Notes under the pieces: generated by a model | Seen by the model: the letters and a program-made list of their open reading frames with translations, nothing else | Databases searched by the model: none | Told to the model about the DNA's origin: nothing | Part shown: piece after piece, positions 1 through 64,000 of the stretch | How the letters are laid out: each line of letters starts with the position of its first letter | Numbering within the stretch: position 1 is the first letter of the stretch | Origin: a virus | DNA: 64,000 nucleotides | Direction: 5' to 3' (one strand) | IMG/VR virus record: IMGVR_UViG_3300025687_000040 | Position numbers and translations under genes: made by a program

Positions 1-1
1 T

Positions 2-337
2 AAATTACGTTTAGGTAATCTAGATGCAAGTCGAGATTGGGGTCATGCAAAAGACTATGCTGAGGGAATGCATACTATTTTACAGCAAGAAAATCCTGAC
101 GATTTTGTACTATGTACTGGTGAAACCAGAACTATTAGGGAATTCCTAACAGTAGCTTTTAAGCATATAGATATTGATGATTGGGAACCCTTTGTAGTTA
201 CTGACCCGGAATTCTACCGTCCGGCAGAAGTGGATTACTTGAGAGGATCATGTAAAAAAGCACAAGAAATCTTTGGATGGGCACCATCCTATAGTTTTGA
301 AGAACTTGTAAAGGAAATGGTTGAGTATGAATTATAA
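2..337 (+). CDS. gmd: GDP-mannose 4,6-dehydratase, C-terminal fragment (5' end lies outside the window)
   Basis: Translation from nt 2 reads KLRLGNLDASRDWGHAKDYAEGMHTILQQENPDDFVLCTGETRTIREF, which matches the conserved C-terminal region of bacterial Gmd. The ORF-track start at 68 is an internal Met. Confidence 0.8.
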   Translation, partial: KLRLGNLDASRDWGHAKDYAEGMHTILQQENPDDFVLCTGETRTIREFLTVAFKHIDIDDWEPFVVTDPEFYRPAEVDYLRGSCKKAQEIFGWAPSYSFEELVKEMVEYEL

Positions 338-785
338 TACATTGTTGTTTACTTTTGTTGTACTTGGTTTTACGATTATTCTCTTTATCTTATTTAAAAT
401 TTTAATAGATAACTTAAAAAGAGAGCAATCTACTAATCAAAAACTCAGGAGAGAGATTTCCGAGATAAAATCCAAGTTAAAATCAACAGAAGTAAGAACA
501 GGGCAGATAGCGGAACAATTTGCTCCGTACCTAGATGGGTTTCCATATGATCCGAAAGATGTACGATTTCTAGGTTCTCCTATTGATATGGTTGTTTTTG
601 ATTTTAAAGGTGACCAGATTGTTCTAATAGAATTTAAGACGGGGGAATCAAGAGAAACTGATCGTCAAAAAAAAATTAGACAAATGATTGAGAACGGTAG
701 GTGTATATATCAAGTAATCCGGGTAAAAGATCAACTATCAATAAAAACAACCAATCCTAATACAGGCTCTTATAGTTACGAATAA
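321..785 (+). CDS. Hjc-like (archaeal-type) Holliday junction resolvase with an N-terminal transmembrane helix
   Basis: Hydrophobic N-terminus LLFTFVVLGFTIILFILF. The core GSPIDMVVFDFKGDQIVLIEFKTGES resembles the Hjc PD-(D/E)xK motif (PD...EVK). Confidence 0.45.
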   Translation: MSMNYNTLLFTFVVLGFTIILFILFKILIDNLKREQSTNQKLRREISEIKSKLKSTEVRTGQIAEQFAPYLDGFPYDPKDVRFLGSPIDMVVFDFKGDQIVLIEFKTGESRETDRQKKIRQMIENGRCIYQVIRVKDQLSIKTTNPNTGSYSYE

Positions 786-931
786 TTTGTAGAATAATCT
801 ATAAAGATATTATGTTCATACTTTGAATTAAAAATTAATGAAGGCATAAACAATGACATATTATATGAATCTGTTGATCTTCTTAGTTTTACATAACAAT
901 CAAAATATATTACTAGACTAAGATTGGTCAT

Positions 932-1210
932 TTGAGAATGGTTAGAAGACATTATGACTGCCCTATTTATAAAGACGCTAGGTTAAAAACCTTAAAGAGG
1001 GATAAACGAACGTGCCAAATGCCAGGATGCAAGAGCCGTAAAAAATTACATGTCCATCATATTGAACGTTGGTCTGATGCCTCTTGGCTAAGATATGAAG
1101 TATTTAATCTAATTACTCTTTGTAAAGAGTGTCATGAATCAATTAATGGAAAAGAAGCCCATTATGTAGGACTATTCAAACAAATCATTGCCAAAAATGA
1201 AAAAAAATGA
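932..1210 (+). CDS. HNH endonuclease
   Basis: HVHHIERWSDAS...NLITLCKECHESI is a canonical HNH motif with flanking Cys pairs (CQMPGC ... CKEC). Confidence 0.8.
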   Translation: MRMVRRHYDCPIYKDARLKTLKRDKRTCQMPGCKSRKKLHVHHIERWSDASWLRYEVFNLITLCKECHESINGKEAHYVGLFKQIIAKNEKK

Positions 1211-1701
1211 CTATAAATATATTGATAGATACTCGTGAGCAAAAGCCTTTCTTTGAGGTAGCACCATACTTGTCTACCGGAGAGTATATGAAGACAGAGT
1301 TCCGGAAACTAGACGCGGGAGATTACTCGATAGAAGGCATGGAGCATATTCTAGCTATTGAGAGAAAGTCAACTAGTGGTGAGCTATATGGTAACTTAGC
1401 GAAGACATCGATGAAAGAGCGTTTTTATAGAGAGCTTGATAAGCTCTCAAAGATTCAGAAAGCAATCATATTGTGTGAATTTCCGGAGTCCCATATCTTT
1501 AGTTTTCCTAATGACTCCGGAATTCCAGAATGTAAAAAGAAATATATAAGAGGTGGTTCCGGGTTTTTCCGGAAATTAATTCATGAGGTTATGGATAATT
1601 ACGACATTGAATTTGTGTATTGTGAGAACAAGATAGAAGCTGAAAAATATGCGGCACAATTAATTAGGGATACATGGGTAGAACATAATTCTAAGGAATG
1701 A
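1207..1701 (+). CDS. ERCC4-type (XPF/Mus81/Hef-like) nuclease
   Basis: IDTREQ...GDYSIEG...AIERKSTSGELYGNL matches the ERCC4 signature (VDxRE ... GDY ... ERKxxxDL). Confidence 0.6.
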   Translation: MTINILIDTREQKPFFEVAPYLSTGEYMKTEFRKLDAGDYSIEGMEHILAIERKSTSGELYGNLAKTSMKERFYRELDKLSKIQKAIILCEFPESHIFSFPNDSGIPECKKKYIRGGSGFFRKLIHEVMDNYDIEFVYCENKIEAEKYAAQLIRDTWVEHNSKE

Positions 1702-1813
1702 TAAAATTTTTGCATATCTAGAATGGCTTGGTGAGCTAGTAAAACTGATAGGGGATTTAATCCCCCGTCGAATTCTAGTCGAACCAACCCATCAAGGCGT
1801 AAAATTCAAAGGT

Positions 1814-2254
1814 ATGCACACATCCCTTCTTCTTTTACCAGGTCGTTACTGGTATATCCCTTTTTTCTCAACTTACTATCTATTACCTGTTGTCAGACAG
1901 TCTCTGTATACGCTTGAACAAGACTTAATGACGTTAGATGGTAAACCACTCAAACTAAGGTCTGTGGTGTCTTACGAGGTCGATGACGTTATGACAGCGA
2001 TAGCTAAAGCCTACGAAGTAACAGACCAGATTGACGATGAAACTATGGGTCTAATCTGTCGTTATGTAGCTAGAAAAGAATTAAAAGAGTTAATGGATGA
2101 CCGGACAAAAATGAATAGGGAAATCACAGGTTTGGTTCATCGAAGAATGCAAGAATATGGAATTAGTGTTAAAAGAGTGCAAATTACATCTTTTATTTCC
2201 GGGTATTCAATACTCCATACCGGAATTGATATAAATCTAGGTGAACCTAAATGA
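1814..2254 (+). CDS. SPFH/band-7 (HflC-like) domain protein, apparently N-terminally truncated
   Basis: TLDGKPLKLRSVVSYEVDDVMTAIAKAYEVTDQ matches the SPFH core. The expected N-terminal TM and beta region is absent, and an in-frame TAA lies upstream at 1739. Confidence 0.45.
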   Translation: MHTSLLLLPGRYWYIPFFSTYYLLPVVRQSLYTLEQDLMTLDGKPLKLRSVVSYEVDDVMTAIAKAYEVTDQIDDETMGLICRYVARKELKELMDDRTKMNREITGLVHRRMQEYGISVKRVQITSFISGYSILHTGIDINLGEPK

Positions 2255-5200
2255 CTGAACGCTTAAGAGTAGAAATATTATCCGAACTTAATGATGCTTG
2301 GCTTAATATTAATTATAATAAAAATGAGTTATGTAAGCCTTTCGATTTACTCACTACAGACGATCCAGAGGAATTTTACAAGACGTTTACCTGGCTAATG
2401 ATACAGCCTGAGTACTTCTGTTTTCTCTGTAAGAACATATTGAATATAGACCTTGTCCCTTTTCAAGGACTTATGCTTGAGGAAATCTGGAAGCGAAAGT
2501 TTCCCATGCTGATTGGTAGTCGTGGGGTAGGAAAAACGTTTCTACTATCCCTTTATTCATTGATGAGGGCATTAATCATGCCCGAAAGAAAAGTCGTTGT
2601 GGTAGGGTCTGCGTTCCGCCAGTCTAAGTTCTTACATGACTATATGGAGACGATTTGGAAAAGGTCGCCCATATTAAGAGACTTATGCGATTCTAACAGT
2701 GGTCCACGTCGTGATGTAGATATGTGCCGGATGATTATCAATAGTAGTCAGGTAACAGCTCTGCCTATTGGAGATGGATGCGTAAGTCCTTTTACATTAA
2801 CTACTTACAATAATTCTATTGGAAATATTATTGAAGGAGATAGTTATTCTAATGTTTGGGGAAATGGTAAATTTCGTGATATTGAGTATTCAATAGATAA
2901 TGGCGTCAAACCCACCAAGATTATCACTACAAAACGGGGTTATTCGTATGAAGGCACCTATAATCACGCAATGAAAGTTCTTCGTAATGGTTCTGTTGAT
3001 TGGGTTAGAACTGACAATATGCAAAAAGGAGATCGTATTTTAATCGATAGATCTCAAAGGTGGCATGAGGGAGATATTAATTGTAGTTTGGATCAAGCCT
3101 ATGCTCTAGGAGCAATGATCGGTGATGGTTGTTGGACAGATCCTTATGGTTTGAGTTTTGCGACTAAAGATAAAGAGATTATTGATAGAATAGACAACCT
3201 TATCCCTCAAATAGTTGCTAGACCAAATAAGAATGAAATCCTCTATAAGCCTTGGAAGATGTCAAAAGATGAAGTACATTGGAAGATCAGCTCTAAACCT
3301 TTAAGAAATAAATTTTTAGGATATTGGGGCTTAGATAAATGTTATGCTATAGATAAATGTCTACCTAGAACTATTTTGGAAGGCTCTAAGCGGCACATGT
3401 CTGAATGTCTTGCTGGATTATATGACACAGACGGTCACGTTTTTATAGACACTTCTCGTGGCGGAACCACAATCTCTGTCAATTTTACAAATACAAGTAA
3501 GAGACTTGTAGAACAAATTCAGTATATACTTCTGCATTACGGCATCGTTTCAACATTAACATATAGAGATCGTGACAAAAAATGGAACCGTGTTTATGAA
3601 TTAGGGATATATGGTAGAAATGTCAAATTATTTGCTGATCAGATTAACTTCCGTTTATCTAGAAAAAGAGACAGTCTTAATGCCGCTATTTCCCAAAAGA
3701 AACGCTGGAATAGCTTTGATGATACCGTTCCTGTGACTCAAGAGCAGGTTCTAACAGCTTTGGAAGGAGCTAGATATAAAGAATGCCTGTCTACATCTAA
3801 GGTCAAAAGTAGAAAAACTTTTCAAATTAATTTCTTACAAAAGGTCTTAGACCATATTGATCATATTCCCGATTGGGCAGAACTGGTAAATCCTGATATA
3901 TTCTATGATGAAGTATATTCTATAGAAGACTCGGAATGCCATACCTGTGATATACATGTTCCAGAAGGAAACGAATATTGTGCAAATGGGTTTTTTAGTC
4001 ATAACAGCAAGATTCGTGGTCAGCGTGCCAATGATATCATTGCAGACGAATTTGCTTCACAGTCCCGTGACATATTCGAAAACGTTATTGCCGGTTTTGG
4101 TGCCGTTTCCTCATCACCGTCCGAAGGCGTCAAATTAGCCGCAGCTAAGAATCTTGCAAAACAAAGAGGATATGACCCTTCTCTTTTACAAGAAAACTTT
4201 GCCAATGAAGACTTTGGTAACCAGATTGTTTTATCAGGAACAGCTTATTATGACTTTAATCATTTCTCAACATATTGGAAACGATGGCGTTCAATTATAA
4301 ACTCTAAGGGCGATCCTGTCAAGCTTAAAGAGACTTTTGGCGAAGAAAAAGTGCCGGATAGTTTCAACTGGAAAGATTATTCAGTTATTAGAATGCCTTT
4401 TGAGTTAATTCCTAAAGGATTTATGGATGACGCTCAAGTAGCCCGTTCTAAGGCTACCGTACATAACGGCATTTATCTGATGGAATTTAGTGCTGTTTTC
4501 TGTACAGATAGTGCAGGATTCTTTAAGAGAAGTTTGATTGAAGCATGTACGGGTTCTGAGCAAAAACCAATCAAGTTACCTTCTGGCGACTTATACTTTG
4601 ACCCCTCACTAAAGGGGCAAATTGATAAGCAATATATTATTGGTGTAGACCCTGCATCTGAAGTCGATAATTTTTCGATTGTTGTATTAGAAGTAAACTC
4701 AGATCATAGAAGAATAGCTCATGTTTGGACTACTACAAGAAAAGAGTATAATGAGAGATTAAAACGCGGATTAACAGAAGAAGGGGACTTCTACGCATAT
4801 TGTGCCAGACGTATTCGTGATCTAATGGGGGCTTTTCCAACTATTCATATCGCAATGGATGCTCAAGGTGGCGGAATTGCTGTAGCTGAAGCTTTACATG
4901 ATCCTGTTAGGCTTCTACCAGGAGAACTTCCTATTTGGCCTGTTATCGATGAAGACAAGGAAAAAGATACTGACGACGAACAGGGTCTTCATATATTAGA
5001 ATTATGCCAGTTTGCGAAATATGACTGGCTCTCTGAGGCTAATCATGGTCTAAGAAAAGATCTGGAAGATAAAGTTCTTCTATTCCCCAGATTTGATCCT
5101 ATTACAATTGGATTGTCTATTGAACAGGATAAAGCCAGTAACAGAACTTATGATACTTTGGAAGATTGTGTGATGGAAATTGAGGCATTGAAGGATGAAC

Positions 5201-5478
5201 TGTGTCTTATAGAAATTCGTCAGACTCCTACAGGTAGAGATCAGTGGAATACACCAGAAGTTAAGACAGGTGTGGGCAAGAAAGATAGACTGAGAAAAGA
5301 CCGATATTCAGCACTTTTAATGGCTAATATGGCTGCTCGACAAACTCGTAACGCCCGCATTCAAGACTCTTATGAAATTTATGGAGGCTTTGCTTCCGTG
5401 CCAGATAGTAATAAAAAAAGCGAGGCTATTTTTCTTGGTCCTAACTGGTATACAGAAAAAATGAATGGGGTTTATTAA
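2251..5478 (+). CDS. terL: Terminase large subunit interrupted by an intein
   Basis: Walker A GSRGVGKT lies before the insertion and Walker B-like IIADEFA after it. A nuclease-domain-like GVDPASEVDNFSIVVLEV sits C-terminally. The gene is placed upstream of the portal gene. Confidence 0.85.
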   Translation: MTERLRVEILSELNDAWLNINYNKNELCKPFDLLTTDDPEEFYKTFTWLMIQPEYFCFLCKNILNIDLVPFQGLMLEEIWKRKFPMLIGSRGVGKTFLLSLYSLMRALIMPERKVVVVGSAFRQSKFLHDYMETIWKRSPILRDLCDSNSGPRRDVDMCRMIINSSQVTALPIGDGCVSPFTLTTYNNSIGNIIEGDSYSNVWGNGKFRDIEYSIDNGVKPTKIITTKRGYSYEGTYNHAMKVLRNGSVDWVRTDNMQKGDRILIDRSQRWHEGDINCSLDQAYALGAMIGDGCWTDPYGLSFATKDKEIIDRIDNLIPQIVARPNKNEILYKPWKMSKDEVHWKISSKPLRNKFLGYWGLDKCYAIDKCLPRTILEGSKRHMSECLAGLYDTDGHVFIDTSRGGTTISVNFTNTSKRLVEQIQYILLHYGIVSTLTYRDRDKKWNRVYELGIYGRNVKLFADQINFRLSRKRDSLNAAISQKKRWNSFDDTVPVTQEQVLTALEGARYKECLSTSKVKSRKTFQINFLQKVLDHIDHIPDWAELVNPDIFYDEVYSIEDSECHTCDIHVPEGNEYCANGFFSHNSKIRGQRANDIIADEFASQSRDIFENVIAGFGAVSSSPSEGVKLAAAKNLAKQRGYDPSLLQENFANEDFGNQIVLSGTAYYDFNHFSTYWKRWRSIINSKGDPVKLKETFGEEKVPDSFNWKDYSVIRMPFELIPKGFMDDAQVARSKATVHNGIYLMEFSAVFCTDSAGFFKRSLIEACTGSEQKPIKLPSGDLYFDPSLKGQIDKQYIIGVDPASEVDNFSIVVLEVNSDHRRIAHVWTTTRKEYNERLKRGLTEEGDFYAYCARRIRDLMGAFPTIHIAMDAQGGGIAVAEALHDPVRLLPGELPIWPVIDEDKEKDTDDEQGLHILELCQFAKYDWLSEANHGLRKDLEDKVLLFPRFDPITIGLSIEQDKASNRTYDTLEDCVMEIEALKDELCLIEIRQTPTGRDQWNTPEVKTGVGKKDRLRKDRYSALLMANMAARQTRNARIQDSYEIYGGFASVPDSNKKSEAIFLGPNWYTEKMNGVY
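2779..4005 (+). mobile_element. Full intein (409 aa) with a LAGLIDADG homing endonuclease inside terL
   Basis: It starts with Cys (IGDG|CVSPF) and ends ...FFSHN followed by Ser +1. Two LAGLIDADG motifs are present, LGAMIGDGC and LAGLYDTDGHV. The extein frame is continuous. Confidence 0.85.
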
Positions 5479-5532
5479 AAAACGGTGTATTAAACAGACG
5501 TAGTTTAATTGTAATCATAACAAGGTTAGATT

Positions 5533-7623
5533 ATGTCTGAAGAAAATCTTAGTACAGCTAAAAATCTATATATAGATATGAATGATAAAGATGCTTTAGA
5601 AAGAGCATCTGAAAATTTATCTTCATATCAAGGAATGATGTCCGCTAGTGCTTCAAGCCGGACCTTCCTCAGTATGGAGCCAGGTCTTTCTGTTCGTGAT
5701 AGTTATAGTAAAAATAGTTATTATGGATTCAGACCGGGGGAAGAACCTCCCAATCATCAACAGGATATTATGCAGCGATGTATGTCTGCATATGATAAAG
5801 TTGGAATTATAAAAAACGTTATCGACTTGATGGGCGATTTTGGCTCACAAGGGATTAGTTTGGTTCATAGTGATCCTAATGCCCAAAAATTCTATCGTCG
5901 TTGGTGGGAAGAAATTGGTGGGTCTGAACGATCTGAGCGTTTCTTAAATAATTTATTTCGTACCGGAAACGTTATTGTTAAACGTCGTTATGTGAAACTT
6001 ACTAAAGTAAATCAAAGAACTTTAACAAAGGGTGATGAAGATCTTAAATACCTCGAAGAGAAAATGTCTACTCGTAGAATTCCTTTTGTATACAATTTTC
6101 TTAATCCAACTACTATAGAAGTAGATGGTGGTGAGACTGCTTTATTTTCTGGCGATAAAAAATATTTTGTAAAAATCTCTAAAAAGATACGAGATGAATT
6201 TAAAAAGAAAAATTCGACACTCAAAAATCTTCCAGTTGATATAATTAACGCATTAAAAAATAATCAGGAAAGGATTGAACTAAAACCAGAAACTATAGAA
6301 GTCTTTCATTATAAGAAAGACGATTGGCAATTATGGGCATATCCCATGATTAACCCAATACTTGACGATATCACGATGCTTGAGAAGATGAAGCTTGCTG
6401 ATATGTCTGCTTTAGATGGTGCTATATCTAATATTCGTCTTTGGCGTCTAGGAGATCTTGAGCACAAAATTCTCCCAACAAAGGCAGCAATTGATAAATT
6501 GCGAGATGTCTTAGCTACTAACGTTGGTGGAGGAACAATGGATCTGGTTTGGGGTCCGGAAATTGACTTCAAAGAGAGTAATAGCCAGGTTTATAAATTC
6601 TTAGGTAATGAAAAGTATGGTCCTGTATTAAATAGCATATATGCCGGATTGGGTATTCCCCCAACTTTAACCGGAATTGCTGGACAGAGCGGCGGATTTA
6701 CTAACAATTTCATCTCTCTTAAAACATTAATTGAGAGACTTGAATACGGTAGAAATATGCTCTCTAAATTCTGGAATGGAGAAATCCGAAAAGTCCAGAA
6801 AGCTATGGGGTTCAAGAATCCCGCCTATATACATTTTGACCATATGATTCTATCTGATGATTCTTCAGAAAAAGCCTTGTTAATACAACTAGCTGATAGA
6901 GATGTTATTTCTCTCGAAACAGTTAGAGAAAGGTTTGGAGAAAATGAAGAGATTGAAACAGCTAGAGTCAAAAGAGAATCCAGAGCACGAGAAAGCTATA
7001 AGATTCCTCCTAAAGCTGGTCCTTATCATAATGCCCAACAGGAAGATGAGTTCAACAAGATTGCTCTTAATAAGGATCAGATCAGCATTGAGCAAGTATC
7101 TAGAGTAAAACGTAACCCCCAAGCTCCTATAGGTCAAGAGCCAGGAGCTAATCCAAAGTCAGAAAATCCTAAACAACCAAGTCCGGAAAATGGCAGACCT
7201 AAGAATGCTAGGGATACAAAACCTAGAAAACAAAGAAGGGTCAATCCAAGGACAAATCCTGGGAAAGCATCTGCCTTAATATGGGCAATATCGGCACAGA
7301 AGAAAATTGCCGACTCCCTGCTTCCTTCTTTTCTAGCTCATTGCAATAAGAAAGATTCAAGGACATTAACAAAGTCTCAGTCTAATGAGTTTGAACTTTT
7401 AAAACTAAGTGTATTATCACATTTGGAACTATTTCAAGAGATTACTGATGAAGTAATTCTTGGTATATTGGAAAGTGAACCAAATCTCACCCCCTTAATA
7501 CTATCTGAAATAGCTAGTCTTAAGCAAGATTTCTTCAATTCAAACTCTAAAGAACCATCACTAGAAGAGATGCGTCAAATTTATTGTTTTGCATACGTTC
7601 AAATAAAAGACGCCGAATTATAA
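5533..7623 (+). CDS. Putative portal protein
   Basis: A 696-aa protein immediately downstream of terL. Its size and position fit a portal. No diagnostic motif was verified. Confidence 0.5.
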   Translation: MSEENLSTAKNLYIDMNDKDALERASENLSSYQGMMSASASSRTFLSMEPGLSVRDSYSKNSYYGFRPGEEPPNHQQDIMQRCMSAYDKVGIIKNVIDLMGDFGSQGISLVHSDPNAQKFYRRWWEEIGGSERSERFLNNLFRTGNVIVKRRYVKLTKVNQRTLTKGDEDLKYLEEKMSTRRIPFVYNFLNPTTIEVDGGETALFSGDKKYFVKISKKIRDEFKKKNSTLKNLPVDIINALKNNQERIELKPETIEVFHYKKDDWQLWAYPMINPILDDITMLEKMKLADMSALDGAISNIRLWRLGDLEHKILPTKAAIDKLRDVLATNVGGGTMDLVWGPEIDFKESNSQVYKFLGNEKYGPVLNSIYAGLGIPPTLTGIAGQSGGFTNNFISLKTLIERLEYGRNMLSKFWNGEIRKVQKAMGFKNPAYIHFDHMILSDDSSEKALLIQLADRDVISLETVRERFGENEEIETARVKRESRARESYKIPPKAGPYHNAQQEDEFNKIALNKDQISIEQVSRVKRNPQAPIGQEPGANPKSENPKQPSPENGRPKNARDTKPRKQRRVNPRTNPGKASALIWAISAQKKIADSLLPSFLAHCNKKDSRTLTKSQSNEFELLKLSVLSHLELFQEITDEVILGILESEPNLTPLILSEIASLKQDFFNSNSKEPSLEEMRQIYCFAYVQIKDAEL

Positions 7624-7654
7624 AATTTGGTGTATAATAAAACGAGGTGACTAT

Positions 7655-9004
7655 ATGAAAATATATGAACAAGAAATTTTAGATGGTTTAAGTGATATAG
7701 TTAAGTCTAGTGCTAGTGTGGCACTAGAAGCAAAAATTCTTCTTGATGCTGACTATACCCATCCTTCTAAAGAAGATATTCAAAAGACTATTGCTGGTTT
7801 TGGTAATTCAAATCCTGACCAGATTGATTTATATTATCTGAACTCAATCCTTGTCTCTACTGGATGGAATAAAAACGATGATGTTTTTGATCCTGATGAA
7901 GTTTGGGCGGCAAGAGATACTCCGGTAGATAAGCAATTTAACTATATGCATAATGAAACTGATATCATTGGGCATATAACTGGTTCTATTGTTGTTGATC
8001 AAGATGGGTCGAAGGTTATATCTGAAGAAAGACCAGAAGTATTCGACATTATTACTTCGGCTGTTATTTATAAAAGCTGGAGTGATCCAGAACTCCGTCA
8101 AAGAATTAAATCTTTGACTGAAGAGATTGATGAAGGAAAATGGGCGGTCTCTATGGAGTGTCTATTTTCTGACTTTGATTATTCTGTGATTAGTCCAGAA
8201 GGTAAAATAAATGTAGTTGTTAGAGATGAAGACTCTGCATTCTTAACAAAACATCTCCGGGTTTATGGAGGCGAAGGTAAATGGAATGGATACAAAGTTG
8301 GTAGATTATTGCGTAATATCTCTTTTTCTGGTAAAGGCTTAGTTAATCAACCTGCTAATCCTAGAAGTATCATTCTTGATTCGAACCAAGATGTATTCGA
8401 GCAAGAAACTCAACCTTTTAAAATTAAGGAGTTTGCTATGTCCGATACTCCATCGGTCACGAGTCCTGAATTGGAAGCTGCCGCAGCTTCTGTTTCTCTT
8501 ACAGAACTTGAAAATGTGAAAAATGAAAAAGATGCTGTGATTGCTGAACTTAATGAAACTATCGCACAGCATGTAGAGACTGAAAAAGCTCTTAGTACAG
8601 AATTGGCTACGGTCAAATCTGAATTAGATGCTTCTAAAACTAAGCTTACTGAGGCTGTTGCTACTATTCGCACGTTGAATCGTACTAAACAGGCTCTTGA
8701 AGTTGGCATTACTGAAGACAAAGTCGGCAATCTTTTAGAAAAGTTCGACTCTGTAGATGATGAAGCTTTTGCAGCGATGTTGGAATTGGTCCATACGCCA
8801 CAGGCTACTCCTGAAGTAGTTATTGCTGAAGCGGTAGAAGAAAAAGTAGAAGAAGTAGAAGAAAGTGTTGCTCAAGAACTTGATGAAGTTGAACAAGAAG
8901 CGGAAGCCGCTCTTATTTCTACTCCAGAAGATCTGACAGATACGTTTGCTTCTACTGCTAGTTATTTTAGAAATGTTCTTAAAACTACTCAAAACCTTAA
9001 ATAA
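7655..9004 (+). CDS. Putative scaffolding protein (N-terminal domain could be a fused prohead protease)
   Basis: The C-terminal half is coiled-coil-like and strongly acidic (EEKVEEVEESVAQELDEVEQEAEA), and it sits between portal and capsid. Confidence 0.4.
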   Translation: MKIYEQEILDGLSDIVKSSASVALEAKILLDADYTHPSKEDIQKTIAGFGNSNPDQIDLYYLNSILVSTGWNKNDDVFDPDEVWAARDTPVDKQFNYMHNETDIIGHITGSIVVDQDGSKVISEERPEVFDIITSAVIYKSWSDPELRQRIKSLTEEIDEGKWAVSMECLFSDFDYSVISPEGKINVVVRDEDSAFLTKHLRVYGGEGKWNGYKVGRLLRNISFSGKGLVNQPANPRSIILDSNQDVFEQETQPFKIKEFAMSDTPSVTSPELEAAAASVSLTELENVKNEKDAVIAELNETIAQHVETEKALSTELATVKSELDASKTKLTEAVATIRTLNRTKQALEVGITEDKVGNLLEKFDSVDDEAFAAMLELVHTPQATPEVVIAEAVEEKVEEVEESVAQELDEVEQEAEAALISTPEDLTDTFASTASYFRNVLKTTQNLK

Positions 9005-9010
9005 TCAGGG

Positions 9011-9469
9011 GTGTTTACAATGGCTCTTAAAGGTGATCGAAACGAACTTGATACTGACATTAGTTTTTTCATTAACGAAACGGCTGAAAAAGGTCAGTTC
9101 ATGAGTATCAGTACTGCTGGTTCTGGTTCCGCAATGGATAACAGCAACGCTGTTGTTACAGTTGCAGCAGAAGCAAGTGGTGCGAAGTTTGCTGGTATTC
9201 TTTTAAACGATGTCGTTAATATTGATCAGTCTCGTTATCATATTAATTGGCAGAAAGATGAAGTTCAGCAGGGAGGTAAAGTTACCCTCTTGCGAAAAGG
9301 TTGGGTCGTTACGGACCAGATTTCTGGTACTCCAACGGCAGGCCAAGATTGTTATTTGGCTGATTCGGGCAACTGCTCTGCTACGCAGGATGGTACGGCT
9401 CCAAAAATTGGTCAATTTCTATCAACGAAGAACGCCGATGGCTTTGCCAAGGTCGCTGTCAACGTCTAA
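9011..9469 (+). CDS. Hypothetical head protein (possible decoration or minor capsid protein)
   Basis: Called only on position between scaffold and capsid. The likely true start is the ATG at 9020 (MALKGD); 9011 is a GTG. Confidence 0.3.
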   Translation: MFTMALKGDRNELDTDISFFINETAEKGQFMSISTAGSGSAMDNSNAVVTVAAEASGAKFAGILLNDVVNIDQSRYHINWQKDEVQQGGKVTLLRKGWVVTDQISGTPTAGQDCYLADSGNCSATQDGTAPKIGQFLSTKNADGFAKVAVNV

Positions 9470-9494
9470 CAAACTTTTCTTAGGGGTAAAATAA

Positions 9495-10505
9495 ATGTCT
9501 ATTCTTACTAAACCTAGTCCTGACTTTATCGAACTGATCAAAAGGGCCGGTAGTTCTAATAAGCCGGAAGCTCTTGTCGCACAGCATCAGTTGGCTAAAG
9601 CTATTGAATTGCCTCTACGAGAAGGCGTTCTTGTTGGAGATATCCTTGGTGGTATCTTTGAACGCATTCCTATGGAGCCAGGTACTTCAACTGAATTTCC
9701 TCTGGATCTTATTGCTCCAGGAGAAGAAGATGAATTTGTCGCTTACACCAATCCTGGTCATGGTCGTGTGCCTGAGCGGACTGTTGAAGGCGACTATGTG
9801 ACGATTCCTACGTACTCAATTACTAACTCAATCGATATGCTTCTTCGATATGTTCGCGAAGCACGTTGGGACGTTGTGAATCGTGCCGCTCAAGCCCTGG
9901 AAGCTGGTTTCGTCAAGAAGATGAACGATGATGGTTGGCATACTATTTTGGCTTCTACTGTTGATCGTAATATCTTGCTGTTCGATACTGATGCGGCTCC
10001 TGGTCAGTTCACCAAACGACTCGTAAGTCTGATGAAGACCGTTATGAGACGTAATGGTGGCGGTAACTCTGGTTCTATGAATCGTGGTCAATTGACCGAT
10101 GCTTATCTGAGTCCTGAAGGAATTGAGGACATGCGAAACTGGGGCGTTGATCAGCTTGATGACACTAGTCGTCGAGAAGTTCATGTCGCTAATGATGAAA
10201 GTGGAGCACTTTCTCGCTTGTTCAATGTTAATCTTCATGCTCTTGATGAACTCGGACAGAGCCAAGAATATCAGAACTACTTCACTACCAATCTTGGTGG
10301 GGCACTTGGTCCTAATAGTGATGTAGAACTGGTTATCGGTCTTGACCTCAAGGCTGGCGATAGCTTTGTTATGCCAGTTAAACAAGAAGTTACTATCTTC
10401 GAAGATGAGATGCTGCATCGTCATCAGAAGATGGGTTTTTACGGATTTGCTGAACTAGGTTTTGGGGTATTGGATTCTCGACGTGTAATTGCGGCTAGTT
10501 TCTAA
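9495..10505 (+). CDS. Putative major capsid protein
   Basis: A 336-aa protein at the end of the head module, followed by a strong terminator. Size is typical for an HK97-fold MCP. Confidence 0.5.
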   Translation: MSILTKPSPDFIELIKRAGSSNKPEALVAQHQLAKAIELPLREGVLVGDILGGIFERIPMEPGTSTEFPLDLIAPGEEDEFVAYTNPGHGRVPERTVEGDYVTIPTYSITNSIDMLLRYVREARWDVVNRAAQALEAGFVKKMNDDGWHTILASTVDRNILLFDTDAAPGQFTKRLVSLMKTVMRRNGGGNSGSMNRGQLTDAYLSPEGIEDMRNWGVDQLDDTSRREVHVANDESGALSRLFNVNLHALDELGQSQEYQNYFTTNLGGALGPNSDVELVIGLDLKAGDSFVMPVKQEVTIFEDEMLHRHQKMGFYGFAELGFGVLDSRRVIAASF

Positions 10506-10522
10506 GATATTTTGGCTATAAT

Positions 10523-10556
10523 AGAGAGGCGGGTTTTGGCCCGCCTCTCTTTTTTT
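10523..10556 (+). terminator. Rho-independent terminator after the capsid gene
   Basis: GAGAGGCGGGTTTTGGCCCGCCTCTC forms a hairpin followed by TTTTTTTATT. Confidence 0.75.
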
Positions 10557-10586
10557 ATTGAAAATAGTCTCTTTAGGAATCACAGA

Positions 10587-12197
10587 ATGTTTTTAAACGA
10601 ACAAACTAAATCAAAATTTGGATATGAAGTCAAAAACCTAAGTAAGTTCTCTCGTAAAAAAATATTAGCCCTCTGTGATTACTGTGAGAATACCTATGAA
10701 ACAACAATGAAAATATATAGTACTGGTAGAGATAAATTACCAAAAGACTGTTGTAAAAAATGTCGTGATAAAAAGAGGGAAGAGATATCTATACAGAAAC
10801 ATGGGGTGTCTAATCCATTCCAAAGAAAAGACATTAAAGATAAAATAAAAGAAACTAATTTGGAAAAATATGGAGCTGAACATCCTATGATGAATAAAAG
10901 CGTCCAGAATAGATCTAAAGAAACCTGCTTAAAAAAATACGGAGTAGAGTTTGCTGTACAATCTCAAGAAGTACAGAGTAAATATAAAGAAACTTGTATG
11001 AAAAGATATGGTGTAGAGAACGTATCTTCTGTTGATGAATTCAAAGAAAAAAGGAAAAACACTAACAAAAAATTATATGGTCATGAATACTATTTAGCTT
11101 CAGAATCATGTAAAAAATTATCAAAAGAAAAGTTTGGAGTTGATAACGTTTTCCAATTAGAAGAAGTTAGAAAGAAATCAAGACAAACCTGTCTAGATAG
11201 ATATGGAAAAGAATACTATATGCAGGTGCCGGAACATGCCTGTACTATCAATGCTAAGTCCATAAAAACAAAAACAGAAATGGGGCAGATAGAAACTCAT
11301 AAGGGCATGAACAAGACAGAATGGTCTCAAAGGATAGGTATTTCTAGAAGTTACTTTGCGACATTAGCAAATCAGCATGGATGGGACTATGCTATTAATT
11401 ACAAAAAGAGTATGACTAACATCGAAACCTTAATTTTTAATCTATTAAAAGAGAAAGGAATAGATTTTGAGTACAATAAAAAATTAGATAGATTTTACCC
11501 TGACTTTGTAATTCCGGAATTTAGTTTAATTATTGAAACGGACGGGTTATTTTGGCACTCAGATAAAATTCAACAGGATGACAGATATCATATAAATAAA
11601 AAAGACGCTTATGAAGCACTTGGTTATAAGTCCCTTTTCTTTTTAGAAGACGAGTTATTGAATAAATTTGAAATTGTTGAATCTATTATCAATAACAAAC
11701 TATCAATCAGCGATACTATTTATGCTAGGAAACTAAAAATTGGAAAAATGGGTGCTTCATTATCAAAAATGTTTTTTGAAGATAACCATTTAATGGGAAA
11801 AGGTCAGGGGCTAACATATACACTACATAATGATAAAATCGTTTATTGTGCTATGAGAGTCAGAAGAAAAAAAGATAATAATTGGGAAATTAGTAGATTC
11901 TGCCCAAAGAAGGGGTATTCTATTCCTGGGGGGTTCTCTAGACTATTAAAATCTTTTGAACTAGAGCACAATCCAGATAGTGTTACGACATTTATTGATA
12001 AAAGATACGGATCTGGAGAATATTTGTCTGATTTAGGATTTTCTTGTCAATCATGTTACAAAAGTTTTAAGTGGACAGACAATCAGTCTACCTATCACCG
12101 TATGAAATTCCCCTCAAATACTGGATATGAACACGGTATGAACAAGATTTGGGATTGTGGTCAGGCCAAATGGGTAAAAACCTATAATAAGGTGTAA
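10587..12197 (+). CDS. Homing-endonuclease-like protein with N-terminal tandem KYG repeats and a Vsr/DUF559-type PD-(D/E)xK core
   Basis: Five ~32-aa repeats (...LEKYGAEHP.., ..LKKYGVEFAVQSQEVQSKYKETCMKRYGVENV.., ..KKLYGHEY.., ..KEKFGVDNV.., ..LDRYGKEY). FYPDFVIPEFSLIIETDGLFWHSD matches the DUF559/Vsr iEiDG..wH motif. The track start 10512 is a TTG inside the terminator, so the ATG at 10587 is more plausible. Confidence 0.5.
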   Translation: MFLNEQTKSKFGYEVKNLSKFSRKKILALCDYCENTYETTMKIYSTGRDKLPKDCCKKCRDKKREEISIQKHGVSNPFQRKDIKDKIKETNLEKYGAEHPMMNKSVQNRSKETCLKKYGVEFAVQSQEVQSKYKETCMKRYGVENVSSVDEFKEKRKNTNKKLYGHEYYLASESCKKLSKEKFGVDNVFQLEEVRKKSRQTCLDRYGKEYYMQVPEHACTINAKSIKTKTEMGQIETHKGMNKTEWSQRIGISRSYFATLANQHGWDYAINYKKSMTNIETLIFNLLKEKGIDFEYNKKLDRFYPDFVIPEFSLIIETDGLFWHSDKIQQDDRYHINKKDAYEALGYKSLFFLEDELLNKFEIVESIINNKLSISDTIYARKLKIGKMGASLSKMFFEDNHLMGKGQGLTYTLHNDKIVYCAMRVRRKKDNNWEISRFCPKKGYSIPGGFSRLLKSFELEHNPDSVTTFIDKRYGSGEYLSDLGFSCQSCYKSFKWTDNQSTYHRMKFPSNTGYEHGMNKIWDCGQAKWVKTYNKV

Positions 12198-12247
12198 TAG
12201 ATTGTATAGCTTATTAATTCATTACACAAAAATAATAAGGAGTCGTC

Positions 12248-12664
12248 ATGAGCAATGCGATGACCGACTATTTTGAATCCGGCCTATTATCGGCTATTTT
12301 TAGGGGTCAATCTTTTACTCTTCCTTCTACAGGTGTTTATATTGGTTTAACTTCTGACTATCCTAGCGAATCAAATCCTTCAGCCAATGAAATTACTGGA
12401 AATGGATATGCACGAGTTCACGTCCCAACTGGTAATTTTGATCCACCAACGGTAGATGGTAGCGGTCAACTTGTCTCTAATAATACAGCTATTACTTTCC
12501 CTACTGCCGCAGGGAATTGGGGATATGCTAGTGGAGTTATTATTGCAGATGCTCTAAGTGGCGGTAATATCTTCTTTAAGGGTGGTTTAACAACCCCTAG
12601 AGATGTTTTATTGGGAGATACATTCCGGTTCAATATATCAGATCTTGATATTAAATTTGACTAA
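12248..12664 (+). CDS. Hypothetical virion protein
   Basis: An ORF with a good RBS (aaggag) in a structural context. Confidence 0.3.
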   Translation: MSNAMTDYFESGLLSAIFRGQSFTLPSTGVYIGLTSDYPSESNPSANEITGNGYARVHVPTGNFDPPTVDGSGQLVSNNTAITFPTAAGNWGYASGVIIADALSGGNIFFKGGLTTPRDVLLGDTFRFNISDLDIKFD

Positions 12665-12685
12665 TCCTTTTAAATAGGTTAAGTC

Positions 12686-14206
12686 ATGTTTAGTATTGAA
12701 GCCTTTAGCACGTTACCATTTTCATCACTTGGTGGTGGATTCAAGGATGGTGCGTCTACACTGTCTGCCACGTCAACTATAAGTGCCGGACCAAGCTTCA
12801 TTAAAGCCTCAGATATTAGTCTAGCTTCTCAAGCTACATTAGTGTCTGAGGCTTCTTTTGTATTATCCAGCCTTGCCTTTTTACCAGCCTCTTCTGAAGT
12901 TAATTTTACAGGAAGTATATCGCAATCGATATATTCTTCACTTGTATCGAATGCTTCTCTTGATAGCCAAGGAAGTATAATTATTGATGGAGATCAAACT
13001 CTATCTACATCCAGTGAAGTACGGTCAGACGGAAAATTGACTACAAGCAACCCTGTATCGTTGTCAAGTACTTCTAGAGTATTTTCTGTAGGCAGTCTAT
13101 CTACTTCTAATAGTGCTAATTTAAGTAGTAAAGCTTCAATAGTTCCTGACAATAGTTTGATATTATCTGTAGGTTCTAGTTTTGGCTCACAGGCAGAACT
13201 TACTGGTACTATAGTCAATACTATAAGTAACTCAACATCTTTAATATCTTCTTCAAGAATTAGATCTAATAATAGCTTAATAATAAATGGCGGATATTCT
13301 CCTGGATCATTTTCAGAGGCGTTTAATAACGGTTTTAGCATAGTAAATAAACCATTACTATTTGCTGGACAAGGTCGTTTAATTGGGGAAATATCCCAAG
13401 GGGGACAAGAGTTACCAGGAAGTTCATCTCTTAGGGCGAGTTCTACTCTTACAGCTATAGGATCAGTCAGCTTAACGAGTCAAAAGACTATAATTGGATC
13501 ATCTGAAGTATCAGCAGATGTTGGTGTTATACTATCTATTAATGCAGGTTTAGCTAATCGATCTATACTGGAAAGTACGTCTAGTAAAGAAGTAAGCATT
13601 AATGGGTCGCTTTCCGCCCAAAGCACACTAAATTCAAACATAACTAACGCTAATTCTTTTACTGACGGAATTTCATTAGTCAGTGGATCATCTACCCTGT
13701 CTGCTGTAGGAAGTTTGTTATCTGCTAGTTCAGCTAGTATCTTCGGATCTGCTGCTCTAAATGGCAATATTGTAACTCAGACACTGTCAGCAAGTCTTGC
13801 TTCTAGTTCTAGAATCACCGGAAATGGTGTATTAGTTGGTAGAACAGAAGTTGTTAACTTCCCACTGTATATAAATAGATTACAACAAGTTACTCTAAAA
13901 TCCCTATTGAGCCGAACATCAATAGGAGGTCAATCTAAATCACTTGTGCTGTTTGATGGCAACATCAGAAGACAACATACATTCTCACTATCAAAACTTT
14001 CAACTGGCCTATCTTCTTTACTAGAACAAAAGTCTCTATGTGAATTTGATTTAAGCTTAGTTACTACTCAGCCCTTTAACTTAAATGTACATAGTATAAA
14101 TAATATAGATAGTTATGTAGAATTTGATAGTATTTTAAATATGAATCTAAATCAGTCTACAGAATTCATGACAGAAATAGATACAGCCTTTGAGGTAGCC
14201 TTATAA
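12686..14206 (+). CDS. Ser/Thr/Leu-rich low-complexity fibrous protein
   Basis: Extreme S/T/L/I/N bias with repetitive short motifs (SLS, STS, SSS), typical of fibre shafts or head fibres. Confidence 0.35.
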   Translation: MFSIEAFSTLPFSSLGGGFKDGASTLSATSTISAGPSFIKASDISLASQATLVSEASFVLSSLAFLPASSEVNFTGSISQSIYSSLVSNASLDSQGSIIIDGDQTLSTSSEVRSDGKLTTSNPVSLSSTSRVFSVGSLSTSNSANLSSKASIVPDNSLILSVGSSFGSQAELTGTIVNTISNSTSLISSSRIRSNNSLIINGGYSPGSFSEAFNNGFSIVNKPLLFAGQGRLIGEISQGGQELPGSSSLRASSTLTAIGSVSLTSQKTIIGSSEVSADVGVILSINAGLANRSILESTSSKEVSINGSLSAQSTLNSNITNANSFTDGISLVSGSSTLSAVGSLLSASSASIFGSAALNGNIVTQTLSASLASSSRITGNGVLVGRTEVVNFPLYINRLQQVTLKSLLSRTSIGGQSKSLVLFDGNIRRQHTFSLSKLSTGLSSLLEQKSLCEFDLSLVTTQPFNLNVHSINNIDSYVEFDSILNMNLNQSTEFMTEIDTAFEVAL

Positions 14207-15750
14207 TGGCTTTAATATTAAAAGACAGAGTAAAAGAAACATCTTCGACGACAGGTACAGGCACCTTGGATTTAGACGGTGCTGTTGCTGGATTCGAAGG
14301 TTTTATGTCTGCTGTCGGTAATGGAAATACTTGTTACTATGCCATCCAGGATGCAAATGGAACGGATTGGGAAGTTGGTATTGGAACTATAACTGACGCA
14401 TCTCCTGATACTTTAACACGTAATACTATTTTAGCAAGTAGTAATGCGGATAGTATCGTTACTTTATCTACTGGTACGCATACCGTATTCTTAACTTATC
14501 CTGCTGAAAAATCTGTTTATAGGAATGCGAATGATCAAGTAGTCTTAACTAGCTCCGGAGTAATATTCTCTGATTCTACTATACAAACTACTGCGGCTAC
14601 GTCATATACAGCTGGGACAGGTATTGTTATAGATGGTCCAGTAATAAATGTAGGTTATATTATTCAAGACAACCCAGCCCTTATTATAACTGAAGATATT
14701 ATTAGAATTGGGGATTCTGCTGGAAAAGGTGATGATGGTTCTAATATTTCAGTTTTAATGATAGGCGATAACGCCGGTTATTTAGCTAAAAATAATGTTC
14801 AAACATCAATAATTGGTGCTTCAGCTGGTTTTAGTGCTAGTGGAAATCTTAACTCAACATATTTAGGTTTTCGAGCAGGATTTGAATGTTCTGGTACTAA
14901 CAGAACTACTTATATAGGCAATAATGCCGGAAAATCCTCTCAAGGAAATAATAATGTAGAATTAATTGGTAGCGGTGAAGATAATAGTATTCTTGGTAAT
15001 GAAAGTAATAAGGTTAATATTGGCTATCTTATTACTGGAGATACTTTAGATAAAAAAGTGGCTATTGGTAATATCAGTGCGTCCACTTTAAACCCTAATG
15101 CCACTTTAGAAGTAATATCCGCAAATGTTAATGATACAGGATTAATAGTTCATAATTTAGTAGCTGTAGATACTGGTATATTAATAGCTTCCTCTATCCC
15201 TTCTGTTACTACTAATAAATTATATAACAACGGCGGCACATTATATTTTAATGGAAATCCAACAGATACCACATATTCAGCCGGAAGCGGATTGCAGCTT
15301 GCTGGAACCACTTTTAATGTACAAGATAACTACCTAAGAAATGATGCTGATGATACAACTACAGGAGTTATTACTTCTGCGGGGATATCTACAACCGGAA
15401 ATATTACTGGCGGAATAGTAACAGTATCAAAAGCTATTAAGACTTCTAATAAATCTAATGCTGACTCTATAACTATAACATTTGACTTAAATGAATCTAA
15501 TTTCCATACTGTTACACTAGGAGGAAATAGAACTCTTGCATTATCAAATCCTACAGTAGGTCAAAAGTTTGCTATTAGGTTACAACAGGATGTAACTGGT
15601 AATAGAACAGTTACTTGGTTTTCAACAATAAGATGGCCCGATAATACTGTACCTACATTAAGCTCTACTGGTAATAAGGCGGATTTATTTGGTTTTGTCT
15701 GTACTTCTGGTGGACAATATGACGGATTTGGAATAGGGTATAATTTATAA
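14206..15750 (+). CDS. Tail/head fibre protein with IGxxAG repeats and a C-terminal module shared with 18070..19995
   Basis: Periodic IGDSAGKG/IGDNAGYL/IGASAGFS/LGFRAGFE/IGNNAGKS repeats. The C-terminus TFDLNESNFHTVTLGG...NPTVGQKFAIRLQQDVTGNRTVTWF...ADLFGFVCTSG is paralogous to the 641-aa protein. Confidence 0.55.
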   Translation: MALILKDRVKETSSTTGTGTLDLDGAVAGFEGFMSAVGNGNTCYYAIQDANGTDWEVGIGTITDASPDTLTRNTILASSNADSIVTLSTGTHTVFLTYPAEKSVYRNANDQVVLTSSGVIFSDSTIQTTAATSYTAGTGIVIDGPVINVGYIIQDNPALIITEDIIRIGDSAGKGDDGSNISVLMIGDNAGYLAKNNVQTSIIGASAGFSASGNLNSTYLGFRAGFECSGTNRTTYIGNNAGKSSQGNNNVELIGSGEDNSILGNESNKVNIGYLITGDTLDKKVAIGNISASTLNPNATLEVISANVNDTGLIVHNLVAVDTGILIASSIPSVTTNKLYNNGGTLYFNGNPTDTTYSAGSGLQLAGTTFNVQDNYLRNDADDTTTGVITSAGISTTGNITGGIVTVSKAIKTSNKSNADSITITFDLNESNFHTVTLGGNRTLALSNPTVGQKFAIRLQQDVTGNRTVTWFSTIRWPDNTVPTLSSTGNKADLFGFVCTSGGQYDGFGIGYNL

Positions 15751-17219
15751 TGACTAATTTTTTACAGCAAGGTTGGAACATAGATAGTGTTAGAAAAGAC
15801 AGTAAAACTATTATTTCAAAAATAAGTATAGGATGGCGTAATTTTAGAAAACAAGGAGTATGGACTAGTATAGATGAAAGAATTCTTCCTGACTTTACTG
15901 TTTCTTCTTTTCCAGCTAGTGCTGATTTTGCAAAATCTTCACAAGAATGGTCGGACTTTGTTTTTGATTCTTCTTATTCTATAAAAAGAGCTATAGAAGA
16001 CCCTGTGAGTTTGGGCTTTAACGCCGAACCAAATTTTTCATTATCATTATGTGTTGAAACAGAACGTAATATAGAAGGTTTTATAGACGAAAATCATCCT
16101 AGTAGTATTATCTATAAAAATGCTTGGAATGGTGCTGATTTAGTATTGGGGATATGGAGAGGTTTATCTACCAGAATTGAAAAGGTTGTGCATATAAGAG
16201 AAGTGCCTTCAGGAGACGAAGAATATGTAAAATATTCTTTTTTACTAAGGTCTTCAAATGCAAAAGCCTGGGTTGGAGGTTCTGAAGGTATTAGACCTTG
16301 GGATGGAAAAACAACTGCTTCTGTAGACTTGTACAATACTCAAGCTTTTGTGTCTCTTGGAGATTCCAAAATTAGAGGCGTATTAATTAAAAATCCAGTT
16401 TGCTGGTGGTATGACGAGCAGGGAGAAATTATCAGACATAATATAAAAGTTAATTTTGAGCTTTTATCAGATGGGGAGACTGTTCGTTGTACAAAATTTA
16501 TTCCTAGACAACTTATTCTAAATGCTTTTTCTGATGGATCTTATTTAAGAACAGATATTACATTTGTTCCAGATGCAGATCCAGAAACTAAAAGTATGGA
16601 TTTTTGGACACAAAGATCTGTAGCTGGACAAACATGGACGCAATTGAGTACAGGAAATGGGAATGGAGCTAGTGCTAGTAATACTAGCGGATATATAAGA
16701 ATGAGATCTGATACTACAACAAATAGATTTAATTTGCTGAATAGAGCTAATTTTTTCTTTGATACATCTTCATTATCTGGATTAGTAACATCATGTTTAT
16801 TAAAATATTATATTTTCTCTTCTTCCAACCCAAGCCCCTTCTGGTCTAGCTCTTTAAATATTTATGGTTCTAGTTCTACAAATACTACGGTTCCAACAAC
16901 TTCAGATTTTCAAGCTGTTCAGTCTACTCCTTTAGCGACGGAAATAACTTCAGGAAGTGTAAATTCGGCTGGTTATAACACTTTTACAATGAATGCCGCT
17001 GGTAGAGCGGCTGTAAATACTTCTGGATTATCCAGATTTGTTTCAATATTAAGTACATACGATCTAGATGTCGCTACTCCCACATGGGCTTCTAATGTAA
17101 CTCATTTTTATCGTAATTATTATGCAGAGCAAGGATCTTCTTTTTCTCCAGAATTAGAAGTAACAACTGTACCTATTGTTAATACAGCACATCCAGCATT
17201 CATGCTATTATTGACTTAA
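15750..17219 (+). CDS. Hypothetical structural protein
   Basis: A 489-aa ORF co-oriented and tightly packed within the fibre block. The S/T/N-rich C-terminus suggests an exposed virion protein. Confidence 0.3.
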   Translation: MTNFLQQGWNIDSVRKDSKTIISKISIGWRNFRKQGVWTSIDERILPDFTVSSFPASADFAKSSQEWSDFVFDSSYSIKRAIEDPVSLGFNAEPNFSLSLCVETERNIEGFIDENHPSSIIYKNAWNGADLVLGIWRGLSTRIEKVVHIREVPSGDEEYVKYSFLLRSSNAKAWVGGSEGIRPWDGKTTASVDLYNTQAFVSLGDSKIRGVLIKNPVCWWYDEQGEIIRHNIKVNFELLSDGETVRCTKFIPRQLILNAFSDGSYLRTDITFVPDADPETKSMDFWTQRSVAGQTWTQLSTGNGNGASASNTSGYIRMRSDTTTNRFNLLNRANFFFDTSSLSGLVTSCLLKYYIFSSSNPSPFWSSSLNIYGSSSTNTTVPTTSDFQAVQSTPLATEITSGSVNSAGYNTFTMNAAGRAAVNTSGLSRFVSILSTYDLDVATPTWASNVTHFYRNYYAEQGSSFSPELEVTTVPIVNTAHPAFMLLLT

Positions 17220-17275
17220 GGGTGTATCTTATTGTAGAGGAAGTAAAATTTCTAGTAAAAAAGAAAGGCTATGTA

Positions 17276-17584
17276 ATGGCCGCGAATGAAATTCATCAAA
17301 ATAACGTAGGTACAGAATTCAGAGTGACAGTTCTAGAGAGTGGGACTGCCGTAAATGTTTCTTCAGCTACTAATTATATTAGATTCAGTAAGCCGGATAA
17401 TACCGTTGTGTCTAAAAACGCCTCTTTTTATACAGACGGAACAGATGGAATAATCACATATACTTCAGCATCAGGAGATTTAGATGTTGTTGGAACTTGG
17501 AAAATTCAAGCATTTGTTGATTTTGGCGTTAATGAATTTTATTCAGATATAAGTACATTTAGAGTTTATAAGAATTTGTCTTAG
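17276..17584 (+). CDS. Hypothetical protein
   Basis: The track start 17222 is a GTG. The ATG at 17276 (MAANEIH) has an upstream aaagaaagg RBS-like sequence. Confidence 0.3.
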   Translation: MAANEIHQNNVGTEFRVTVLESGTAVNVSSATNYIRFSKPDNTVVSKNASFYTDGTDGIITYTSASGDLDVVGTWKIQAFVDFGVNEFYSDISTFRVYKNLS

Positions 17585-17593
17585 GAGATAATT

Positions 17594-18076
17594 ATGGCGT
17601 GGCAGAGCGAAATGACAACAATAGTAAGACATTTAATTAATGATACTGATATATCTGATCCAACTTTTACAAATTCAAGATTGGAAACTTCTATATTGGT
17701 CGCCGCACAATTAATGAACAATGAAATAAATTTCGGAAAAGTCTATACTATTGATGTGGATGGGTGTTCTTTATCGCCAGATCCTACGGTTGAGACTAAA
17801 GATAACGCCTTTATAAACCTTGTCTCTTTACGAGCAGGGTGTATTATATTAGGTAGCGAGATTAAAACTGCGGGTGCAAATTTGATTAGTATTAGTGACG
17901 GTCCATCAAGTATTAATATGACCGCAACATTAAATGGACTAAAAATAGTATACGAAGATATTAAAGAAAAATACGAGAACGCGAAACTTCAATATCAAGC
18001 CGGTGGTAATATTGGAGAAGCTGTTCTATCCCCTTATTCATTAAGGCAACAAGATAGAAATTATAGGAGTTGGTAA
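17594..18076 (+). CDS. Hypothetical protein (possible fibre assembly or attachment protein)
   Basis: An ORF immediately upstream of the second fibre gene and overlapping it. Confidence 0.3.
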   Translation: MAWQSEMTTIVRHLINDTDISDPTFTNSRLETSILVAAQLMNNEINFGKVYTIDVDGCSLSPDPTVETKDNAFINLVSLRAGCIILGSEIKTAGANLISISDGPSSINMTATLNGLKIVYEDIKEKYENAKLQYQAGGNIGEAVLSPYSLRQQDRNYRSW

Positions 18077-19995
18077 TGGCTTTTAAGACAGCCTCAGAAT
18101 TAGTGGTATTTTCTACTGGAACGTTTACAGACAATATAAATGGAGACATTTCTCCACTTGATTTTCGTAATATGCACCAACATATTGCGGACTCTCTAAT
18201 CCCTTATGACGCTTCTGGTGTTTATGGCGTTAAGGTATTACCAACAGGAAATGTAATTACTCCAACTCCAACGGGCTACCTTGTCTACGACAATGGGTTA
18301 AAGATTTATAATGGGGTACAATGGTCTGGGGTTAGTGGTGGTAGTGGAACGACCTATACTGCTGGTACTGGATTACAACTATCTGGGACTGTATTTAATG
18401 CTTTGACCGCGTCAACTTCTGTCACAGGTGTGACAATATTAACAAATACTATAGACGCATCACAGAATAAAGCCTTAACACCAAAAGCTGTGAATGATGC
18501 TGGTTATGTCTCTACTGCTGGAAGTGGATTGACCATTAGTGGTTCACAAATTTATACGGAAGGCACGGGAAACTTTTCAGCAATAGATTTAGCAACTACC
18601 GGAACGCTTCCTTATAAAGAGGGGCGGCTGTTTTATGACACTGAAAATAAATCATTAGCCTTCTATAATGATGAATCTGATATTAGTCTTCAAGTAGGAC
18701 AAGAAAATTGGGTTAGAGTTAGGAATAATACGGGTTCAACAATTACTAATGGAACGGTAGTGATAGTTAGTGGGGTACAAGGAAGTAATATGGAAATTAG
18801 TAAGGCCATAGCTTCTTCTTTTATAGACTCGAATATTCTTGGGCTTGCGACTCATGATATAGAGGACTCATCTTTTGGTTATATCACAACTTTTGGACTT
18901 GTCAGAAATATAGACACTTCGGCACTAACTGAAGGAGAGCTTGCGTATTTATCCCCCACATCTTCTGGAGTATTAAGTTCATCAAAACCAGGGTTGCCAA
19001 ATTATTCAGTAGCTGTTGGAACTGTGGTCAGAAGTCATGCCTCAACAGGATCTATATTTTTAAGACCTACAGGTCCGAGATTTGGCGGTGGTCAAGTTAG
19101 TAATTCAGGGACACAGTTGAGCGGTGTCCCCTTCATTATAGCAAAGGGCGGCAACGATGTAGCTATCCACACAGTTGTAGGCTTTACATACGATAGTGGC
19201 AATTCGTTATTTACAGCTCCATCAATGGTTGTGACAGATAGTGGAAACTTTGGTGGCACCATAACTGTTGGAAGCGGCGTACAATTATTGGCCGGAACTC
19301 CCGATGTAACTACTAACAAACTATATAATGTAGGAGGCGTTCTTTACTTTAATGGTAGCGGAGTTTCACAAGGTGGTGGTGGTGGTGGTGCAGGTTATGA
19401 TTGGGTGTTCGGAGACGGTAGCGGGAATACAGAAACTATTGCATCTGGTGATAGTGTATATGCTAGTGGAACTGGATCTGTAACTACCAGTTATAATACT
19501 TCTACCAACGTATTAACTATTAACGGGACGGATACTACTTATACTGCGGGGACGGGCTTGGCTTTAAATGGATCTGAGTTTTCTACAGCAGGAACAGGAT
19601 ATTTTGATGCTTTAGTTCTCAGTGACTCAGGGAATGTTGGCGGTGTATTAACTACTAATAAAGCTGTTAAAACTAGTATTAAAAGTAATCCTGACGGTGC
19701 TACTATCACATTTGACTTAAATGAATCTAATACTCATTATGCAACTTTAGGAGGAGCAGGAGGAGCCAATAGAATTATTGCTGTTAGCAATCCTACAGTG
19801 GGGCAAAAGTTTATTTTGAGACTGCAACAAGATGGAACTGGAAATAGAACGGTTACTTGGTTCAATACAATCAAGTGGGATGGAGCTACAACACCAACTC
19901 TTAGTACTTCTGGAAATAGGGCTGACCTTTTTGGATTTCTATGTACATCCGGAAATCACTATGACGGAATGGTACTAGCTCAGAATTTAGGTTAA
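18070..19995 (+). CDS. Tail/head fibre protein, paralogue of 14206..15750
   Basis: Shares TTNKLYNVGGVLYFNGSG, YTAGTGLQLSGTVFN and the C-terminal ~115 aa with the 514-aa protein. Also carries a Gly run (GGGGGGAG). Confidence 0.55.
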   Translation: MVMAFKTASELVVFSTGTFTDNINGDISPLDFRNMHQHIADSLIPYDASGVYGVKVLPTGNVITPTPTGYLVYDNGLKIYNGVQWSGVSGGSGTTYTAGTGLQLSGTVFNALTASTSVTGVTILTNTIDASQNKALTPKAVNDAGYVSTAGSGLTISGSQIYTEGTGNFSAIDLATTGTLPYKEGRLFYDTENKSLAFYNDESDISLQVGQENWVRVRNNTGSTITNGTVVIVSGVQGSNMEISKAIASSFIDSNILGLATHDIEDSSFGYITTFGLVRNIDTSALTEGELAYLSPTSSGVLSSSKPGLPNYSVAVGTVVRSHASTGSIFLRPTGPRFGGGQVSNSGTQLSGVPFIIAKGGNDVAIHTVVGFTYDSGNSLFTAPSMVVTDSGNFGGTITVGSGVQLLAGTPDVTTNKLYNVGGVLYFNGSGVSQGGGGGGAGYDWVFGDGSGNTETIASGDSVYASGTGSVTTSYNTSTNVLTINGTDTTYTAGTGLALNGSEFSTAGTGYFDALVLSDSGNVGGVLTTNKAVKTSIKSNPDGATITFDLNESNTHYATLGGAGGANRIIAVSNPTVGQKFILRLQQDGTGNRTVTWFNTIKWDGATTPTLSTSGNRADLFGFLCTSGNHYDGMVLAQNLG

Positions 19996-20107
19996 TATAA
20001 TGTTTCATTTTTTCGAAGATAATCAAGTTAATAAAATTGGAAAAGGCTATGCATATTATTCATCTCCTTTTATCATGTTCGTAGACTTTTAAAGAAAAGA
20101 GGCTATA

Positions 20108-20290
20108 ATGGCTGATGTATTTCAGAAAATAAAAACAGCTAATGACATTGTGAATGGCGGTGTTGTTGTAGGTGCTGATGAACTGGGGAATTATTATAAT
20201 ACAGCCCCTAAATTTAATCGATCAGAAATTATCGCACAGAGCGGTTATTTAACTGGGAGATTTGATGATTACGACTACTATTCCGCATAG
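20108..20290 (+). CDS. Hypothetical small protein
   Basis: An ORF with an RBS (aaagaaaagagg). Confidence 0.25.
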   Translation: MADVFQKIKTANDIVNGGVVVGADELGNYYNTAPKFNRSEIIAQSGYLTGRFDDYDYYSA

Positions 20291-20298
20291 GGGAAATT

Positions 20299-20775
20299 AT
20301 GGTATCTATTCCTTCTGACATATTTACTAAATATAAAGAATTTGCAGATGAGATGATTGCGTCTTTTGGCGTGAACTGCAATTTAATTTATACCCATCAG
20401 GTCGAAGTAATCACAGACAGTGTACCTACAGTTAAGCAAAGACGCAGCCTGAATATACAGAATCGAAATGAATCAGCCGGTTTTAGCCGGGGGACTTCTA
20501 CATTTAAAACTGTAGAATCTTCTGATGCCATAAGAATGCGAGTTTATCGTAATAAAAAAGACTTCATTAAGATAGGACAAATAGATGTTCCTGATGGAGC
20601 TATACAAACTATTGGCTATCTTAGCGATCTTACCAAAATTAACAGGGCAATAGCTTTAGTAACAGATACTGAATTAGCTGGGCACGATACATTTAGATAT
20701 ACAAGAATTACCGAACCTGTTCCTCACGGGTTTAAACACGACCGTTATATCATAACCTTTTGGAAGAGAGAATAA
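20299..20775 (+). CDS. Hypothetical protein (connector or neck candidate)
   Basis: Called from the ORF and its position. Confidence 0.3.
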   Translation: MVSIPSDIFTKYKEFADEMIASFGVNCNLIYTHQVEVITDSVPTVKQRRSLNIQNRNESAGFSRGTSTFKTVESSDAIRMRVYRNKKDFIKIGQIDVPDGAIQTIGYLSDLTKINRAIALVTDTELAGHDTFRYTRITEPVPHGFKHDRYIITFWKRE

Positions 20776-20990
20776 TCATGGCTAATAAAGTATGTAAAAC
20801 ATGTGGACAAAGAAAAATTGTCAGTCTGGAATTCTTCGATAAAGACGTTTCTGGGAAATTAGGTTTTAGGGATACTTGTAAGGTGTGTATTCCAGAAGTA
20901 AAAATTTCTTATTTTCAGCCTAAAATTAAAAAGGTTGAAGAAGTAGAAGAAGTAGAAGAAGTAGAAGAAGATAATAGCGATAACGAGTAG
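20760..20990 (+). CDS. Small zinc-ribbon protein with an acidic EEVEEVEEVEE tail
   Basis: CKTCGQ...CKVC lies before (VEE)n encoded by a (GAAGAAGTA)n-like repeat. Confidence 0.35.
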   Translation: MEERIIMANKVCKTCGQRKIVSLEFFDKDVSGKLGFRDTCKVCIPEVKISYFQPKIKKVEEVEEVEEVEEDNSDNE

Positions 20991-20997
20991 GTGTTAC

Positions 20998-21633
20998 ATG
21001 GGATTAAAATTAATTACTACAGACCGTCAATTTACCGCTAAAGTTTTCTCTTTACTAGCTAAGAAAATAGATCCGCAGATGCTCAAAGCTTCTGTTTTTA
21101 TTGAGCAGAGAATAAAATCTTTGATTACTGAACAATTAGTTTTACATCCAATTCTTGATGAATTACGACATGGACAATTAGCTCTAGATTTTGGATTAAG
21201 TCTAGAGGTTGCCGATAAAGCAATTAATGAAATGTTGCAGGCTATAGAAAGTTCAGTCTCTGTAAATGTCTTAAAAGGCGGAAAAATTTTTAGTGCCGGA
21301 TTTTCTGGTATTTCAATAAAAATAGATCCTGTTGGTCCAATTCAAAATATACCTTCCGGCTCTTATGATAGTAATGGTTATATAATTAACTGGATGGATT
21401 GGTTACTTAATAGAGGTTCCCAAGTTGTTGTAAGCGGATTTGAAAGTGTTTTTTCTGTAAATGCTAATAACTCTAGGAGTGGTCTAGGATTTATGCTTAA
21501 GTCAGGTAATAGCTTTCGTGTTGATCCTAGATTTGCAGGAACTAAAGATGATAACTTTTTGACGAGGATAGTTACTGAAAGCCGGACAGCAATAGAGAAT
21601 ATCATAAAAGAAGAAATTAATAAGGTATTATAA
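20998..21633 (+). CDS. Hypothetical protein (head-tail joining candidate)
   Basis: Called from the ORF and its position. Confidence 0.3.
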   Translation: MGLKLITTDRQFTAKVFSLLAKKIDPQMLKASVFIEQRIKSLITEQLVLHPILDELRHGQLALDFGLSLEVADKAINEMLQAIESSVSVNVLKGGKIFSAGFSGISIKIDPVGPIQNIPSGSYDSNGYIINWMDWLLNRGSQVVVSGFESVFSVNANNSRSGLGFMLKSGNSFRVDPRFAGTKDDNFLTRIVTESRTAIENIIKEEINKVL

Positions 21634-22604
21634 TGGCAAATATTGATCTGAAAGGCTTTCAAAAGATTGGTGATTCGACTCTTACTAATGACATAAGAGA
21701 GAATCTCATCTCTTTCTTTGATTGGGGACTTCTGCAAAAAGAAAACTTTATTAACGTATCTATACCTTCTAGTGGATATTATGGTGGAAATGAACACCAG
21801 CTTAGGCTTGTTAATGATCCTAGATACAACGCTGGTCAAGTATGGGAAGGTTTTCGCGGTAATTGGGTTTGGCAGAGCGGGGTAGCTACTGAATTTGATC
21901 CACCTTTGGTTGGTACAGACAATGCAAACCCAGGAGTTACAGGGGTTTATGTCAATGATGTATTTCATCCTGTCACAGAAACTGGTACTTATTCTCATTA
22001 TGTAGATCATCCACAGGGTAGAGTAGTTTTTGATACAGCGATCCCAACTACTAGTACGGTTACTTGTGCCTACAGCTACAAATATGTGAATGTTACAAAA
22101 TCTGATGGATTGCCCTGGTTTCAAGAGATACAGAAAAAATCAGAGCGTGTGGAGAACTCTCAATTCCATACTACTTCAGGAGACTGGTCTCAACTATCCC
22201 AGAATAGACTTCAATTACCTGCTCTTGGTATAGAAGTGGTTAATAATAGATCTTTTAAGGGATATCAACTTGGCGGAAGTTCTTATGTATATACAGATGT
22301 ATTATTTCATTGTATATCTGAGGATGATTATATTAGAGACAATCTACTCGATATAGTTACTTATCAAAATGATAAAAACTTTAAAATGTATGATTTGAAC
22401 CTAATTGCTGAAGCAAATGCCTTCCCCCTTGATCATAGAGGTGTTCCAGCTTCGGGGGCATTGCATTTTCCGGAACTCATAACACAATACCCATTTAAGA
22501 ACTTACGTCTTTTTAATATGAAATTTGACTCTATCTACAGCCTTAGCCCTAATTTACACATTGGAACAGTTAAATGTTCCGTTGAAGTAATTTTAGGTGT
22601 ATAA
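21633..22604 (+). CDS. Hypothetical structural protein
   Basis: Called from the ORF and its position. Confidence 0.3.
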   Translation: MANIDLKGFQKIGDSTLTNDIRENLISFFDWGLLQKENFINVSIPSSGYYGGNEHQLRLVNDPRYNAGQVWEGFRGNWVWQSGVATEFDPPLVGTDNANPGVTGVYVNDVFHPVTETGTYSHYVDHPQGRVVFDTAIPTTSTVTCAYSYKYVNVTKSDGLPWFQEIQKKSERVENSQFHTTSGDWSQLSQNRLQLPALGIEVVNNRSFKGYQLGGSSYVYTDVLFHCISEDDYIRDNLLDIVTYQNDKNFKMYDLNLIAEANAFPLDHRGVPASGALHFPELITQYPFKNLRLFNMKFDSIYSLSPNLHIGTVKCSVEVILGV

Positions 22605-22628
22605 TAAATTGCAATACAACATTTTTCC

Positions 22629-23870
22629 TTGGAGATAATTATGGCAAGTTTTTCAAATACTAATACAAGAGTTTTTTATGCCACTCAAGCTGTTACGCTG
22701 GGGGCTATTGGTAATACTGGTGTTCCAGTTGACGGATGGGTAACTGGAGGAGGAGTTCAAACAGGTGCCAGCACAATTGTTCATGGTGTTCAAAGTGTCG
22801 GTGTTGACACTAACTTTAACCTTGAGCAGGCATTTGAGTTAGGTCAATTGTCTCTATATGAGAACATTGAAGATATCCCCGAAATTGCTGTTTCGATGCA
22901 AAAGGTTTTAGATGGATATCCTTTGATTTACCATCTAGGTTCATCGTATGATGGAAATGGTAATCCTATATCTGGGACATCTACTACTTTGTCTAATAGA
23001 GCAGATACCCGTGCCGATATGCGTATGGTTATCAATGCTACTACAGAAGAAGCTGTTACATCTGGCAATAGTGCTGTCTCTGAACTCTACAATTCCGGTA
23101 TGTATGTGTCTAGTATTAGCTATACTATTCCTACAGATGGAAACTGTACTGAAGATGTATCATTCGTTGGTAATAACAAAAAGTGGCTTACGGATGATGC
23201 TGATGGTCAATTGGTATTGATTAATGTAGGTGGAGGGGTCAGTGCTGGTTTTGCTTCAATTTTTGGTGATGATGCACCTAACTATAGCACAGGACATGTT
23301 CTTCGTCGAGAAGACGTTGTAACGTCTGGTGATGTAACTGGTGGAAGTTTGGCCTCTGAAAGATACACTACAATACTCCCATCTGTTATTGAAGGGGTTC
23401 AGGCAGACGGTACTATCTCTGGAACTGTTTGGGCTAGTACAGCACCAACTTCCGCTGGTCGTTTGAATACTAATGTCGCCCATATTCAATCTTTTAATTG
23501 TTCTGTAGATCTTGGTCGTGAATCCATTAATCAGCTTGGAACAAAAACTCCTTATAATCGATATGTATCATTTCCAACTGAAGTTACTTCTGCTATAGAA
23601 GTTATTGCTATTGCTGGAGATAATGTAAACGCTCTAGAAACTAATCGAACCAATTTGAATAATCACGAAATCTGTATTGCTCTTAAAGATTCAACAGTTA
23701 TTCATCTTGGTAAAAAGAATAAGATATCTTCTATCACCTATGGTGGTGGTGACGCTGGTGGAGGAAACGCCAGTATTACTTACAACTTCTCTAACTTCAA
23801 TGATTTCGTCATTCTGCATAGCGGAGACCCTATTCGAGTAGGCAGTACTTATTGGAGTAATAAATTCTAA
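22629..23870 (+). CDS. Putative major tail (tube) protein
   Basis: A 413-aa protein with a strong RBS (ggagataattatg). It is the last gene before the chaperone-like genes and the tape-measure gene, the siphovirus-like order. Confidence 0.35.
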   Translation: MEIIMASFSNTNTRVFYATQAVTLGAIGNTGVPVDGWVTGGGVQTGASTIVHGVQSVGVDTNFNLEQAFELGQLSLYENIEDIPEIAVSMQKVLDGYPLIYHLGSSYDGNGNPISGTSTTLSNRADTRADMRMVINATTEEAVTSGNSAVSELYNSGMYVSSISYTIPTDGNCTEDVSFVGNNKKWLTDDADGQLVLINVGGGVSAGFASIFGDDAPNYSTGHVLRREDVVTSGDVTGGSLASERYTTILPSVIEGVQADGTISGTVWASTAPTSAGRLNTNVAHIQSFNCSVDLGRESINQLGTKTPYNRYVSFPTEVTSAIEVIAIAGDNVNALETNRTNLNNHEICIALKDSTVIHLGKKNKISSITYGGGDAGGGNASITYNFSNFNDFVILHSGDPIRVGSTYWSNKF

Positions 23871-23972
23871 TGATAATCTAGATTAGTTTCGGCTATGGCG
23901 GGTGTTTTCTTCGACACTTTTATAGCAGTAAAACTGAAAAAATTATCGGGGCATAAACAGATTAGGAACTAG

Positions 23973-24983
23973 ATGAAGGAATTAAATAAGATACTTTCTG
24001 GAAAAATCATTGTAAAATTACGTGATCAATTGATAATTGTAAATCAGCCAGATGCCCAAACTAGGTATCTGGCTGATTCTTTTGCTCAACAGATTTATGA
24101 AGAGGCTTTTCAAGATAATGTATTCCTTCAAGAAGAATTAGAAGATCTTATAATTAAAAATGAATGGTGGACTGATGAACAAGAAACCATGCTAACTGAT
24201 ATACCTAAGCAATTAGAAGCTATGAAGGTGGATTACTTTAATAATTTTTTCAGAACAGATAAAAAAGAAAAAACAAAAAAGGCTATTAAAGAGCTAGGGT
24301 CTGTCTTTGAAGATTTACAGCGTATTAAGTATGGTTTATTCAATTATACATGTGAAAGCCTAAAAACCCATGCATATACAATGTTTATCATTCAAGAATG
24401 CACTACTGACCAATACGGAAATAAACTAGATAAAGATTATTTTAATCCTCAATTTATTTATTCAAAATATAATGAAGAATTGTTAGACGATAAAGAGATT
24501 AGACGTGTAAGCAAGAGTCATGAATGGAGATTGATATGGAACTCCAAAAAAACCGGGAATGCCCTTTTCTCTTTTCCAGCTTGTGATTTTACCGATATGC
24601 AAAAGTCGTTGATAAATTGGTCTAGAGTTTATGATAGTATATATGAATCTCCAGATATGCCTTCTGATGAAATTATTGAAGATGATTATGCTATAGACGG
24701 ATGGTTTACTGCTCAAAGGAATAAAAGGGATGATGAAAGAAAACAGTCAGCAAAGGATGCGTTGCCAAAAACAGGCGAAGTTTTCGTTATGGTAAAGAAT
24801 AAAGAAGATGCTAAAAACGTTTATAATATGAATACTCAAGAAGGAAAGGCTACTATTCAATCTAGAGAGAAAGAGTTAAAAGAAAAAGGTTCTTTAGAAG
24901 AACATGAATTTTCTCATGTTCAAACTAAATTAAAAATGCAAGCAAATAAATTACTTTCGGAAAGCCTTAAGAAGAGGGGATAA
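23973..24983 (+). CDS. Acidic protein, tail assembly chaperone candidate
   Basis: Acidic and K/E-rich. Shares a (F/I)..EE....N.WWTD(E/K)QE segment with 25321..26169. Lies upstream of the tape-measure gene. Confidence 0.3.
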   Translation: MKELNKILSGKIIVKLRDQLIIVNQPDAQTRYLADSFAQQIYEEAFQDNVFLQEELEDLIIKNEWWTDEQETMLTDIPKQLEAMKVDYFNNFFRTDKKEKTKKAIKELGSVFEDLQRIKYGLFNYTCESLKTHAYTMFIIQECTTDQYGNKLDKDYFNPQFIYSKYNEELLDDKEIRRVSKSHEWRLIWNSKKTGNALFSFPACDFTDMQKSLINWSRVYDSIYESPDMPSDEIIEDDYAIDGWFTAQRNKRDDERKQSAKDALPKTGEVFVMVKNKEDAKNVYNMNTQEGKATIQSREKELKEKGSLEEHEFSHVQTKLKMQANKLLSESLKKRG

Positions 24984-24985
24984 TA

Positions 24986-25309
24986 ATGCCGAAGGACGTA
25001 CATTATAAAAAAAAGTCTAAAGAGAAATTATCTTTAGCAATAGAGAAAAAAATAAAAACCACAATGATTGGATCTCTAAGTAGCATTGAAGATCATTTTG
25101 GCTTTTTATGGGGACATAATTCAGAAGAACCGCTAACTACAGATCAAGAAGAAATAAGAAAAATTTATGATGATCTTAGATCGGAAATTCTGGATAAAGG
25201 AAATACTCAGATACGAAATGTAGAATCTGAGTTGTCTACGTATGACGTACTTTGGAATAGATATAAATATCAAATTCCGGTCACGCCTATTAAATTCACT
25301 AAAAACTAA
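24986..25309 (+). CDS. Hypothetical small charged protein
   Basis: Called from the ORF. Confidence 0.25.
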   Translation: MPKDVHYKKKSKEKLSLAIEKKIKTTMIGSLSSIEDHFGFLWGHNSEEPLTTDQEEIRKIYDDLRSEILDKGNTQIRNVESELSTYDVLWNRYKYQIPVTPIKFTKN

Positions 25310-25320
25310 GGAGAAGTAAG

Positions 25321-26169
25321 ATGGAAAAACGATTTACAACTAAAGACAAAGATGGTAAAGAAATAGAGCTTGTTGTCTCTACTCCAACTACCAAGCAGTC
25401 TTTGGAAGCGGAAAAAGTATACAAGAAAGCTTTTAGGCAGGCTCTGGAAGAAGGTGCTATGCTGCGTAAAAAGCTTAATATGTATATGATTGATCAAGGT
25501 ATTTGGACAGATAAACAAGAAAAAGAATATGTTGATGTTATTAAGGAGATTAATCTTCTGGATTATCAACTAAATAAGGGGAAAAATACAGAAGGCGAAA
25601 AGCTTAAGATTAGTGAAGCTAAAGAAATGGCTTTGTCTTTGCGTGATAAGCGTGAAGAATTTAAAGACCTAATTTCTGAAAGACAAAATCTAGATCACTT
25701 GACAGCAGAAGGACAAGCTGACGCAGAAAAATTCTCGTATTTAGTCTTTGTTTGTACTAAAGATTTCTTGTCCCAAAAGCCTTTTTATACTGATTTCGAT
25801 GATTACCAGGAAAAGTCGAATGATCAGGCTAGTGTGGATGCAGCAAAACACGTTGGCGAACTTGTATATGAGATTGATCCAGAATATGAAAATTCTTTAA
25901 CAGAAAACCGATTTCTTAAACGATTCAATTTTGTAGATGATAAAAACCAACTAATTGATAAAGATGGAAGACCTATAGACCGTGACGGTAATCGTCTTGA
26001 TGAATTTGGATATATATTAAATGAAGATGGCAAAAGAATTAATATTAATGAACTTCCTATTTTAGAAAAAGATGATAATGTAGAAAAGGCTGAGTTTGAA
26101 GATGATTTAGGTGTATTAACTATTAAGGAAGAAGAACCCCCAAAAAGGAAAAAGACAGCAGTAAAATAA
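25321..26169 (+). CDS. Acidic protein, tail assembly chaperone candidate (paralogue-like to 23973..24983)
   Basis: K/E/D-rich, contains IWTDKQEKEYVD, and ends with the basic tail PPKRKKTAVK. Confidence 0.3.
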   Translation: MEKRFTTKDKDGKEIELVVSTPTTKQSLEAEKVYKKAFRQALEEGAMLRKKLNMYMIDQGIWTDKQEKEYVDVIKEINLLDYQLNKGKNTEGEKLKISEAKEMALSLRDKREEFKDLISERQNLDHLTAEGQADAEKFSYLVFVCTKDFLSQKPFYTDFDDYQEKSNDQASVDAAKHVGELVYEIDPEYENSLTENRFLKRFNFVDDKNQLIDKDGRPIDRDGNRLDEFGYILNEDGKRININELPILEKDDNVEKAEFEDDLGVLTIKEEEPPKRKKTAVK

Positions 26170-26194
26170 ATAATTTAATGATATAGAAGGGGGC

Positions 26195-26232
26195 GTATCA
26201 AGATTTAATAATCAAGGTACGCCCCTTTTTTA
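26195..26232 (+). terminator. Candidate rho-independent terminator
   Basis: AAGGGGGCGTA...TACGCCCCTTTTTT. The loop is long (about 20 nt) but the stem is GC-rich and followed by a T tract. Confidence 0.5.
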
Positions 26233-26244
26233 TGGAGTAATAGC

Positions 26245-29200
26245 ATGTCATCATTGCCAAATGGCCTTACTTTTCAGGTAATACTAACTCCACCAACTGG
26301 CGGCAATGTTTCAGCCTTGAGACAACAGATTCAAGCTGGACTTGGGAATATTCAAGCCAATGTCCAATTGAATAATGCAGCTACTGCTAATAAACAGCTT
26401 AATGCAATTAGTGCCAGTACTAAAAAATCTACTAAAGACACTAAGGCTTTTGGTGACGCTATTGGCATAGCTGGACGAAACTTCGCCGCTTATACTTCAG
26501 CAGTAGCAATTTTAGGTAGAATTAGTATAGCTTTATCTAGAGCAACTAGAGACGCTATTAAGTTTGAAAGAGAATTTGTTAAACTCGCCCAGGTATTTGA
26601 TACTAATGTCAAAAACTTAGAAGGCTTGAGTAATAAAATATCTGAATTATCTCAACAGTATGGCTTATCAGCTAATGTTATTGCTAAAACTAGTGTAGTC
26701 TTAGCACAGTCCGGTTTGACTGCTAGAGAGACCCAGATAGCTTTAAATTCATTAGCCAAAACGACTCTAGCTTCTACTTTTGATAATATAGCTCAAACGG
26801 CAGAAGGTGCTGTTGCTATCATCGCTCAATTTGAAGAAGGCGTTGGCTCATTAGAGTCACAATTAGGTGCAATTAACGCTGTATCTAAGAAATTTGCTGT
26901 TGAGTCTAGTGATATCATTGAAGCAGTGCGTCGTGGTGGTGGTGCTTTTAAAGCCGCTAATGGTACATTTAATGAGTTCATTTCTCTCTTCACTGCTGTT
27001 AGAAGTACCACTCGTGAATCCGCCGAGACCATCTCTACTGGTTTCCGTACAATTTTCGCTAGATTACAACGTCCAAAAGTTATCGACTATTTTAAAGAAT
27101 TAAACATTCAACTTGAAGATGGTCAGGGTAATTTCGTTGGTGCTTTTGAGGCTGTTAAAAGATTAAGTGAGGGATTGGACAGAGCGGGAATTAAAGCGGG
27201 GCAGATTAAGTTTGCTGAGGTCGTAGAACAGCTTGGTGGTATTCGCCAGGTGTCTCGTGTGATTCCATTGCTTGGACAGTTCAAAAAAGCAGAAGAAGCT
27301 AGACAGGTTGCTTTAGCTGGTGGGGTTTCGTTAGATAAAGATGCTGCTAAAGCACAGGAGACTACAGCACAGGCAATTGAGAGAACTCGTCAAAACTTCG
27401 CTGCATTAATTCGTGAGATTAGTCAAACTCAGAGCTTTAAGGAGATAGTTAAGATTGCTTTGAGTATGGCTAACGCATTCTTAGAGATCGCTCGCACCCT
27501 TAAACCCCTTATTCCTTTAATAGCCGTTCTTGGCTCTATTAAACTAGGAGGCCTTTTTTCTACTGCGGTTAAAACTGGATTTACTACTCCAGGCTTAGGA
27601 ACCAAAAGACCATTTGCTAAAGGTGGTACTGTTTTAGGATTTAATCGCGGAGGTTCTGTTCCAGGTACTGGGAATGGTGATACTGTTCCTGCAATGTTAG
27701 AACCCGGTGAGTTTGTTATTAGGAAGAGTGCTGTTCAGGCATTTGGTGCGGAAAATTTGGCGGGGATTAATAAGTATGCGGGGGGAGGGGAATTTAAAAA
27801 ACTACCACCTTCTAAAGATACGGAGTTTACTCATTTAGATAAACTTAACACTTCCGCTTCTGCACGAAGATGGGCCGAAAAGCAGGGAATGGGAAATATA
27901 AGACAGCTTTATTCTAGTGTTGGTGTTGATTTACCAAAAAACTGGAATAGAGACTGGGATAGAAAAAATAAGCAAGGCACTACAAGCACTCGCTTAAAAA
28001 ATTATATAGAACGTAAAGGCGGCTCTATTTTTAACAGCCTGTTAAATAGCGGTAATATAGCCCACTTAACTGGTGGCAAAAGCAACCCCGCTGTTATAGA
28101 ATTAAAGAAGAAAAAGGTAAGTATAGCCCGATCTTTTGCTGAAAAAATAACACCAAGACGAAACTTAGATACTGACCAAGATGTTATATCTTCAGATATT
28201 GCCGAAGCGTTAATGGATGCATTTGGTGGCAAGAGAAGTGTTTTAGGAAAAGCTACCAGAAGGGTTTCTGCTGTAAGGTTTGAAGATGGTGATGGTAAAG
28301 CCAGATCTAGACAAAGGGCAAATTTGCAACTTTCAAAAGCGGCTGGTTTCTATTCCCGAATGGAACGAAAAGCTAAAGGCGGTGCCGTAGGCACCGATAC
28401 TGTACCAGCACTATTAACGCCGGGAGAATTTGTAATCAACAAAAAATCTGCTGAAGCATATGGTTATGGTAATCTCAAAAAGATAAATAAGTATGCTAAG
28501 GGCGGTCCTGTAGGTGTTCAAAAATTTGCAGACGGTGGGGAAGTTGGAGGATTTGCAGGATTTGATTTTATTACTTCTGCTGCTGCTGAATTTGGGATTT
28601 TATTATTTTCTCTTAAACAGATATCAGGTTCTTTAAAACAGTTTCAGGATGGACTAAGCAAATCAGGTGGGGCTATAAAGAAAGATATTGAAGCTAGAGA
28701 ATTATTAAGGTTGAAAATAGCAGCGGCAAAAGAAGGTTTTGAAACTTTAGATTTGCAAAAGTATCAAGATTCGGTGGATGCCGCCGCTGCCAATCTACTT
28801 ACAGCGAAAAATAGAGCTTTCTCAGATCCCAGCACTGGTATTCAAAGGGATGCTGTGGATTCTGCTATGGTCGCAGTCTCAAGCACATTTGGAGCTGGAG
28901 CGGCTACTAGATCCGATGAAGAAAATGCAAGGTCGGCAGTAAGATTAGACACAGCCATTGATTCGCTTTCAAAGAAATATGGTGAATCAGGAGCGGTTGT
29001 TGAAGGACTCAAGAATGTTATTAATCAATATTCAGGAGATCTATTAGCTCAGTCGAATGCCGCTAAGGCCTATGTTGAATCATTAGAGGCTGCGAACTCT
29101 CAAATCGAGGAATTGACAAATGCTGAAAAACTTGCAGTTAATCAATCTTCTAAGATCTTAAGGCAAAAACAAAAATATCAACAAGAACTATTATCAGAAA

Positions 29201-32200
29201 TAGCTGAATTAGAAAAAGGCACAGGCTCTGGTGACCTAAAGAAATCTATCAAAAATTTCGGAAGTAGTATAGTTGCTGCGGGTAGTAAACTTAAAAAAAT
29301 AGCATTAATAAGAATTCCGGGTCCGGGGGCACTTGCCGCAGGGGCTGGTAGAGGTATAGTCTCTGGTACAAAAGCTGTTGGAGCAAGAATTGGAGCCGGT
29401 GCTAGAGTTGGTGTTGAGAAAGTAAAATCAGTCGCTTCAAAAATAGATCCTTTAGCTGCAACAGCAGCTATTGCAGCGTCATTAGATTCTATTTTAAGTC
29501 AGATAATAGGTTCTTTTGGTAATTTAGCAGAGTCTGCGGCACAAAATGGTGATGTGCAAGAAGCAGCACTTGCTGCTAGACAAGAATCAGAAGCAAAATT
29601 AAACAAAACAATAATTTTAGGAGCAACAGCCACAGGTGCAGCAATAGGTAGTATTGTACCAGTTGTTGGAACAGCAATTGGTGCTGGTGTTGGAGCAATA
29701 GCTGGAACATTGGCAACATATTCATCATCATTAAAGACTTCTCTTTATGATGGTGCTATTAGTTTTGCTAATATGACTGGTTTTTTTGGACAAACGGAAA
29801 CATATAGTGAACAATTAGCCAAAAATGAGAAAAAGAGAGTTGAACAAGCCAAAACTACTAATATTCAAAAAGCCTTGGATGGTATTGGCGTCCAATTTAG
29901 AAATGCATCTAGAGACTTAGATCCAAAAACTAATTTTGCTGGATTTGCATCTGAAGCCAATAAACTTGCACAAGCAACCAAAGCACAAAAAGATGCGGCT
30001 CTACAATTATCCAAAGATGCTCCTAATAGAGCAGAAATTATTGCTCAGTCAGATCAGCAGGTTAAAGATGCGTTTGATCAGTTAGCAGAAGCAGCAAATG
30101 CACAAGGCATATCTCTGGAAAAAGTAGCTCAAGACTATCCGGAATTGGTAGAAGCGTTTAAAGCCACACTTCCTCCGGGTGAAGTTGAATCTATGTGGAA
30201 ACAGAGGATTCAAGCGAGTCAAGCGTCTATTGCGGCTATAGCTTCGGAGAATGCGGCTAAACAACGTAGTATTTCTATTTTTCTAGAACAAATTGCAATA
30301 CAAGAAAGATTAAACGCTTCGCTTGCCGCATTTGATCAAAGTCTAAAAGGGCAAGAACAGGTAATCGCGGGATTAGATTTTGCTTTGACAGGCAACGTAG
30401 CAATACCCCAAGTTGGAACTTCTTTAACAGATTTTAGTCAAGCCGGTACTGCTGAATTCAATCAAGGTTTGGCAGAAGTTGCTAAGATTAGTCCGGAATT
30501 TGCAAAACAGGCTAGAAGAGTAAAAGTTGGTTTAGGCGGGTTCCAAAACTTTGCAGAAACTTTAGTGCAAGATCCAAAAAAAGCAAGTCAAGATATTAAA
30601 AAAAGATTGAGTGGGGTTTTAAGTGATGATCAGATTGATAAAATTCAAGAAAAAATAACGAATTTTACTAAAGAAAATGGTGACGGTCAAGCCGCAGCGG
30701 CGTTGGAAGAAGCTCTTATCAAGGAATTTGTTGGTCCATTTGCTGACACTTTAGAAGAAGGTCGAAGTAGAATAAATAAATCAGTTGAAAATTATAACAC
30801 AATTCTTGAAAAAAGAAATGAGTTAGAAAGACAAGGTTTACAAAGAAGATTAGATATCGCTAAACAAGAACAGGATATACAAAAACAAATAAGAGAAATA
30901 TCAGGTATAGAACTAACCGCTGGTCAGGCCCGTAGAGGAAGTATAGATTTAGCAAAAACAGCACTTGGTGGCACAAATTTTAGCCAAAGTCTTACAGGTA
31001 ACAGAGCAGCAGATGTTGCCTTTCTTGGAGAACAATTAAAAACAAACAGAAATGCGGAAAAACTATTCCAAGAAAGACTATCAAGTGAAGTACTCACTCC
31101 TGATGAAATAAACTCTACAAATGAAGCACTAAAAGGTTTACAGTTTGAATCTGAAAAATTAGAAAAAGCAATGGAGTTTCTATCTGATTCTACTGAAGAA
31201 ACGGCTGTTTTACAAAAGAAACTTGAGCAATCTAGAGCAGAAAGGGCTGCAAAAAGAGAAGTGGCTACATCTCTTGCTTTTGGCACAAATGAATCTAGAA
31301 GAAAATTTTTCAGCGATTTTAGAGCATCGCAAATTTCGGGAGCCACTGGTAGTGCTGAAGTTATACCAGAAAATCAAAGAAGTGATGTTTTAGGATTATT
31401 TAAACAATTTAGTAATGCTAGATTATTTGGTGGAAGAACAGGTAGAGAAGCCGAGAGAGCCGCTACCGGAAACTATTTAGCCAGTTTAGGTTTATCTTTT
31501 GATGAAATCAATAATGTTATGGATGATTTCATTGCTGGCGAACTCGACATGATTGGTGCCATTAAAGAAAATTTAAGGGTTGATGTAGATAGAAATAAAA
31601 TTCTTCTTTCTATACAACAAAATTTAGCAGCCCCTAATCCTAATCAACCCAATGCACTTCAATTCCCTGCTAATGGTGGTATTATTCACGCATCTCAAGG
31701 CCAACTTATTAACTTTACTCCTAAAGGAACAGACACTGTTCCGGCGATGTTGACTCCTGGCGAATTTGTTATTAAGAGAAGTTCCGTTCGTAAATATGGC
31801 AATAAGATGATGGAGTCTATTAATGCTGGAAACTTTGCCGGTGGTGGTCAAATAGGTGATTCTATACAGACAATCACCAAGCCACAATTTTTCCCTGTGG
31901 ATTTTGTCAAAGAAAAATACCAAGACTATTTATCTGTTCCTAGAAACGCAGGAAGAGAAAAATATCCTGGCTCTAACTTTTGGCCCCCGTCGATAACTTG
32001 GGCCGAAGGTTTTAGACAATTAACAGGTACTAGATCCGAAAAACAGGCAAAATACATAAGAGAAATAAATTCAGTTTACAATAACAGTTTTGCAAAAACT
32101 TATAGCAAATTATTAGAGCTAGGAATTGGGCTAAAGCAGAATGTTGGTCCAAATGGAGAGGATCAATTTGGTCCGGGTATTGTAAAAGGAGCCACTATTA

Positions 32201-34779
32201 AAAATGGAGTAACGGTTTTCGAAAAAGAAAATCGTATTGTTCCTAGTGAGGACTTGGTTCGTTTTGGGATCATTATTAAAGCTATGCTTTCTACTTTACA
32301 AAACAATTCAGACCTGAACTTGACTAATCGTATTAGAGACCCTTTAGTATACAAGAATATAGATAAAATTTTTGGAGGAAGATTAACACAAGACCTTACT
32401 GGTTTACTTGAAGCTTATCGAGAGATCGAAGCAGCCTTTCTTGCTCTAAATAATAATGACCCATTAAAAGAGGCATTTGTTGATAGCCGAAAAGAGGTGC
32501 GTAATAGAAGGCGAGGTAGAGGTGCAGGAACACCAGCACAACTAAGACGGCAGCGAGAGGAAGAACTAAGAAAAATAGGTCTTTTTAATGCTGGTGGTCC
32601 TGTTTATGCAAGTACTGGTAAATTAGTCAACTACCAACCAAAAGGAACCGATACGGTGCCAGCTATGCTGACACCTGGTGAATTTGTGATTAATAAAAGC
32701 TCTGTTGATAAATACGGAGCGGGAATGTTATCAGCTATTAATGCCGGGAATTATGCTACGGGTGGAGCTGTTAAACCAAAATATCTTAGAAACGGAGGTT
32801 TCTTTGAAACTGAAGAAGAGGCTGAAAAAAGGATAATGAAAGACAATCCAAATCTTCTTTATCTAGCAAGTAAAAGTGTATTGGATGAAGGACCATACGG
32901 AGAGAAGCCTTTGGACATTGGGCCTGTAGCTGAAGGTAAAGAAGCTAAAGCAAATAGAATAGCTAATGAAACTCCACAACAAAGAGCAGATGGTGGTACT
33001 ATTAGTGGTACTATTAGTGGTAGATTTGGAAGGACTAGAAGACTTGACCCTGTTAGAAATACGCAATTAGTATCATCTGAAGAAAATACTACGCCTAAGA
33101 AAAGTAGGCTAGATGAGTCTAATAGTATATTAGAAAAATTTAATAAGGCGTTATCTGAACTTTCTGAGACTAGTAAGGCACTTGCCGCAGCAAAGGCCGC
33201 TGAAGCTAGTGCCACAAACCAGAGACTGTCAGACTTTACTGAAGAAGCGTTAGCTAGGGGTGATTATAATGCAGCCTTAAAGTACGCAACCGAGCAGTCT
33301 AAAGCTCTATGGGCACAGGAAGAAAAAGCGTCTAGAGAGGCAAAACAGAGATTCGCTAAGGAGTTTGCCGAGGCAAGTGGTAGATTTTCTGCTGGAGATC
33401 CAAGACTTAAGGCTTTAACGGCTGACGAAGCTGGCATTAATCTTTTAAAGACTATCGTTAAACATGATAGGGATCTTGCAAATAGAAATACTAGGGCACG
33501 ATTCGGAAGAGTTGGGGAAAAGAGCGAGATTGAAAAAGAGAGTCTTGACAGTATTCTAGCTAGAGCAAAAGCCAAATCTAAGAGGGATAGTGGGAAAGTA
33601 ACAAATTTAGCCCCTACTAATAGGAGAGACCTTGGTTCGTCTAGCAATAGGGCTGGGGTTTCGGGAGTTGTTAATCAGAGACGAGGAGTTTCTGGGGTCG
33701 TTAATCAGAGAAGAGGCGTGGTTGATGAGTTGTCTAGAGGTATCCCTAAGCAGCTCCCAAAAGCACCAACGTCTTTAAGAGAGGACGCTGAGGCTAAAAG
33801 AAAAGCAAGAGTTGCGTCGAGACTTGGTGCTGAAACTGGGGTAACTTACGGAACCGGAACTTCACAAACCGGAGTTACTTACGGAACCGGACCTTCGAGA
33901 GCAGCTAAGTTTGGCCCAGTTACAAGAGAAGAAGAAGCCGCTTTTCAAGAACAAAAGGCAATAGCTGAACAGAAAAGAGCTATTACTACAGCCGAGCTAA
34001 AAGCTACGGGTGGTGATTTTCAAATGCGAAATGTGGGAACGGAAAATTCTCCACGTTATGAGGAAGCCTTTTTAGGATTTAAAGGTCCATATGCAGAAGA
34101 AGACCGTAAACTGTTTGCACAAAAAAGTTTTGAAGCTGCTGTTGCTGGTGGTTACGGTTTTGCAAATACTAAAGGACTTATGAATCTTAAGAAAAAATCA
34201 GAAATAGCACAATCAAAAGCGTCTAGAGAAGAGGAACTTCTTAACTATATGAAAAAAAATCCAAAGTTGAGTAGAAAACGAGCTTCTGCAAGACTGTCAA
34301 GATTTTATACCGGCGGTCTAGTTAGTGGAATTCCTGGAATTGATACCAATCCCGCAATGTTAACTCGTGGTGAATACGTGATTAATAAAAAATCAGCAGA
34401 AGCTATCGGAATTAACAATTTAAATAGATTGAATTCAGCCAGAGGCTATAATAAAGGTGGAAAAGTTGGATATTACGCAGATGGTGGGTCTGTTGGTGGA
34501 CTTGGAAATAGTTCAGAATCTTATACTATGTTTTCTAATTCTGTAGACAAACTAGTTGGTAATAACGGTTTTGCCATGTTTAAAGAGTCTGTAGATCAAT
34601 TTAACTCTATACCTAAAGAACTAACATTAACAGTAGCTCCTACTCAAGTTACCGTGACATTAAATGGTGCTGAACTCTTATCAAGAATGACCCCGATGAT
34701 AAAATCACAAATTTTTGAAGGGATTACTTCCGAAATTAATAAATTAAAAGAAGATCTTAAATCAGGGAATATTGTATAA
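26245..34779 (+). CDS. Tape-measure-like giant virion protein (2844 aa) with five TDTVPAMLTPGEFVI repeat modules
   Basis: The N-terminus (ILGRISIALSRATRDAIKFEREFVKLAQVFDTNVKNLEGLSNKISELSQQYGLS) resembles TMP N-domains. It has long Ala/Gln/Glu-rich coiled-coil-like stretches and five ~45-aa repeats, followed by Dit- and Tal-like genes. Confidence 0.5.
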   Translation: MSSLPNGLTFQVILTPPTGGNVSALRQQIQAGLGNIQANVQLNNAATANKQLNAISASTKKSTKDTKAFGDAIGIAGRNFAAYTSAVAILGRISIALSRATRDAIKFEREFVKLAQVFDTNVKNLEGLSNKISELSQQYGLSANVIAKTSVVLAQSGLTARETQIALNSLAKTTLASTFDNIAQTAEGAVAIIAQFEEGVGSLESQLGAINAVSKKFAVESSDIIEAVRRGGGAFKAANGTFNEFISLFTAVRSTTRESAETISTGFRTIFARLQRPKVIDYFKELNIQLEDGQGNFVGAFEAVKRLSEGLDRAGIKAGQIKFAEVVEQLGGIRQVSRVIPLLGQFKKAEEARQVALAGGVSLDKDAAKAQETTAQAIERTRQNFAALIREISQTQSFKEIVKIALSMANAFLEIARTLKPLIPLIAVLGSIKLGGLFSTAVKTGFTTPGLGTKRPFAKGGTVLGFNRGGSVPGTGNGDTVPAMLEPGEFVIRKSAVQAFGAENLAGINKYAGGGEFKKLPPSKDTEFTHLDKLNTSASARRWAEKQGMGNIRQLYSSVGVDLPKNWNRDWDRKNKQGTTSTRLKNYIERKGGSIFNSLLNSGNIAHLTGGKSNPAVIELKKKKVSIARSFAEKITPRRNLDTDQDVISSDIAEALMDAFGGKRSVLGKATRRVSAVRFEDGDGKARSRQRANLQLSKAAGFYSRMERKAKGGAVGTDTVPALLTPGEFVINKKSAEAYGYGNLKKINKYAKGGPVGVQKFADGGEVGGFAGFDFITSAAAEFGILLFSLKQISGSLKQFQDGLSKSGGAIKKDIEARELLRLKIAAAKEGFETLDLQKYQDSVDAAAANLLTAKNRAFSDPSTGIQRDAVDSAMVAVSSTFGAGAATRSDEENARSAVRLDTAIDSLSKKYGESGAVVEGLKNVINQYSGDLLAQSNAAKAYVESLEAANSQIEELTNAEKLAVNQSSKILRQKQKYQQELLSEIAELEKGTGSGDLKKSIKNFGSSIVAAGSKLKKIALIRIPGPGALAAGAGRGIVSGTKAVGARIGAGARVGVEKVKSVASKIDPLAATAAIAASLDSILSQIIGSFGNLAESAAQNGDVQEAALAARQESEAKLNKTIILGATATGAAIGSIVPVVGTAIGAGVGAIAGTLATYSSSLKTSLYDGAISFANMTGFFGQTETYSEQLAKNEKKRVEQAKTTNIQKALDGIGVQFRNASRDLDPKTNFAGFASEANKLAQATKAQKDAALQLSKDAPNRAEIIAQSDQQVKDAFDQLAEAANAQGISLEKVAQDYPELVEAFKATLPPGEVESMWKQRIQASQASIAAIASENAAKQRSISIFLEQIAIQERLNASLAAFDQSLKGQEQVIAGLDFALTGNVAIPQVGTSLTDFSQAGTAEFNQGLAEVAKISPEFAKQARRVKVGLGGFQNFAETLVQDPKKASQDIKKRLSGVLSDDQIDKIQEKITNFTKENGDGQAAAALEEALIKEFVGPFADTLEEGRSRINKSVENYNTILEKRNELERQGLQRRLDIAKQEQDIQKQIREISGIELTAGQARRGSIDLAKTALGGTNFSQSLTGNRAADVAFLGEQLKTNRNAEKLFQERLSSEVLTPDEINSTNEALKGLQFESEKLEKAMEFLSDSTEETAVLQKKLEQSRAERAAKREVATSLAFGTNESRRKFFSDFRASQISGATGSAEVIPENQRSDVLGLFKQFSNARLFGGRTGREAERAATGNYLASLGLSFDEINNVMDDFIAGELDMIGAIKENLRVDVDRNKILLSIQQNLAAPNPNQPNALQFPANGGIIHASQGQLINFTPKGTDTVPAMLTPGEFVIKRSSVRKYGNKMMESINAGNFAGGGQIGDSIQTITKPQFFPVDFVKEKYQDYLSVPRNAGREKYPGSNFWPPSITWAEGFRQLTGTRSEKQAKYIREINSVYNNSFAKTYSKLLELGIGLKQNVGPNGEDQFGPGIVKGATIKNGVTVFEKENRIVPSEDLVRFGIIIKAMLSTLQNNSDLNLTNRIRDPLVYKNIDKIFGGRLTQDLTGLLEAYREIEAAFLALNNNDPLKEAFVDSRKEVRNRRRGRGAGTPAQLRRQREEELRKIGLFNAGGPVYASTGKLVNYQPKGTDTVPAMLTPGEFVINKSSVDKYGAGMLSAINAGNYATGGAVKPKYLRNGGFFETEEEAEKRIMKDNPNLLYLASKSVLDEGPYGEKPLDIGPVAEGKEAKANRIANETPQQRADGGTISGTISGRFGRTRRLDPVRNTQLVSSEENTTPKKSRLDESNSILEKFNKALSELSETSKALAAAKAAEASATNQRLSDFTEEALARGDYNAALKYATEQSKALWAQEEKASREAKQRFAKEFAEASGRFSAGDPRLKALTADEAGINLLKTIVKHDRDLANRNTRARFGRVGEKSEIEKESLDSILARAKAKSKRDSGKVTNLAPTNRRDLGSSSNRAGVSGVVNQRRGVSGVVNQRRGVVDELSRGIPKQLPKAPTSLREDAEAKRKARVASRLGAETGVTYGTGTSQTGVTYGTGPSRAAKFGPVTREEEAAFQEQKAIAEQKRAITTAELKATGGDFQMRNVGTENSPRYEEAFLGFKGPYAEEDRKLFAQKSFEAAVAGGYGFANTKGLMNLKKKSEIAQSKASREEELLNYMKKNPKLSRKRASARLSRFYTGGLVSGIPGIDTNPAMLTRGEYVINKKSAEAIGINNLNRLNSARGYNKGGKVGYYADGGSVGGLGNSSESYTMFSNSVDKLVGNNGFAMFKESVDQFNSIPKELTLTVAPTQVTVTLNGAELLSRMTPMIKSQIFEGITSEINKLKEDLKSGNIV

Positions 34780-36305
34780 TGCCAGTCTCAATTGATTCTA
34801 ATTTAATAGTCCCGGCCCCTACTGCTACTTTTTCTAAGGCTTATTTAAAAACAGGGTCTGGTAAAGTAATAGGGGCAGATTATACAATTACGTTAACTGG
34901 CCTGTTAATGGATAACAAGGGCAGTCCTACATCTACAGGCAGTAGTCCTACAGTAGCCTTTACTGGCGACCCCACTTATTCTACTCAAACCCCAAACGAT
35001 GATCCTATTAATTCAAGTATTGACGAAACTAATATGTTAACGTCAATCATGAAAAAGCAAGAGTTATTGCGTAGTATATTAATTACGGGAAATAAGATTC
35101 TTTTACATATAACCGGATTCAATGAATCTTCCGGTATAAAAGCTTATTGCGATGTAGAATCCATTGATTTTGACGATCAATCTAGGTGGACAAATCGTTG
35201 CGGGTATACTATTACTCTTAAAACTACTTCATTTACTGAGTCTTCAAATGGTATCTTTTCTAATGAATCTTCAGAAGATGCCTTTACATATTATATAAGT
35301 ACAGCAGATGAGACTTGGTCTATTAATGAATCAGATCAGTTTTCCACTACATTTTCTGGTGGATCAATTGATACTATTAAAAGACTATATACCTTGACTC
35401 ATAACGTCAGTGCTGTGGGACAAAGAGCTTATTCCGCAGGCGGTGAATTTATTAATGGATTAGACGCTTGGCAACAAGCTAGTGGATATGTCCATAATGT
35501 TATTGGTATAGGAACAGCAAATGCCCCTAGTAGTTGGTTGGACCCTTATGGGGATATGGGCTATAACTACTATAATCATAAATTTACCGAAAATATTGAC
35601 CAGAATGCTGGCAATTATTCCATCTCAGAAGAATGGACGCTTTATGAATCTGGGGCAATTCCCGCCACTGAAGAAGTTTCCTTCTCTATAGATAGTGATC
35701 TCAGCGGATTCAATAAGGTTTCAATTAATGGGACTATTCAAGGATTGGCTGAAAGCGGGTCTATGTATGAAAATACAGATAAGTACGCCAATGCCCTTTC
35801 CTTTTTTTCCAGCAATTGTTCCGATAGTCAACTTTATCAAAGAGCTAGTGGGGTTTATGCTAGTACTTGTTTAAATTCCGCATCATCTTCTAAAGCGATA
35901 GGGCATAACCCAAACGCTGGCACAATAAGCTATTCTCTTTCTTTTGATACACGTCCCGGTAATACAATTGCAAATGCACTTACTGAAGATATACAAGTTA
36001 GTAATATCTATCCAGGTCAATTAATTAGTATTACTCCAGTGATTGGGCGAAGTCAGCCAATAATTCAGTATGTAAACTCAAGAAGCGAATTTAAAAAGAC
36101 TCTTCAGATTACAGCACAAATGGCACAAGTTGGCTGTACTTTTACCCAACCGGGAACTGGAGAAATACAGGCTATTTACAATACATATAATCCTTCCGGC
36201 GTAGCTGTATCAGGAAGAGTATTTTATGGACCTCCACAAGAGTCTTGGAATCCTAAAACTGGACAATATTCTTTCTCCGTTGAATGGACCTATGAAAGGG
36301 CTTAA
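34779..36305 (+). CDS. Putative distal tail protein (Dit-like)
   Basis: A 508-aa ORF whose start overlaps the TMP stop (ATAATG). It holds the position of Dit in TMP-Dit-Tal synteny. Confidence 0.35.
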   Translation: MPVSIDSNLIVPAPTATFSKAYLKTGSGKVIGADYTITLTGLLMDNKGSPTSTGSSPTVAFTGDPTYSTQTPNDDPINSSIDETNMLTSIMKKQELLRSILITGNKILLHITGFNESSGIKAYCDVESIDFDDQSRWTNRCGYTITLKTTSFTESSNGIFSNESSEDAFTYYISTADETWSINESDQFSTTFSGGSIDTIKRLYTLTHNVSAVGQRAYSAGGEFINGLDAWQQASGYVHNVIGIGTANAPSSWLDPYGDMGYNYYNHKFTENIDQNAGNYSISEEWTLYESGAIPATEEVSFSIDSDLSGFNKVSINGTIQGLAESGSMYENTDKYANALSFFSSNCSDSQLYQRASGVYASTCLNSASSSKAIGHNPNAGTISYSLSFDTRPGNTIANALTEDIQVSNIYPGQLISITPVIGRSQPIIQYVNSRSEFKKTLQITAQMAQVGCTFTQPGTGEIQAIYNTYNPSGVAVSGRVFYGPPQESWNPKTGQYSFSVEWTYERA

Positions 36306-36308
36306 AAT

Positions 36309-39300
36309 ATGACGGATAGAATTGTAATTGGAACAGATACAGCAGTAGCTAATCCTGATATTGGTACTCAAACTTTTTTAGGTGCCACCGTTATAGATTT
36401 TAGTTGTAATTCTAGTTGGGACTCTCAAGGCGGCGTATGTAGTATTAATTTGATAGAAGACGAAGGACAAAGAATTAGCACAACCTCTGTTATTGGGTCT
36501 CCTCAATATTTTGAGATTATAGATAATAGCGGGGATTTAGTATTTTGTTTTTATGGTATATTGAAGGATATATCAAGAAACGTTTCTTCGAATGGAGATA
36601 GAACTTATTCCGCAGTACTTCAAACTCCTACAGTTTTGTTAAGCTCTTGTTCTATTATTACGGAAGATTATGCTGGTTCTGGCAATGCTACAGAAGCTGT
36701 AGCACCCAATACTTCTAGTAGTTTAGATTTTGGACATATAAACCCATTAGTCAATTTTAACAATGTTTATAATATCTTAAATCCTTTTGGAGTATTTGAA
36801 AACGACGATTATGGATTATCTACACCTAAAGGTTTTGGTGCCTCTCAAGTTAATCAAGACGGGATGAGGTTAGATCGATTTGTAGCTGCTATTGACGAAT
36901 TAATCAACGTCAATAATACAACCTCTAATCCAGAACTTGGTCGTCCTATAATTTATGGTGCTGATCAATGGACTAATTCTCCCACAGCATCAAAGCCTTA
37001 TTATTATACTTTTGATATAAATGGATTTATCAGCCAAGTCTCTTCTTTTATACCATATGACTATAGAGTAAAATCTACAACTCTAATGGATTTTGTAGAT
37101 GAATTATGCACTGAGATAAATCATGTTTATATGGTAGATCTTAGAAAGCCTTTAGGTTTAGGAGATCCTACTATTCTTGGCCCATATGGAAACGCTTTAC
37201 CACCTAGCAATTCTGAGATTGGAACTTTTGGTGGCGAAATTCATATAATTACACAAAACAGAAATCAATATGGTTCAAACAAATTTCCACTTTCAAAGTT
37301 TATTGTCCAAAGAGAAATTTCTGACAAGAATGGAGGATATATTCCAAGTTCGTTTAGTGCTGCCTTTTCTAATGGATTTGGCGGTGCTGATTTACCTTTA
37401 GATTTTGCTTGGACAACTGGAGTTGTACATCCTGGTGGACCACCTATTGCATCTTCTCCATTTGGTGGACTAGCTACTTTTGAGGATATATCAATTGATG
37501 AACTAGAGAGATATACTTCTACCCAATTAAGTGTGTCGCTTAATGAAGGTGCCGTAGCTGGAAAAATGTTAACAGGTGGTTTTCAGTCAAGAATTGGCTT
37601 TATTGAAAATAATGGTAGTGATGTATACCAGTATTGGGGGGAAGTTAAAAGACTTAATAATTACGGAGTGAGTGTGACTGAATATGATACGGCTAAACGA
37701 GGCATACCTGTTGTTACTAAAATTTTAGATCCAAATGATATAGTCGATTGTATAATGATTGACTGTCAAGATATTGTAGGTGATGGAGATATAACAGGAG
37801 CTATTTTAACTGGAATATATGCATGTAGCCTTAAGGAAATAAGATACGCAATGAATTCTTTTGATACTTGGATTCATTTTCTAACTCATATCAAACCAGC
37901 AAAATTAAATAGTATGCAAACTCATTTTGCTCAACCCTTAAGAACACCATATCAACCATTCTTAACTTCCGCTGGTGGTTATACTTGGGTAGGAGCAGCT
38001 TATCAAGCAAATGCTCTCCCTACTATTCAAAAACATCTTACTTCATCCTCTAATGCCGTTACTACGAATATTGATCCAAGTGACCCTATTAATGCTCAGG
38101 CTAATGTACAGGCTCAAAGGTTTTTACAGATGCTTCATGGCAAGATTTCAACTATTGGAAAAGATCATTACGGCAAAAGCTGGGTAGTTAAACAGCCTGC
38201 ATTTACAACCAAAGTCGATGAAAATGAAGAATCGGTGATTGCTGATTTTGTTAGGTCTTGGGACTTATCAGATTCTGCATACTTAGAACCAGCTAATTTT
38301 GCCGCATACGAAGCACCTCAGAGTCCATACTTCGTTAAAGACGGAAGACTTTCTTCTTATGTTAATTTTAATTCTAATTTTACATCGTCGAATATATATA
38401 ATAGCTTATATGTAAACAATGATTTTTCAGAGTATAAAGGTCAGAAATTTGCTCAAACTCAAATCGCTTCCGATTATATCTTTTCTTTTCCATTAGAATT
38501 AGATAAAGATTATCTCTTTTTGCCTACAACCTATTTCACTAACTATGACAGGGCTAATTTTACTAATCTTCTTTCGGGCAGTGGCGTAATGAATAACAAA
38601 CCTCTAGCTGTAGGAATTGATACAGCGAATGTCACTTCTGCGATTAATTATTTAACTGGTGCTGGGTCGGTTATATCAGAAAATGGAGTAGGTATGATAC
38701 CTTATGCTATATGTAGGACAGAAAGGGTCTATAGACCTTTGTATAATGAAAGTGCAGGTGGAGATTCTGCCGGTTCTAATAGTAGTCTTATAGCCTCTGC
38801 TGGGTTTAGTTCCTCTGGTAATAAACAGTCTAATAAGAATATACAAGGAGGAGATGTAAACTTTAAAGGTCCATTTCCTGCTATAGTAGCACCTAGATCA
38901 TTTGGTATACCTCAACAGTCAAACAGATTTATTTATGGTCCTTGGGTAACAGATAATATAAATTTAGATTATTGTGCAAAAATTGAATATGAACAAGATC
39001 TTAATTTAGTACCAGAAAATTATATTATTCCAGCTACAATAACCATTGGAGGAACTAGTTATACTTTGACTTCTGGTTTAGCTGGTTTGAATCTTGTTGG
39101 TCAAGCAAAAGTTAATACTGTAGACAATTTTGACTTCTTATTTATAGAACAAGGATCTGTCACATCTCCGGGTCTTCCTTCAGTGACAAATTTAGGAGCT
39201 TCTTTAGTAACTAATGGACCTTTGGTTTCAGATATATCTGTAAATATTAGTGTAACAGATATAAAAACTACATACAGTATGAAAACTTTTGCTCCTAAAC

Positions 39301-39383
39301 TAGGAAGAACAAATAAACGATTTATTGATAATATATCAAAATTAGGCAAAAAAATTAAATCAATAGCTAATTTGGTAAAATAG
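36309..39383 (+). CDS. Putative tail-associated or baseplate hub protein (Tal-like)
   Basis: A 1024-aa protein directly after the Dit-like gene. Confidence 0.35.
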   Translation: MTDRIVIGTDTAVANPDIGTQTFLGATVIDFSCNSSWDSQGGVCSINLIEDEGQRISTTSVIGSPQYFEIIDNSGDLVFCFYGILKDISRNVSSNGDRTYSAVLQTPTVLLSSCSIITEDYAGSGNATEAVAPNTSSSLDFGHINPLVNFNNVYNILNPFGVFENDDYGLSTPKGFGASQVNQDGMRLDRFVAAIDELINVNNTTSNPELGRPIIYGADQWTNSPTASKPYYYTFDINGFISQVSSFIPYDYRVKSTTLMDFVDELCTEINHVYMVDLRKPLGLGDPTILGPYGNALPPSNSEIGTFGGEIHIITQNRNQYGSNKFPLSKFIVQREISDKNGGYIPSSFSAAFSNGFGGADLPLDFAWTTGVVHPGGPPIASSPFGGLATFEDISIDELERYTSTQLSVSLNEGAVAGKMLTGGFQSRIGFIENNGSDVYQYWGEVKRLNNYGVSVTEYDTAKRGIPVVTKILDPNDIVDCIMIDCQDIVGDGDITGAILTGIYACSLKEIRYAMNSFDTWIHFLTHIKPAKLNSMQTHFAQPLRTPYQPFLTSAGGYTWVGAAYQANALPTIQKHLTSSSNAVTTNIDPSDPINAQANVQAQRFLQMLHGKISTIGKDHYGKSWVVKQPAFTTKVDENEESVIADFVRSWDLSDSAYLEPANFAAYEAPQSPYFVKDGRLSSYVNFNSNFTSSNIYNSLYVNNDFSEYKGQKFAQTQIASDYIFSFPLELDKDYLFLPTTYFTNYDRANFTNLLSGSGVMNNKPLAVGIDTANVTSAINYLTGAGSVISENGVGMIPYAICRTERVYRPLYNESAGGDSAGSNSSLIASAGFSSSGNKQSNKNIQGGDVNFKGPFPAIVAPRSFGIPQQSNRFIYGPWVTDNINLDYCAKIEYEQDLNLVPENYIIPATITIGGTSYTLTSGLAGLNLVGQAKVNTVDNFDFLFIEQGSVTSPGLPSVTNLGASLVTNGPLVSDISVNISVTDIKTTYSMKTFAPKLGRTNKRFIDNISKLGKKIKSIANLVK

Positions 39384-39391
39384 GATATAAA

Positions 39392-40375
39392 ATGACAGAT
39401 AGATTAGAATTAAATAATGGACTTACGGATTCTTTAGGCACTCCATCTTTTGCTTTTGTTGGAAGATCTACTCCTCTTTATATACAAGATAGTGGGTCTT
39501 CAAGTGGTAATATCCAATCTATTGAAATTGCTGCAATGTCTATTCCTGCTGCAATTCAAGATATTGGTACTGATGTAAATAATAAAGGTCTGGCTGGATT
39601 TGATACAATCTTTTCTCCGTATACTACTGCTTCTGGGCACTCTGAACTACCTCACTTTGAGAATCCTACAAATCTTACAGAACCTAACTCTTATACATTA
39701 GACCCATTTAACCCAAACAATATGTTTGAGACAGGCGTTTCTCAAACAATAAATAATGATAGGTTTGCTCGTAGCGGTCATAATATTCAAATTGCAAATA
39801 CTTGGCAAGCTGCCGGTAATGGCACAACAGGAGACGCTTCTTTTGTAAAAGATCTTTATGAAAATGGGACTTTTACTTATGATGGAGTCAGATCTATTGG
39901 ACTAAGAGCACCGATGGTTCTTTCTGGTTGGGGCTATGACACTGACCAAAAACCAGTACCGGCAGATACAGGAAATCCTAATATATTTGCAACTGGAGCT
40001 TTTAGGAATCCTAATATATGGAAAACTGGACCCGTAGACTTAAGATGGGATAATGAAAGAAAGGTTTGGTCTGCTGGTGGTGGTGGTGGATCAATTATTA
40101 TGTTTGAAGTTACTGACTCTGATGAAGCTGGCACGGGCTGTGTTACTGCTACTGTTAAACTAATACCTTGCGGTGGAGCTGGTGTTAATGTTGGTGATGA
40201 AATTATCGTTCAAGATGAAGCAGGCTGTCAATTCAACATTGACCCTATTCTTCTTCTTGGTGCATACGGCTTCGCCACGAAGATGAAAACAACTTCAATG
40301 TGTGATCCATACGACACAGAAGAATGTCAGTGGGTAGTTCTTACTATGTGCTGCTCGTTGGGAGGTTGTCCATAA
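39392..40375 (+). CDS. Hypothetical baseplate or receptor-binding-associated protein
   Basis: Gly-rich, with a Cys-rich C-terminus (CDPYDTEECQWVVLTMCCSLGGCP). Confidence 0.3.
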   Translation: MTDRLELNNGLTDSLGTPSFAFVGRSTPLYIQDSGSSSGNIQSIEIAAMSIPAAIQDIGTDVNNKGLAGFDTIFSPYTTASGHSELPHFENPTNLTEPNSYTLDPFNPNNMFETGVSQTINNDRFARSGHNIQIANTWQAAGNGTTGDASFVKDLYENGTFTYDGVRSIGLRAPMVLSGWGYDTDQKPVPADTGNPNIFATGAFRNPNIWKTGPVDLRWDNERKVWSAGGGGGSIIMFEVTDSDEAGTGCVTATVKLIPCGGAGVNVGDEIIVQDEAGCQFNIDPILLLGAYGFATKMKTTSMCDPYDTEECQWVVLTMCCSLGGCP

Positions 40376-41985
40376 TGGCTAAGTTCAAACCTGTAGGAAA
40401 TAATTGCTGCTGTTGCGACTGCTTCGTAAAGCATAACGTAGTTGGTTGCACGAAATGCCTGCCAGAGACCTTGTGTGTTAAAGCTGAATTCCTCAGCGGC
40501 GTTGAGTGTTGTCAGTTTGCTTCCGGCCAAACTCACTATTTGTGCCGAGAAGATGGGTATCTTACAGTCCCTCTGTATTGCGGCGACATAGGGATAACTG
40601 CGTCATTTCAGCTTCACATTGTAGATGACGAATGTTGCTTTACGATGACGCTTACTCTAGGGGAAGACTCCGTGTCCTTCTCTAAGTGTGGCGACAACTT
40701 TGAAGTAGGATTTGACGAACAGGAATTTACACTGTTCACTCCGGACTATCCGCCAGTAGAAGTCACAGGACTTATTAGTGTTGCTCCTGCGGTAGGTGTA
40801 TCGAATAACGGGCAACGAGGCGACCTGTCTTTAGGCGAACCACCACCTTGCCCACTGATAAGAATGAACCCCAGAAGTGACCCTCCCGATTTATCGATAG
40901 AAGACTGCACTCGTCCTGAACTTTCTGTTGCCAGCGAGACGGCTGCCAGGACTTTTGGCGAAGACTTTGCTACTCAAATAGCTGCTGGCAATTTGAACTC
41001 AGATGAGTTTTGCTGGTTCCTATCCCCATGCCAGTGCGTCCCTAATGAAGTATGCTTAACATACACTGCCTATAACATCTGCGATGGTTATGTGAGACAT
41101 CGAGCTAAGCTCCAGCTCGCTGATTGCGTTTACGGCCCGGAGACATTTTCAGTTGACCGTGGCGGTATCTATCCTGATGTAATTACAGTCACAGGTGAGT
41201 TGAACACTGAGTGTGAAATAATTTGGAAGGTCGAGTCGGACGCTGGCGAGGTCGCCTTTACCTATGGACTTACACGAATAGAACTGAATGGGGCACATCC
41301 TAAGAACTACATCAAGAGATGCGACGTAACGCTTGATGAAACAGAGGTTCCTGGAACAGATGCAACCAACGGCAATATCGACATGATAATGATCGACGAG
41401 GACTGCTACTGCCTGGAAGACCCAGACGCTGAATGCCCAGGTGCCTGTTTCGATGTGAGAATGCCGCCCGGTGCGAATCCCGACTGTCATCTGGCTGTCC
41501 TCACTGGAACAATAATTCAGGGAAGTTGCGAGTTTTCCGGAAGTGCGGCATTCCATGCGGCAACTTACGAGCAGCCTCCGTCTATTACACAGGGATTCTT
41601 GCAGCCAGACGAAACTACCTGCCAGGTATATCACGCATACAACACGGACGTTTTAGGCTTTTTTCTTGACTTGATATCTTGCACGTCTACGGGGTATCCG
41701 GGAGACCCGTTTTTTGGAGATCAAACTGACGCAACCGTTAGATGGACATTGTACTATCCAAGCTCTTGCGTAGCTGCTGGGGGCGATCCTGTCCCACCTG
41801 CCCCTATGGGTTACAGGCTGATGTATGAGTTCGTGGCAAATTGTGGTTTCGCACAGGAAACTACTTCTGGAACTGTCAGTCCAACTTATGCCTCATGTGA
41901 TCCATTTGAACTGATCTTCGAAATGCCATTCAATGCACCTTGTGACTGTGGGTGTTCTTCGTTTCAATTAAGGATAACATTATGA
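40375..41985 (+). CDS. Cys-rich protein with elevated GC (candidate receptor-binding or exposed protein)
   Basis: The ATG at 40375 overlaps the upstream stop (TAATG). It carries many Cys clusters (NNCCCCDCF, GVECCQ, DDECCF, DCGCSS). Local GC is about 45-50% against about 35% elsewhere. Confidence 0.4.
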   Translation: MAKFKPVGNNCCCCDCFVKHNVVGCTKCLPETLCVKAEFLSGVECCQFASGQTHYLCREDGYLTVPLYCGDIGITASFQLHIVDDECCFTMTLTLGEDSVSFSKCGDNFEVGFDEQEFTLFTPDYPPVEVTGLISVAPAVGVSNNGQRGDLSLGEPPPCPLIRMNPRSDPPDLSIEDCTRPELSVASETAARTFGEDFATQIAAGNLNSDEFCWFLSPCQCVPNEVCLTYTAYNICDGYVRHRAKLQLADCVYGPETFSVDRGGIYPDVITVTGELNTECEIIWKVESDAGEVAFTYGLTRIELNGAHPKNYIKRCDVTLDETEVPGTDATNGNIDMIMIDEDCYCLEDPDAECPGACFDVRMPPGANPDCHLAVLTGTIIQGSCEFSGSAAFHAATYEQPPSITQGFLQPDETTCQVYHAYNTDVLGFFLDLISCTSTGYPGDPFFGDQTDATVRWTLYYPSSCVAAGGDPVPPAPMGYRLMYEFVANCGFAQETTSGTVSPTYASCDPFELIFEMPFNAPCDCGCSSFQLRITL

Positions 41986-43244
41986 ACTATTGTGAATGCG
42001 AGCTTGCTGGGTACTGCAAGAAACATGGAGTAGAAAAAACCCAGAGAGACATTGAAATTTGTAAAGGAATTAACATTTCAGAAGCGAAGTGCGATTCCTA
42101 TAGGCGAGCATGGGAAAACGGCACTACTTACGCTCAGAGGCTTGCAAGGAAGAATGACTCAAATGAAGTCGTTGTGACATCACATTCAGGAATGATAAGT
42201 GAGAGGCCGCAGATTGTCCGACAATCAAAGTCCTTGCTTCTCAGTATTACGGAAAATGATATCCCCTGTGAATTTCGTGGCGAGAAACTGAGAGATCATA
42301 AGTGTGCCCCATGCAGGGGTTCGGTCGCAATCCCTATTTTTGAATGCAAGCACCCAGAAGTAAAAAAGAAAGAATGCTCGCTGGCGATGCACGTTGCCGG
42401 AGTTGCTAAGTGTTCGGCGTGTGAGTTTGCCGGAGAAGACGCATTTGAAGACTTCATTAAATCAAGAAAATCTGTTTCATTCACAACGTCTGATTCTAAG
42501 TCTTTACTAGAATCAAAGAATGCTGACTTAGAACCTCAGCCATTCATAGGACCAGTAAAAAGAATCCTGTTATTTTATCTATGGGAAAATTGTGACATTC
42601 AACGACACAAAGAACTCTTGAAAAAGTATGCAACTGGGTATGACCGAAAGATCATGTGTTGTGCCTACAACACTGAAGGTAACCATCCGGATGTTAAGAG
42701 TATATTTGATGATGGCTGGGAGCATATCAGTGTCAAGAATGATCCTAAGTTAAGGGAAGTTGTTGGATACAGGAAAATGTTTCCAATGGTTGCCAATGAA
42801 GGCGAAAACACAATTATTACGTGTGCTCATGCGAAAGGTGCTCAACAACATACAAGAGAAAGTGAAGTTATTAACTGGTGGACGGAAGCAATGTATGCCA
42901 CCGTTGTTGGTAACCCTCAAGAAATTGAAGATGCTCTTTCTAAAGGCTATATAGTTGCAGGAAGCTTCAGAAGACTTGGTAAACACTTTGGATGTAAATA
43001 TCGCTACCACTACTCAGGCACGTTCTATTCATTAAGGGCTTCTGAGTTTTTTAAGCATGGTGTTCCAAAAATTAAAGACAGGTACTGGGGGACTGAATCT
43101 CTTCCAGGAGATGTGATTCCACTTAACAAATCATATTGTATTTTTGGTGACAATGTTGGTGAATTATACAAACTAGAAAATCAACCGCGACAAGAATTTC
43201 AACAATGGGAGAAAAGACATGACGCTATACTTACCAAAAACTGA
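41982..43244 (+). CDS. Cys-rich protein of unknown function
   Basis: The probable start is MNYCECELAGYCKKHG (ATG at 41982; the track start 41952 is upstream). The N-terminus has multiple CxxC or CxC pairs (CECELAGYC, CAPCRG, CSACEF). Confidence 0.35.
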   Translation: MNYCECELAGYCKKHGVEKTQRDIEICKGINISEAKCDSYRRAWENGTTYAQRLARKNDSNEVVVTSHSGMISERPQIVRQSKSLLLSITENDIPCEFRGEKLRDHKCAPCRGSVAIPIFECKHPEVKKKECSLAMHVAGVAKCSACEFAGEDAFEDFIKSRKSVSFTTSDSKSLLESKNADLEPQPFIGPVKRILLFYLWENCDIQRHKELLKKYATGYDRKIMCCAYNTEGNHPDVKSIFDDGWEHISVKNDPKLREVVGYRKMFPMVANEGENTIITCAHAKGAQQHTRESEVINWWTEAMYATVVGNPQEIEDALSKGYIVAGSFRRLGKHFGCKYRYHYSGTFYSLRASEFFKHGVPKIKDRYWGTESLPGDVIPLNKSYCIFGDNVGELYKLENQPRQEFQQWEKRHDAILTKN

Positions 43245-44232
43245 TACCTTGTTTATCCATATTCCAAAAACAGGTGGACACTTTGTCGAAAAAGTTCTTC
43301 AGACTTTTAATATTCAATATGAAAATCCTGAACCAAACAAAAAAGTTTGCCAAAAACATTCTCCAATTAAATACTTCAAACCTGTAAGTAATTCGTTCTG
43401 TTTTCGCAGAGAAGTGCTTTCTTGGATGAAATCTTATTGGAGATTTCACCTGATCACAAACAATGATCAGTCTATTTGGGATGAAGAGACTAAATACCTG
43501 AATCGTGAATTTATTAGTCACCCTCTACCTGGTTGGGATAAATTTTCTTCTGATGAGTCTGTTGAAAATGTGAAAAAGTATTTGAGACTTATGGAGAAAG
43601 ATTGCAGCACTATTCTACCTTTCGGTTCTCTCAGAGAGTCATTAACTGATCATCTGGAGAGTCTTGGATATGATGTTGACAGAGATATTATCAACAATCT
43701 TCCAAGAGAAAATCCAACACTTCTAAGAATCGAACTTGGTGGTGGGACCAAACCAGAACAGTCAAAAAGATTTGTTAATCTTGACCAAGTTCCTGAAGCA
43801 CATCTTCAAGTAAACCTTGACGAATTCCCTTACCCATTGCCAGACAACTCAGTTAACGAGGTTTACTCAAGTCACTGCCTTGAACATCTTAAACACCCTT
43901 ACAGTGTTTTCAGAGAGATATGCAGAATCTGTGCAGTCGGAACTTTTGTTGTAATTAAAGTCCCTCACCCATTTAATCCAATGGCAATGCATCCAGGACA
44001 CGAGCATGTAATTTCTCAAGATATGATTGACCATTTTTCTTACTTTCCTGAAATCAATCTCTGGGAAGAAAAGAAACTCGTATATAAAAACACCATTCTT
44101 AGACCAACAATTCATTTTGCAGAGGCCCGTAGACTATCTACGTTTTCTAAATTAACAGATGATCAAATCATGAAGTTTGTCCCAGGAACTTGCCATGAGT
44201 CTGAATTTCAGTTTACTGTAGAGATCGCGTAA
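43219..44232 (+). CDS. Fusion of a sulfotransferase-like N-domain and a class I SAM-dependent methyltransferase
   Basis: The N-terminal FIHIPKTGG resembles the sulfotransferase 5'-PSB motif. The C-terminal RIELGGGTKPE...VNLDQ...DNSVNEVYSSHCLEHL matches a Methyltransf_11-like fold. Confidence 0.45.
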   Translation: MTLYLPKTDTLFIHIPKTGGHFVEKVLQTFNIQYENPEPNKKVCQKHSPIKYFKPVSNSFCFRREVLSWMKSYWRFHLITNNDQSIWDEETKYLNREFISHPLPGWDKFSSDESVENVKKYLRLMEKDCSTILPFGSLRESLTDHLESLGYDVDRDIINNLPRENPTLLRIELGGGTKPEQSKRFVNLDQVPEAHLQVNLDEFPYPLPDNSVNEVYSSHCLEHLKHPYSVFREICRICAVGTFVVIKVPHPFNPMAMHPGHEHVISQDMIDHFSYFPEINLWEEKKLVYKNTILRPTIHFAEARRLSTFSKLTDDQIMKFVPGTCHESEFQFTVEIA

Positions 44233-44293
44233 TACCTATTCAATTAAAATTACAAGAATACCGCAGGCTTCTTTAATTTTAGGAAGTGATAAT

Positions 44294-44836
44294 ATGAATA
44301 AGCAATTGATTGTTAAAGAATTCCCTGAATGGCTGCCGTTAATCAGATCAGCGACGGCGGTTATGCCGTCTTCTAACTGGCCTCACTGGCATAAATATTC
44401 AGATGAAAACTCTACAAAGTATGCTACAAAAGATGCTTCTAGACTTTCAGAACCTTGCAAGATTCTTTTGCAGTTAATGTGTTTAAACGTTGAGATAACA
44501 GATACTCTGTTTCCTGATCTTGACTTGTATGGAGCAGGACTACACTGGATTCCTGAGAGGGGAAACTTAGGACATCACAAAGACGGAGAGGTCCATCCAA
44601 TGACGGGATGGTATAGAAAAGCAAGCTCCATTCTATTTTTGTCAGACTGTTTAGGAGGAGAATTGGTTATTGATGGGCATGAGCCAATCCAGCCAAAACC
44701 TGGAAGACTAGTAACCTTTGAAGCAAACTTAGGTCATAAAGTTAATCAGGTAATCCAAGGGAACCGATATACGTTATCTTTGTTCTGGTGGTCATGGAGT
44801 GGTTCTGGAGTAACTGAAAAAGCAACATTTACCTAA
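44294..44836 (+). CDS. 2OG-Fe(II) oxygenase superfamily protein
   Basis: An HxD...H triad is present (GHHKDGE ... NLGHKV), together with a jelly-roll-like GGELVIDG segment. Confidence 0.5.
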   Translation: MNKQLIVKEFPEWLPLIRSATAVMPSSNWPHWHKYSDENSTKYATKDASRLSEPCKILLQLMCLNVEITDTLFPDLDLYGAGLHWIPERGNLGHHKDGEVHPMTGWYRKASSILFLSDCLGGELVIDGHEPIQPKPGRLVTFEANLGHKVNQVIQGNRYTLSLFWWSWSGSGVTEKATFT

Positions 44837-44887
44837 TCAGACTTAAAGTGTTATTGATAATTAAAAATATTACAGAAAGCATTTAAA

Positions 44888-45328
44888 ATGGAAGAAAAAG
44901 AGACCGGATATAAGTGCCTTTTAGAGGGTCTCGACCCTAGACAAAACTTTATTGATTGTTATCAAAAACAAGTAAAGACAGAAAAAGAAGTAGAACAGTC
45001 TCAAATTATAGAAGTAAAGAAATGTATGTTTTGTAATCAGAATGGATGCTCTGGCGAATGCCGAAATAAACAATCTCTGCCTTCTAAAATAGAAATGGCA
45101 AAAAACTTGGCTAGTGCCGCCAAAGATCATGTGAAGACGGGAATGGCTCAAGCTAAAGATGAGCTTCAACAACAGAGGTTAGATATCTGTAAAGGATGTG
45201 AATTCTATATCCCAGAACAGGATAGGTGCGGAAAATGTGGCTGCTATCTAAAAAGTAAATCCGCTTGGAAATCTGCGAAATGTCCAGTAGGAAAGTGGCT
45301 TATTCTATTTTGTCTGTTGCTTATCTAA
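44888..45328 (+). CDS. Small Cys-rich protein with a C-terminal TM anchor
   Basis: CMFCNQNGCSGEC ... CKGCEF...CGKCGC...CPVGKW, then WLILFCLLLI. Confidence 0.3.
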   Translation: MEEKETGYKCLLEGLDPRQNFIDCYQKQVKTEKEVEQSQIIEVKKCMFCNQNGCSGECRNKQSLPSKIEMAKNLASAAKDHVKTGMAQAKDELQQQRLDICKGCEFYIPEQDRCGKCGCYLKSKSAWKSAKCPVGKWLILFCLLLI

Positions 45329-45338
45329 CTATAACTCA

Positions 45339-45698
45339 TTATTTTTGTTCATGCAAAATCATCTCTGTTAGCTCTAAATTACTGGTAATAAATCCAACAC
45401 GTCCATCACTATTAAGAATAGTGTAAGTCCAGAATTCTTTAGTCTCCGGGTATTGCTTTTTAGCGACCTCATGCATACTAATAATAAGTTCTTCAAAATC
45501 TTCTTCAGAACGGTACATTAAAGGAACAATGAAAGTCTCATTGTCTTTTGTGTGTTTTGGTGTAAATTTTAGAAAATCATACCAATTTACAATCTTAGTT
45601 TCCAGTGTTGATCTGTGGAACTTTACTCCACTACCAAACATTACTGTTGCTGCGGCAAAAGCGGAAGCGGCTGTGTGTAGAAAAGTTCGTCTAAGCAT
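45339..45698 (-). CDS. Small Tat-signal (RRTFL) secreted protein
   Basis: The N-terminus MLRRTFLHTAASAFAAATVMFGSG fits a twin-arginine signal consensus. Confidence 0.45.
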   Translation of the reverse strand: MLRRTFLHTAASAFAAATVMFGSGVKFHRSTLETKIVNWYDFLKFTPKHTKDNETFIVPLMYRSEEDFEELIISMHEVAKKQYPETKEFWTYTILNSDGRVGFITSNLELTEMILHEQK

Positions 45699-45888
45699 TG
45701 GAGATCCTTAAAACTATAGTTATGATTATTGCCGTCGAGACAATGTGGTAAAGACTATACCACAAGTATAGTGTATTATTCTTTATAATGTTCGGATATT
45801 TACGGCATTCAAAAAAAATTCCAAAAAATGGTATGAAACTCATATGTCCTTTCTTTTTTATAAGCCATAAATTATCCAATGTCTTATG

Positions 45889-46137
45889 TTAATAGTTTGA
45901 TGTAAAATCTTCAGCTTTATAAAATTCTTCACAAGCACTTTTATGCGGTGGGGGTGTCGCGATCAGCCATCCAATAGGACTAAAAATACAATATTCTACA
46001 TCATAAATTTCATCTTTTATACATTCACTATTGAACATATCTTTTCCATCCACCCATACATCTGTAGATTCTTTTATACATTTTACTTGAGTTCCGGGTT
46101 TAAATGGCGGTTCTATTTCTTTATGGCCGTTTGTCAT
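45889..46137 (-). CDS. Hypothetical small protein
   Basis: Called from the ORF only. Confidence 0.2.
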   Translation of the reverse strand: MTNGHKEIEPPFKPGTQVKCIKESTDVWVDGKDMFNSECIKDEIYDVEYCIFSPIGWLIATPPPHKSACEEFYKAEDFTSNY

Positions 46138-46232
46138 ATACCCTCACATCCAACATTTTTTAGTACTTCAGCCACACATTGCCTGTATGTTTTTATAGCA
46201 CTAGGTGTCCATACGGAATAGCTCAGATCACT

Positions 46233-47435
46233 TTAAGAAAGTATGTTTCTAGCGTCATCTTTAAAAACGTGACGTGGTCTATCGCTATTATCCTTGATTG
46301 TCAAGCGTTTGTCAAGCCCCATATGGTCACCAATAGTCCATGCTAGGTCCGATGGTGAATAGGTGTCCCCCATACTGACCAACCCATGATCATCAGTCTG
46401 TCCAATCACACCTTTACCATGCTTCCCAAATAACACAAGAGTGTTAGTGTTTGGATTATGGTCTCTTCCGCCATTCATATTGATTTTTGTCCGAGAAAAT
46501 TCGCTCCAGAGAATTACCAATGTATTGTCTAACAATCCTCTTTGTTTAAGATCCGTGATAAGTGTGGAGATACCATTATCTAATCCGGGAGCGTTTTGAG
46601 CAAATGCGGCATCTATATTGCTGTGATTATCCCAGCCCGCATTACTATTCAAGCTAACATACTTAGTGCCACGCTCAACCAATCGTCTAGCAAGAAGAAG
46701 ATCTTTACCAAATCGAGAATTGCCGTAAATTGAGTTAGGCTCTTGACTTAGGTCGAAAGCTTCGGCTGCATCTCCCCTAATAATGTTGACAGCCATATTT
46801 TTTAAATCTGTCCAGTCAGTGCCCAGTCCGGGGAGATTAGCTGTGTCATCTATGATTGACATCATTTTTAGGCGAGTATCAAATCGTTTCGAGTCTACTC
46901 CGTTATGAAGACTCATATTTTTAACGCCCTCGTCATCGGCGTCATATCCATTATAGCGGATACCTAGCCAGGCAGCATCATCACCATCAATGTTTCTTAG
47001 CTTTACATAGTGTGGAATACCTGACTTTGGGCTATTTGGCAGATATTCTCTAGCTATAAGAGACCCGAAGCTGGGTTCACGTTGTCCAGCGTTAGGAACG
47101 TGAAAATGAGAGGTCATGTGAGCCATTGTTGCGGTTTGATGGTTAGCGTCTTTAAATTTCATTGAACGAACAATAGTCATGTTGTCGCCCAGCGTTGCCA
47201 TTTGTTTAAAGTCACCACCCAATAAAAAACCACCGGCGTCAACAGACCCTCTAGAAGATCTGAATTCGGGTGGTGCATCTGGAATAGGATTAATGAAATC
47301 AATGGCAGAAATTCCGCCCTGAAGATGGATAGAGATAACGGACTTTTCATTATCTGGTTTTGCCGCCATTGATGGGGTGCAATATGTCGCTCCTGCACCA
47401 AGAGCTACTGATTTAAGAAATGTTCTACGTAACAT
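46233..47435 (-). CDS. DUF1501-family (sulfatase/alkaline-phosphatase superfamily) protein with a Tat signal
   Basis: MLRRTFLKSVALGAGA is Tat-like. The C-terminal LVILWSEFSRT...NGGRDHNP fits DUF1501 conserved blocks. Confidence 0.6.
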   Translation of the reverse strand: MLRRTFLKSVALGAGATYCTPSMAAKPDNEKSVISIHLQGGISAIDFINPIPDAPPEFRSSRGSVDAGGFLLGGDFKQMATLGDNMTIVRSMKFKDANHQTATMAHMTSHFHVPNAGQREPSFGSLIAREYLPNSPKSGIPHYVKLRNIDGDDAAWLGIRYNGYDADDEGVKNMSLHNGVDSKRFDTRLKMMSIIDDTANLPGLGTDWTDLKNMAVNIIRGDAAEAFDLSQEPNSIYGNSRFGKDLLLARRLVERGTKYVSLNSNAGWDNHSNIDAAFAQNAPGLDNGISTLITDLKQRGLLDNTLVILWSEFSRTKINMNGGRDHNPNTNTLVLFGKHGKGVIGQTDDHGLVSMGDTYSPSDLAWTIGDHMGLDKRLTIKDNSDRPRHVFKDDARNILS

Positions 47436-47466
47436 ATTTATGCTTTCTGTTTAAAAGTTTCTAAAA

Positions 47467-47700
47467 TTAGACGTTTCGTCTCCCCATATCCACTTTTATT
47501 ACCGCTCTTAGTCTGTCTTCTAACATACCTTGTAACCCACCAATTCCAGCGGTAGTATATGAACAGTTTTTACATGCAGCAAAAAAGCCCGACATATCAG
47601 TGCGGATAATTACTGAAAAATATTCATGCTGACACTGAGGACATTTTACCTTGTCTGTTAGATGTCCCTGTCCTTCCATAAGTCTATCAAATTCAAACAT
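47467..47700 (-). CDS. Small zinc-ribbon protein
   Basis: CPQCQH...CKNCSY. Confidence 0.3.
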   Translation of the reverse strand: MFEFDRLMEGQGHLTDKVKCPQCQHEYFSVIIRTDMSGFFAACKNCSYTTAGIGGLQGMLEDRLRAVIKVDMGRRNV

Positions 47701-48142
47701 TACGCCTCTCTATATCATCTTCAGAGCTATTTCCAAGCCACGTTTCAACAACAACTACTGGCTCAGTTCCTTCGTTGTGGGGTCGGTGCCAAGTTTCTTT
47801 TGGGATGATGTAATAAGATAAATCTCTAGTCTGATCTAAACTTTCGTCAGTTAATAAAACTGTATAACGCTTTCCGCCAAAATGTTTTTCGTGTTGTAAT
47901 TCAACCATTAAGGTGCCTTTAATCACTAGCCAGTGCTCGTCCCGCTTAAAATGTCTCTGGTCCGACAGTGATTTTCCGGGCAAAATAGTTAGTTCTTTAA
48001 CAGTATACCCATCACCTTTATGTAGTACTTTATAGTGACCCCAAGTTCTTTCTACCACATCTCTCTTTTGGTTGAGTTTGTAGTCAAGTGCTGCAATTCT
48101 GTCTTCATAATCCATTATTGTTTGATATTCGTCTGGGTGCAT
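47693..48142 (-). CDS. Cupin-domain protein, ManC/phosphomannose-isomerase type II C-terminal-like
   Basis: RTWGHYKVL...LTILPGKSLSDQRHFKRDEHWLVIKGT matches the RPWGxY...PG..lSlQ.H..R.EhW.vv.G cupin signature. Confidence 0.55.
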   Translation of the reverse strand: MHPDEYQTIMDYEDRIAALDYKLNQKRDVVERTWGHYKVLHKGDGYTVKELTILPGKSLSDQRHFKRDEHWLVIKGTLMVELQHEKHFGGKRYTVLLTDESLDQTRDLSYYIIPKETWHRPHNEGTEPVVVVETWLGNSSEDDIERRNV

Positions 48143-48370
48143 TTATTTATCCTAAGTCCATTAGTGGGTAGTCTGGGAATAGTAGTAAAAGCACAGTAAT
48201 AAATTACGCATGATATCCCCTTTTAAGAAAGTCTTCAAACAATAACAATGTGATAGTATAAGGACATGAATTAGGTAATTCCCCAAAAAATGTTTTGTAT
48301 CGCCTCATATAGTCTTCTTCATCTATTCTACGACATAGTAAGCTATGAAGAGTATCAGAAATAGCAATAT

Positions 48371-48559
48371 TCATTTATACTGAGTCTTTCTTGTATTTTT
48401 CCAACACTTGTCTCGATGACGGAATAGATCATCATAAGCATCTGGTAATTGGCGGGAACTTCTTTTGGCTCTCACCCTATATTTCTTATTGTTGGAACAC
48501 CTTTTACCGTTTGCTCTTTTTTCCTGGGTCGTCTTTGGAAATCTTAAAAAATGGTACAT
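48371..48559 (-). CDS. Small highly basic protein (possible nucleic-acid binding)
   Basis: A 62-aa ORF rich in R and K. Coding status is uncertain. Confidence 0.2.
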   Translation of the reverse strand: MYHFLRFPKTTQEKRANGKRCSNNKKYRVRAKRSSRQLPDAYDDLFRHRDKCWKNTRKTQYK

Positions 48560-48961
48560 CTTTATCTCCTAAGTGCGGAATTGCACTAGAAGACGTTAGC
48601 GAATGTTTTCATTATTCTTCCTTTTTTTAGAGAAAAATGCCAGCTTGGGTAAGAAGGTGCTGGCGAACCCCCGCCTGCTTACGCAGACAACGCATAATTA
48701 CGAGTTGCAATTATTATTTAGTCGATTTTTTAACTGGCCGTTCGACAAACCAGTACATGCAGCTATTAACTTATACAACCAGTCGATTCTATTTTACCCC
48801 CGCCAGAAACACACTCTGTCGCCGTTTTTGCCAGGCTGGTAACGACCAAGACCTTAAAGAGTGTGCTTTTGGTGGAGGTAGCGGGGTTCTGCCCCCCGCG
48901 TCCTGTTTTGCTAATTTAATAACTTCTACATGCTTATCCAGTTTTAAGGTCTGGCAACCAG

Positions 48962-49032
48962 TAGGCAATGAAGGAATCGAACCTTCTCTTGTGGTATGTA
49001 AAACCACCGTTCTACCATTAAACTAATCGCCT
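48962..49032 (-). tRNA. tRNA-Val (anticodon TAC)
   Basis: The reverse complement folds as AGGCGAT-TA-GTTT/AATGGTA/GAAC-G-GTGGT/TTTACAT/ACCAC-AAGA-GAAGG/TTCGATT/CCTTC-ATTGCCT-A. All four arms form cloverleaf stems. Confidence 0.7.
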
Positions 49033-49144
49033 TTAAAGTGCTGGTTACGAATCCAGCGTAACGCTTTCGGGGTTACCGCTCAGGTTATCACCACCATAAG
49101 GTGTCCGATCCCGACAACTATTTAACAGCCAGTTGCCAACTTAG

Positions 49145-49218
49145 TAGTCCTGGAGAGATTCGAACTCCCAATCGGTGGTGTAGAAAACCACTGCATTATC
49201 CAGTTATGCTACAAGACC
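49145..49218 (-). tRNA. tRNA-Arg (anticodon TCT)
   Basis: The reverse complement folds as GGTCTTG-TA-GCAT/AACTGGATA/ATGC-A-GTGGT/TTTCTAC/ACCAC-CGATT-GGGAG/TTCGAAT/CTCTC-CAGGACT-A. Anticodon and D stems are perfect; the acceptor stem has two G-U pairs. Confidence 0.65.
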
Positions 49219-49379
49219 ATCCACCTAATTGCCAAAATCTTAAACTTATTACACCTTTTTCTTTTAAAAACCCCTTTTATACAGAATCATATGACTCATA
49301 TGACTAGCAATACGGCAACGGATTATATTAGTCTTAAGACTAACTTGCTATACATTAACCTGCGGGGTTTAAACTTTAC

Positions 49380-49715
49380 TTATTCTTCCTGGCCTGTATC
49401 TTTATTCCAAACACGCCATCCGTTATTGCCCCAATACTCATCCGTAAGTTTTCCCTCTGCATCCTTCTTCTTTTTCTGGAAATACATTGTATTCCCCTGT
49501 TTATGAAGGCTGAAAGGCTTTTTAGCCCGACATTTTGGATTTAGACATTGCTTTTCATAATACTTATCTCCGTTTACTTCACGAACTACATACGTAGTAT
49601 GCTCATGTCCACATTTTCCGCAGACTTCATTTGTAAAAATTTCATCTGCCGCCGCTAAAGCCTGAAAAGTTTCAATGTGACTATCTTTTGGGTTTACTGT
49701 AAAAACTACGTGCAT
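49380..49715 (-). CDS. Zinc-ribbon protein
   Basis: CGKCGH ... CLNPKC. Confidence 0.3.
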   Translation of the reverse strand: MHVVFTVNPKDSHIETFQALAAADEIFTNEVCGKCGHEHTTYVVREVNGDKYYEKQCLNPKCRAKKPFSLHKQGNTMYFQKKKKDAEGKLTDEYWGNNGWRVWNKDTGQEE

Positions 49716-49716
49716 A

Positions 49717-50532
49717 TTAATCTCTCCAATTTGGGTTATAACCTTTAATAAAACTGTCTATTTCTTCTTTTCCAGCAGAAACTTTAGCTAAGAAATCAAT
49801 CAATTCCTTAGCTTCAACTTTTGTCATATTTTCTATAGCATCGAATCTCCCCTGCCCTTGATTAATTAGTTTCATTACATCCACATCAAGATCTTTACAT
49901 CTTTTGTCTAAAAACCTTATTTGAGAAGAAGAAATAGGATCAGGTCTAGAAGCACCACTCCCAGCTTTATTCTTTTTCTCTAATGTTCTATGATTATTCT
50001 CTACATGGCTGATTTCTTCAAAAGAACACTTCTTAAGTTTTAAAGCTTTTCTAAGTGCTCTGGCTTCTGCTCTGGTCGAAGCTGTAGATGGAGAATAAAC
50101 CAAAAAGTCAGGATCTTGATTACCGGAATAACAATCAGCTACTTCAGCATAAGTCCTCTCCGTTTTATCAAACCATAAGAAAGTAATAGAATGCACAACG
50201 GTAGAACGCTGAGTCTCATCGCGTTGAGCCACAGGATAAACTTCAGTCGGACAACTCTTAATAATATCACCTAGAAGTAATTCAGCTACACGTCGTAGCC
50301 CATTTACTCTTGGATATCCATCAGTCAATTCTGATTCATCAAATTGGGACATAACAAAAGCGTCCCAATGAGTAGACAAATATGCGGCCTTTTTATCTTT
50401 ATTACTTAGATCATCAAAAGAATACGTATCGTTATCTTCAACAGAAGCTATAAAGCTTTCTAGTGATGATTTCATCTCTTTTTCGATAGTATTATCAATA
50501 CTAAATCCTATACTTGCTTTAGCCAAAATCAA
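49717..50532 (-). CDS. Hypothetical protein (the C-terminus may be a SAP/Rho-N-like DNA-binding motif)
   Basis: A 271-aa ORF. SQIRFLDKRCKDLDVDVMKLINQGQG is a weak helix-turn-helix-like region. Confidence 0.25.
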   Translation of the reverse strand: MILAKASIGFSIDNTIEKEMKSSLESFIASVEDNDTYSFDDLSNKDKKAAYLSTHWDAFVMSQFDESELTDGYPRVNGLRRVAELLLGDIIKSCPTEVYPVAQRDETQRSTVVHSITFLWFDKTERTYAEVADCYSGNQDPDFLVYSPSTASTRAEARALRKALKLKKCSFEEISHVENNHRTLEKKNKAGSGASRPDPISSSQIRFLDKRCKDLDVDVMKLINQGQGRFDAIENMTKVEAKELIDFLAKVSAGKEEIDSFIKGYNPNWRD

Positions 50533-51311
50533 ACCTCGATTTCTATAAGTCTATTTGCGGGGTCGGGAAATTTCTGGTGAACTTTTTGAAGTTCCTCCAA
50601 TACTCTCTCAGACACTAATCTAAGTTTGTGCTGGGAGAGTGTTTTCGTCATCTGTTTAACTCTAATTAATACATATCCGGCTGACATCAAAAGACCTGCT
50701 TTTCTATTGTCAGCTTTCTGGTGCTTTTGTAATTTTTGCTCCCCCCAAATTGGTAAAAAGTGAGAAGGTCCGTCAATTTCAATCGCTGTCTTCAAGTCAG
50801 CCACAAAAAGATCGATTTCCAAGGTTTGTCCAGGAAGTAAATTTTTCTCGTGAAATCTAACAGACCAACCCGCTTCTGTCAAGGTTTTTCTGAGGTATCT
50901 TTCAGTTTTGCTGCCATCTACAGCCGCTTCGCGGACGGCAGCGGCGGCTAATGAGCGGAGATTTTGCTTCTCTTCTTCACTCATTGCTGCCCATTGGGCC
51001 TTGCTGATCTCTGACAGTCTCGCACGTTCTTCATCCGATACTTCAGACCACGCCTTAGCCCTGCCCTCAGAAACGGCGATCTTGTGTGCCTCAGTAAGAG
51101 TCGCTCCTTTTTCTATGGGGACTTTACTCCTTCCTTTTTTAATAGCAATTTTCTGTGCCGTCTCATAGTCACGAGCCTCAATGTCAAGATACTTTAAAGC
51201 CCTTAAAATTTTCGTAGAATAAGTATTTAGATGTTCAGCAATCTCATAACTACTGCATCCTTTTTTATACATACTACGAATAATTTGTTCATGTTCAATT
51301 GCAAAGTTCAT
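50529..51311 (-). CDS. Homing-endonuclease-like protein with HTH, NUMOD3-like motifs and a Vsr/DUF559-type nuclease core
   Basis: An N-terminal HTH (GCSSYEIAEHLNTYSTKILRALK) and NUMOD3-like repeats (AQKIAIKKGRSKVP, AHKIAVSEGRAKAWSE). The C-terminal EIDLFVADLKTAIEIDGPSHF...NRKAGLLMSAGYVLIRV matches DUF559 or Vsr. Confidence 0.55.
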   Translation of the reverse strand: MNFAIEHEQIIRSMYKKGCSSYEIAEHLNTYSTKILRALKYLDIEARDYETAQKIAIKKGRSKVPIEKGATLTEAHKIAVSEGRAKAWSEVSDEERARLSEISKAQWAAMSEEEKQNLRSLAAAAVREAAVDGSKTERYLRKTLTEAGWSVRFHEKNLLPGQTLEIDLFVADLKTAIEIDGPSHFLPIWGEQKLQKHQKADNRKAGLLMSAGYVLIRVKQMTKTLSQHKLRLVSERVLEELQKVHQKFPDPANRLIEIEV

Positions 51312-51753
51312 TTAACTTCTCCAGATTAAAATCTTCTTGTATTGCATCCACCTCAATATTAAAGTTATTTTTCAAAATGTCTGCTTGTAATTGAGATCTT
51401 ACTACTATATGTAAGTCTTTATTGTTTAGGATTTTTTGAACCCCGTAAAAATTAAAAGTCTTATCAACCCACTCAAAGTTCCATAAATAGAACACTTTCT
51501 TCGAATTAGAAGAAGACTTATTCAAGGCATCCGCTGTATTTAAAGTCGTGGCTACTAAAACCCCGTTCTCAAAATGAGAAATATCACTGATCCCCATATA
51601 TCCAAAAAGTGATGGTATAATTTTATTACTCATGTTACAAACAAAAGCACATACATTGTCTGTTTCTACTGCTACATATTCATTCATAGCTTTCATTATG
51701 TAATAATTTTTATCACTCTTTAAAAAATCATCAAACAAAACACCTATTTTCAT
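51295..51753 (-). CDS. Hypothetical protein (glycan cluster)
   Basis: An ORF in an operon-like arrangement with the sugar genes. Confidence 0.25.
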   Translation of the reverse strand: MKIGVLFDDFLKSDKNYYIMKAMNEYVAVETDNVCAFVCNMSNKIIPSLFGYMGISDISHFENGVLVATTLNTADALNKSSSNSKKVFYLWNFEWVDKTFNFYGVQKILNNKDLHIVVRSQLQADILKNNFNIEVDAIQEDFNLEKLNELCN

Positions 51754-52193
51754 TGTACATATCCTGAAATAAAATCACTGCAAAGACCTAAATAATTACT
51801 CCAGTCAGAAATAATATTCTTTTCTGGATTCATTACTATACATTTAGGTATAAGGGAATTATTAAAAGACAGTACAAAATTCTTATTAGTTAAGACGATA
51901 TCATCTGACTCTCTCCAGAAGCAATGATATCCGTTTTCTAGTAAAAACAGAAGGGCAGGAAGATTCCTAGCCTGAATCAACAATTTGTCTTTTTCGAATC
52001 TATCAAGTATAATACCATTGGCGGGAAAATCGTTTCCTGTAACAAGCCTACCTTTGATAACCCATAAGTCAGTTTTAATACAGTATCCATCCTGTACTGC
52101 TTGAAGTAAGTACTCTACGGTATTTTCTTTTTTAGGATCTCTTCCAGAGATATTTCCCTTATTTGAAATATAGAGCATTGAGTACCGACTCAC
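51750..52193 (-). CDS. Hypothetical protein (glycan cluster)
   Basis: Its ends overlap the neighbouring genes (ATGA-type junctions). Confidence 0.25.
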   Translation of the reverse strand: MSRYSMLYISNKGNISGRDPKKENTVEYLLQAVQDGYCIKTDLWVIKGRLVTGNDFPANGIILDRFEKDKLLIQARNLPALLFLLENGYHCFWRESDDIVLTNKNFVLSFNNSLIPKCIVMNPEKNIISDWSNYLGLCSDFISGYVQ

Positions 52194-52938
52194 CTTTTTT
52201 GCCTATTCTTTGTGATGCCTGCTCTAGCCCTATTTGCTTAAAGATGTCGGCCCATATACTAAATGGGCTTCTATCTTTTAATAGCCTATTTCTTAGTTCA
52301 GTTGCATCTTGATAATTTCCATTTAATACAGCATCTACCTTCTCGTAAAAGTCTTCTTCATCGTAGAAAACCTGCTCAGAAAGTAATCCTAATCCATAGT
52401 CAGAATCTGTGATAACATTTCCACCTGACTCCAACGCCATTAAAACAGACTGTTTATTTAAACATATACTAACTTTTGCAGAAGCATAGGCATTAGAAAT
52501 TTGCTTACCTCTAATTACTCCACAATAGTTATATGTATTTATTGACTGATTGCCAAAGAATCTTACCTTGTAATTCATATTCATATATCTGTCGATATAT
52601 TTGACTTTATTCAAATCTTGATCAACAGCAACAATATCGCAAACAAGTTCTTTTAATTTTTGTCCTTGTCCTAGTAAAAGACAACTATCTTGTATTTGAT
52701 AGGCACCAGGAACCTGATTAAATGATAGACAAAAATCTTCACCTTTTTGAGTATCTGTTAATTCAATACGAAGACAGTCTCTTACTCCAGCTAATTGCTG
52801 TTTAAAATGCGTATCATATATCATAACGTCACATTCGGAAAATTCTCCATTTACTATGGCGACTTGATGTCCATCTTCTTTTAGATATTTACAGAACTGT
52901 ATGAATCTTTGATTTTGAGATACTATATTAAATTTCAT
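52159..52938 (-). CDS. Hypothetical protein, possible glycosyltransferase-like
   Basis: Called from the ORF in glycan context. No motif was verified. Confidence 0.25.
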   Translation of the reverse strand: MKFNIVSQNQRFIQFCKYLKEDGHQVAIVNGEFSECDVMIYDTHFKQQLAGVRDCLRIELTDTQKGEDFCLSFNQVPGAYQIQDSCLLLGQGQKLKELVCDIVAVDQDLNKVKYIDRYMNMNYKVRFFGNQSINTYNYCGVIRGKQISNAYASAKVSICLNKQSVLMALESGGNVITDSDYGLGLLSEQVFYDEEDFYEKVDAVLNGNYQDATELRNRLLKDRSPFSIWADIFKQIGLEQASQRIGKKGESVLNALYFK

Positions 52939-53633
52939 TTAGTGTCTTTCATTGAATCTATTTCTTTTATATTACCTCTAATTGTCGTAAAAGGCACTAT
53001 ATCAGATCCTCTATTTATTAAATAATTTAGAAACTCAAAAGTAGTAAGATTTTTGTCTACAGAGCTTAGTATTGATCTTAATTCATAGAAAAAATTATTA
53101 GGGAAAAATACTATTTGGCACCACTTATCGTTAAGCCCGTAAGAGAAATTACAGACTTTTCCTTGCTGAATTGCTACTCCGACTTCGTCTTTATTGATTT
53201 TATTCTTATTATCTATAGGCACAGAAATTTTAATGTAATCTATAGGTTTGATAAAAGAAGGTGAAAATACTATATCTCCATGTATAAAAAATACATTACC
53301 TTCTAGTGAGGCATTTAAACCAACTCTCATGCTTTCTACAATATTTGTAGAATCGTATCTTAAGTTTTCAACAGACCTTATATTCCTTGTTTCATTGATA
53401 ACTTTGTCTGATAGATATCCAGTGACATTAATAATATCTACTTTATCTCCATATACTTTATTAATAGTATCTATTTGGGAATCAATTATTCTTTTCCCAC
53501 GATAATTCATTAGACATTTATTTCCATAATTTTTAGTTCTACGTCCACAACCTGCATTAAGTAGAATAAAAGTATTTAATGGATTGCTGTCTTTTATTTT
53601 TTTTATAAACCTAATATTCTTATCGTTTGACAT
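52935..53633 (-). CDS. Sugar nucleotidyltransferase (MobA/IspD/CMP-sugar synthetase-like)
   Basis: The N-terminal FILLNAGCGRR matches the NTP-transferase G-x-G-x-R motif. Confidence 0.45.
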   Translation of the reverse strand: MSNDKNIRFIKKIKDSNPLNTFILLNAGCGRRTKNYGNKCLMNYRGKRIIDSQIDTINKVYGDKVDIINVTGYLSDKVINETRNIRSVENLRYDSTNIVESMRVGLNASLEGNVFFIHGDIVFSPSFIKPIDYIKISVPIDNKNKINKDEVGVAIQQGKVCNFSYGLNDKWCQIVFFPNNFFYELRSILSSVDKNLTTFEFLNYLINRGSDIVPFTTIRGNIKEIDSMKDTK

Positions 53634-54099
53634 TATACAAACTTATTGGTATATACTTAATAATCCCTTTTGTTTTTGAAATATCATATAGATCATCTAT
53701 ATTAGGTTCTAATCTTCTACAAAAGCAAATAGGCATACTTTGTATCATGACTACACCATCAACACAGAAATCGCTGTAAGTAACAGATACATTGTCGTCT
53801 TTATCCATTGGTTCTACCAAAGCATTTACCATACCTTGAATAGGAACGCAATTTTTTGGGATAAACAAAAACGCATGACATTGATTATTTATAGCCTCTT
53901 GGATAGCTAAACTTTTTACATTTAACCTATCTTCAAATCCTACATTTATCACACCTTTTTCAGCAAATTTATTACCTAGAGAAGTATCAAATAAACTAAT
54001 AAATACTTCATCCGATTTTTTAGGATTTAGAATGTTAAGTAGTTCGTCTACGTCTTCATCTTCTGACAACTCTTTAGATACCGACAGCTTCATTAACAT
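53620..54099 (-). CDS. Hypothetical protein (glycan cluster)
   Basis: Called from the ORF. Confidence 0.25.
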   Translation of the reverse strand: MLMKLSVSKELSEDEDVDELLNILNPKKSDEVFISLFDTSLGNKFAEKGVINVGFEDRLNVKSLAIQEAINNQCHAFLFIPKNCVPIQGMVNALVEPMDKDDNVSVTYSDFCVDGVVMIQSMPICFCRRLEPNIDDLYDISKTKGIIKYIPISLYNVKR

Positions 54100-54814
54100 C
54101 CTCCCAGCTATGAACCATTTTTACTGTTTTTTGTTCTTCGCACATTTGAGATAACTTTTCTTGATAAGATACAACCTTATCTCCTTTGAGGTATTGAAAT
54201 AATGAGTTATTAATGACCATAGGAGAATCTAAAATTAGTCCAAGTCTTTTCATTTTTTCGTTTACAAAACAATTAATAGACTCTAGATGTTTCTGTTCTA
54301 CATTCTCATTAGAACCTAAAATAATTGAGTATCCATTTTTTACTTTTAGAAATGCATCCCTAATCTGTTCTTCTCTATTTTCGCTAAAACTTCTTAATAC
54401 ATAAAAATTATGATATTTGTCAGAAAAAACTTTCAATTTTTGAAAGTTATCTAATGTCACGACGCAAATACTGTAAACCTTCTCTCCTTTTGTAAAAGAG
54501 AGGACGTTATTAATAATGCCTTCTGTCTTTTCTAGATCATTATCCAGTATAATGAATGAAATGGGGAGCTTATTCTTTTCTAGAGACTGCTCTTTAGTTA
54601 GATTCTCACTGTTTTTATGAGGGCAAATTCTGTCAAATTGATAATGACCGTCAACTATTTGACAAATATTTGATTCTAACTTTATATTATCTAGAATTCC
54701 AATAGAACAATCTGTCCCATTTTCAAAAGAGCAGCCATTACAAGACATCCCAAAACTTTTCATAGCCAACTTTCTGTTTTTAAATTTATTAATCCTAAAC
54801 GGGCTTGTTCCCAA
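54074..54814 (-). CDS. Putative family 2 glycosyltransferase with an N-terminal Cys cluster
   Basis: ISFIILDNDLEKTEGIINNVLSF...ICVVTLDN resembles the GT-A N-terminal pattern. MSCNGCSF...CSIG...DRICPH is a Cys cluster. Confidence 0.4.
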   Translation of the reverse strand: MGTSPFRINKFKNRKLAMKSFGMSCNGCSFENGTDCSIGILDNIKLESNICQIVDGHYQFDRICPHKNSENLTKEQSLEKNKLPISFIILDNDLEKTEGIINNVLSFTKGEKVYSICVVTLDNFQKLKVFSDKYHNFYVLRSFSENREEQIRDAFLKVKNGYSIILGSNENVEQKHLESINCFVNEKMKRLGLILDSPMVINNSLFQYLKGDKVVSYQEKLSQMCEEQKTVKMVHSWEDVNEAVGI

Positions 54815-56400
54815 AAATTTTTATTTTTGGCCTTTTCAGTAAACATCCCCACAATTTGATCACGACTTAAAGGTCTATACTCTTCTCTATTAAAAATAGA
54901 AAGTTCACCATAGAAAAATCCGCCCGGATTATTACGGAACATACCAAAGTTCAAATCTCTAAGAAGTTTATTAAAAGCGTATGTATTTACTAATGATGGT
55001 TCGTTCAGAGTCACATTAATCAAAAAATCAAGAAAGTCCTTATTATTCATTTCTTTATTAGGCAAAGCGGTAGGATTCGCCATCATAGGTTCTACTGTCC
55101 AGTCAGAGAAATCTAAAAGGTCTATTTCTTCTTCCCAGACTTTTGCCGTTTTGTCCCAGCCATAGTGCTTCTCGAAAGATTCCCTAGTTTTTAAGCTATC
55201 TTGAATACGTAGAGACTGAGGCTTATTTAATAGCTCTTTCCATATTTCTACAGTATGATCTAAGTCAAGTAAAGCCCTATCACATCCCGTCTCCATTTCT
55301 AAATGTTTAGATCTAACTTTGATAGGATGTCCATTAAGTTTTCTGATCTCGGTCTCCATTGCCGAATAGTCTGTTCCCATGACTGGAATTCCGCAGGCTG
55401 CTGCCTCTACGACGGGAATACCAAATCCTTCAGATGATGCTGGCTGGATATAAACATCAAAGATATTGTAAATATCAGATAATACACTTCTGCTAACACC
55501 AGAAGATACGCTACTTAATTTAGATGAGAACTGTCCACAAGTAGGACAAGGCTGGACCGTATCTGCAAAATGACTATACGACACATTATTACAATTTCCA
55601 CAAACATACGTAAATAATACCCTTGATATAATCTCACTATCAATTAGGTACTTAGGAATATCCCAACCATTATCAGGGTAAGAAGTATGGCAGTAAAGAT
55701 AGGTATTTTTTTCACCTGTCTCTTTTAAGTACTTACCGAAAGCTTCAAATAATTCGGGGAATAATTTCCGACGTTGATTCCTCATGACTGTGCCAATAAT
55801 TTTCCAATCCGGGTTAATACCCATTTTGACTTTATGGGCATTCTTATCGAGCACTGGTTTGAATTCTTCAGAAGCAGATGGTGTGGCGGAACGTTTAACG
55901 TTCATATTAGGATTTGCATTTTTTAGAACATCTACAGCCCAATCAGAATATGTTAGAACAGTGTCAGCACTAGAAAATGTATCAATCCATTCTTCATTTT
56001 GAGGGCTGGCATCTACAGTAGGCATATAGATCCAGTTAAAGTACTTTCTTAAAGGTGAATGCTGAATATAAGAATCCATCCACCAATCTCTTATTGAACA
56101 AATATGATCAGGTTTGAAATCTATACAAACTCTTTCGAAACGCCATTTTCCGAACTGATTAGCTCCATCGCTCTTATAAGCTTCTTGCTGTTCCTGTGAA
56201 CTACCATTTGGCATATTCGGGTAGTTCTTCCAGGGGATAGAACTCCTCTCTTTATGATCCTCAGTACCATAAATAGAAAATTCTGCAATGTCATATTTTC
56301 CAGTTGCTTGCAACCTTGATATAACTTCTCGACTATATGTAGCATAGCCAGTATTTAAGTAACTAGCTTCGGAGACAAATAAAATTCTTTTTCTACGCAT
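54760..56400 (-). CDS. GT-B fold glycosyltransferase (GT4-like) with an inserted zinc ribbon
   Basis: GFGIPVVEAAACGIPVMGTDYSAMETE matches the GT4 E-x7-E region. CGNCNN...CPTCGQ forms the zinc ribbon. Confidence 0.55.
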   Translation of the reverse strand: MRRKRILFVSEASYLNTGYATYSREVISRLQATGKYDIAEFSIYGTEDHKERSSIPWKNYPNMPNGSSQEQQEAYKSDGANQFGKWRFERVCIDFKPDHICSIRDWWMDSYIQHSPLRKYFNWIYMPTVDASPQNEEWIDTFSSADTVLTYSDWAVDVLKNANPNMNVKRSATPSASEEFKPVLDKNAHKVKMGINPDWKIIGTVMRNQRRKLFPELFEAFGKYLKETGEKNTYLYCHTSYPDNGWDIPKYLIDSEIISRVLFTYVCGNCNNVSYSHFADTVQPCPTCGQFSSKLSSVSSGVSRSVLSDIYNIFDVYIQPASSEGFGIPVVEAAACGIPVMGTDYSAMETEIRKLNGHPIKVRSKHLEMETGCDRALLDLDHTVEIWKELLNKPQSLRIQDSLKTRESFEKHYGWDKTAKVWEEEIDLLDFSDWTVEPMMANPTALPNKEMNNKDFLDFLINVTLNEPSLVNTYAFNKLLRDLNFGMFRNNPGGFFYGELSIFNREEYRPLSRDQIVGMFTEKAKNKNFWEQARLGLINLKTESWL

Positions 56401-56845
56401 TGGCTCTAACTATTTTCTTAAAGCAGGATTTTGTGATATTTTTGAAATCATTAGGCGTTAAGTCTAGAATCCTACGGATCTCTACATCCTTATAACCAGA
56501 CTTTTTATAATAAAAAACTCCTGCTTCTAAAACTGTTAAGTTAGCAGGAGTAATTTCATCTAAATCAAATTTTTCTTCAATAGGAGAATTAACAAGATCT
56601 ACATTTAAATCATTCCTATTTCTCTTAACAAACTTTATCAAATCGTTTCTTATGCAATATGTAGCAAAAGTTGAAAAGACGCTTTTGTCAGAATTATATT
56701 GTCTGTGAGCTTTTACCATAGCTATTAAACCAATTTGAACTAAATCTTCAAAAGAATAAAGGCTATTCTTTTTGTAGAACTTTTTAGCTAAAGATATGGC
56801 AAGTCCGTAATTTTCTTTTATCAGGTCTTCTTCTGATTTTATCAT
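56393..56845 (-). CDS. Sigma-70 family sigma factor (small, ECF-like; regions 2 and 4)
   Basis: GLAISLAKKFYKK...FEDLVQIGLIAMVKAHRQYNSDKSVFSTFATYCIRNDLIKFVKRN matches sigma-70 region 2. A C-terminal HTH-like segment matches region 4. Confidence 0.7.
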   Translation of the reverse strand: MIKSEEDLIKENYGLAISLAKKFYKKNSLYSFEDLVQIGLIAMVKAHRQYNSDKSVFSTFATYCIRNDLIKFVKRNRNDLNVDLVNSPIEEKFDLDEITPANLTVLEAGVFYYKKSGYKDVEIRRILDLTPNDFKNITKSCFKKIVRANA

Positions 56846-57177
56846 ACAGTCTGACCTTTATTAATAGCCCTGAATTGATTAATACGAAAAATTATTTTTC
56901 CCGCATTACTCCTAGCAGTAGTCTCTACTACAAGTTCATCACCTATGTGACAATTATCAAATATTGTTTTAGCTCCAGAGTCCCAAGCCTCAAAAGATAA
57001 TATGTTTTTATCAGTTATTTTTCGACCACCTCGAATATTTCTTGTCTGCTCAACCATCATCTTAAATCTTAAAACTTGAGTATTCTGTTCCTCTTCTAAG
57101 GATAAAGGATCAGTAATTTTCCCAATAAAAGTACAAACGTTCATGCAACCACCCCCTTTATCAGGCTCCGAAAGCAA
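56842..57177 (-). CDS. Hypothetical protein
   Basis: Called from the ORF. Confidence 0.25.
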   Translation of the reverse strand: MLSEPDKGGGCMNVCTFIGKITDPLSLEEEQNTQVLRFKMMVEQTRNIRGGRKITDKNILSFEAWDSGAKTIFDNCHIGDELVVETTARSNAGKIIFRINQFRAINKGQTV

Positions 57178-57413
57178 TTAATAGCTTCATCGAAGTTATA
57201 AAAGTCCTTAATGAATTCCTTTCCATTCAAATTGGACTTATATACTTGAAGTTTCGGAGATGTCTCATTTCTATATTTTTTCATAAAAAAACGTAGATCA
57301 CTAATCTCTGCATCCCCTTTTTTCACTATACAGCCATCTAAAAGAATTTTTTTATAACAATCTGATTCTTTTAACAGTCCAACTTCTAAGTATTCCGCAA
57401 ATGTTTCGCTCAT
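57141..57413 (-). CDS. Hypothetical protein
   Basis: Called from the ORF. Confidence 0.25.
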   Translation of the reverse strand: MSETFAEYLEVGLLKESDCYKKILLDGCIVKKGDAEISDLRFFMKKYRNETSPKLQVYKSNLNGKEFIKDFYNFDEAINCFRSLIKGVVA

Positions 57414-58525
57414 ATTTGAATAATCTCACTCACAATAAAGGAATCTCTATCTTTAGCCTTTTCGCCAAACAGGAGTACAGTGGCCGCTTCATAGATTATA
57501 TCCCCGTATTCTTCATAAATGTCAGGGAAAACAACAACATTCTCTAATTCCATAGATTCGTCCCTTACTGTGAGAAAAGCCATTAAAGTTTCATTTTTTG
57601 TTTTATGCTCATTATATTTTACTATTTCTACAGCCAATATGCTGCGTCCTAATTTGCCATCCGCAATATCTTTACAGCGAGCGTTGGCACTGGACGCATC
57701 ACGACATGCGTCTGTCTTTGAATATGTAAGAGGTACGCCTAAAAGATTTTCTTCAGCTAAACAGATTGTTAATGGTGTATCTTTTAAATCTCGCCCAGGA
57801 TTATCTAACCTATCAATGATACTATTAAATACAACTTGTCTCTTCTCACTTGAAATCGCACCGCCATTCTTTTTTAGTTGATTAATTTTTAGAAGGTTTT
57901 GCTTTAATGATAACTCAGAATCATATGTCTCAGTCAGCTTCTCTAACTCTTTTGCTGTTAACTCTTTAATACAAGAATATTCATGAAGCATTTCAGATCG
58001 ACTTTTCTTATATTTAGAAAACATTCCAACTGAAATTAGATTATTTACCGAACGCTTGTTTACTTTCGATAATACACGAACTAGAATAGACATCCAATTT
58101 TGCGTCACTTCCTGGCCTTGTTCTTTTATCAGCCTATCCATTTTTCTGAATTCATTCTGCCCCACATTCTTTACATTGGTAACCCCAAAATAAATAGCAC
58201 TATTTTGAATCGAATAGGTCTCATTCATATATTCAATAGATGGAATTCTTATCGGGATATTATCAAGTTTAGCACTTTCTACTAATTCATATGTCTCACG
58301 GTCAGAATCCATTTTCTCCTTAGCGTTTACCAGCCAGTTGAGATAGAAGCTTAATGGATGGTTTGCTTTTAAGTAAGCTGACCAATAGGCCATGTAAGCA
58401 TAACTTACTGCATGAGAATTAGATGTAGGTATTCCATTAGCGTAAAAAATATGATCTTTTGAATCTATTTCAATATCTATAGTATTTTCACGACCTAGAT
58501 ACTCAATTTCATATATAGATGACAT
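57410..58525 (-). CDS. dnaE: DNA polymerase III alpha (DnaE) C-terminal half preceded by a split-intein C fragment (DnaE-c)
   Basis: The N-terminal 36 aa MSSIYEIEYLGRENTIDIEIDSKDHIFYANGIPTSN align to DnaE split-intein IntC (compare Npu MIKIATRKYLGKQNVYDIGVERDHNFALKNGFIASN). The extein SHAVSYAYMAYWSAYLKANHP matches the DnaE KSHSAAYA...YLKAHYP region. An OB-fold-like segment (LAVEIVKYNEHKTKNETLMAFLTVRDESMELENVVVFPDIYEEY) follows. Confidence 0.8.
   Translation of the reverse strand: MSSIYEIEYLGRENTIDIEIDSKDHIFYANGIPTSNSHAVSYAYMAYWSAYLKANHPLSFYLNWLVNAKEKMDSDRETYELVESAKLDNIPIRIPSIEYMNETYSIQNSAIYFGVTNVKNVGQNEFRKMDRLIKEQGQEVTQNWMSILVRVLSKVNKRSVNNLISVGMFSKYKKSRSEMLHEYSCIKELTAKELEKLTETYDSELSLKQNLLKINQLKKNGGAISSEKRQVVFNSIIDRLDNPGRDLKDTPLTICLAEENLLGVPLTYSKTDACRDASSANARCKDIADGKLGRSILAVEIVKYNEHKTKNETLMAFLTVRDESMELENVVVFPDIYEEYGDIIYEAATVLLFGEKAKDRDSFIVSEIIQI
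58418..58525 (-). mobile_element. Split-intein C-terminal fragment (IntC, 36 aa) at the 5' end of dnaE-c
   Basis: It carries intein block F and G-like motifs and ends in Asn followed by Ser +1. The penultimate Ser matches known DnaE IntC. Confidence 0.75.
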
Positions 58526-58544
58526 AAGTTACTTTCATTTATCT

Positions 58545-59100
58545 TGAATAGGAAGGTCTAAATCATATAATCTCTCCAATCGCAAGCGTAACTGCGATTG
58601 TAACTGAGAGGGCATATAGGAGTATAACTTAGATCTTAACCGCCAGTCTAATTCAGAGTCTAAACATAAGCATAACGACGGATATAACTGCCAGTGAAAA
58701 TAAATGTATAAATGCGATTCTAACTGCCGACTATTCACTACCTTTCTCCAACTGCGAGTTTAGCTGCGAGTTTAGCTGCAAGTATAACTGCCAGTGTAAC
58801 TGCCAGTGTAACTGCGAGCTTAAATGCAAGTATAACTTTAAGTCTAACTGCGAGTGAAACTGCGAGTATAACTGCGAGTGAAACTGCGAGTTTAAGTGCG
58901 AGCTATTCACTATCTCTATCCAACTGCGAGTATAACTGCGAGTGTAACTGCGAGTATAACCGCCGGTATAACTGCGAGTGTAACTGCGAGTGTAACTGCG
59001 AGTTCAACTGCCAGAGTAACTGCCAGTATAACTGCGAGTGTAACTGCAAGACTAACTGTTCGCGTAACTGTAAGCTATTCATTAGTCCTGCCCCACTGAT
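58545..59100. repeat. Tandem array of three blocks (~172 bp each) of 13 units of 12 bp (consensus TAACTGCGAGTG)
   Basis: Three successive blocks each contain 13 units of 12 bp. Each is preceded by a ~16-nt punctuation such as ATTCACTATCTCTATCC. The left block is the most degenerate and the right block the best conserved. The ORFs reported inside read periodic artefacts such as (TASV)n and (SQLH)n. Confidence 0.85.
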
Positions 59101-59704
59101 CCGCCATTGCTTCACCAATACCCTTAAAAAAAATAGATCGTCTTTTCCCCCTATCTTTACCAGGACTCATATAATGTGTTTTATCAGTATCTTTTTTTAA
59201 CATATTTTTCATAAGATACTTAACATTGTTGGTTTCTCGTAAAAGAGGAAGGCCAAACAACCAAAGGGCAGTTTTCTTATTCTCTGTGTGTCCGAATTGC
59301 CAAGGTTGGATTATCTGAGAGTACGGACCCATGTATTCTAAAGCATAGGAGTGTGGGACGGGATTTTCAAGAGCAATACGGGGAATTCCGCAGTCTCTTA
59401 ATTTCTGAAAAAACTCCCCGCCTTTTCTCATATTCTCCCATCGGGTTTCGTCTCTACCATTTGTCTTAACTCCTTTTTTATAGAGCCATCGGACTGAAGA
59501 GTTGCAGAGATATGTACACGGAGGATGAAATATGGCTAAATCCCAGGTTCCTTTAGTTCTATTTAGTACGGAAAATATATCTTCTTGATAATGTTGTCCA
59601 GGGCTTAAAGTGGGTTCTGTGTCACACGACCACGCATCGTGACCACGAGAAGAAAATGCGTCTCGTACCACCCCCGAAAATTCGCATCCGATAATGACTC
59701 TCAC
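59075..59704 (-). CDS. Small orphan C5-cytosine DNA methyltransferase-like protein
   Basis: Motif I-like IIGCEFSGV, the PC catalytic motif FHPPCTYL and the ENV-like ALENPVP. No cognate restriction gene is nearby. Confidence 0.5.
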   Translation of the reverse strand: MRVIIGCEFSGVVRDAFSSRGHDAWSCDTEPTLSPGQHYQEDIFSVLNRTKGTWDLAIFHPPCTYLCNSSVRWLYKKGVKTNGRDETRWENMRKGGEFFQKLRDCGIPRIALENPVPHSYALEYMGPYSQIIQPWQFGHTENKKTALWLFGLPLLRETNNVKYLMKNMLKKDTDKTHYMSPGKDRGKRRSIFFKGIGEAMADQWGRTNE

Positions 59705-59777
59705 TTATTGCATCTTTCTAACTTTTTGGTGTATAGATAAGTAGTGACGTTCTGAATGTCTTATCTAGGAGTAAATT

Positions 59778-60476
59778 ATGCAGGTTGGCGATAAAATTGG
59801 AAAATTAGAAGTTTTAGAATTACGAGTCAAAAAACGTAATAATGGGGTCTATTATCATCTATGCCGCTGTGATTGTGGAAATAAGAAGGCTATGAAGGAG
59901 TACAACATTAAAAACAGCAAGGGGTGTGGATGTGGTGCTAAGGAAAAAACGGCGGGCATAGAAAATGGACAGACGTATGGAAAATGGACTGTGATTCGAG
60001 AATATTCTCGTAAGTCGTCTAAAAATAGGAATTGGTATCATTTGTGTCAATGCGAATGTGGTAACCATCAACACGTTCTTGGCGGTAACCTAAAAATGGG
60101 AAAATCAAACCAATGTATGAAATGTTCTGTAGAGTCTGAAGACACTTTACAGAATAAAATTTTTAGAGCCTATAAAAGCAGTGCAAAAGACAGAGGGCAT
60201 AGTTTTGATTTAGATTTGACCTATTTTTTGAAGGAGATAGATAAACCATGTCATTATTGTGGGGCTAAAAATTCTCGGACCACTTCAACTTATCATAAAG
60301 ACGAATCAAAAAGAAGGCATCTATTGTCTAATGGTTTAGATAGGGTAGATAATAATATAGGATATACTGAAGAAAACTGCGTCCCTTGCTGTACTACTTG
60401 TAACAGTATGAAAATGTGTTTGGGAAAAGATGAATTCTTGACCCATATTCAAAAGATCTATGATTTTAATCATTAA
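59778..60476 (+). CDS. HNH endonuclease (homing-type) with duplicated N-terminal Zn-binding modules
   Basis: Duplicated VYYHLCRCDCGN and NWYHLCQCECGN. The C-terminal NGLDRVDNNIGYTEENCVPCCTTCN is an HNH-like core. Confidence 0.6.
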   Translation: MQVGDKIGKLEVLELRVKKRNNGVYYHLCRCDCGNKKAMKEYNIKNSKGCGCGAKEKTAGIENGQTYGKWTVIREYSRKSSKNRNWYHLCQCECGNHQHVLGGNLKMGKSNQCMKCSVESEDTLQNKIFRAYKSSAKDRGHSFDLDLTYFLKEIDKPCHYCGAKNSRTTSTYHKDESKRRHLLSNGLDRVDNNIGYTEENCVPCCTTCNSMKMCLGKDEFLTHIQKIYDFNH

Positions 60477-60657
60477 TTAACCTTATCAAATTCATAAACC
60501 ATGTCCCAACATACGTCACACGTATGACAAGTAATTAATTGTTTGGGGATACCCGTAAGCTTGATTACATTATCAGCAGTAAGATTCTTAGTGTCTTGGC
60601 ATTGTGGACAGATTGGCAGTTTGTGGGAAATGCAGTCTGCCCTAATTTGGATAAATT

Positions 60658-61089
60658 TTATGATACCCCTTTCTCATGTATATTCCCGATCACTTCACAC
60701 TCAAAAGTATTATTTATATTCCAATTTATATTCTTCTCATCATTTTTATAAAAAAAGCCAGAACGTTCTTCTGAGAAATATATCTCTCCACTATGTTCAA
60801 ACTGATAAAACCAAGCTGGCTCACATTTAACTATATCGCCCTCATAGATCTCTTTACCGTTTCTGTCTTTAATGCCGGTGTATTGTTGGACGACAACATG
60901 ATTAGACACATCTTCTTTTACAAGTCCAGACGAAAACATTCCACCATAGTCATTGTAGATATCGTATACCTTATTTGGAAATACGTGATCTAACTCTAAT
61001 CCCTCATACTGATTTGCGTTAGAGATTAATAGATCATATCGAAATTTGTTGACTCTTTTATCCCAGAATCTAAATTTAATATCTCTCAT
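60658..61089 (-). CDS. YopX-family protein
   Basis: N-terminal MRDIKFRFWDK and C-terminal ...IGNIHEKG match YopX. Confidence 0.6.
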   Translation of the reverse strand: MRDIKFRFWDKRVNKFRYDLLISNANQYEGLELDHVFPNKVYDIYNDYGGMFSSGLVKEDVSNHVVVQQYTGIKDRNGKEIYEGDIVKCEPAWFYQFEHSGEIYFSEERSGFFYKNDEKNINWNINNTFECEVIGNIHEKGVS

Positions 61090-61513
61090 TAATTTCCTTT
61101 ACTACTGGACAGTTTTCAAAAGTGCAAAATTCTATTCTGTAATCATTGTTTTTGTGATTTACCGCCTTAATAATGATGTATGTGCCAAAATCAAATGATC
61201 CAGCCCCATTGCCAATAGCAACAGATGTTACTAACGCTTTTGATGAATTGTATATAATAGTGTCGCCGGGCCTGATGTCTTTTCCAAGTATAATTTCATA
61301 CATTATTCGTTTATCAACTCCTTCATCAGCTTCAAGAACTTGGTCAAGCATTTTTTTAGCAGTTAAAAGATCATCAGATTCAACACATTCAACAACCTGC
61401 CTTAGAATTTCTCTTCTAAACCCTGGCTGAGTATTGATTCTCTCAGTAACGGTCAAACTAAATGATTTGCCTATTTGATCTACTGCGTTTTCGATTTGTT
61501 CGTCAGAACTCAT
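61076..61513 (-). CDS. Hypothetical protein
   Basis: Called from the ORF. Confidence 0.25.
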   Translation of the reverse strand: MSSDEQIENAVDQIGKSFSLTVTERINTQPGFRREILRQVVECVESDDLLTAKKMLDQVLEADEGVDKRIMYEIILGKDIRPGDTIIYNSSKALVTSVAIGNGAGSFDFGTYIIIKAVNHKNNDYRIEFCTFENCPVVKEINERY

Positions 61514-61947
61514 TTATCAACCCCTTCAAAGATATTTCCGACAACAATAAATTGTTTGAAATTAAAAGTTACAATATTGCAGTCATTATGACCCCAATAG
61601 GCAGCGAGTCCACCAGTTTTCCATTTTACTTCACACTGAACCCAATTCGTTTTTTCTTCCGAAAGTTCAAGTCCGACGATGAATGGACCAGATTTATGTG
61701 GATATAGAACATAATCTCCCTCGTAAATCTCTCGACCATTCTTATCTTTGAGTCCGGTATATTGCTGGATGACTATATCATCCATTTGGCAGTTGATATT
61801 ACTGTGTTCTTTACTTTTTCTGTCATAAAGAAATACCTCGCAACCTTTTCCGTAGTCCTTTAAAGAAAGAATAGGATCTTCCTCTGCCCACGGATCAAGC
61901 CATCGGTTTTCTTTTTTGTGCCAAACCCGAAATTTAATATTTCTCAT
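61510..61947 (-). CDS. YopX-family protein (paralogue of 60658..61089)
   Basis: MRNIKFRVWHKKENRW ... VVGNIFEG. Confidence 0.6.
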   Translation of the reverse strand: MRNIKFRVWHKKENRWLDPWAEEDPILSLKDYGKGCEVFLYDRKSKEHSNINCQMDDIVIQQYTGLKDKNGREIYEGDYVLYPHKSGPFIVGLELSEEKTNWVQCEVKWKTGGLAAYWGHNDCNIVTFNFKQFIVVGNIFEGVDK

Positions 61948-62380
61948 TAATATTTATCCTAACTTTCAAAAACCCATCTTTATCTTGATTGGATGATGCC
62001 CAGCCTATATGTTCACATTGTTTTCTCCAAGTGATCTCACCCTTTTTGGATACGTACATTGGTTGCCCTGTGGGTATTTTATCATATTTCCTATGGATAA
62101 CAATTTCACCATCTTGTAAGATTCTGATCTTATTTCCTAAATTTACTACATTTGAACGGGCATGACTTGGGTGCTTTGTTAAATCAATATTTACCACATA
62201 TACGGTAGAGACGCCCAATAATTTATCTCCCGGTTTTCTGTTTTTAAAACTTCGGGCCATCATAGGATCGTCGTCGTAGTTTCCATACAAAGGATCGCCA
62301 ATTTCAATTTCGTCTTCGCAGAACCATTGAATTGCTTCGCTTATGCTGTCAGTTACTCTCGCTCTCATTTTCCACCCCAC
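61934..62380 (-). CDS. Hypothetical protein
   Basis: The track start is a GTG. The ATG giving MRARVTDS lies 12 nt inside. Confidence 0.25.
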   Translation of the reverse strand: MGWKMRARVTDSISEAIQWFCEDEIEIGDPLYGNYDDDPMMARSFKNRKPGDKLLGVSTVYVVNIDLTKHPSHARSNVVNLGNKIRILQDGEIVIHRKYDKIPTGQPMYVSKKGEITWRKQCEHIGWASSNQDKDGFLKVRININEKY

Positions 62381-62587
62381 TCATTCCAATGATCGTACAT
62401 ATCTGTCATTCCAATGATCGTACATATCTGCCCTTGACTTTAATAGTTTTTCCCGATCTTCTTTTGAAATAAAGATAGGATTTACATCCATTAGACTTAC
62501 TGGCGGCACATTCCAGAAGGGTATTTTAGCATTTAAATGGGGAATGTCAATATATCCGTCTGGCTCTTTTTCTGACTTGTCAGTCAT
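62381..62587 (-). CDS. Hypothetical small protein (3' end altered by a 25-bp tandem duplication)
   Basis: The ORF ends within two direct copies of CAGATATGTACGATCATTGGAATGA. Confidence 0.25.
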   Translation of the reverse strand: MTDKSEKEPDGYIDIPHLNAKIPFWNVPPVSLMDVNPIFISKEDREKLLKSRADMYDHWNDRYVRSLE

Positions 62588-62799
62588 TTATCAACTCCAT
62601 AATAATATCCATATGTATCCAGTGGAACCTTGTAGGTATTGCTGGTTTCAGTAATAATCATCTTGTATAAACGACCATCTGGATGATGACCATTTTGATG
62701 TTCGAGCCATAGTTCAATAGCAGAGTCTTCATCTTCTGCGTTTACAAAGTCAAAACCTTCGTTGCCATCTCTTTCCCACATTACAATGTAATTAGTCAT
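62584..62799 (-). CDS. Hypothetical small protein
   Basis: Called from the ORF. Confidence 0.2.
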   Translation of the reverse strand: MTNYIVMWERDGNEGFDFVNAEDEDSAIELWLEHQNGHHPDGRLYKMIITETSNTYKVPLDTYGYYYGVDK

Positions 62800-62802
62800 T
62801 TG

Positions 62803-63027
62803 TCAACTCCTAAATTCTGTTCTATAAGTATACCACCAAACTTTACATTTATGACATTCAGTTCTGTATTCTGGATCAAGAATCATTTTAGTGGTTTGTA
62901 GTGGAGTGCTGACGGTCTTTGTATCATGATATAGAGGGCAGATTTCTAACTTTGATTCCATAACCACTTTTCCTTCATGGTATTTTGGAACATCAATATA
63001 TTTATATTCCTTCATGTTTAACCTCAA
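62803..63027 (-). CDS. Hypothetical small protein (Cys/His pair; possible Zn-binding)
   Basis: Called from the ORF. Contains CPLYHD...CHKC. Confidence 0.2.
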   Translation of the reverse strand: MRLNMKEYKYIDVPKYHEGKVVMESKLEICPLYHDTKTVSTPLQTTKMILDPEYRTECHKCKVWWYTYRTEFRS

Positions 63028-63521
63028 TATTTTTCACAGTAACAACTCTTCCCATCTTCAAGGTAGCGATTACATCCTCGACAAAAATGTCGGAATACTT
63101 TAGCTCTATCCTCTTGAGATAGCTCTTTTAATTGAGCTAGTGATACGCTTGGCAGGTCTATCATAACACCTGTTGGAGCAAAGTCAACAGCTTTAAATCC
63201 AGTTTTGATTTTCTCAAAGGTCGCTGAATCAATATCAACGGGATCATCATAAATTGGGCTACCATTCTTAAATCCACGAATATTATGAACCCACCCTTTT
63301 GACTCATAACCGCATCTTGGACAGGTATAAATACCCATACAAAAACAGTGACTACCCTGAGCAGCCATGATACATCCACATTCTTTACAATCAATAGCTC
63401 CGAGGCATCCCGCTCCGGGTTGGTTTCTCCAGCTATAATCAATTGGTTCTGTTCTGGTTTTACCAGTGTCGATTATGTAATCACTCATATTTATCCCTAG
63501 TAATAGTCTGGATGCGAACAC
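63024..63521 (-). CDS. Cys-rich zinc-binding protein
   Basis: GCLGAIDCKECGC...CFC...CPRCGY and CRGCNRY...CYCEKY. Confidence 0.3.
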   Translation of the reverse strand: MFASRLLLGINMSDYIIDTGKTRTEPIDYSWRNQPGAGCLGAIDCKECGCIMAAQGSHCFCMGIYTCPRCGYESKGWVHNIRGFKNGSPIYDDPVDIDSATFEKIKTGFKAVDFAPTGVMIDLPSVSLAQLKELSQEDRAKVFRHFCRGCNRYLEDGKSCYCEKY

Positions 63522-63748
63522 TGAACATAATTACCACCAGAAGACAAAGCTGCTATAAACCCGTTTTCTGAGTAATCTTTATGAGATTTGTCTACAAGTA
63601 CAAACTGCCCCCCTTCGTAGCCAGAGGCTCTTTGTAGGTCGCTGATAGCTTTGGAAAAATCCGAGTACCATCCATCTATATTTCTTTCTCGGTTATCATA
63701 AGAAACTAGATTTCCGTTGAATTTGTATAGCCTGTATTCTTTTTGCAT
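63497..63748 (-). CDS. Hypothetical small protein
   Basis: Called from the ORF. Confidence 0.2.
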   Translation of the reverse strand: MQKEYRLYKFNGNLVSYDNRERNIDGWYSDFSKAISDLQRASGYEGGQFVLVDKSHKDYSENGFIAALSSGGNYVQCSHPDYY

Positions 63749-63897
63749 AAGTGTGAATATACCGCCTCTCTAAATTCTGTATCTGACAAACCCCATTCAT
63801 TGGCTATTAGAATAAGATGTTGTGGTAAAGAAAATCGGAGTCCATATCTGGTTTCGGGGTATTCTATTATCTTACCACGCGGCAAGCCGCGTGTCAA
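63706..63897 (-). CDS. Hypothetical small protein
   Basis: Called from the ORF. Confidence 0.2.
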   Translation of the reverse strand: MTRGLPRGKIIEYPETRYGLRFSLPQHLILIANEWGLSDTEFREAVYSHLCKKNTGYTNSTEI

Positions 63898-64000
63898 GTT
63901 AATTCACAAGATCGCAGATGTATTCCAGAATGAACACTCTCGGAGCCAGCCAGCATTTCAGAGCGACTTGGATGGGCGAGAGAGTAGCACAGAAAGTGAG

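Follow-up and report, generated by a model that had tools for sequence, protein, structure and literature searches.

The large terminase gene (terL) of an uncultured marine phage carries, in frame within the part coding for the ATPase domain, what is very probably a canonical class 1 self-splicing intein with a double-motif LAGLIDADG homing endonuclease (409 aa; positions 2779..4005, + strand, of the 64,000-nt stretch of DNA analysed here, hereafter the window). The motif, domain and fold evidence for an intein is far beyond chance, and the original prediction of a 409-aa intein that starts with Cys, ends in His-Asn, is followed by Ser and contains two LAGLIDADG motifs holds in all of these points. 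LAGLIDADG inteins are textbook selfish elements of terminase ATPase domains, TerL being their favourite phage host; TerL inteins are already well documented and the element of the window, as a single feature, is ordinary. Of wider interest is its setting: wild genomes that are nearly identical differ in which intein they have and at which site, a conversion tract with sharp limits lying between them, and the family offers at least seven insertion sites, with as many as four inteins in one gene. Together, these features provide an uncultured, ocean-wide data set for intein invasion dynamics. We tentatively propose that a single gene-conversion event may have swapped inteins in one terL of a wild marine phage population, amid at least seven competing alleles.

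The terL gene is a single ORF at 2251..5478 (+, stop included), supported by the ORF call, tblastn and hhalign, and encodes a TerL precursor of 1075 aa composed of N-extein, intein and C-extein; exactly the same protein is present in public metagenome collections (P0293). The N-extein comprises residues 1-176 (2251..2778, +), ends in …ALPIGDG and is collinear with residues 1-176 of intein-free 666-aa homologues, comparison with which also delimits the C-extein of 490 aa (4006..5478, +), whose first residue is the Ser at position +1 (AGC, 4006-4008). Both the Walker A motif, or P-loop, GSRGVGKT (residues 89-96; 2515..2538, +), which is intact in the window, and the Walker B strand DIIADE (4033..4050, +), whose D190 and E191 in spliced numbering were assigned by profile alignments to solved TerLs, are found in the N-terminal domain. 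Furthermore, the protein matches annotated Bacillus phage terminases (tblastn, E = 1e-33, 86% of the length), and the TerL of P74-26 aligns with a deep profile of the window family over 327 columns (hhalign, E = 4e-4). Matches to Pfam Terminase_6N and Terminase_6C were both under the cut-offs, which indicates that this TerL family is divergent. The best terminase of a cultured phage is only about 26% identical (tblastn), searches of the spliced TerL against PDB sequences by phmmer and by shallow-profile hmmsearch both came back empty, and the AlphaFold model of the spliced protein, built on a shallow alignment of 37 sequences, is unusable (pLDDT 49.5). Since the gene had no megablast match among 50,697 phage records, the lineage is one without a cultured close relative; tblastn with the putative capsid protein also gave none.

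Excision of the intein leaves a protein of 666 aa, and many metagenome homologues without it, two of them at 92% (the highest value) and 89% identity, are exactly 666 aa long. The alignment of the exteins to such homologues, suggested together with the original prediction, is continuous through the junction (…ALPIGDG/SKIRGQRANDII.DEFA…, the slash marking the insertion point) and restores the ATPase motif PIGDG/SKIRG seamlessly. Because the 666-aa homologues read through the junction, the 409 aa are inserted rather than native to TerL; 109 of the 120 closest homologues have no insertion. For annotation, this means that TerL proper is the spliced product of 666 aa, whose size will be misjudged by gene callers and family models.

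The position of the motifs, which had also been proposed as a check, corresponds to that expected for intein blocks A, B, C, D, E, F, G and H. In the sequence and in the alignment, block A (CVSPFTLTTY, 2779..2808, +) opens with the Cys1 nucleophile (TGC, 2779-2781, codon 177), and block B (GTYNHAMKVL, 2953..2982, +) contains T60-x-x-H63, kept in all aligned inteins of the same insertion site (site b). LAGLIDADG motif 1 (block C, YALGAMIGDGC, intein residues 108-118, 3100..3132, +) aligns to the GDG of PI-PfuI, motif 2 (block E, CLAGLYDTDGHV, intein residues 210-221, 3406..3441, +) is supported by Pfam, a PDB match and alignment, and the acidic Asp is kept in both. The C-terminal splicing region with blocks F and G (3898..4005, +), which ends in …HTCDIHVPEGNEYCANGFFSHN, was delimited by a match to PDB 6RPQ and by alignment; block F reads …HTCDIHV…, with an Asp conserved in the family alignment, and block G ends in …FFSH408N409, the final His-Asn (CAT AAC, 4000-4005) being followed by Ser (AGC, 4006-4008). 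In every intein-bearing relative, the +1 residue is Ser or Thr. Pfam recognises LAGLIDADG_3 (E = 3.8e-19) and Intein_splicing (37.6 bits, cut-off 35.8) in the intein, and sequence matches in the PDB are PI-PfuI (E = 1.7e-4) and the intein C-terminal splicing region of 6RPQ.

The AlphaFold model of the intein (pLDDT 77, pTM 0.78) has as its best Foldseek PDB matches exclusively inteins and LAGLIDADG enzymes, namely TliVMA (2.7e-15), PI-PfuI (8.7e-14), PI-TkoII, PI-SceI and I-DmoI. The top-ranking inteins (7QSS, 1DQ3, 2CW7 and 1VDE, E from 1e-15 to 1e-7) point to a Hint fold, in a model whose residues 1-43 are of low confidence, and the helices …MIGDG and …YDTDG with their catalytic acids, along with structural matches to I-DmoI and I-Tsp061I, point to a two-motif LAGLIDADG endonuclease. 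The dN/dS ratio is 0.12 for the intein, 0.14 for the endonuclease domain and 0.05-0.06 for the exteins; a ratio of about 0.12, the Pfam matches and the predicted fold fit a functional element, which is apparently still mobile. Class 3 inteins have no N-terminal nucleophile and are recognised by Trp in block B, Cys at position 4 of block F and Thr at position 5 of block G. Assignment of the window intein to this class (WCT type) was considered and rejected on the basis of Cys1, the Asp in block F and the Ser before His-Asn.

The insertion site had been described as lying right after Walker A; the intein actually starts (residue 177) 81 residues past the Walker A Lys95, close to Walker B and the probable arginine finger. 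The probable trans-acting arginine finger follows the site by 3 residues, and the Asp-Glu of Walker B follows it by 13-14. The probable finger, R180 in spliced numbering, is the conserved Arg of the segment SKIRG that begins with the +1 Ser (4006..4020, +), is nearly invariant across the TerL family and aligns, weakly (hhalign probability 35%), with R139 of P74-26, which is a confirmed trans-arginine (PMC5727402). Alignments to solved TerLs are weak (hhalign probability 35% for P74-26 and 10% for T4, hmmsearch E of about 0.05 for T7 gp19) and agree with each other at the level of the motifs only. A shallow profile aligned Walker A alone to T4 gp17 (hhalign), and the site was mapped with a deeper profile (A3), the alignments of which are still of low probability. 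Such a position, 3 residues ahead of a probable arginine finger, is a further example of the rule by which inteins insert at the best-conserved catalytic motifs.

According to standard class 1 chemistry, we infer that the 1075-aa precursor would be translated first, that Cys1 would undergo an N-S acyl shift and that the resulting thioester would be attacked by the +1 Ser in a trans-esterification; cyclisation of Asn409, helped by His408, would then release the intein, and an O-N shift would create the native peptide bond of a 666-aa TerL with PIGDG-SKIRG restored. With the intein in place, the probable arginine finger and Walker B are cut off from the strand before them, so that the precursor should lack ATPase activity until it is spliced, and packaging should not be possible without splicing. 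During co-infection, the endonuclease of the released intein would be expected to cut intein-free terL at the conserved sequence coding for PIGDG/SKIRG, and repair templated by the intein-bearing allele would bring in the intein along with adjoining extein sequence.

Site b holds homologous inteins (37-48% amino acid identity) in diverged TerLs, and the intein is variably present or absent among genomes that are 94-99% identical. As a whole, the TerL family, which has 1412 members and was analysed through 150 cluster representatives, with a possible length bias, is a hot spot for inteins: at least seven sites are occupied, and a single gene has as many as four inteins; low-scoring junction assignments (positions 72, 88-93, 178, 323 and 344), probably mis-placed main sites, were left out of the site count. 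Three members (P0001, P0002 and P0005) have an Ala-initiated intein in the P-loop, between K95 and T96 (site a, K/T), and the inteins of P0001 and P0002, read by eye, show an Ala start, …DHLW…, …C-I-[TS]-V… and …VTHN/T, unlike the window intein.

The history of the window intein is best approached through a near-isogenic contig (L004), about 99% identical in nucleotides over 8 kb, in which the site of the window intein is empty and a different intein occupies the P-loop. The two terL genes differ at 69 nucleotides, 64 of which lie within spliced nucleotides 276-552, a stretch beginning at the P-loop site and ending 24 nt beyond the intein, and the genes are near-identical outside this tract. 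Comparison with L004 and with a further lineage (L005/L006) delimits an imported tract at 2526..4029 (+), made of 253 nt of N-extein, the 1227-nt intein and 24 nt of C-extein. In most of this tract, the exteins are 96-100% identical to the L005/L006 lineage, falling to 89% in the interval spanning the insertion site. The empty site reads …GGAGATGGA/TCTAAGATTCGTGGT… in a Ser allele (L001) and …GGTGATGGT/CAAAAGATTCGTGGA… in L004, a Gln allele with Gln at +1. The nearest intein (L002) is just 88% identical in nucleotides, the window intein is itself mosaic, and the databases searched hold no sequence that could be its actual donor. The region upstream of terL is also variable between contigs, the loci compared coming from metagenomes that include SRR33375187, SRR13054070, ERZ27275037 and ERZ3422068.

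On this comparison, the clustered tract is interpreted as a gene-conversion footprint of the kind produced by homing, and the window terL appears to be the product of a homing event, with the backbone of one lineage and an imported intein with its flanks; the tract could also stem from ordinary homologous recombination instead of endonuclease-initiated repair. In the proposed swap, a near-isogenic ancestor would have had a class 3-like intein in the P-loop and an empty site b (Gln at +1), and a donor with a site-b intein would have served as template for the repair of a double-strand break. The conversion tract would have extended leftward across the 243 nt that separate the sites, so that the P-loop intein would have been precisely removed as the site-b intein went in, and the TerL family, in which at least seven intein alleles may compete, up to four per gene, would be the natural arena for such an exchange. 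If this were true, intein homing, displacement and ‘immune’ alleles (Gln for Ser at +1) would be directly measurable in metagenomes.

The same mosaic tract might have arisen by ordinary phage recombination around an intein that splices but has a dead endonuclease, that is, a vertically inherited, fixed and decaying passenger. Endonuclease activity is a prediction, the exact donor of the mosaic intein is absent, and phages recombine frequently anyway, the region upstream of terL being variable too. However, we consider a dead endonuclease unlikely, as both LAGLIDADG acidic residues are kept, the dN/dS of the endonuclease domain is 0.14, the presence of the intein varies among 94-99% identical genomes, and 64 of the 69 differences from L004 fall in a single intein-containing tract ending 24 nt beyond the intein, as expected of co-conversion in homing. 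Co-option of the intein as a conditional switch, for example a redox-sensitive one acting via its cysteines, which would delay terminase maturation to late infection or favourable conditions, is improbable. Splicing is probably needed for ATPase activity, given a site that adjoins the probable arginine finger and Walker B, such control has been proposed for the two inteins of the cyanophage Mic1 TerL (PMC7156551) and for mycobacteriophage TerL inteins (PMC5050341), and block F of the window intein (HTCDIH) has a Cys at a position filled by Tyr or Phe in all other aligned site-b inteins that cover it; yet 109 of the 120 close relatives manage without any intein, the sporadic, recombination-linked distribution is like that of a selfish element, and the sequence contains nothing specific to regulation.

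The only point in favour of a native lineage-specific TerL domain, or of a non-splicing insertion, is that splicing is a prediction. Against it, homologues of exactly 666 aa lack the segment, all splicing blocks and both terminal nucleophiles are there, the predicted fold matches solved inteins and the insertion splits a nearly invariant ATPase motif, leaving this alternative with hardly any probability; as a native domain, the segment is effectively refuted by the intein-free homologues, and this reading was rejected in favour of the class 1 intein.

Among mycobacteriophages and actinobacteriophages, TerL is the commonest intein host, with about 40% of mycobacteriophage inteins and 293 of nearly 800 in actinobacteriophages (PMC5050341; bioRxiv 10.1101/2025.01.02.630785), and for some mycobacteriophage TerL inteins both splicing and the cutting of intein-free alleles have been shown experimentally (PMC5050341). 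The window intein resembles these elements in its location in the ATPase domain, at or beside catalytic motifs (P-loop, Walker B and C-motif in theirs), in its LAGLIDADG endonuclease, which many of them have, and in its patchy distribution. Unlike theirs, its host is an uncultured marine phage of a different lineage, and no close sequence relationship with them is detectable. The catalogued sites, TerL1-a to -e, TerL6-f and Pham3880-g, fall in the P-loop, a poorly conserved helix, Walker B, the C-motif and the end of the ATPase domain (PMC5050341); compared by description, the window site GDG/SKIRG is not obviously among these seven, the nearest being TerL1-e in Walker B, whereas the window site lies between the preceding strand and the probable arginine finger.

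The TerL of the Microcystis cyanophage Mic1 (PMC7156551) likewise belongs to an aquatic phage and has a large endonuclease-containing intein in the ATPase domain, and its two inteins show that a TerL can have more than one. In Mic1 the large intein is followed by Thr at +1 and the second lies in the nuclease domain, whereas the window has one intein with Ser at +1 and relatives in its family have up to four; the TerL of the Mic1-related Microcystis phage MaeS is a distant homologue of the window extein (23.5% identity). A Hint domain split by a two-motif LAGLIDADG endonuclease, with extra helical elements, is shared with TliVMA (7QSS), PI-PfuI (1DQ3), PI-TkoII (2CW7) and yeast PI-SceI, but identity to these inteins is 12-18% and they come from other domains of life and other hosts (V-ATPase, ribonucleotide reductase, DNA polymerase). 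Among cultured phages, the Twort-like phages of Staphylococcus, Enterococcus and Listeria have the closest inteins (26-28% identity across about 90% of the length), which share the class 1 and LAGLIDADG layout but reside in a DNA helicase, not in TerL; with such low identity, the window intein is a different allele.

The heavy traffic of selfish elements suggested by the original prediction is supported more strongly than could be seen at that stage, through the mosaic tract and the many TerL intein sites. Of a split DnaE, also part of that picture, only the C-terminal half is recognisable, at 57410..58525 (-), where the first 36 aa are IntC-like and an HHH_6 domain is present; the N-terminal half was not found among the large ORFs of the 64,000-nt window. 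The two genes taken for free-standing HNH endonucleases fared differently: that at 59778..60476 has no Pfam match and shows a Cys-rich, HNH-like ending by eye only, and that at 932..1210 is identified as an HNH endonuclease by Pfam (E = 8.9e-8). Just after the capsid region, Pfam finds Vsr/DUF559 and DUF7487 domains in 10512..12197.

The large terminase gene (terL) of the window is a single long ORF (2251..5478, + strand, 1075 aa) in which, as the original prediction had proposed, an intein with two LAGLIDADG motifs occupies positions 2779..4005. This element of 1227 nt (409 aa) starts at codon 177 with TGC (2779-2781) and ends with CAT-AAC (His-Asn, 4000-4005), followed by AGC encoding the +1 Ser (4006-4008); the two motifs lie at intein residues 108-118 (YALGAMIGDGC) and 210-221 (CLAGLYDTDGHV). 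In the 409-aa segment, Pfam detects LAGLIDADG_3 (E=3.8e-19) and Intein_splicing (37.6 bits, above the cut-off of 35.8), and it detects weak Terminase_6N and Terminase_6C signals in the flanks, the exteins, whose G+C content (39.4-39.6%) is slightly higher than that of the intein (35.3%). Directly upstream of terL, and overlapping it, a gene for a 146-aa SPFH/Band 7 domain protein (1814..2254) occupies the position expected for the small terminase subunit; no recognisable TerS was found.

Removal of 2779..4005 leaves a 666-aa protein, which was used as the query against about 5.8 billion proteins. Intein-free homologues of exactly 666 aa were retrieved at 92% (P0004, a Tara/ENA metagenomic TerL) and 89% identity (P0006-P0008), together with dozens at 64-76%, and their junction is uninterrupted (...ALPIGDG-SKIRGQRANDII.DEFA...). 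The alternative that the 409 aa are a native TerL domain is ruled out, because these homologues run directly through the junction without the segment. Only 11 of the 120 closest homologues carry any intein, the other 109 having no large insertion: four are interrupted at the site of the window (site b; start GDG/C[VI]S, end SHN/S), six within Walker A and one at ...MEFGA/C. In the same set, the residue equivalent to +1 at empty sites b is Gln (n=80), Ser (n=35) or Glu (n=1), whereas at occupied sites it is Ser in every copy, as splicing chemistry demands. Since Gln at +1 could not support splicing after invasion, the Gln allele may be intein-resistant.

The insertion had been placed right after Walker A, which is incorrect: Walker A (GSRGVGKT) spans residues 89-96 and the intein follows residue 176, Walker B (DIIADE) being at residues 186-191 of the spliced protein. 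A simple sequence search of the PDB detected no solved structures similar to spliced TerL, and the site was mapped through three comparisons that used a deeper profile (A3), built from 40 members of the family without an intein. The T7 gp19 terminase structures gave weak hmmsearch matches (E~0.05), with PiGdGekirGlRanliiadE opposite VGITGQLTGSRADIIIADD; T4 gp17 was aligned to the family by hhalign with a probability of 10% (...SSPDAVRGNSFAMIYIDE...); and TerL of Thermus phage P74-26 was aligned by hhalign over 327 columns (E=4e-4, probability 35%), pairing spliced R180 with R139 and D190/E191 with D149/E150 (numbering checked). R139 of P74-26, between helix alpha-2 and strand beta-3, is a trans-acting arginine finger confirmed biochemically, and T4 has an arginine at this place too (PMC5727402). 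Because R180 pairs with this residue and is nearly invariant in the family (G181 and R183 are invariant), the +1 Ser likely precedes the probable arginine finger by three residues and the Walker B Asp-Glu by 13-14. The three alignments are each weak and mutually consistent at the motif level, which makes the mapping likely rather than proven. Such a location would imply that a precursor with the intein unspliced cannot form a functional ATPase ring, a conclusion that Kelley et al. reached for mycobacteriophage TerL inteins (PMC5050341).

Alignment with eleven site-b inteins of other TerLs (39-88% identity to that of the window) places all of the canonical splicing and endonuclease blocks, as anticipated: A (CVSPFTLTTY, with Cys1), B (GTYNHAMKVL, T60-x-x-H63), C (...GAMIGDGC, the first LAGLIDADG), D (KCLPRTIL), E (...AGLYDTDGHV, the second LAGLIDADG), H (NTSKRLVEQIQYILLHYGIVS, the most conserved stretch), F (...HTCDIHVPEGNEYCANG) and G (FFSHN). 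By these blocks the intein is assigned to class 1. Class 3 inteins lack the N-terminal nucleophile and have a Cys in block F and a Thr before His-Asn, a signature that the element does not match, and this class was rejected. At the sequence level, PI-PfuI (1DQ3) was matched with E=1.7e-4 and both LAGLIDADG motifs superposed, and the segment also matched the C-terminal splicing region of PDB entry 6RPQ. An AlphaFold model built from a 12-sequence alignment (mean pLDDT 77, pTM 0.78, residues 1-43 poorly defined) has as its closest PDB structures exclusively inteins or LAGLIDADG enzymes, namely the TliVMA intein (2.7e-15), PI-PfuI (8.7e-14), PI-TkoII (6.6e-10), PI-SceI (~1e-7) and the free-standing I-Tsp061I and I-DmoI. 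In comparison with the nearest intein-bearing relative (contig L002), dN/dS is 0.05-0.06 for the exteins, 0.12 over the full intein and 0.14 over its endonuclease domain; these values indicate purifying selection on both intein and endonuclease, with no decay. Taken as a whole, the element is a bona fide and probably active class 1 LAGLIDADG intein. Its block F (3940..3948) has a Cys (...HTCDIH...), also found in the site-b intein of the metagenomic TerL P0134, where the other aligned site-b inteins covering the position have Tyr or Phe; a redox role for this Cys would be speculative.

The contigs fetched for TerL relatives differ in intein content: L001 is intein-free, L002 and L003 have the same site-b intein, L004 has an empty site b with Gln (vs Ser at window 4006..4008) and, in its P-loop, a 361-aa intein that starts with Ala, and, in another lineage, L005 has a site-b intein and L006 a P-loop intein. 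In the aligned sequence around the intein region (~6.2 kb), the window and L004 share ~99% nucleotide identity. Their spliced terL genes differ at 69 positions, of which 64 fall within spliced nt 276-552 and only five across the remaining ~1.7 kb. From a point 9 nt ahead of the P-loop site (nt 285), this tract (window 2526..4029, intein included) extends to 24 nt beyond the site-b junction (nt 528). Within it, most of the window extein shows 96-100% identity with the L005/L006 lineage (only 89% in a 90-nt segment across the insertion site) and only 76-90% with its own backbone lineage, that of L004 and L002; in L002, which has the site-b intein, the flanks remain backbone-type. Because the differences cluster in the tract and its exteins match the L005/L006 lineage, terL of the window is a recombinant, with the backbone of one lineage and an intein and immediate flanks imported from another. 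The intein itself is mosaic: it is 88% identical in nucleotides to that of L002 overall and only 61-71% at intein nt 900-1020, a stretch in which L002 and L005 resemble each other. No database sequence qualifies as its actual donor.

A tract of this kind is the footprint expected of endonuclease-initiated double-strand-break repair with co-conversion of the flanks. Its left end at the P-loop site would fit a recipient already bearing the P-loop intein, since resection stopping anywhere within the 1083-nt heterology of that intein would be resolved at its edge. A recipient without any intein is also possible, as is the origin of the tract in two separate events. The P-loop intein (L004:3001-6084 and L006:3001-6084, ~361 aa, GVGK/A...VTHN/T) lies within Walker A, at a site (K95/T96, window 2536/2537) that is empty in the window; read by eye, it looks class 3-like (Ala start, ...DHLW..., block F Cys, Thr-His-Asn).

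A full HMMER scan with intein-free P0004 against 1.84 billion cluster representatives found 1412 TerL family members, and 113 among the best 150 have at least one insertion of >100 aa, proportions that may overstate prevalence given that cluster representatives are possibly biased to the longest member. Junction refinement on these 150 gave recurrent sites, in spliced numbering, at 95/96 (P-loop, K/T; 50 representatives), 174/175 (PIG/[TS]G; 11), 176/177 (GDG/S, the site of the window; 19), 183-184 (after RGxRA; ~4), 188/189 (/CDEF; 2), 193/194 (DEFA/S; 23) and 339/340 (EFxA/C; 22); eleven more long insertions are probably two inteins with a short extein piece between them. Five of the seven sites cluster within 20 residues near the arginine finger and Walker B, and P0134 (1948 aa) combines four inteins (sites 95, 176, 193 and 339). 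These alignments mark the TerL family as a hot spot for inteins: the recurrent sites number at least seven, and one gene can have as many as four inteins. Beyond its own 90% cluster, the nearest relatives of the window's intein (37-48% identity) are all at the same site in diverged TerLs, followed by a RecA intein (27%); the nearest in cultured phages (26-28%) sit in helicases of Twort-like, Enterococcus and Listeria phages.

In mycobacteriophages, TerL is the commonest intein host (~40% of their inteins), with seven sites described, all in the ATPase domain, and with splicing and allele-specific cleavage demonstrated (PMC5050341). TerL accounts for 293 of nearly 800 actinobacteriophage inteins (bioRxiv 10.1101/2025.01.02.630785), and two are present in TerL of the freshwater cyanophage Mic1 (PMC7156551). 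The element is thus not new in kind, being a known type of TerL intein in an uncultured marine lineage. Its extein is at most ~26% identical to any cultured phage terminase, megablast against 50,697 phage records gave no near DNA match to the gene, and JGI, Logan and ENA assemblies contain the exact precursor protein on a 65-kb contig. The position of the insertion may differ from the sites catalogued in actinobacteriophages. More interesting than a single intein is what is seen at the population level: near-isogenic genomes with alternative inteins, a conversion tract with sharp bounds, and a hot spot of seven sites at which one gene can collect as many as four inteins.

As for the other selfish elements proposed in the window, Pfam confirms the HNH endonuclease gene at 932..1210 and finds no match for the one claimed at 59778..60476. 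The slot 786..1210, between a Holliday-junction-resolvase-like gene (321..785) and an ERCC4-like gene (1207..1701), varies among related contigs: it holds the HNH endonuclease in the window, L004 and L005, HNH plus a methyltransferase in L001, and a different 125-aa ORF in L002 and L003. The Vsr-like gene was found directly after the capsid-region genes (10512..12197, 561 aa), with DUF7487 (E=1e-42) and Vsr/DUF559 endonuclease-like domains, and may represent insertion of a free-standing homing-type nuclease into the structural module. The predicted split-intein DnaE was supported for its C-half; the N-terminal half was looked for among the large ORFs of the window and not found. The ORF 57410..58525 (- strand) looks like such a C-half with a +1 Ser, since a 36-aa IntC-like peptide (MSSIYEIEYLGRENTIDIEIDSKDHIFYANGIPTSN/SHAVSYAY..., ending ...ANGIPTSN/SHAVSYAY) precedes the C-terminal part of a DnaE-type polymerase (HHH_6). 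Between this gene and the next, a tandem array (58750..59058) of ~25 copies of the 12-nt unit AACTGCGAGTGT, with 75% matches, yields repetitive ORFs on both strands.

Follow-up and report, generated by a model that had tools for sequence, protein, structure and literature searches.

DUF1501 proteins (PF07394) are found in Planctomycetota, Verrucomicrobiota, and other bacteria; twin-arginine motifs are a recognized feature of the family, and its function is known in no organism (PMC3542564). The phage homolog described here resembles the cellular proteins in its full-length profile match, its invariant residues, and its twin-arginine N-terminus. It is, however, only 33–37% identical to the nearest named cellular proteins, which are planctomycetal, and falls in a separate, apparently phage-only clade. 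It is also shorter (~400 aa versus 430–450 aa in the closest cellular homologs listed), has lost H104, and carries GRDHN for GRDHW and SEFSRT for SEFGRT. Unlike the cellular genes it is solitary, and no PSCyt/PSD1 or DUF1800 partner was detected in any phage locus. Nucleotide pyrophosphatase/phosphodiesterases (NPP) and the alkaline phosphatases PafA and PhoK are metal-dependent enzymes acting outside the cytoplasm, but they are only 12–15% identical to the phage protein and give no sequence-profile match. Type I (S1) formylglycine sulfatases share with it the stretch LDxxxxxLIxDLxxxGLxDNT followed by a short β-strand, but the phage protein lacks the (C/S)xPxR motif and a Sulfatase Pfam match and has SEFSRT in place of SDHG.

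Glycan-modifying gene sets of phages include O-antigen seroconversion cassettes and mycobacteriophage virion glycosylation operons. As in the locus examined here, phage glycosyltransferases are grouped there with sugar-nucleotide enzymes, but the present set lies in a replication block, is paired with Tat-signal proteins, and has no detectable GtrA/B-type flippase or bactoprenol glucosyltransferase. Cyanophages carry the phosphate-acquisition genes phoA and pstS. Like these genes, and like PhoX and PhoD, which are Tat-exported (PMC11098088), the DUF1501 gene is predicted to provide a periplasm-bound enzyme for the phage-infected cell, but the protein families differ.

Gene Content of the Phage Locus

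The window, the whole 64,000-nucleotide stretch analyzed (IMG/VR record IMGVR_UViG_3300025687_000040), comes from an uncultured large marine phage. It encodes a terminase with an intein, a tape-measure protein, tail fibers, DnaE, and a sigma factor; the phage has a G+C content of 36% and an alpha-type, two-piece tmRNA. One leftward block runs from DnaE through the sigma factor to p119, a 119-aa orphan protein (Table 1), and carries two gene sets that are conserved in this phage subgroup. Set A, presumably cytoplasmic, comprises a GT4 glycosyltransferase, a MobA-like nucleotidyltransferase, and five orphan ORFs. Set B, predicted to be exported, consists of the solitary DUF1501 protein and p119, each with a twin-arginine signal. 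The initial annotation had treated the region as a gene set. The genes are real, but the tmRNA, two tRNAs, a homing-endonuclease-like gene, and two unknown genes divide it into two sub-blocks, and the GT4 gene lies ~7 kb upstream of the DUF1501 gene both here and in L012, a related phage. Sugar genes together with two Tat-signal proteins form a moderately unusual phage accessory set, because one of the two, an enzyme, comes from the unstudied family DUF1501. "Accessory" is nonetheless too weak a term, because synteny with L012 extends over the entire block, at 50–86% identity, and the GT4 (81%) is about as conserved as DnaE (85%).

Table 1. Features of the window, in order of position
Feature	Position	Strand	Basis or remark
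gmd (GDP-mannose 4,6-dehydratase), C-terminal end, cut by window edge	2–331	+	GDP_Man_Dehyd PF16363, 2.7e-33
337-aa protein, C-terminal class-I methyltransferase domain	43219–44232	+	Methyltransf_11, 5.4e-6
p119, 119 aa, twin-arginine N-terminus	45339–45698	-	Last gene of minus-strand block
82-aa ORF between DUF1501 and p119	45889–46137	-	No family match
DUF1501 protein, 400 aa	46233–47435	-	PF07394, E=2e-62, 212 bits vs cut-off 27
Cys-rich ORF of 77 aa, zinc-ribbon-like, immediately upstream of DUF1501	47467–47700	-	Weak Zn_ribbon matches below cut-off
Stand-alone PMI-type cupin	47693–48142	-	MannoseP_isomer PF01050, 2.3e-21; Cupin_2, 3.9e-7
Two-piece (permuted) tmRNA	48675–48955	-	Rfam alpha_tmRNA and tmRNA_permuted, each 69.7 bits
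tRNA-Val(tac)	48961–49032	-	67.6 bits
tRNA-Arg(tct)	49144–49218	-	61.2 bits
111-aa Cys-rich ORF, 271-aa ORF, 260-aa homing-endonuclease-like protein	49380–51311	-	None linked to glycans
Of these, the homing-endonuclease-like protein	50529–51311	-	HNH/homing endonuclease PHROGs 559 and 9084
Three overlapping ORFs, 152, 147, and 259 aa	51295–52938	-	Downstream of nucleotidyltransferase
MobA-like nucleotidyltransferase	52935–53633	-	NTP_transf_3 PF12804, 9.7e-8
Two orphan ORFs, 159 aa (53620–54099) and 246 aa (54074–54814)	53620–54814	-	No significant Pfam, NCBIfam, or PHROG match
GT4-type (GT-B) glycosyltransferase, 546 aa	54760–56400	-	Glycos_transf_1 PF00534, 4.1e-11; Glyco_trans_1_4 PF13692, 1.7e-8

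A DUF1501 Protein in a Large-Phage Clade

Profile searches confirmed the proposed DUF1501 membership. Its Tat-type signal reads MLRRTFLK and then SVALGAGATYCTPSMA; the likely site of cleavage precedes AKP. Its AlphaFold2 (AF2) model is confident and has the alkaline-phosphatase-superfamily fold, and we take the protein to be a metalloenzyme of that superfamily. At this level the earlier sulfatase-superfamily label holds, but the mature protein lacks the (C/S)xPxR formylglycine motif and did not match the Sulfatase Pfam family. Family profile searches with PhoA, PhoD, PhoX, and PafA were equally negative, and the top structural matches of the model were phosphodiesterases and phosphatases, ahead of glycan-active enzymes by a small margin. 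Among homologs outside the clade (mostly cellular), 66 alignment columns are at least 85% conserved, and the phage protein keeps 56 of them, including every conserved Asp, Glu, and Arg and every conserved His except H104. Any substrate named for it is a guess, because the family's function is known in no organism (PMC3542564).

The gene belongs to a clade found solely in metagenomes (36–99% identity) and monophyletic in a neighbor-joining tree (P0001–P0048). All 10 distinct contexts sampled from the clade are large-phage contexts, with marker genes for RNR, ThyX, ligase, RecA, DnaB, rIIB, or sigma factor. We detected no relatives in 50,697 GenBank phage records, only one DUF1501-bearing contig in IMG/VR, and no close relatives in GTDB species genomes; a literature search found no paper on a phage DUF1501 protein. 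In the contexts sampled the clade is phage-only, and Tat-signal cargo of this kind is uncommon in phages, in agreement with the initial annotation.

Sugar Genes and Their Recurrence in Related Phages

Several of the sugar-gene assignments made from the sequence were upheld by family profiles, namely gmd at the left edge, the nucleotidyltransferase, and the GT4-like glycosyltransferase (Table 1), the last of which also matches phrog_2170 (1.5e-29). The GT4 gene comes immediately after that of the phage sigma factor and has no homolog in GenBank phages. The nucleotidyltransferase has weak GlmU and MocA N-terminal matches and is probably a sugar-phosphate nucleotidyltransferase. The gene called a ManC-type cupin does encode a PMI-type cupin, but it matches only positions 335–460 of TIGR01479 (GMP_PMI), the C-terminal domain of ManC, and has no guanylyltransferase domain; in L001, L004, L009, and L012 it likewise lies upstream of DUF1501. 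Of the Pfam families proposed for checking, DUF1501, Glycos_transf_1, and Cupin_2 were recovered, and the nucleotidyltransferase matched NTP_transf_3, but no window ORF matched a GT2 profile. The "GT2-like" call likely arose from the two orphan ORFs beside the GT4 gene. These have only 11 homologous clusters, none with a Pfam domain, and give only far-sub-threshold, chance-level Pfam matches at E≤5; homologs of the 246-aa ORF begin at its Met18, giving 229 aa.

For the plus-strand gene described as sulfotransferase-like, the sole match is Methyltransf_11, confined to the C-terminal half. Its N-terminal 184 aa match no family, it shows no similarity to the sulfotransferase of L003, and it is missing from L001, a 99%-identical relative. 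Sulfotransferase and sulfatase profiles matched no ORF in the window, and with (C/S)xPxR also absent from the DUF1501 protein the "sulfur" label is not supported for the window. The only profile-backed sulfotransferase is in L003, a 50%-identical relative.

Glycan genes recur beside DUF1501 in relatives. A GT4 gene is directly upstream in L002; GT2, sulfotransferase, O-methyltransferase, and GT4 genes, in that order, are directly upstream in L003; GT4 and epimerase genes are 1.3 kb downstream in L005; and a TylF-like methyltransferase gene is 0.4 kb downstream in L007. Five of the 10 distinct contexts (L004, L006, L007, L008, and L009) have no glycosyltransferase in the 6–10 kb of flank sampled. 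The gene order in these relatives, and around a distant p119 relative (below), lends support to a link between the predicted exported proteins and the glycan genes.

Possible Roles of the Gene Sets

The best reading, which we hold tentatively, is that the locus remodels envelope glycan of the host periplasmically during infection. Set A, with gmd elsewhere in the genome and the PMI-type cupin, could both provide a mannose-derived or 6-deoxyhexose sugar and transfer it, and would change what the cytoplasm builds. The host Tat translocase would meanwhile move folded DUF1501 and p119 across the inner membrane, and periplasmic DUF1501 would act on an envelope-associated glycan, cleaving or transferring a phospho- or sulfo-ester group. 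The net result would be a remodeled surface or periplasmic glycan on the infected cell, with a pay-off such as receptor masking, superinfection exclusion, or keeping progeny off debris. Counting against this are the slight structural preference for phosphodiesterases and phosphatases, the five contexts with no nearby glycosyltransferase and the distance of the GT4 gene in the window, the separation of sets A and B, the absence of the cellular partner proteins, the silence of Tat-signal models (below), and a family function known nowhere (PMC3542564).

The main rival, phosphorus or sulfur scavenging, we regard as unlikely. A periplasmic DUF1501 phospho- or sulfoesterase would break down dissolved organic esters, and the phosphate or sulfate released would supply synthesis of the ~140-kb phage genome, a parallel to cyanophage phoA and pstS; the sugar genes would be unrelated. 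Consistent with this, the alkaline phosphatases PhoD and PhoX are Tat-exported (PMC11098088), Tara Oceans is among the sources, and DUF1501 lies among RNR, dUTPase, PhoH, dCMP deaminase, and ligase genes in several relatives and is conserved over a wide phage clade, as expected of a generally useful function. However, none of the phosphatase profiles matched, and scavenging explains neither the repeated adjacency to glycosyltransferase, sulfotransferase, methyltransferase, and cupin genes nor the second Tat-signal protein.

It is improbable that the glycosyltransferase set acts on phage material, through virion glycosylation or DNA hypermodification, with the Tat proteins independent members of the same transcription block. 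The set does belong to the replication block, where DnaE, an SSB-like gene, and the sigma factor immediately precede it; the GT4 is conserved like DnaE, which fits a gene with a role in virion or DNA biology; and between sets A and B lie three RNA genes and a gene for a homing endonuclease. In L002 and L003, the GT4 adjoining DUF1501 follows a nucleoside deoxyribosyltransferase-like gene, and L003 has a dCMP deaminase gene nearby. Yet DUF1501 directly abuts that GT4, we detected no DNA-glucosyltransferase or base-hydroxymethylase family in the region, and in L011 the gene of a distant p119 relative, P0144, is flanked by sugar-isomerase-type cupin and GT2 genes, with no replication genes near it.

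Twin-Arginine Signals and p119

The two twin-arginine N-termini described in the initial annotation are present. DUF1501 and p119 both begin MLRRTFL; uncharged stretches of 17 and 21 residues and AxA-type sites follow. Among the 185 window ORFs of at least 50 aa, only these two combine MLRRTFL with an uncharged h-region, and in ~190 kb of related phage DNA the signal pattern is confined to their homologs. All 65 aligned DUF1501 sequences (32–96% identity to the window protein) have R3 and R4, and the RR pair can be seen in nearly every one of the first 75 homologs inspected. The two signals use different codons and therefore do not reflect a recent duplication.

In p119, MLRRTFL precedes the h-region TAASAFAAATVMFGSG, a basic VKFHR, and a small α/β domain. 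It belongs to no Pfam, PHROG, NCBIfam, or PADLOC family and has homologs in only 12 clusters among 5.8 billion proteins (56–87% identity), in which MLRRTFL is nearly invariant and the middle of the protein variable. A profile search of 1.84 billion representatives added only P0144, which begins MFSRRGFLG, keeping SRRGFL and the h-region. The AF2 model (pLDDT 84) has residues 2–21 as a single helix and no fold match was found in the PDB.

Low h-region hydrophobicity and a basic c-region favor Tat over Sec; here the h-regions average 1.1–1.75 on the Kyte-Doolittle scale, and the p119 c-region is basic. The Tat-signal profile models TIGR01409 and PF10518-type gave no significant match on either N-terminus, the sole Tat-model match being a nonsignificant one of the Rieske TAT-signal model to p119 (E=0.26). 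Because there are several alternative AxA sites, the point of cleavage is uncertain. The motifs suggest Tat export of both proteins. That the RR N-termini are instead Sec signals or uncleaved anchors, with p119 then an inner-membrane protein such as a lysis or exclusion factor, is very unlikely: the nonsignificant models, the p119 helix, and the uncertain cleavage speak for it, whereas the consensus Z-R-R-x-F-L(-K) is matched exactly, the RR pair is invariant over deep divergence in both families, hydrophobicity and the p119 c-region are of the Tat kind, and twin-arginine motifs are recognized in DUF1501 proteins (PMC3542564).

Other Genes of the Block

The 82-aa ORF between the set B genes was found in L001 but not in L012 or L009, and the 77-aa ORF is 100% identical in L001. 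The 111-aa and 271-aa ORFs match no family; with the homing-endonuclease-like gene, they are syntenic in L012. For the three overlapping ORFs downstream of the nucleotidyltransferase, searches of Pfam, NCBIfam, PHROG, PADLOC, and PDB sequences gave chance-level matches at best (phrog_33447, 8e-4; an HIV RNase H chain, E=0.021); these ORFs are syntenic in L012 at 68–80% identity.

A phage member of the DUF1501 family

The initial annotation of this region had proposed a glycan and sulfur gene set with two twin-arginine (Tat) signal proteins, one of them from the DUF1501 family. That observation is largely real, and the combination of Tat signals with DUF1501 is its most interesting part. The DUF1501 assignment was borne out over the full length of the protein, with residues 31-398 aligning to positions 2-386 of the 390 in PF07394 and scoring 212 bits (cut-off 27; see the table). 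Polar residues invariant for the family are kept (GG, H99, WDxH, D286, SEFxRT, and GRDH in an alignment of 65 proteins), H99, D269, H271, D286, E312, R315, D325, and H326 being individually present, and of the 66 columns conserved among non-clade, mostly cellular, homologs, 56 are also found in the phage clade. Among cell-conserved positions, H104 is lost in the phage protein, W327 is replaced by N, and G314 by S. Judged by its conserved residues, the phage DUF1501 protein is probably an active enzyme.

The AF2 model of the protein is confident (pLDDT 89) and matches the core α/β fold of the alkaline phosphatase superfamily, which is common to NPP, AP, sulfatases, and pEtN transferases. The earlier label of a sulfatase-superfamily protein therefore stands for the fold and fails for sulfatase itself: the (C/S)xPxR formylglycine motif is absent from the sequence, the Sulfatase profile PF00884 gave no match, and PDB-sequence matches were local and marginal (E ≥ 0.16), so that this search found no sequence relative of DUF1501 among solved structures. 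DUF1501 proteins have no reported function, are enriched in PVC bacteria, often carry a twin-arginine motif, and pair with PSCyt/PSD1 (PMC3542564). An adjacent PSCyt/PSD1 or DUF1800 gene is typical of the family rather than defining, and Pfam searches detected none in the window or in the flanks of the phage DUF1501 genes examined. The solitary, compact, and conserved phage form, without the cellular partner genes, suggests an enzyme capable of acting alone, and it offers a small construct for the biochemistry of a very large family that lacks an assigned function.

Features of the window, with strand and supporting matches
Feature	Coordinates	Strand	Evidence or remarks
gmd end	2-331	+	profile search
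Large terminase, 1075 aa	2251-5478	+	interrupted by intein with LAGLIDADG homing endonuclease; LAGLIDADG_3 3.8e-18, Intein_splicing 2.7e-8
Homing-endonuclease-like gene, free-standing	10512-12197	+	DUF7487, DUF559, Vsr matches
Tape-measure protein, 2844 aa	26245-34779	+	PhageMin_Tail 1e-19
Methyltransferase-domain gene	43219-44232	+	Methyltransf_11 in C-terminal half only
2OG-Fe(II) oxygenase	44294-44836	+	after variable spot
DUF6171 protein	44888-45328	+	after 2OG-Fe(II) oxygenase
Cupin-DUF1501-p119 block	45339-48142	-	
p119, 119-aa orphan protein	45339-45698	-	twin-arginine N terminus
DUF1501	46233-47435	-	PF07394, E=2e-62
PMI-type cupin	47693-48142	-	profile search
Two-piece (circularly permuted) alpha-type tmRNA with adjoining tRNA-Val(tac) and tRNA-Arg(tct)	48675-49218	-	tmRNA 69.7 bits
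Homing-endonuclease-like gene, free-standing	50529-51311	-	phrog_559 match
GT block	51295-56400	-	
MobA-like nucleotidyltransferase	52935-53633	-	profile search
GT4 / Glycos_transf_1 (GT-B) glycosyltransferase	54760-56400	-	43.1 bits vs cut-off 26.4; phrog_2170 1.5e-29
DnaE C-terminal fragment, 371 aa	57410-58525	-	HHH_6, phrog_405; same gene in L012

Twin-arginine N termini of DUF1501 and p119

Both DUF1501 and the orphan protein p119 start with MLRRTFL, in which the Tat motif Z-R-R-x-hydrophobic-hydrophobic appears as LRRTFL at residues 2-7. The h-region that the initial annotation had expected downstream, taken here as an uncharged, weakly hydrophobic stretch of at least ~13 residues with an AxA-type cleavage site after it, is present in both: 17 and 21 such residues follow the heptapeptide in the two proteins, with Kyte-Doolittle peaks of 1.1-1.3 and 1.75, and lead to candidate sites SMA↓A in DUF1501 and AFA↓A or AAA↓T in p119, which also has a basic c-region. 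Among the 185 window ORFs of at least 50 aa, only these two show the pattern, and in ~190 kb of related phage DNA it is restricted to DUF1501 and p119 homologs. R3 and R4 are invariant in 65 DUF1501 proteins with 32-96% identity to the window protein, and nearly all DUF1501 homologs among the first 75 inspected show the RR pair. In the p119 family MLRRTFL is nearly invariant, whereas the central part of the sequence is divergent; the sole distant p119 relative found among 1.84 billion representatives begins MFSRRGFLG, followed by an h-region. Because the codons of the two heptapeptides differ, recent duplication of the signals was rejected, and the shared heptapeptide appears to be selected rather than recently copied. 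The Tat-signal profile models TIGR01409 and PF10518 gave no match at the thresholds used; predicted Tat export of both proteins is strongly indicated by the features above. A lipoprotein identity for DUF1501 was also considered and rejected, since its conserved Y-C-(T/S)-P is unlike a lipobox and the Cys is missing in more distant relatives. The p119 model matched no PDB fold (best E=0.065, TM<0.45).

A phage clade of DUF1501 proteins

The closest DUF1501 homologs, P0001-P0048, form a continuous identity series from 99% down to 36%, are all ~400 aa, come only from metagenomes, and constitute one clade in a neighbor-joining tree. All ten distinct contexts sampled from the clade are large-phage contexts, on contigs of up to 175 kb with RNR, ThyX, ligase, dCMP deaminase, RecA, DnaB, rIIB, PhoH, and a sigma factor. 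The remaining matches have 30-38% identity, the named ones being from Planctomycetota (33-37%). Two further homologs, P0054 and P0055, are likewise found in phage-like contexts. P0055 is sister to the phage clade, and P0054, encoded at 6001-7299 of a T4-like phage contig (L010, with gp13, SNF2 helicase, and NUDIX), branches among planctomycetal proteins apart from that clade, and it is therefore probably a second, independent capture of DUF1501 by phages, with Planctomycetota as the suggested source, as far as the tree and gene context indicate.

No DUF1501 relative was detected in GenBank phages, tblastn with DUF1501 or GT4 and megablast with the region finding no match there, and a phage-clade profile scan of GTDB species genomes detected no close relative. 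IMG/VR yielded a single contig with a DUF1501 of this clade, which a second scan returned again. BFVD holds one auto-annotated, very distant DUF1501 from an "uncultured Caudovirales," and a literature search found no paper on a phage DUF1501. The gene set is a phage-specific addition to the accessory envelope or metabolic genes of phages and to the DUF1501 family.

Sugar genes in the window and in relatives

Profile searches confirmed the nucleotidyltransferase, the GT4-like glycosyltransferase, and gmd at the left edge, all proposed initially. The supposed ManC-type cupin was retained in part: it matches a PMI-type cupin profile and covers only positions 335-460 of the 467 in TIGR01479, the guanylyltransferase domain that defines bifunctional GMP/PMI ManC being missing. 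A GT2-like glycosyltransferase was not recovered, as no ORF in 45339-56400 matched PF00535 at E ≤ 5. The two ORFs that probably gave rise to the GT2 call, of 159 aa and 246/229 aa, fall into very small orphan families, homologs of the 246-aa ORF are without a Pfam domain, and Pfam matches of the unknown ORFs at E ≤ 5 were at chance level. PDB-sequence searches with the 147-aa and 259-aa unknowns and the nucleotidyltransferase gave nothing useful. The sulfotransferase-like gene proposed nearby proved to encode a methyltransferase domain only: its product matched none of the sulfotransferase profiles PF00685, PF13469, and PF03567, its N-terminal 184 aa gave no match at E ≤ 5, it has no similarity to a real sulfotransferase from a related phage (L003), and the gene is absent from the ~99% identical relative L001. 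The sulfur part of the gene set is not supported in this window. The methyltransferase-domain gene lies where the structural block ends, in a stretch that varies (41952-44232, +): a Cys-rich protein of 430 aa there has only 78% identity to its counterpart in L001, a relative otherwise 97-100% identical.

The whole order recurs in the syntenic relative L012 with amino-acid identities of 50-86%, reading DnaE, sigma, GT4, 229 aa, 155 aa, nucleotidyltransferase, three unknowns, endonuclease, and then two unknowns, cupin, DUF1501, and p119. Since the order is kept and GT4 (81%) is conserved about as well as DnaE (85%), the gene set is a stable part of this subgroup rather than loose cargo, and the notion of an accessory island is contradicted despite the low G+C (0.31) at 52-54 kb. 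The cupin is upstream of DUF1501 in L001, L004, L009, and L012. Among phages less closely related, GT4 abuts DUF1501 (L002), GT4 and an epimerase lie 1.3 kb from it (L005), and a TylF-like methyltransferase lies 0.4 kb from it (L007). In the 175-kb phage contig L003 (6743-11230), a contiguous same-strand run comprises GT2, sulfotransferase, O-methyltransferase, GT4, and DUF1501, the sulfotransferase (Sulfotransfer_3, 2.4e-8) being the only profile-supported one among the loci examined. The distant p119 relative is flanked by a sugar-isomerase-type cupin and a GT2.

Possible roles of the exported pair

We tentatively favor periplasmic glycan remodeling. In this model DUF1501, folded and loaded with metal, would reach the periplasm through the Tat system of the host, as would p119. 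DUF1501 would act there on an envelope glycan by cleaving off or transferring a phospho- or sulfo-ester group, and the products of the cytoplasmic genes (GT, nucleotidyltransferase, cupin, and gmd) would alter what is synthesized, with receptor masking or superinfection exclusion as plausible pay-offs. The main rival, phosphorus or sulfur scavenging, is somewhat unlikely: the structural match to phosphoesterases is slightly better and Tat-exported PhoX and PhoD provide a precedent (PMC11098088), but scavenging leaves the sugar-gene neighbors and p119 unexplained. A role of the GT set in modifying virions or DNA, with no connection to the exported pair, is in our view unlikely. The neighboring sugar genes in relatives speak for a link between the exported proteins and sugar genes; against such a link, the 6-10 kb of flank sampled contains no glycosyltransferase in five of the ten distinct contexts from the clade. 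That the DUF1501 and p119 N termini are anchors or Sec signals is improbable in view of their conserved arginine pair.

In its broadest form, glycan remodeling would be a trait of an entire lineage of large, uncultured marine phages, which would send a solitary DUF1501 enzyme and its lineage-specific partner p119 into the periplasm through host Tat. Both would there modify an envelope glycan that bears phospho, sulfo, or methyl decorations and is partly built by phage cytoplasmic enzymes. This extended proposal is doubtful; if true, it would offer a first way into the function of DUF1501, a family greatly expanded in Planctomycetota and Verrucomicrobiota, and would define a new class of phage envelope-remodeling module. 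To our knowledge, Tat-routed phage gene products are barely documented, and a lineage that retains two putative Tat proteins points to a periplasmic infection step, one that would escape current phage annotation pipelines. Practical value is limited because the phage is uncultured.

Phage genome and relatives

All 64 kb are phage DNA with a G+C of ~36%. The plus strand from ~1 to 45.3 kb carries packaging and structural genes (terminase, tape-measure protein, and tail-fiber-domain proteins), and the minus strand from 45.3 to 64 kb carries replication and early genes (DnaE fragment, SSB-like protein, and sigma-70 region-2 protein). The length of the tape-measure protein predicts a tail of unusual length. 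Across the region, identity to a 142-kb IMG/VR contig is ~99%, and some homologs originate from Tara Oceans data. Full-length DnaE matches to cultured phages reach at most 25.5% identity, so the host cannot be anchored through a cultured relative. The nearest named cellular DUF1501 is planctomycetal and distant (33-37% identity), and host inference from it was rejected as unreliable, the neighbor-joining tree being midpoint-rooted and its cellular set limited to the top matches of the query.

The first ~36 residues of the DnaE fragment, ending ...DHIFYANGIPTSN↓S, resemble a split-intein C-half; an N-terminal half of DnaE was not detected in the adjoining 5.5 kb, making a trans-spliced split DnaE possible. 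The two homing-endonuclease-like genes and the terminase intein point to heavy colonization by selfish elements. PADLOC found no defense systems. Between the GT block and the cupin-DUF1501-p119 block lie the tmRNA, both tRNAs, one homing-endonuclease-like gene, and two genes of unknown function, which split the gene set in two; a promoter and terminator scan gave no excess over shuffled sequence, so that transcription units were not definable from it. Two-piece tmRNAs have already been reported from marine phages (PMC9004378). We read the tag of this one as ATRNYALSA*, and parts of the tmRNA/tRNA region are conserved in L001, L004, L009, and L012. In L012, a cell-wall hydrolase gene (10931-11377; Hydrolase_2, 3.7e-10) lies just upstream of a tmRNA-like remnant, at a position corresponding approximately to that of the tRNA genes in the window.

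Follow-up and report, generated by a model that had tools for sequence, protein, structure and literature searches.

The window analysed here, a 64,000-nt stretch of viral DNA (IMG/VR record IMGVR_UViG_3300025687_000040), carries on its minus strand, at 57410..58525, a 371-aa ORF that begins with ATG and has in-frame stops directly upstream of this first ATG. Residues 1-36 of the ORF, MSSIYEIEYLGRENTIDIEIDSKDHIFYANGIPTSN (58418..58525, minus strand), comprise blocks F and G of a class-1 split mini-intein; this IntC segment ends in IPTSN, and the codon of its terminal Asn36 lies at 58418-58420 (minus strand). The following residues, SHAVSYAYMAYWSAYLKANHP, open the C-extein (57410..58417, minus strand, stop codon included), a 335-aa Pol III alpha tail that consists of Ser+1 (58415-58417, minus strand) and a further 334 aa containing the end of the fingers, an HhH region and an OB fold. 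From residue 36 onwards the ORF matches the phage Pol III alpha family phrog_405 (profile positions 793-1055 of 1190, E=1.7e-36), and residues 90-178 (57992..58258, minus strand) match Pfam HHH_6 (PF14579, E=4e-9) at 37 bits, above the Pfam cut-off of 25.6 bits. A C-terminal OB-fold beta-barrel at residues ~294-370 (57416..57646, minus strand) was recognized from the strands of the structural model and from Foldseek matches to OB-fold/SSB structures, and relatives give weak Pfam tRNA_anti-codon matches. The three elements of the Pol III alpha C-terminal region (finger end, HhH and OB fold) are present in the order found in DnaE.

An AlphaFold model, for which 26 homologues were used, has high confidence over residues 39-371 (pLDDT ~90), in which a helical region, the HhH and the OB barrel can be seen. 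Foldseek aligned the model with the Pol III alpha/DnaE1 chains 7PU7 (E=3.6e-13), 4IQJ, 2HPI, 3E0D and 5FKU, and the alignments to 7PU7, 4IQJ, 2HPI and 5FKU span about 340-360 columns. Residues 1-38 are predicted to be disordered (pLDDT <50), as would be expected of an orphan IntC modelled without its partner. The gene joins an IntC to a C-terminal piece of DnaE. This had been proposed in an initial annotation made from the sequence alone, which also named Ser as the +1 residue, and the match to phrog_405, the HHH_6 domain, the exclusive matching of the N-terminal segment to inteins in the PDB, the presence of blocks F and G in residues 1-36 and the stops upstream of the ATG all agree with it. 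The same annotation spoke of the C-terminal half of the polymerase, which is too much: the last ~335 aa amount to about 30% of it. Exactly identical copies of the protein are present in independent assemblies. A promoter/terminator scan around the gene gave background level only, a megablast search of INPHARED with the region gave no match, and neither did a tblastn search for cultured relatives with the 696-aa ORF at 5533-7623.

The neighbours named in the initial annotation, a repeat array and a methyltransferase gene, are both in place upstream of the IntC gene. Three tandem mini-ORFs of 67, 59 and 71 aa built of xQLx tetrad repeats occupy 58535..59118 (minus strand); they have no PHROG match, TRF reports a 12-nt period with 25 copies at 58750-59058, and ORF arrays of this kind also occur in contigs L011 and L094. 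They are followed by genes for a 209-aa DNA methyltransferase (59075..59704, minus strand; phrog_757, E=1.9e-50) and a free-standing 232-aa HNH endonuclease (59778..60476, plus strand; phrog_374, E=5e-22), both identified by PHROGs, with no match in Pfam. These two genes share an indel of ~1.9 kb that is missing from the sibling genome described below. A YopX gene (60658-61089, minus strand; Pfam YopX, E=4e-17) and about ten small ORFs besides it fill 60658..64000 (minus strand) and extend to the window edge. Insertions make the stretch upstream of the IntC gene a hypervariable hotspot, and at least 5.5 kb of unrelated genes lie there inside the window. At the other end of the window, the intein earlier noticed in terL is real, with LAGLIDADG_3 and Intein_splicing domains in the ORF at 2251-5478. 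The window also carries a separate 561-aa homing endonuclease gene, and its glycosyltransferase gene has no intein where relatives have one.

The IntN partner in a sibling genome and in relatives

No IntN/DnaE-n partner had been noticed in the 64 kb, and a tblastn search of the window with the finger/IntN, PHP/palm and RNase T proteins of relatives returned nothing below E=0.5. The 5.2 kb beyond the window end, reached through overlapping contigs (L012 and L013, which are 100% identical, L011 and L094), contain small ORFs and QL-repeat arrays and no DnaE gene; nor was DnaE found on contigs L099 and L100, reached via homologues of the 263-aa DUF6745 ORF on L094. Scanning IMG/VR and GTDB genomes for exact patterns from window or L011 sequence gave no match, and exact protein matches led only to contigs that stop short of the window end. 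Taking the window and the 5.2-kb extension together, either the two halves are more than 10.7 kb apart in the window lineage, or the walk entered a different mosaic.

The partner is present in a sibling genome, IMGVR_UViG_3300025889_000076 (142,148 nt), which is 98.5% identical to the window at the nucleotide level over 10,173 nt and encodes an IntC protein (positions 1661-2773 of the sibling) identical at 370 of 371 aa (E6K). At the opposite contig end and on the same strand, the sibling has a finger gene that ends FNK/CLALDTLVELENGDMITIEDVSIGDKVKTPDGYAVVKNKYNNGIQDVFRVNIGGKEIKCTITHKFLSKDGKILPLWSFLFTGQPIHE followed by a stop (a slash marks an extein/intein junction here and below), that is, with a Cys1 IntN reading FNK/CLALDT...KCTITHKF.... 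The ends of the sibling contig do not overlap, so a circularly permuted genome would place the halves at a distance of no less than 4.95 kb. Given that the sibling carries it, the partner exists in effectively the same phage species, and the window probably stops short of it. The lack of a nearby DnaE-n, singled out as an oddity in the initial annotation, is therefore probably a matter of where the window ends.

In relatives, the DnaE pieces comprise a PHP+palm gene of ~600 aa, a finger gene of ~265 aa and the IntC gene, interspersed with a gene for an RNase T exonuclease and, in many cases, one for a non-specific nuclease. The finger gene ends ...RYSFNK, followed by an IntN of 86-100 aa and a stop; block A of the IntN reads C/S-L-x-x-D-T-x-V-E and block B, whose residues are invariant in the family, C-T-x-x-H-K-F-L. 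Such a partner was found in L002, L005, L009, L017 and L096-L098 as well as in the sibling; wherever the sequence of a relative extends far enough, it lies upstream of the IntC gene on the same strand. A partner fused to PHP and palm domains had been expected; instead, the IntN terminates the finger gene, and PHP and palm are encoded by one or more other genes in all relatives. The distance from the IntN stop to the IntC start is 25 nt in L005, 898 nt in L017 (filled by an ORF for a DUF559/Vsr-like endonuclease with NUMOD3), 3.3 kb in L002 and 5.6 kb in L097, where 19 small ORFs lie between.

Fragmentation goes further in the sibling. Its PHP/palm gene is fractured at GPGRG/C...VHN/SAAGS by a second split intein, with a TnsA-like/Vsr-like endonuclease ORF between the halves, and its finger gene has an additional 266-aa, HNH-containing cis intein at RPG/C...VHN/SLKA that is missing from L009. 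In the sibling, Pol III alpha is thus spread over four genes that hold two split inteins plus a cis intein with an endonuclease, and these genes are interspersed with exonuclease, nuclease and many accessory genes. The replication genes of L005 include those for DnaB, primase, RecA and RNase T.

Intein signatures and alleles of the FNK/SH site

When residues 1-40 were compared with all PDB sequences, seven of the seven matches were inteins, the best being gp41-1 (E=0.019) and the others including Npu DnaE IntC and Neq Pol IntC, so that the likeness to inteins goes beyond chance. The segment ends ...DIEIDSKDHIFYANGIPTSN/S, with blocks F and G, the terminal Asn and the Ser+1 nucleophile; its D, H, F and Y residues and final SN are kept in 21 family members, and it is collinear with the C-terminus of the cis inteins in proteins P0096 and P0099 and in Rhodococcus phage Peregrin. 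Joining the sibling IntN to the window IntC gives 123 aa that align end to end with gp41-1, the best PDB match (residues 4-123 against chain residues 7-128, E=3.4e-8), and less well with Npu DnaE (5e-5), and the break between IntN and IntC coincides with the natural split site of gp41-1. The cis intein of P0096 likewise matches gp41-1 (6QAZ) over its full length (E=4e-11), and its match to Npu DnaE is the weaker one (1e-6). The likeness to cyanobacterial DnaE IntC drawn in the initial annotation accordingly holds for blocks F and G, but the closest relative is gp41-1 rather than the Npu or Ssp intein.

The IntC codons are under purifying selection. Comparison of the window with the L002 and L097 alleles, at which synonymous sites are close to saturation, gave dN/dS of 0.05-0.14 for the 36 IntC codons; for the extein it was 0.03-0.07. 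Split members with 33-86% identity to the window protein keep Asn36, Ser+1 and the block F Asp and His, together with residue 1 (Cys1 or Ser1) and the block B Thr and His on the IntN side. The net charge is -5 for the IntC and +3 for the IntN C-lobe, the same polarity as in gp41-1. The Pro at -4 (IPTSN) is unusual, the family majority having IATSN; IPTSN is common to P0001, P0002 and P0004. A rule that would pair IPTSN IntCs with Ser1 IntNs is true in L002 and L097 and is broken by the sibling genome, where IPTSN occurs with Cys1.

A homologue search covering 5.8 billion proteins, from which junction classes were assigned for the best 120 matches, shows what the insertion site looks like elsewhere. 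About 80 of these 120 C-fragment homologues are intein-less alleles of ~507 aa in which the motif is uninterrupted (...NRYSFNKSHAVSYA...) and the protein reads through ...RYSFNKSHAVSYA... unbroken, with FN[KRA]SH, in the context RYSFN[KRA]SHAVSYA, in 80/120. Split alleles account for ~21 of the 120; they are ~370 aa long and start with a 35-39-aa segment that has [TG]SN right before SH. Two proteins, P0096 (633 aa) and P0099 (650 aa), are cis alleles with an insert of ~125-140 aa between FNK and SH whose first residue is C or S and which ends in SN (FNK/C or S...SN/SH), and gp100 of Rhodococcus phage Peregrin has a cis intein at the identical FNK/SH site. Among the best 120 homologues of the finger gene, 68 clusters have a Cys1 IntN and 11 a Ser1 IntN, while 30 have no intein. 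Judged by these sequences, the FNK/SH site is seen in relatives to be empty (in about two thirds), occupied by a cis mini-intein, fractured by an endonuclease gene or split into widely separated halves. The arrangement had been called rare, which is at odds with the 79 IntN-bearing clusters among the best 120 finger homologues and the ~21 IntC-bearing proteins among the best 120 C-fragments, and also with the published record, in which fractured DnaE genes with split inteins have been known from marine metagenomes since 2009 (PMC2677866).

Proposed trans-splicing and its alternatives

Taking these results together, the IntC gene very probably encodes part of a phage Pol III alpha that is made in several pieces, and carries one half of a gp41-1-like split mini-intein that acts in trans with a finger-IntN partner encoded upstream. 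The partner would be an IntN of ~87 aa, with Cys as residue 1 (Ser in sister lineages) and C-T-I-T-H as block B, that closes a finger gene of ~265 aa located upstream on the same strand and outside the window. After translation, the acidic IntC would capture the basic IntN C-lobe, and both would fold into a HINT domain. Conserved catalytic positions, low dN/dS and charge polarity together suggest ordinary class-1 protein trans-splicing, which would proceed through an N-S (or N-O) acyl shift at residue 1, transesterification to Ser+1, and cyclisation of Asn36 followed by an O-N shift. This would yield a ~513-aa polypeptide made up of finger, HhH and OB parts, and its junction, ...RYSFNK-SHAVSYA... 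(RYSFNK-SHAVSYAYMAYWSAYLK), would be the same as that of the uninterrupted alleles of most relatives. The spliced chain would then pair with a PHP-palm chain encoded apart from it; in the sibling, the PHP-palm chain would itself be assembled by the second split intein. Both the splicing and the non-covalent assembly of the two final chains are what we infer from the locus; the trans-spliced replicative polymerase foreseen in the initial annotation is, on this evidence, the likely outcome.

It is conceivable, although improbable in our view, that the halves no longer splice, so that the intein pieces serve as a non-covalent dimerisation module or persist as a tolerated remnant and the polymerase pieces work as separate subunits. 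A break without an intein is already tolerated between the PHP/palm and finger genes of this family, the two halves lie at a great distance from each other and may not be co-regulated, and the intein has Ser in the penultimate position where His is canonical, which counts against splicing. A penultimate His is, however, also lacking in the efficient Npu DnaE intein, and every catalytic position listed above, from Cys1/Ser1 and the block B Thr/His to the block F Asp/His, Asn36 and Ser+1, has been kept; since docking needs neither a terminal Asn nor nucleophiles, their retention argues against a docking-only role. The dN/dS of the IntC, as low as that of the extein, points the same way. It also speaks against a decaying or orphaned fragment whose IntN piece has been lost while replication is left to the host or to another polymerase, a very unlikely explanation that would fit the failure to find a partner in the 64 kb or in the further 5.2 kb walked, and the position of the gene next to an insertion hotspot. 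The ORF is intact, the near-identical sibling protein belongs to a genome that has the partner, identical copies recur across independent assemblies, purifying selection covers intein and extein alike, and the replication genes of the relative L005 favour an autonomous replisome.

That a cyanophage took the cyanobacterial split DnaE intein from its host, and that the allele is the same, is extremely unlikely. The host protein is indeed the same, the 36-aa IntC ends in SN, and the similarity in blocks F and G is recognizable. Nevertheless, the insertion site is off by four residues, the +1 residue is Ser rather than Cys, gp41-1 scores better both for the whole intein and for the IntC, and the IntN of this family, at 86-100 aa, is shorter than that of cyanobacterial DnaE (102-123 aa). 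Moreover, an actinophage carries a cis intein at the same FNK/SH site, and the extein is nearest to phage DnaE.

Comparison with known split inteins

The closest characterized system is gp41-1, a naturally split, cyanophage-like intein of metagenomic origin (Dassa et al., 2009; PMC2677866; PDB 6QAZ/6RIZ). The two mini-inteins are nearly equal in size (87+36 aa for the sibling IntN with the window IntC and 88+37 aa in gp41-1, about 123-125 aa in all) and are broken at the same loop (...HE/MSS... in one and ...KE/MML... in the other). They have in common Cys1, Ser+1, an acidic IntC, a basic IntN C-lobe and a phage or metagenome origin, but they differ in host protein (DnaE as against a DnaB-like helicase) and in their last residues (SN as against HN), and the similarity, at 37 bits over ~120 aligned residues, is significant but modest.

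To the cyanobacterial Ssp and Npu DnaE inteins the similarity is weaker (E about 5e-5, compared with 3e-8 for gp41-1). There, too, the same finger motif of Pol III alpha is split, the halves are encoded by separate genes, and the IntC is 36 aa long with a non-His penultimate residue (ASN/AAN, TSN here). The cyanobacterial-type DnaE-c proteins recovered in the same homologue search (P0112-P0119) read ...LIASN/CFNKSHSTAYAY at the junction, that is, N/CFNKSH, while the N-extein here ends ...RYSFNK and the C-extein begins SHA; the cyanobacterial site therefore lies four residues further N-terminal and has Cys+1. The extein does not, as had been supposed, begin at the conserved DnaE split site, because FNK/SHA is four residues downstream of it. 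The N-piece also differs, being a single protein of ~900 aa with PHP, palm and fingers in the cyanobacteria and a 265-aa finger gene here, the former in a cellular genome and the latter in a phage.

A fractured phage DnaE with a split intein is not new, having been described in 2009, and the window gene adds a member to this group; no new mechanism emerges from the locus. In metagenomes, Dassa et al. (2009; PMC2677866) described three phage-like DnaE loci (DnaE-1, DnaE-2 and DnaE-3, from GOS marine data) whose split inteins sit at sites other than the cyanobacterial one. In each of them a free-standing endonuclease gene (GIY-YIG or Vsr-like) lies between the halves, and the authors put forward that the halves become uncoupled once the endonuclease is lost. 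This layout is found exactly in L017 for the FNK/SH intein and in the sibling for the split intein of the palm gene. Unlike these fractured genes, the window has repeat mini-genes, a methyltransferase gene, an HNH endonuclease gene on the opposite strand, YopX and other genes in the gap, and the locus fits a late stage of the uncoupling model. With one site that is empty, occupied in cis, fractured by an endonuclease, tightly split (25 nt) or widely split (>5 kb), the family offers a natural series for the published model of the origin of split inteins and of the drifting apart of their halves, and it shows the extent to which a phage can break up an essential replicase gene. The cis state is also represented by Peregrin gp100, in which the insertion site is identical (...EYSFNK/CLAEDT...FLTHN/SHSVAYS); that intein, however, is cis-splicing, ~190 aa long and ends in HN, and DnaE is in two genes only.

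Finally, the family includes natural pairs without a catalytic cysteine (Ser1 with Ser+1), for example in L002 and L097, whose IntCs share their last 13 residues, DHIFYANGIPTSN, with the window IntC. On a tentative reading, which we consider rather doubtful, efficient splicing by the Ser1 pairs would make them natural split inteins of the gp41-1 type that are insensitive to redox conditions and do not belong to the PolB group; the window IntC might then work with both Cys1 and Ser1 partners, and a natural series for nucleophile switching and orthogonality would be at hand. The large and diverse set of gp41-1-related inteins with Ser+1 and either Cys1 or Ser1 supplies candidate tools for orthogonal or redox-tolerant ligation. 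The cysteine-less split inteins named in two reports of 2025 (Aes123 PolB1/CL/CLm, CP21, LCGC14 and GOM-OPS-1) belong to PolB of T4-like phages and have an IntN of 115-120 aa (PMC11923092, PMC12707363). Given that only PolB examples are named in these two reports, the Ser1/Ser+1 sister alleles are the practical novelty and the most useful lead. Like the PolB inteins, L002, L096 and L097 combine Ser1 with Ser+1, as do P0123-125, P0127, P0129, P0130 and others; the Ser1 IntNs of the FNK/SH family nevertheless retain one non-catalytic Cys in block B, and the likely partner of the window IntC has Cys1, unlike the cysteine-less inteins of PolB.

Breakage of the Pol III alpha genes

Pol III alpha is encoded by two genes even in intein-free relatives, one carrying the PHP and palm domains (~600 aa) and the other the finger, HhH and OB domains (~507 aa). 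A gene for an RNase T-type exonuclease separates the two in the relatives, and this break between PHP/palm and finger-HhH-OB (L002 1085-6469, L005 6684-9975) contains no intein. The PHP/palm gene is unbroken in L002, L005 and L096. In the sibling genome of the window (IMGVR_UViG_3300025889_000076), a second split intein breaks the PHP/palm gene as well (L014 4156-7452), with the junctions GPGRG/CFLPDT... and ...LGVHN/SAAGS (slashes mark the splice points), and between its halves lie a 71-aa ORF and a 275-aa ORF for a TnsA-like/Vsr-like endonuclease.

A further cis intein, 266 aa long and containing an HNH domain, interrupts the finger gene of the sibling (L014 9032-10627) at AIRPG/CISGDS...FIVHN/SLKAKQ. 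As the same gene ends in the split-intein IntN, one small gene houses a cis intein together with the N-terminal part of a split one. The 266-aa cis intein is missing from related contig L009, which is 99% identical on either flank.

Repeats and variable DNA around the intein halves

Immediately upstream of the IntC gene lies an array of tandem QL-repeat mini-ORFs (window 58535-59118, minus strand), with adjacent ORFs overlapping by 8 nt; 25 copies of the xQLx repeat, with a 12-nt period, occupy 58750-59058. A PHROG search with the mini-ORFs gave no match. Such arrays, whose mini-ORFs are 50-71 aa long and consist almost wholly of xQLx tetrads, occur at several separate sites within related genomes, further ones being found in L011 (130-1070) and L094 (137-521, 2238-2426 and 2777-3717), and contig breaks fall at them.

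Part of the array belongs to a ~1.9-kb indel block (58754-60675) that also contains genes for a DNA methyltransferase (59075-59704, minus strand) and an HNH endonuclease (59778-60476, plus strand). The block is also carried by L006/L008; the sibling, 98.5% identical to the window, has ~22 nt in its place (L101 1411-1432). It looks like a mobile cassette that was gained or lost recently.

Hypervariable, mosaic DNA separates the intein halves (window 60658-64000; L006, L009-L014, L097 and L100). Kilobase blocks of small ORFs, encoding YopX paralogues and DUF6745, Pyr_excise-like and rIIB-like proteins, differ there between near-identical phages, and blocks common to several phages differ in order from one to another.

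Inteins and homing endonucleases in other genes

The initial annotation placed a full intein in terL, and domain matches bore this out: the 1075-aa terminase large-subunit ORF (2251-5478, plus strand) matched the endonuclease domain LAGLIDADG_3 (E=3.8e-18) and Intein_splicing (E=2.7e-8). Amid the structural genes, a 561-aa ORF (10512-12197, plus strand) matched the homing endonuclease families phrog_3339 (E=8e-71) and phrog_559 HNH (E=7e-41). The glycosyltransferase gene (54760-56400, minus strand) encodes 546 aa in the window and 934 aa, including an Intein_splicing/LAGLIDADG insert, in the 86%-related lineage L002-L004 (L002 11846-14650). Between close relatives, intein presence differs from gene to gene.
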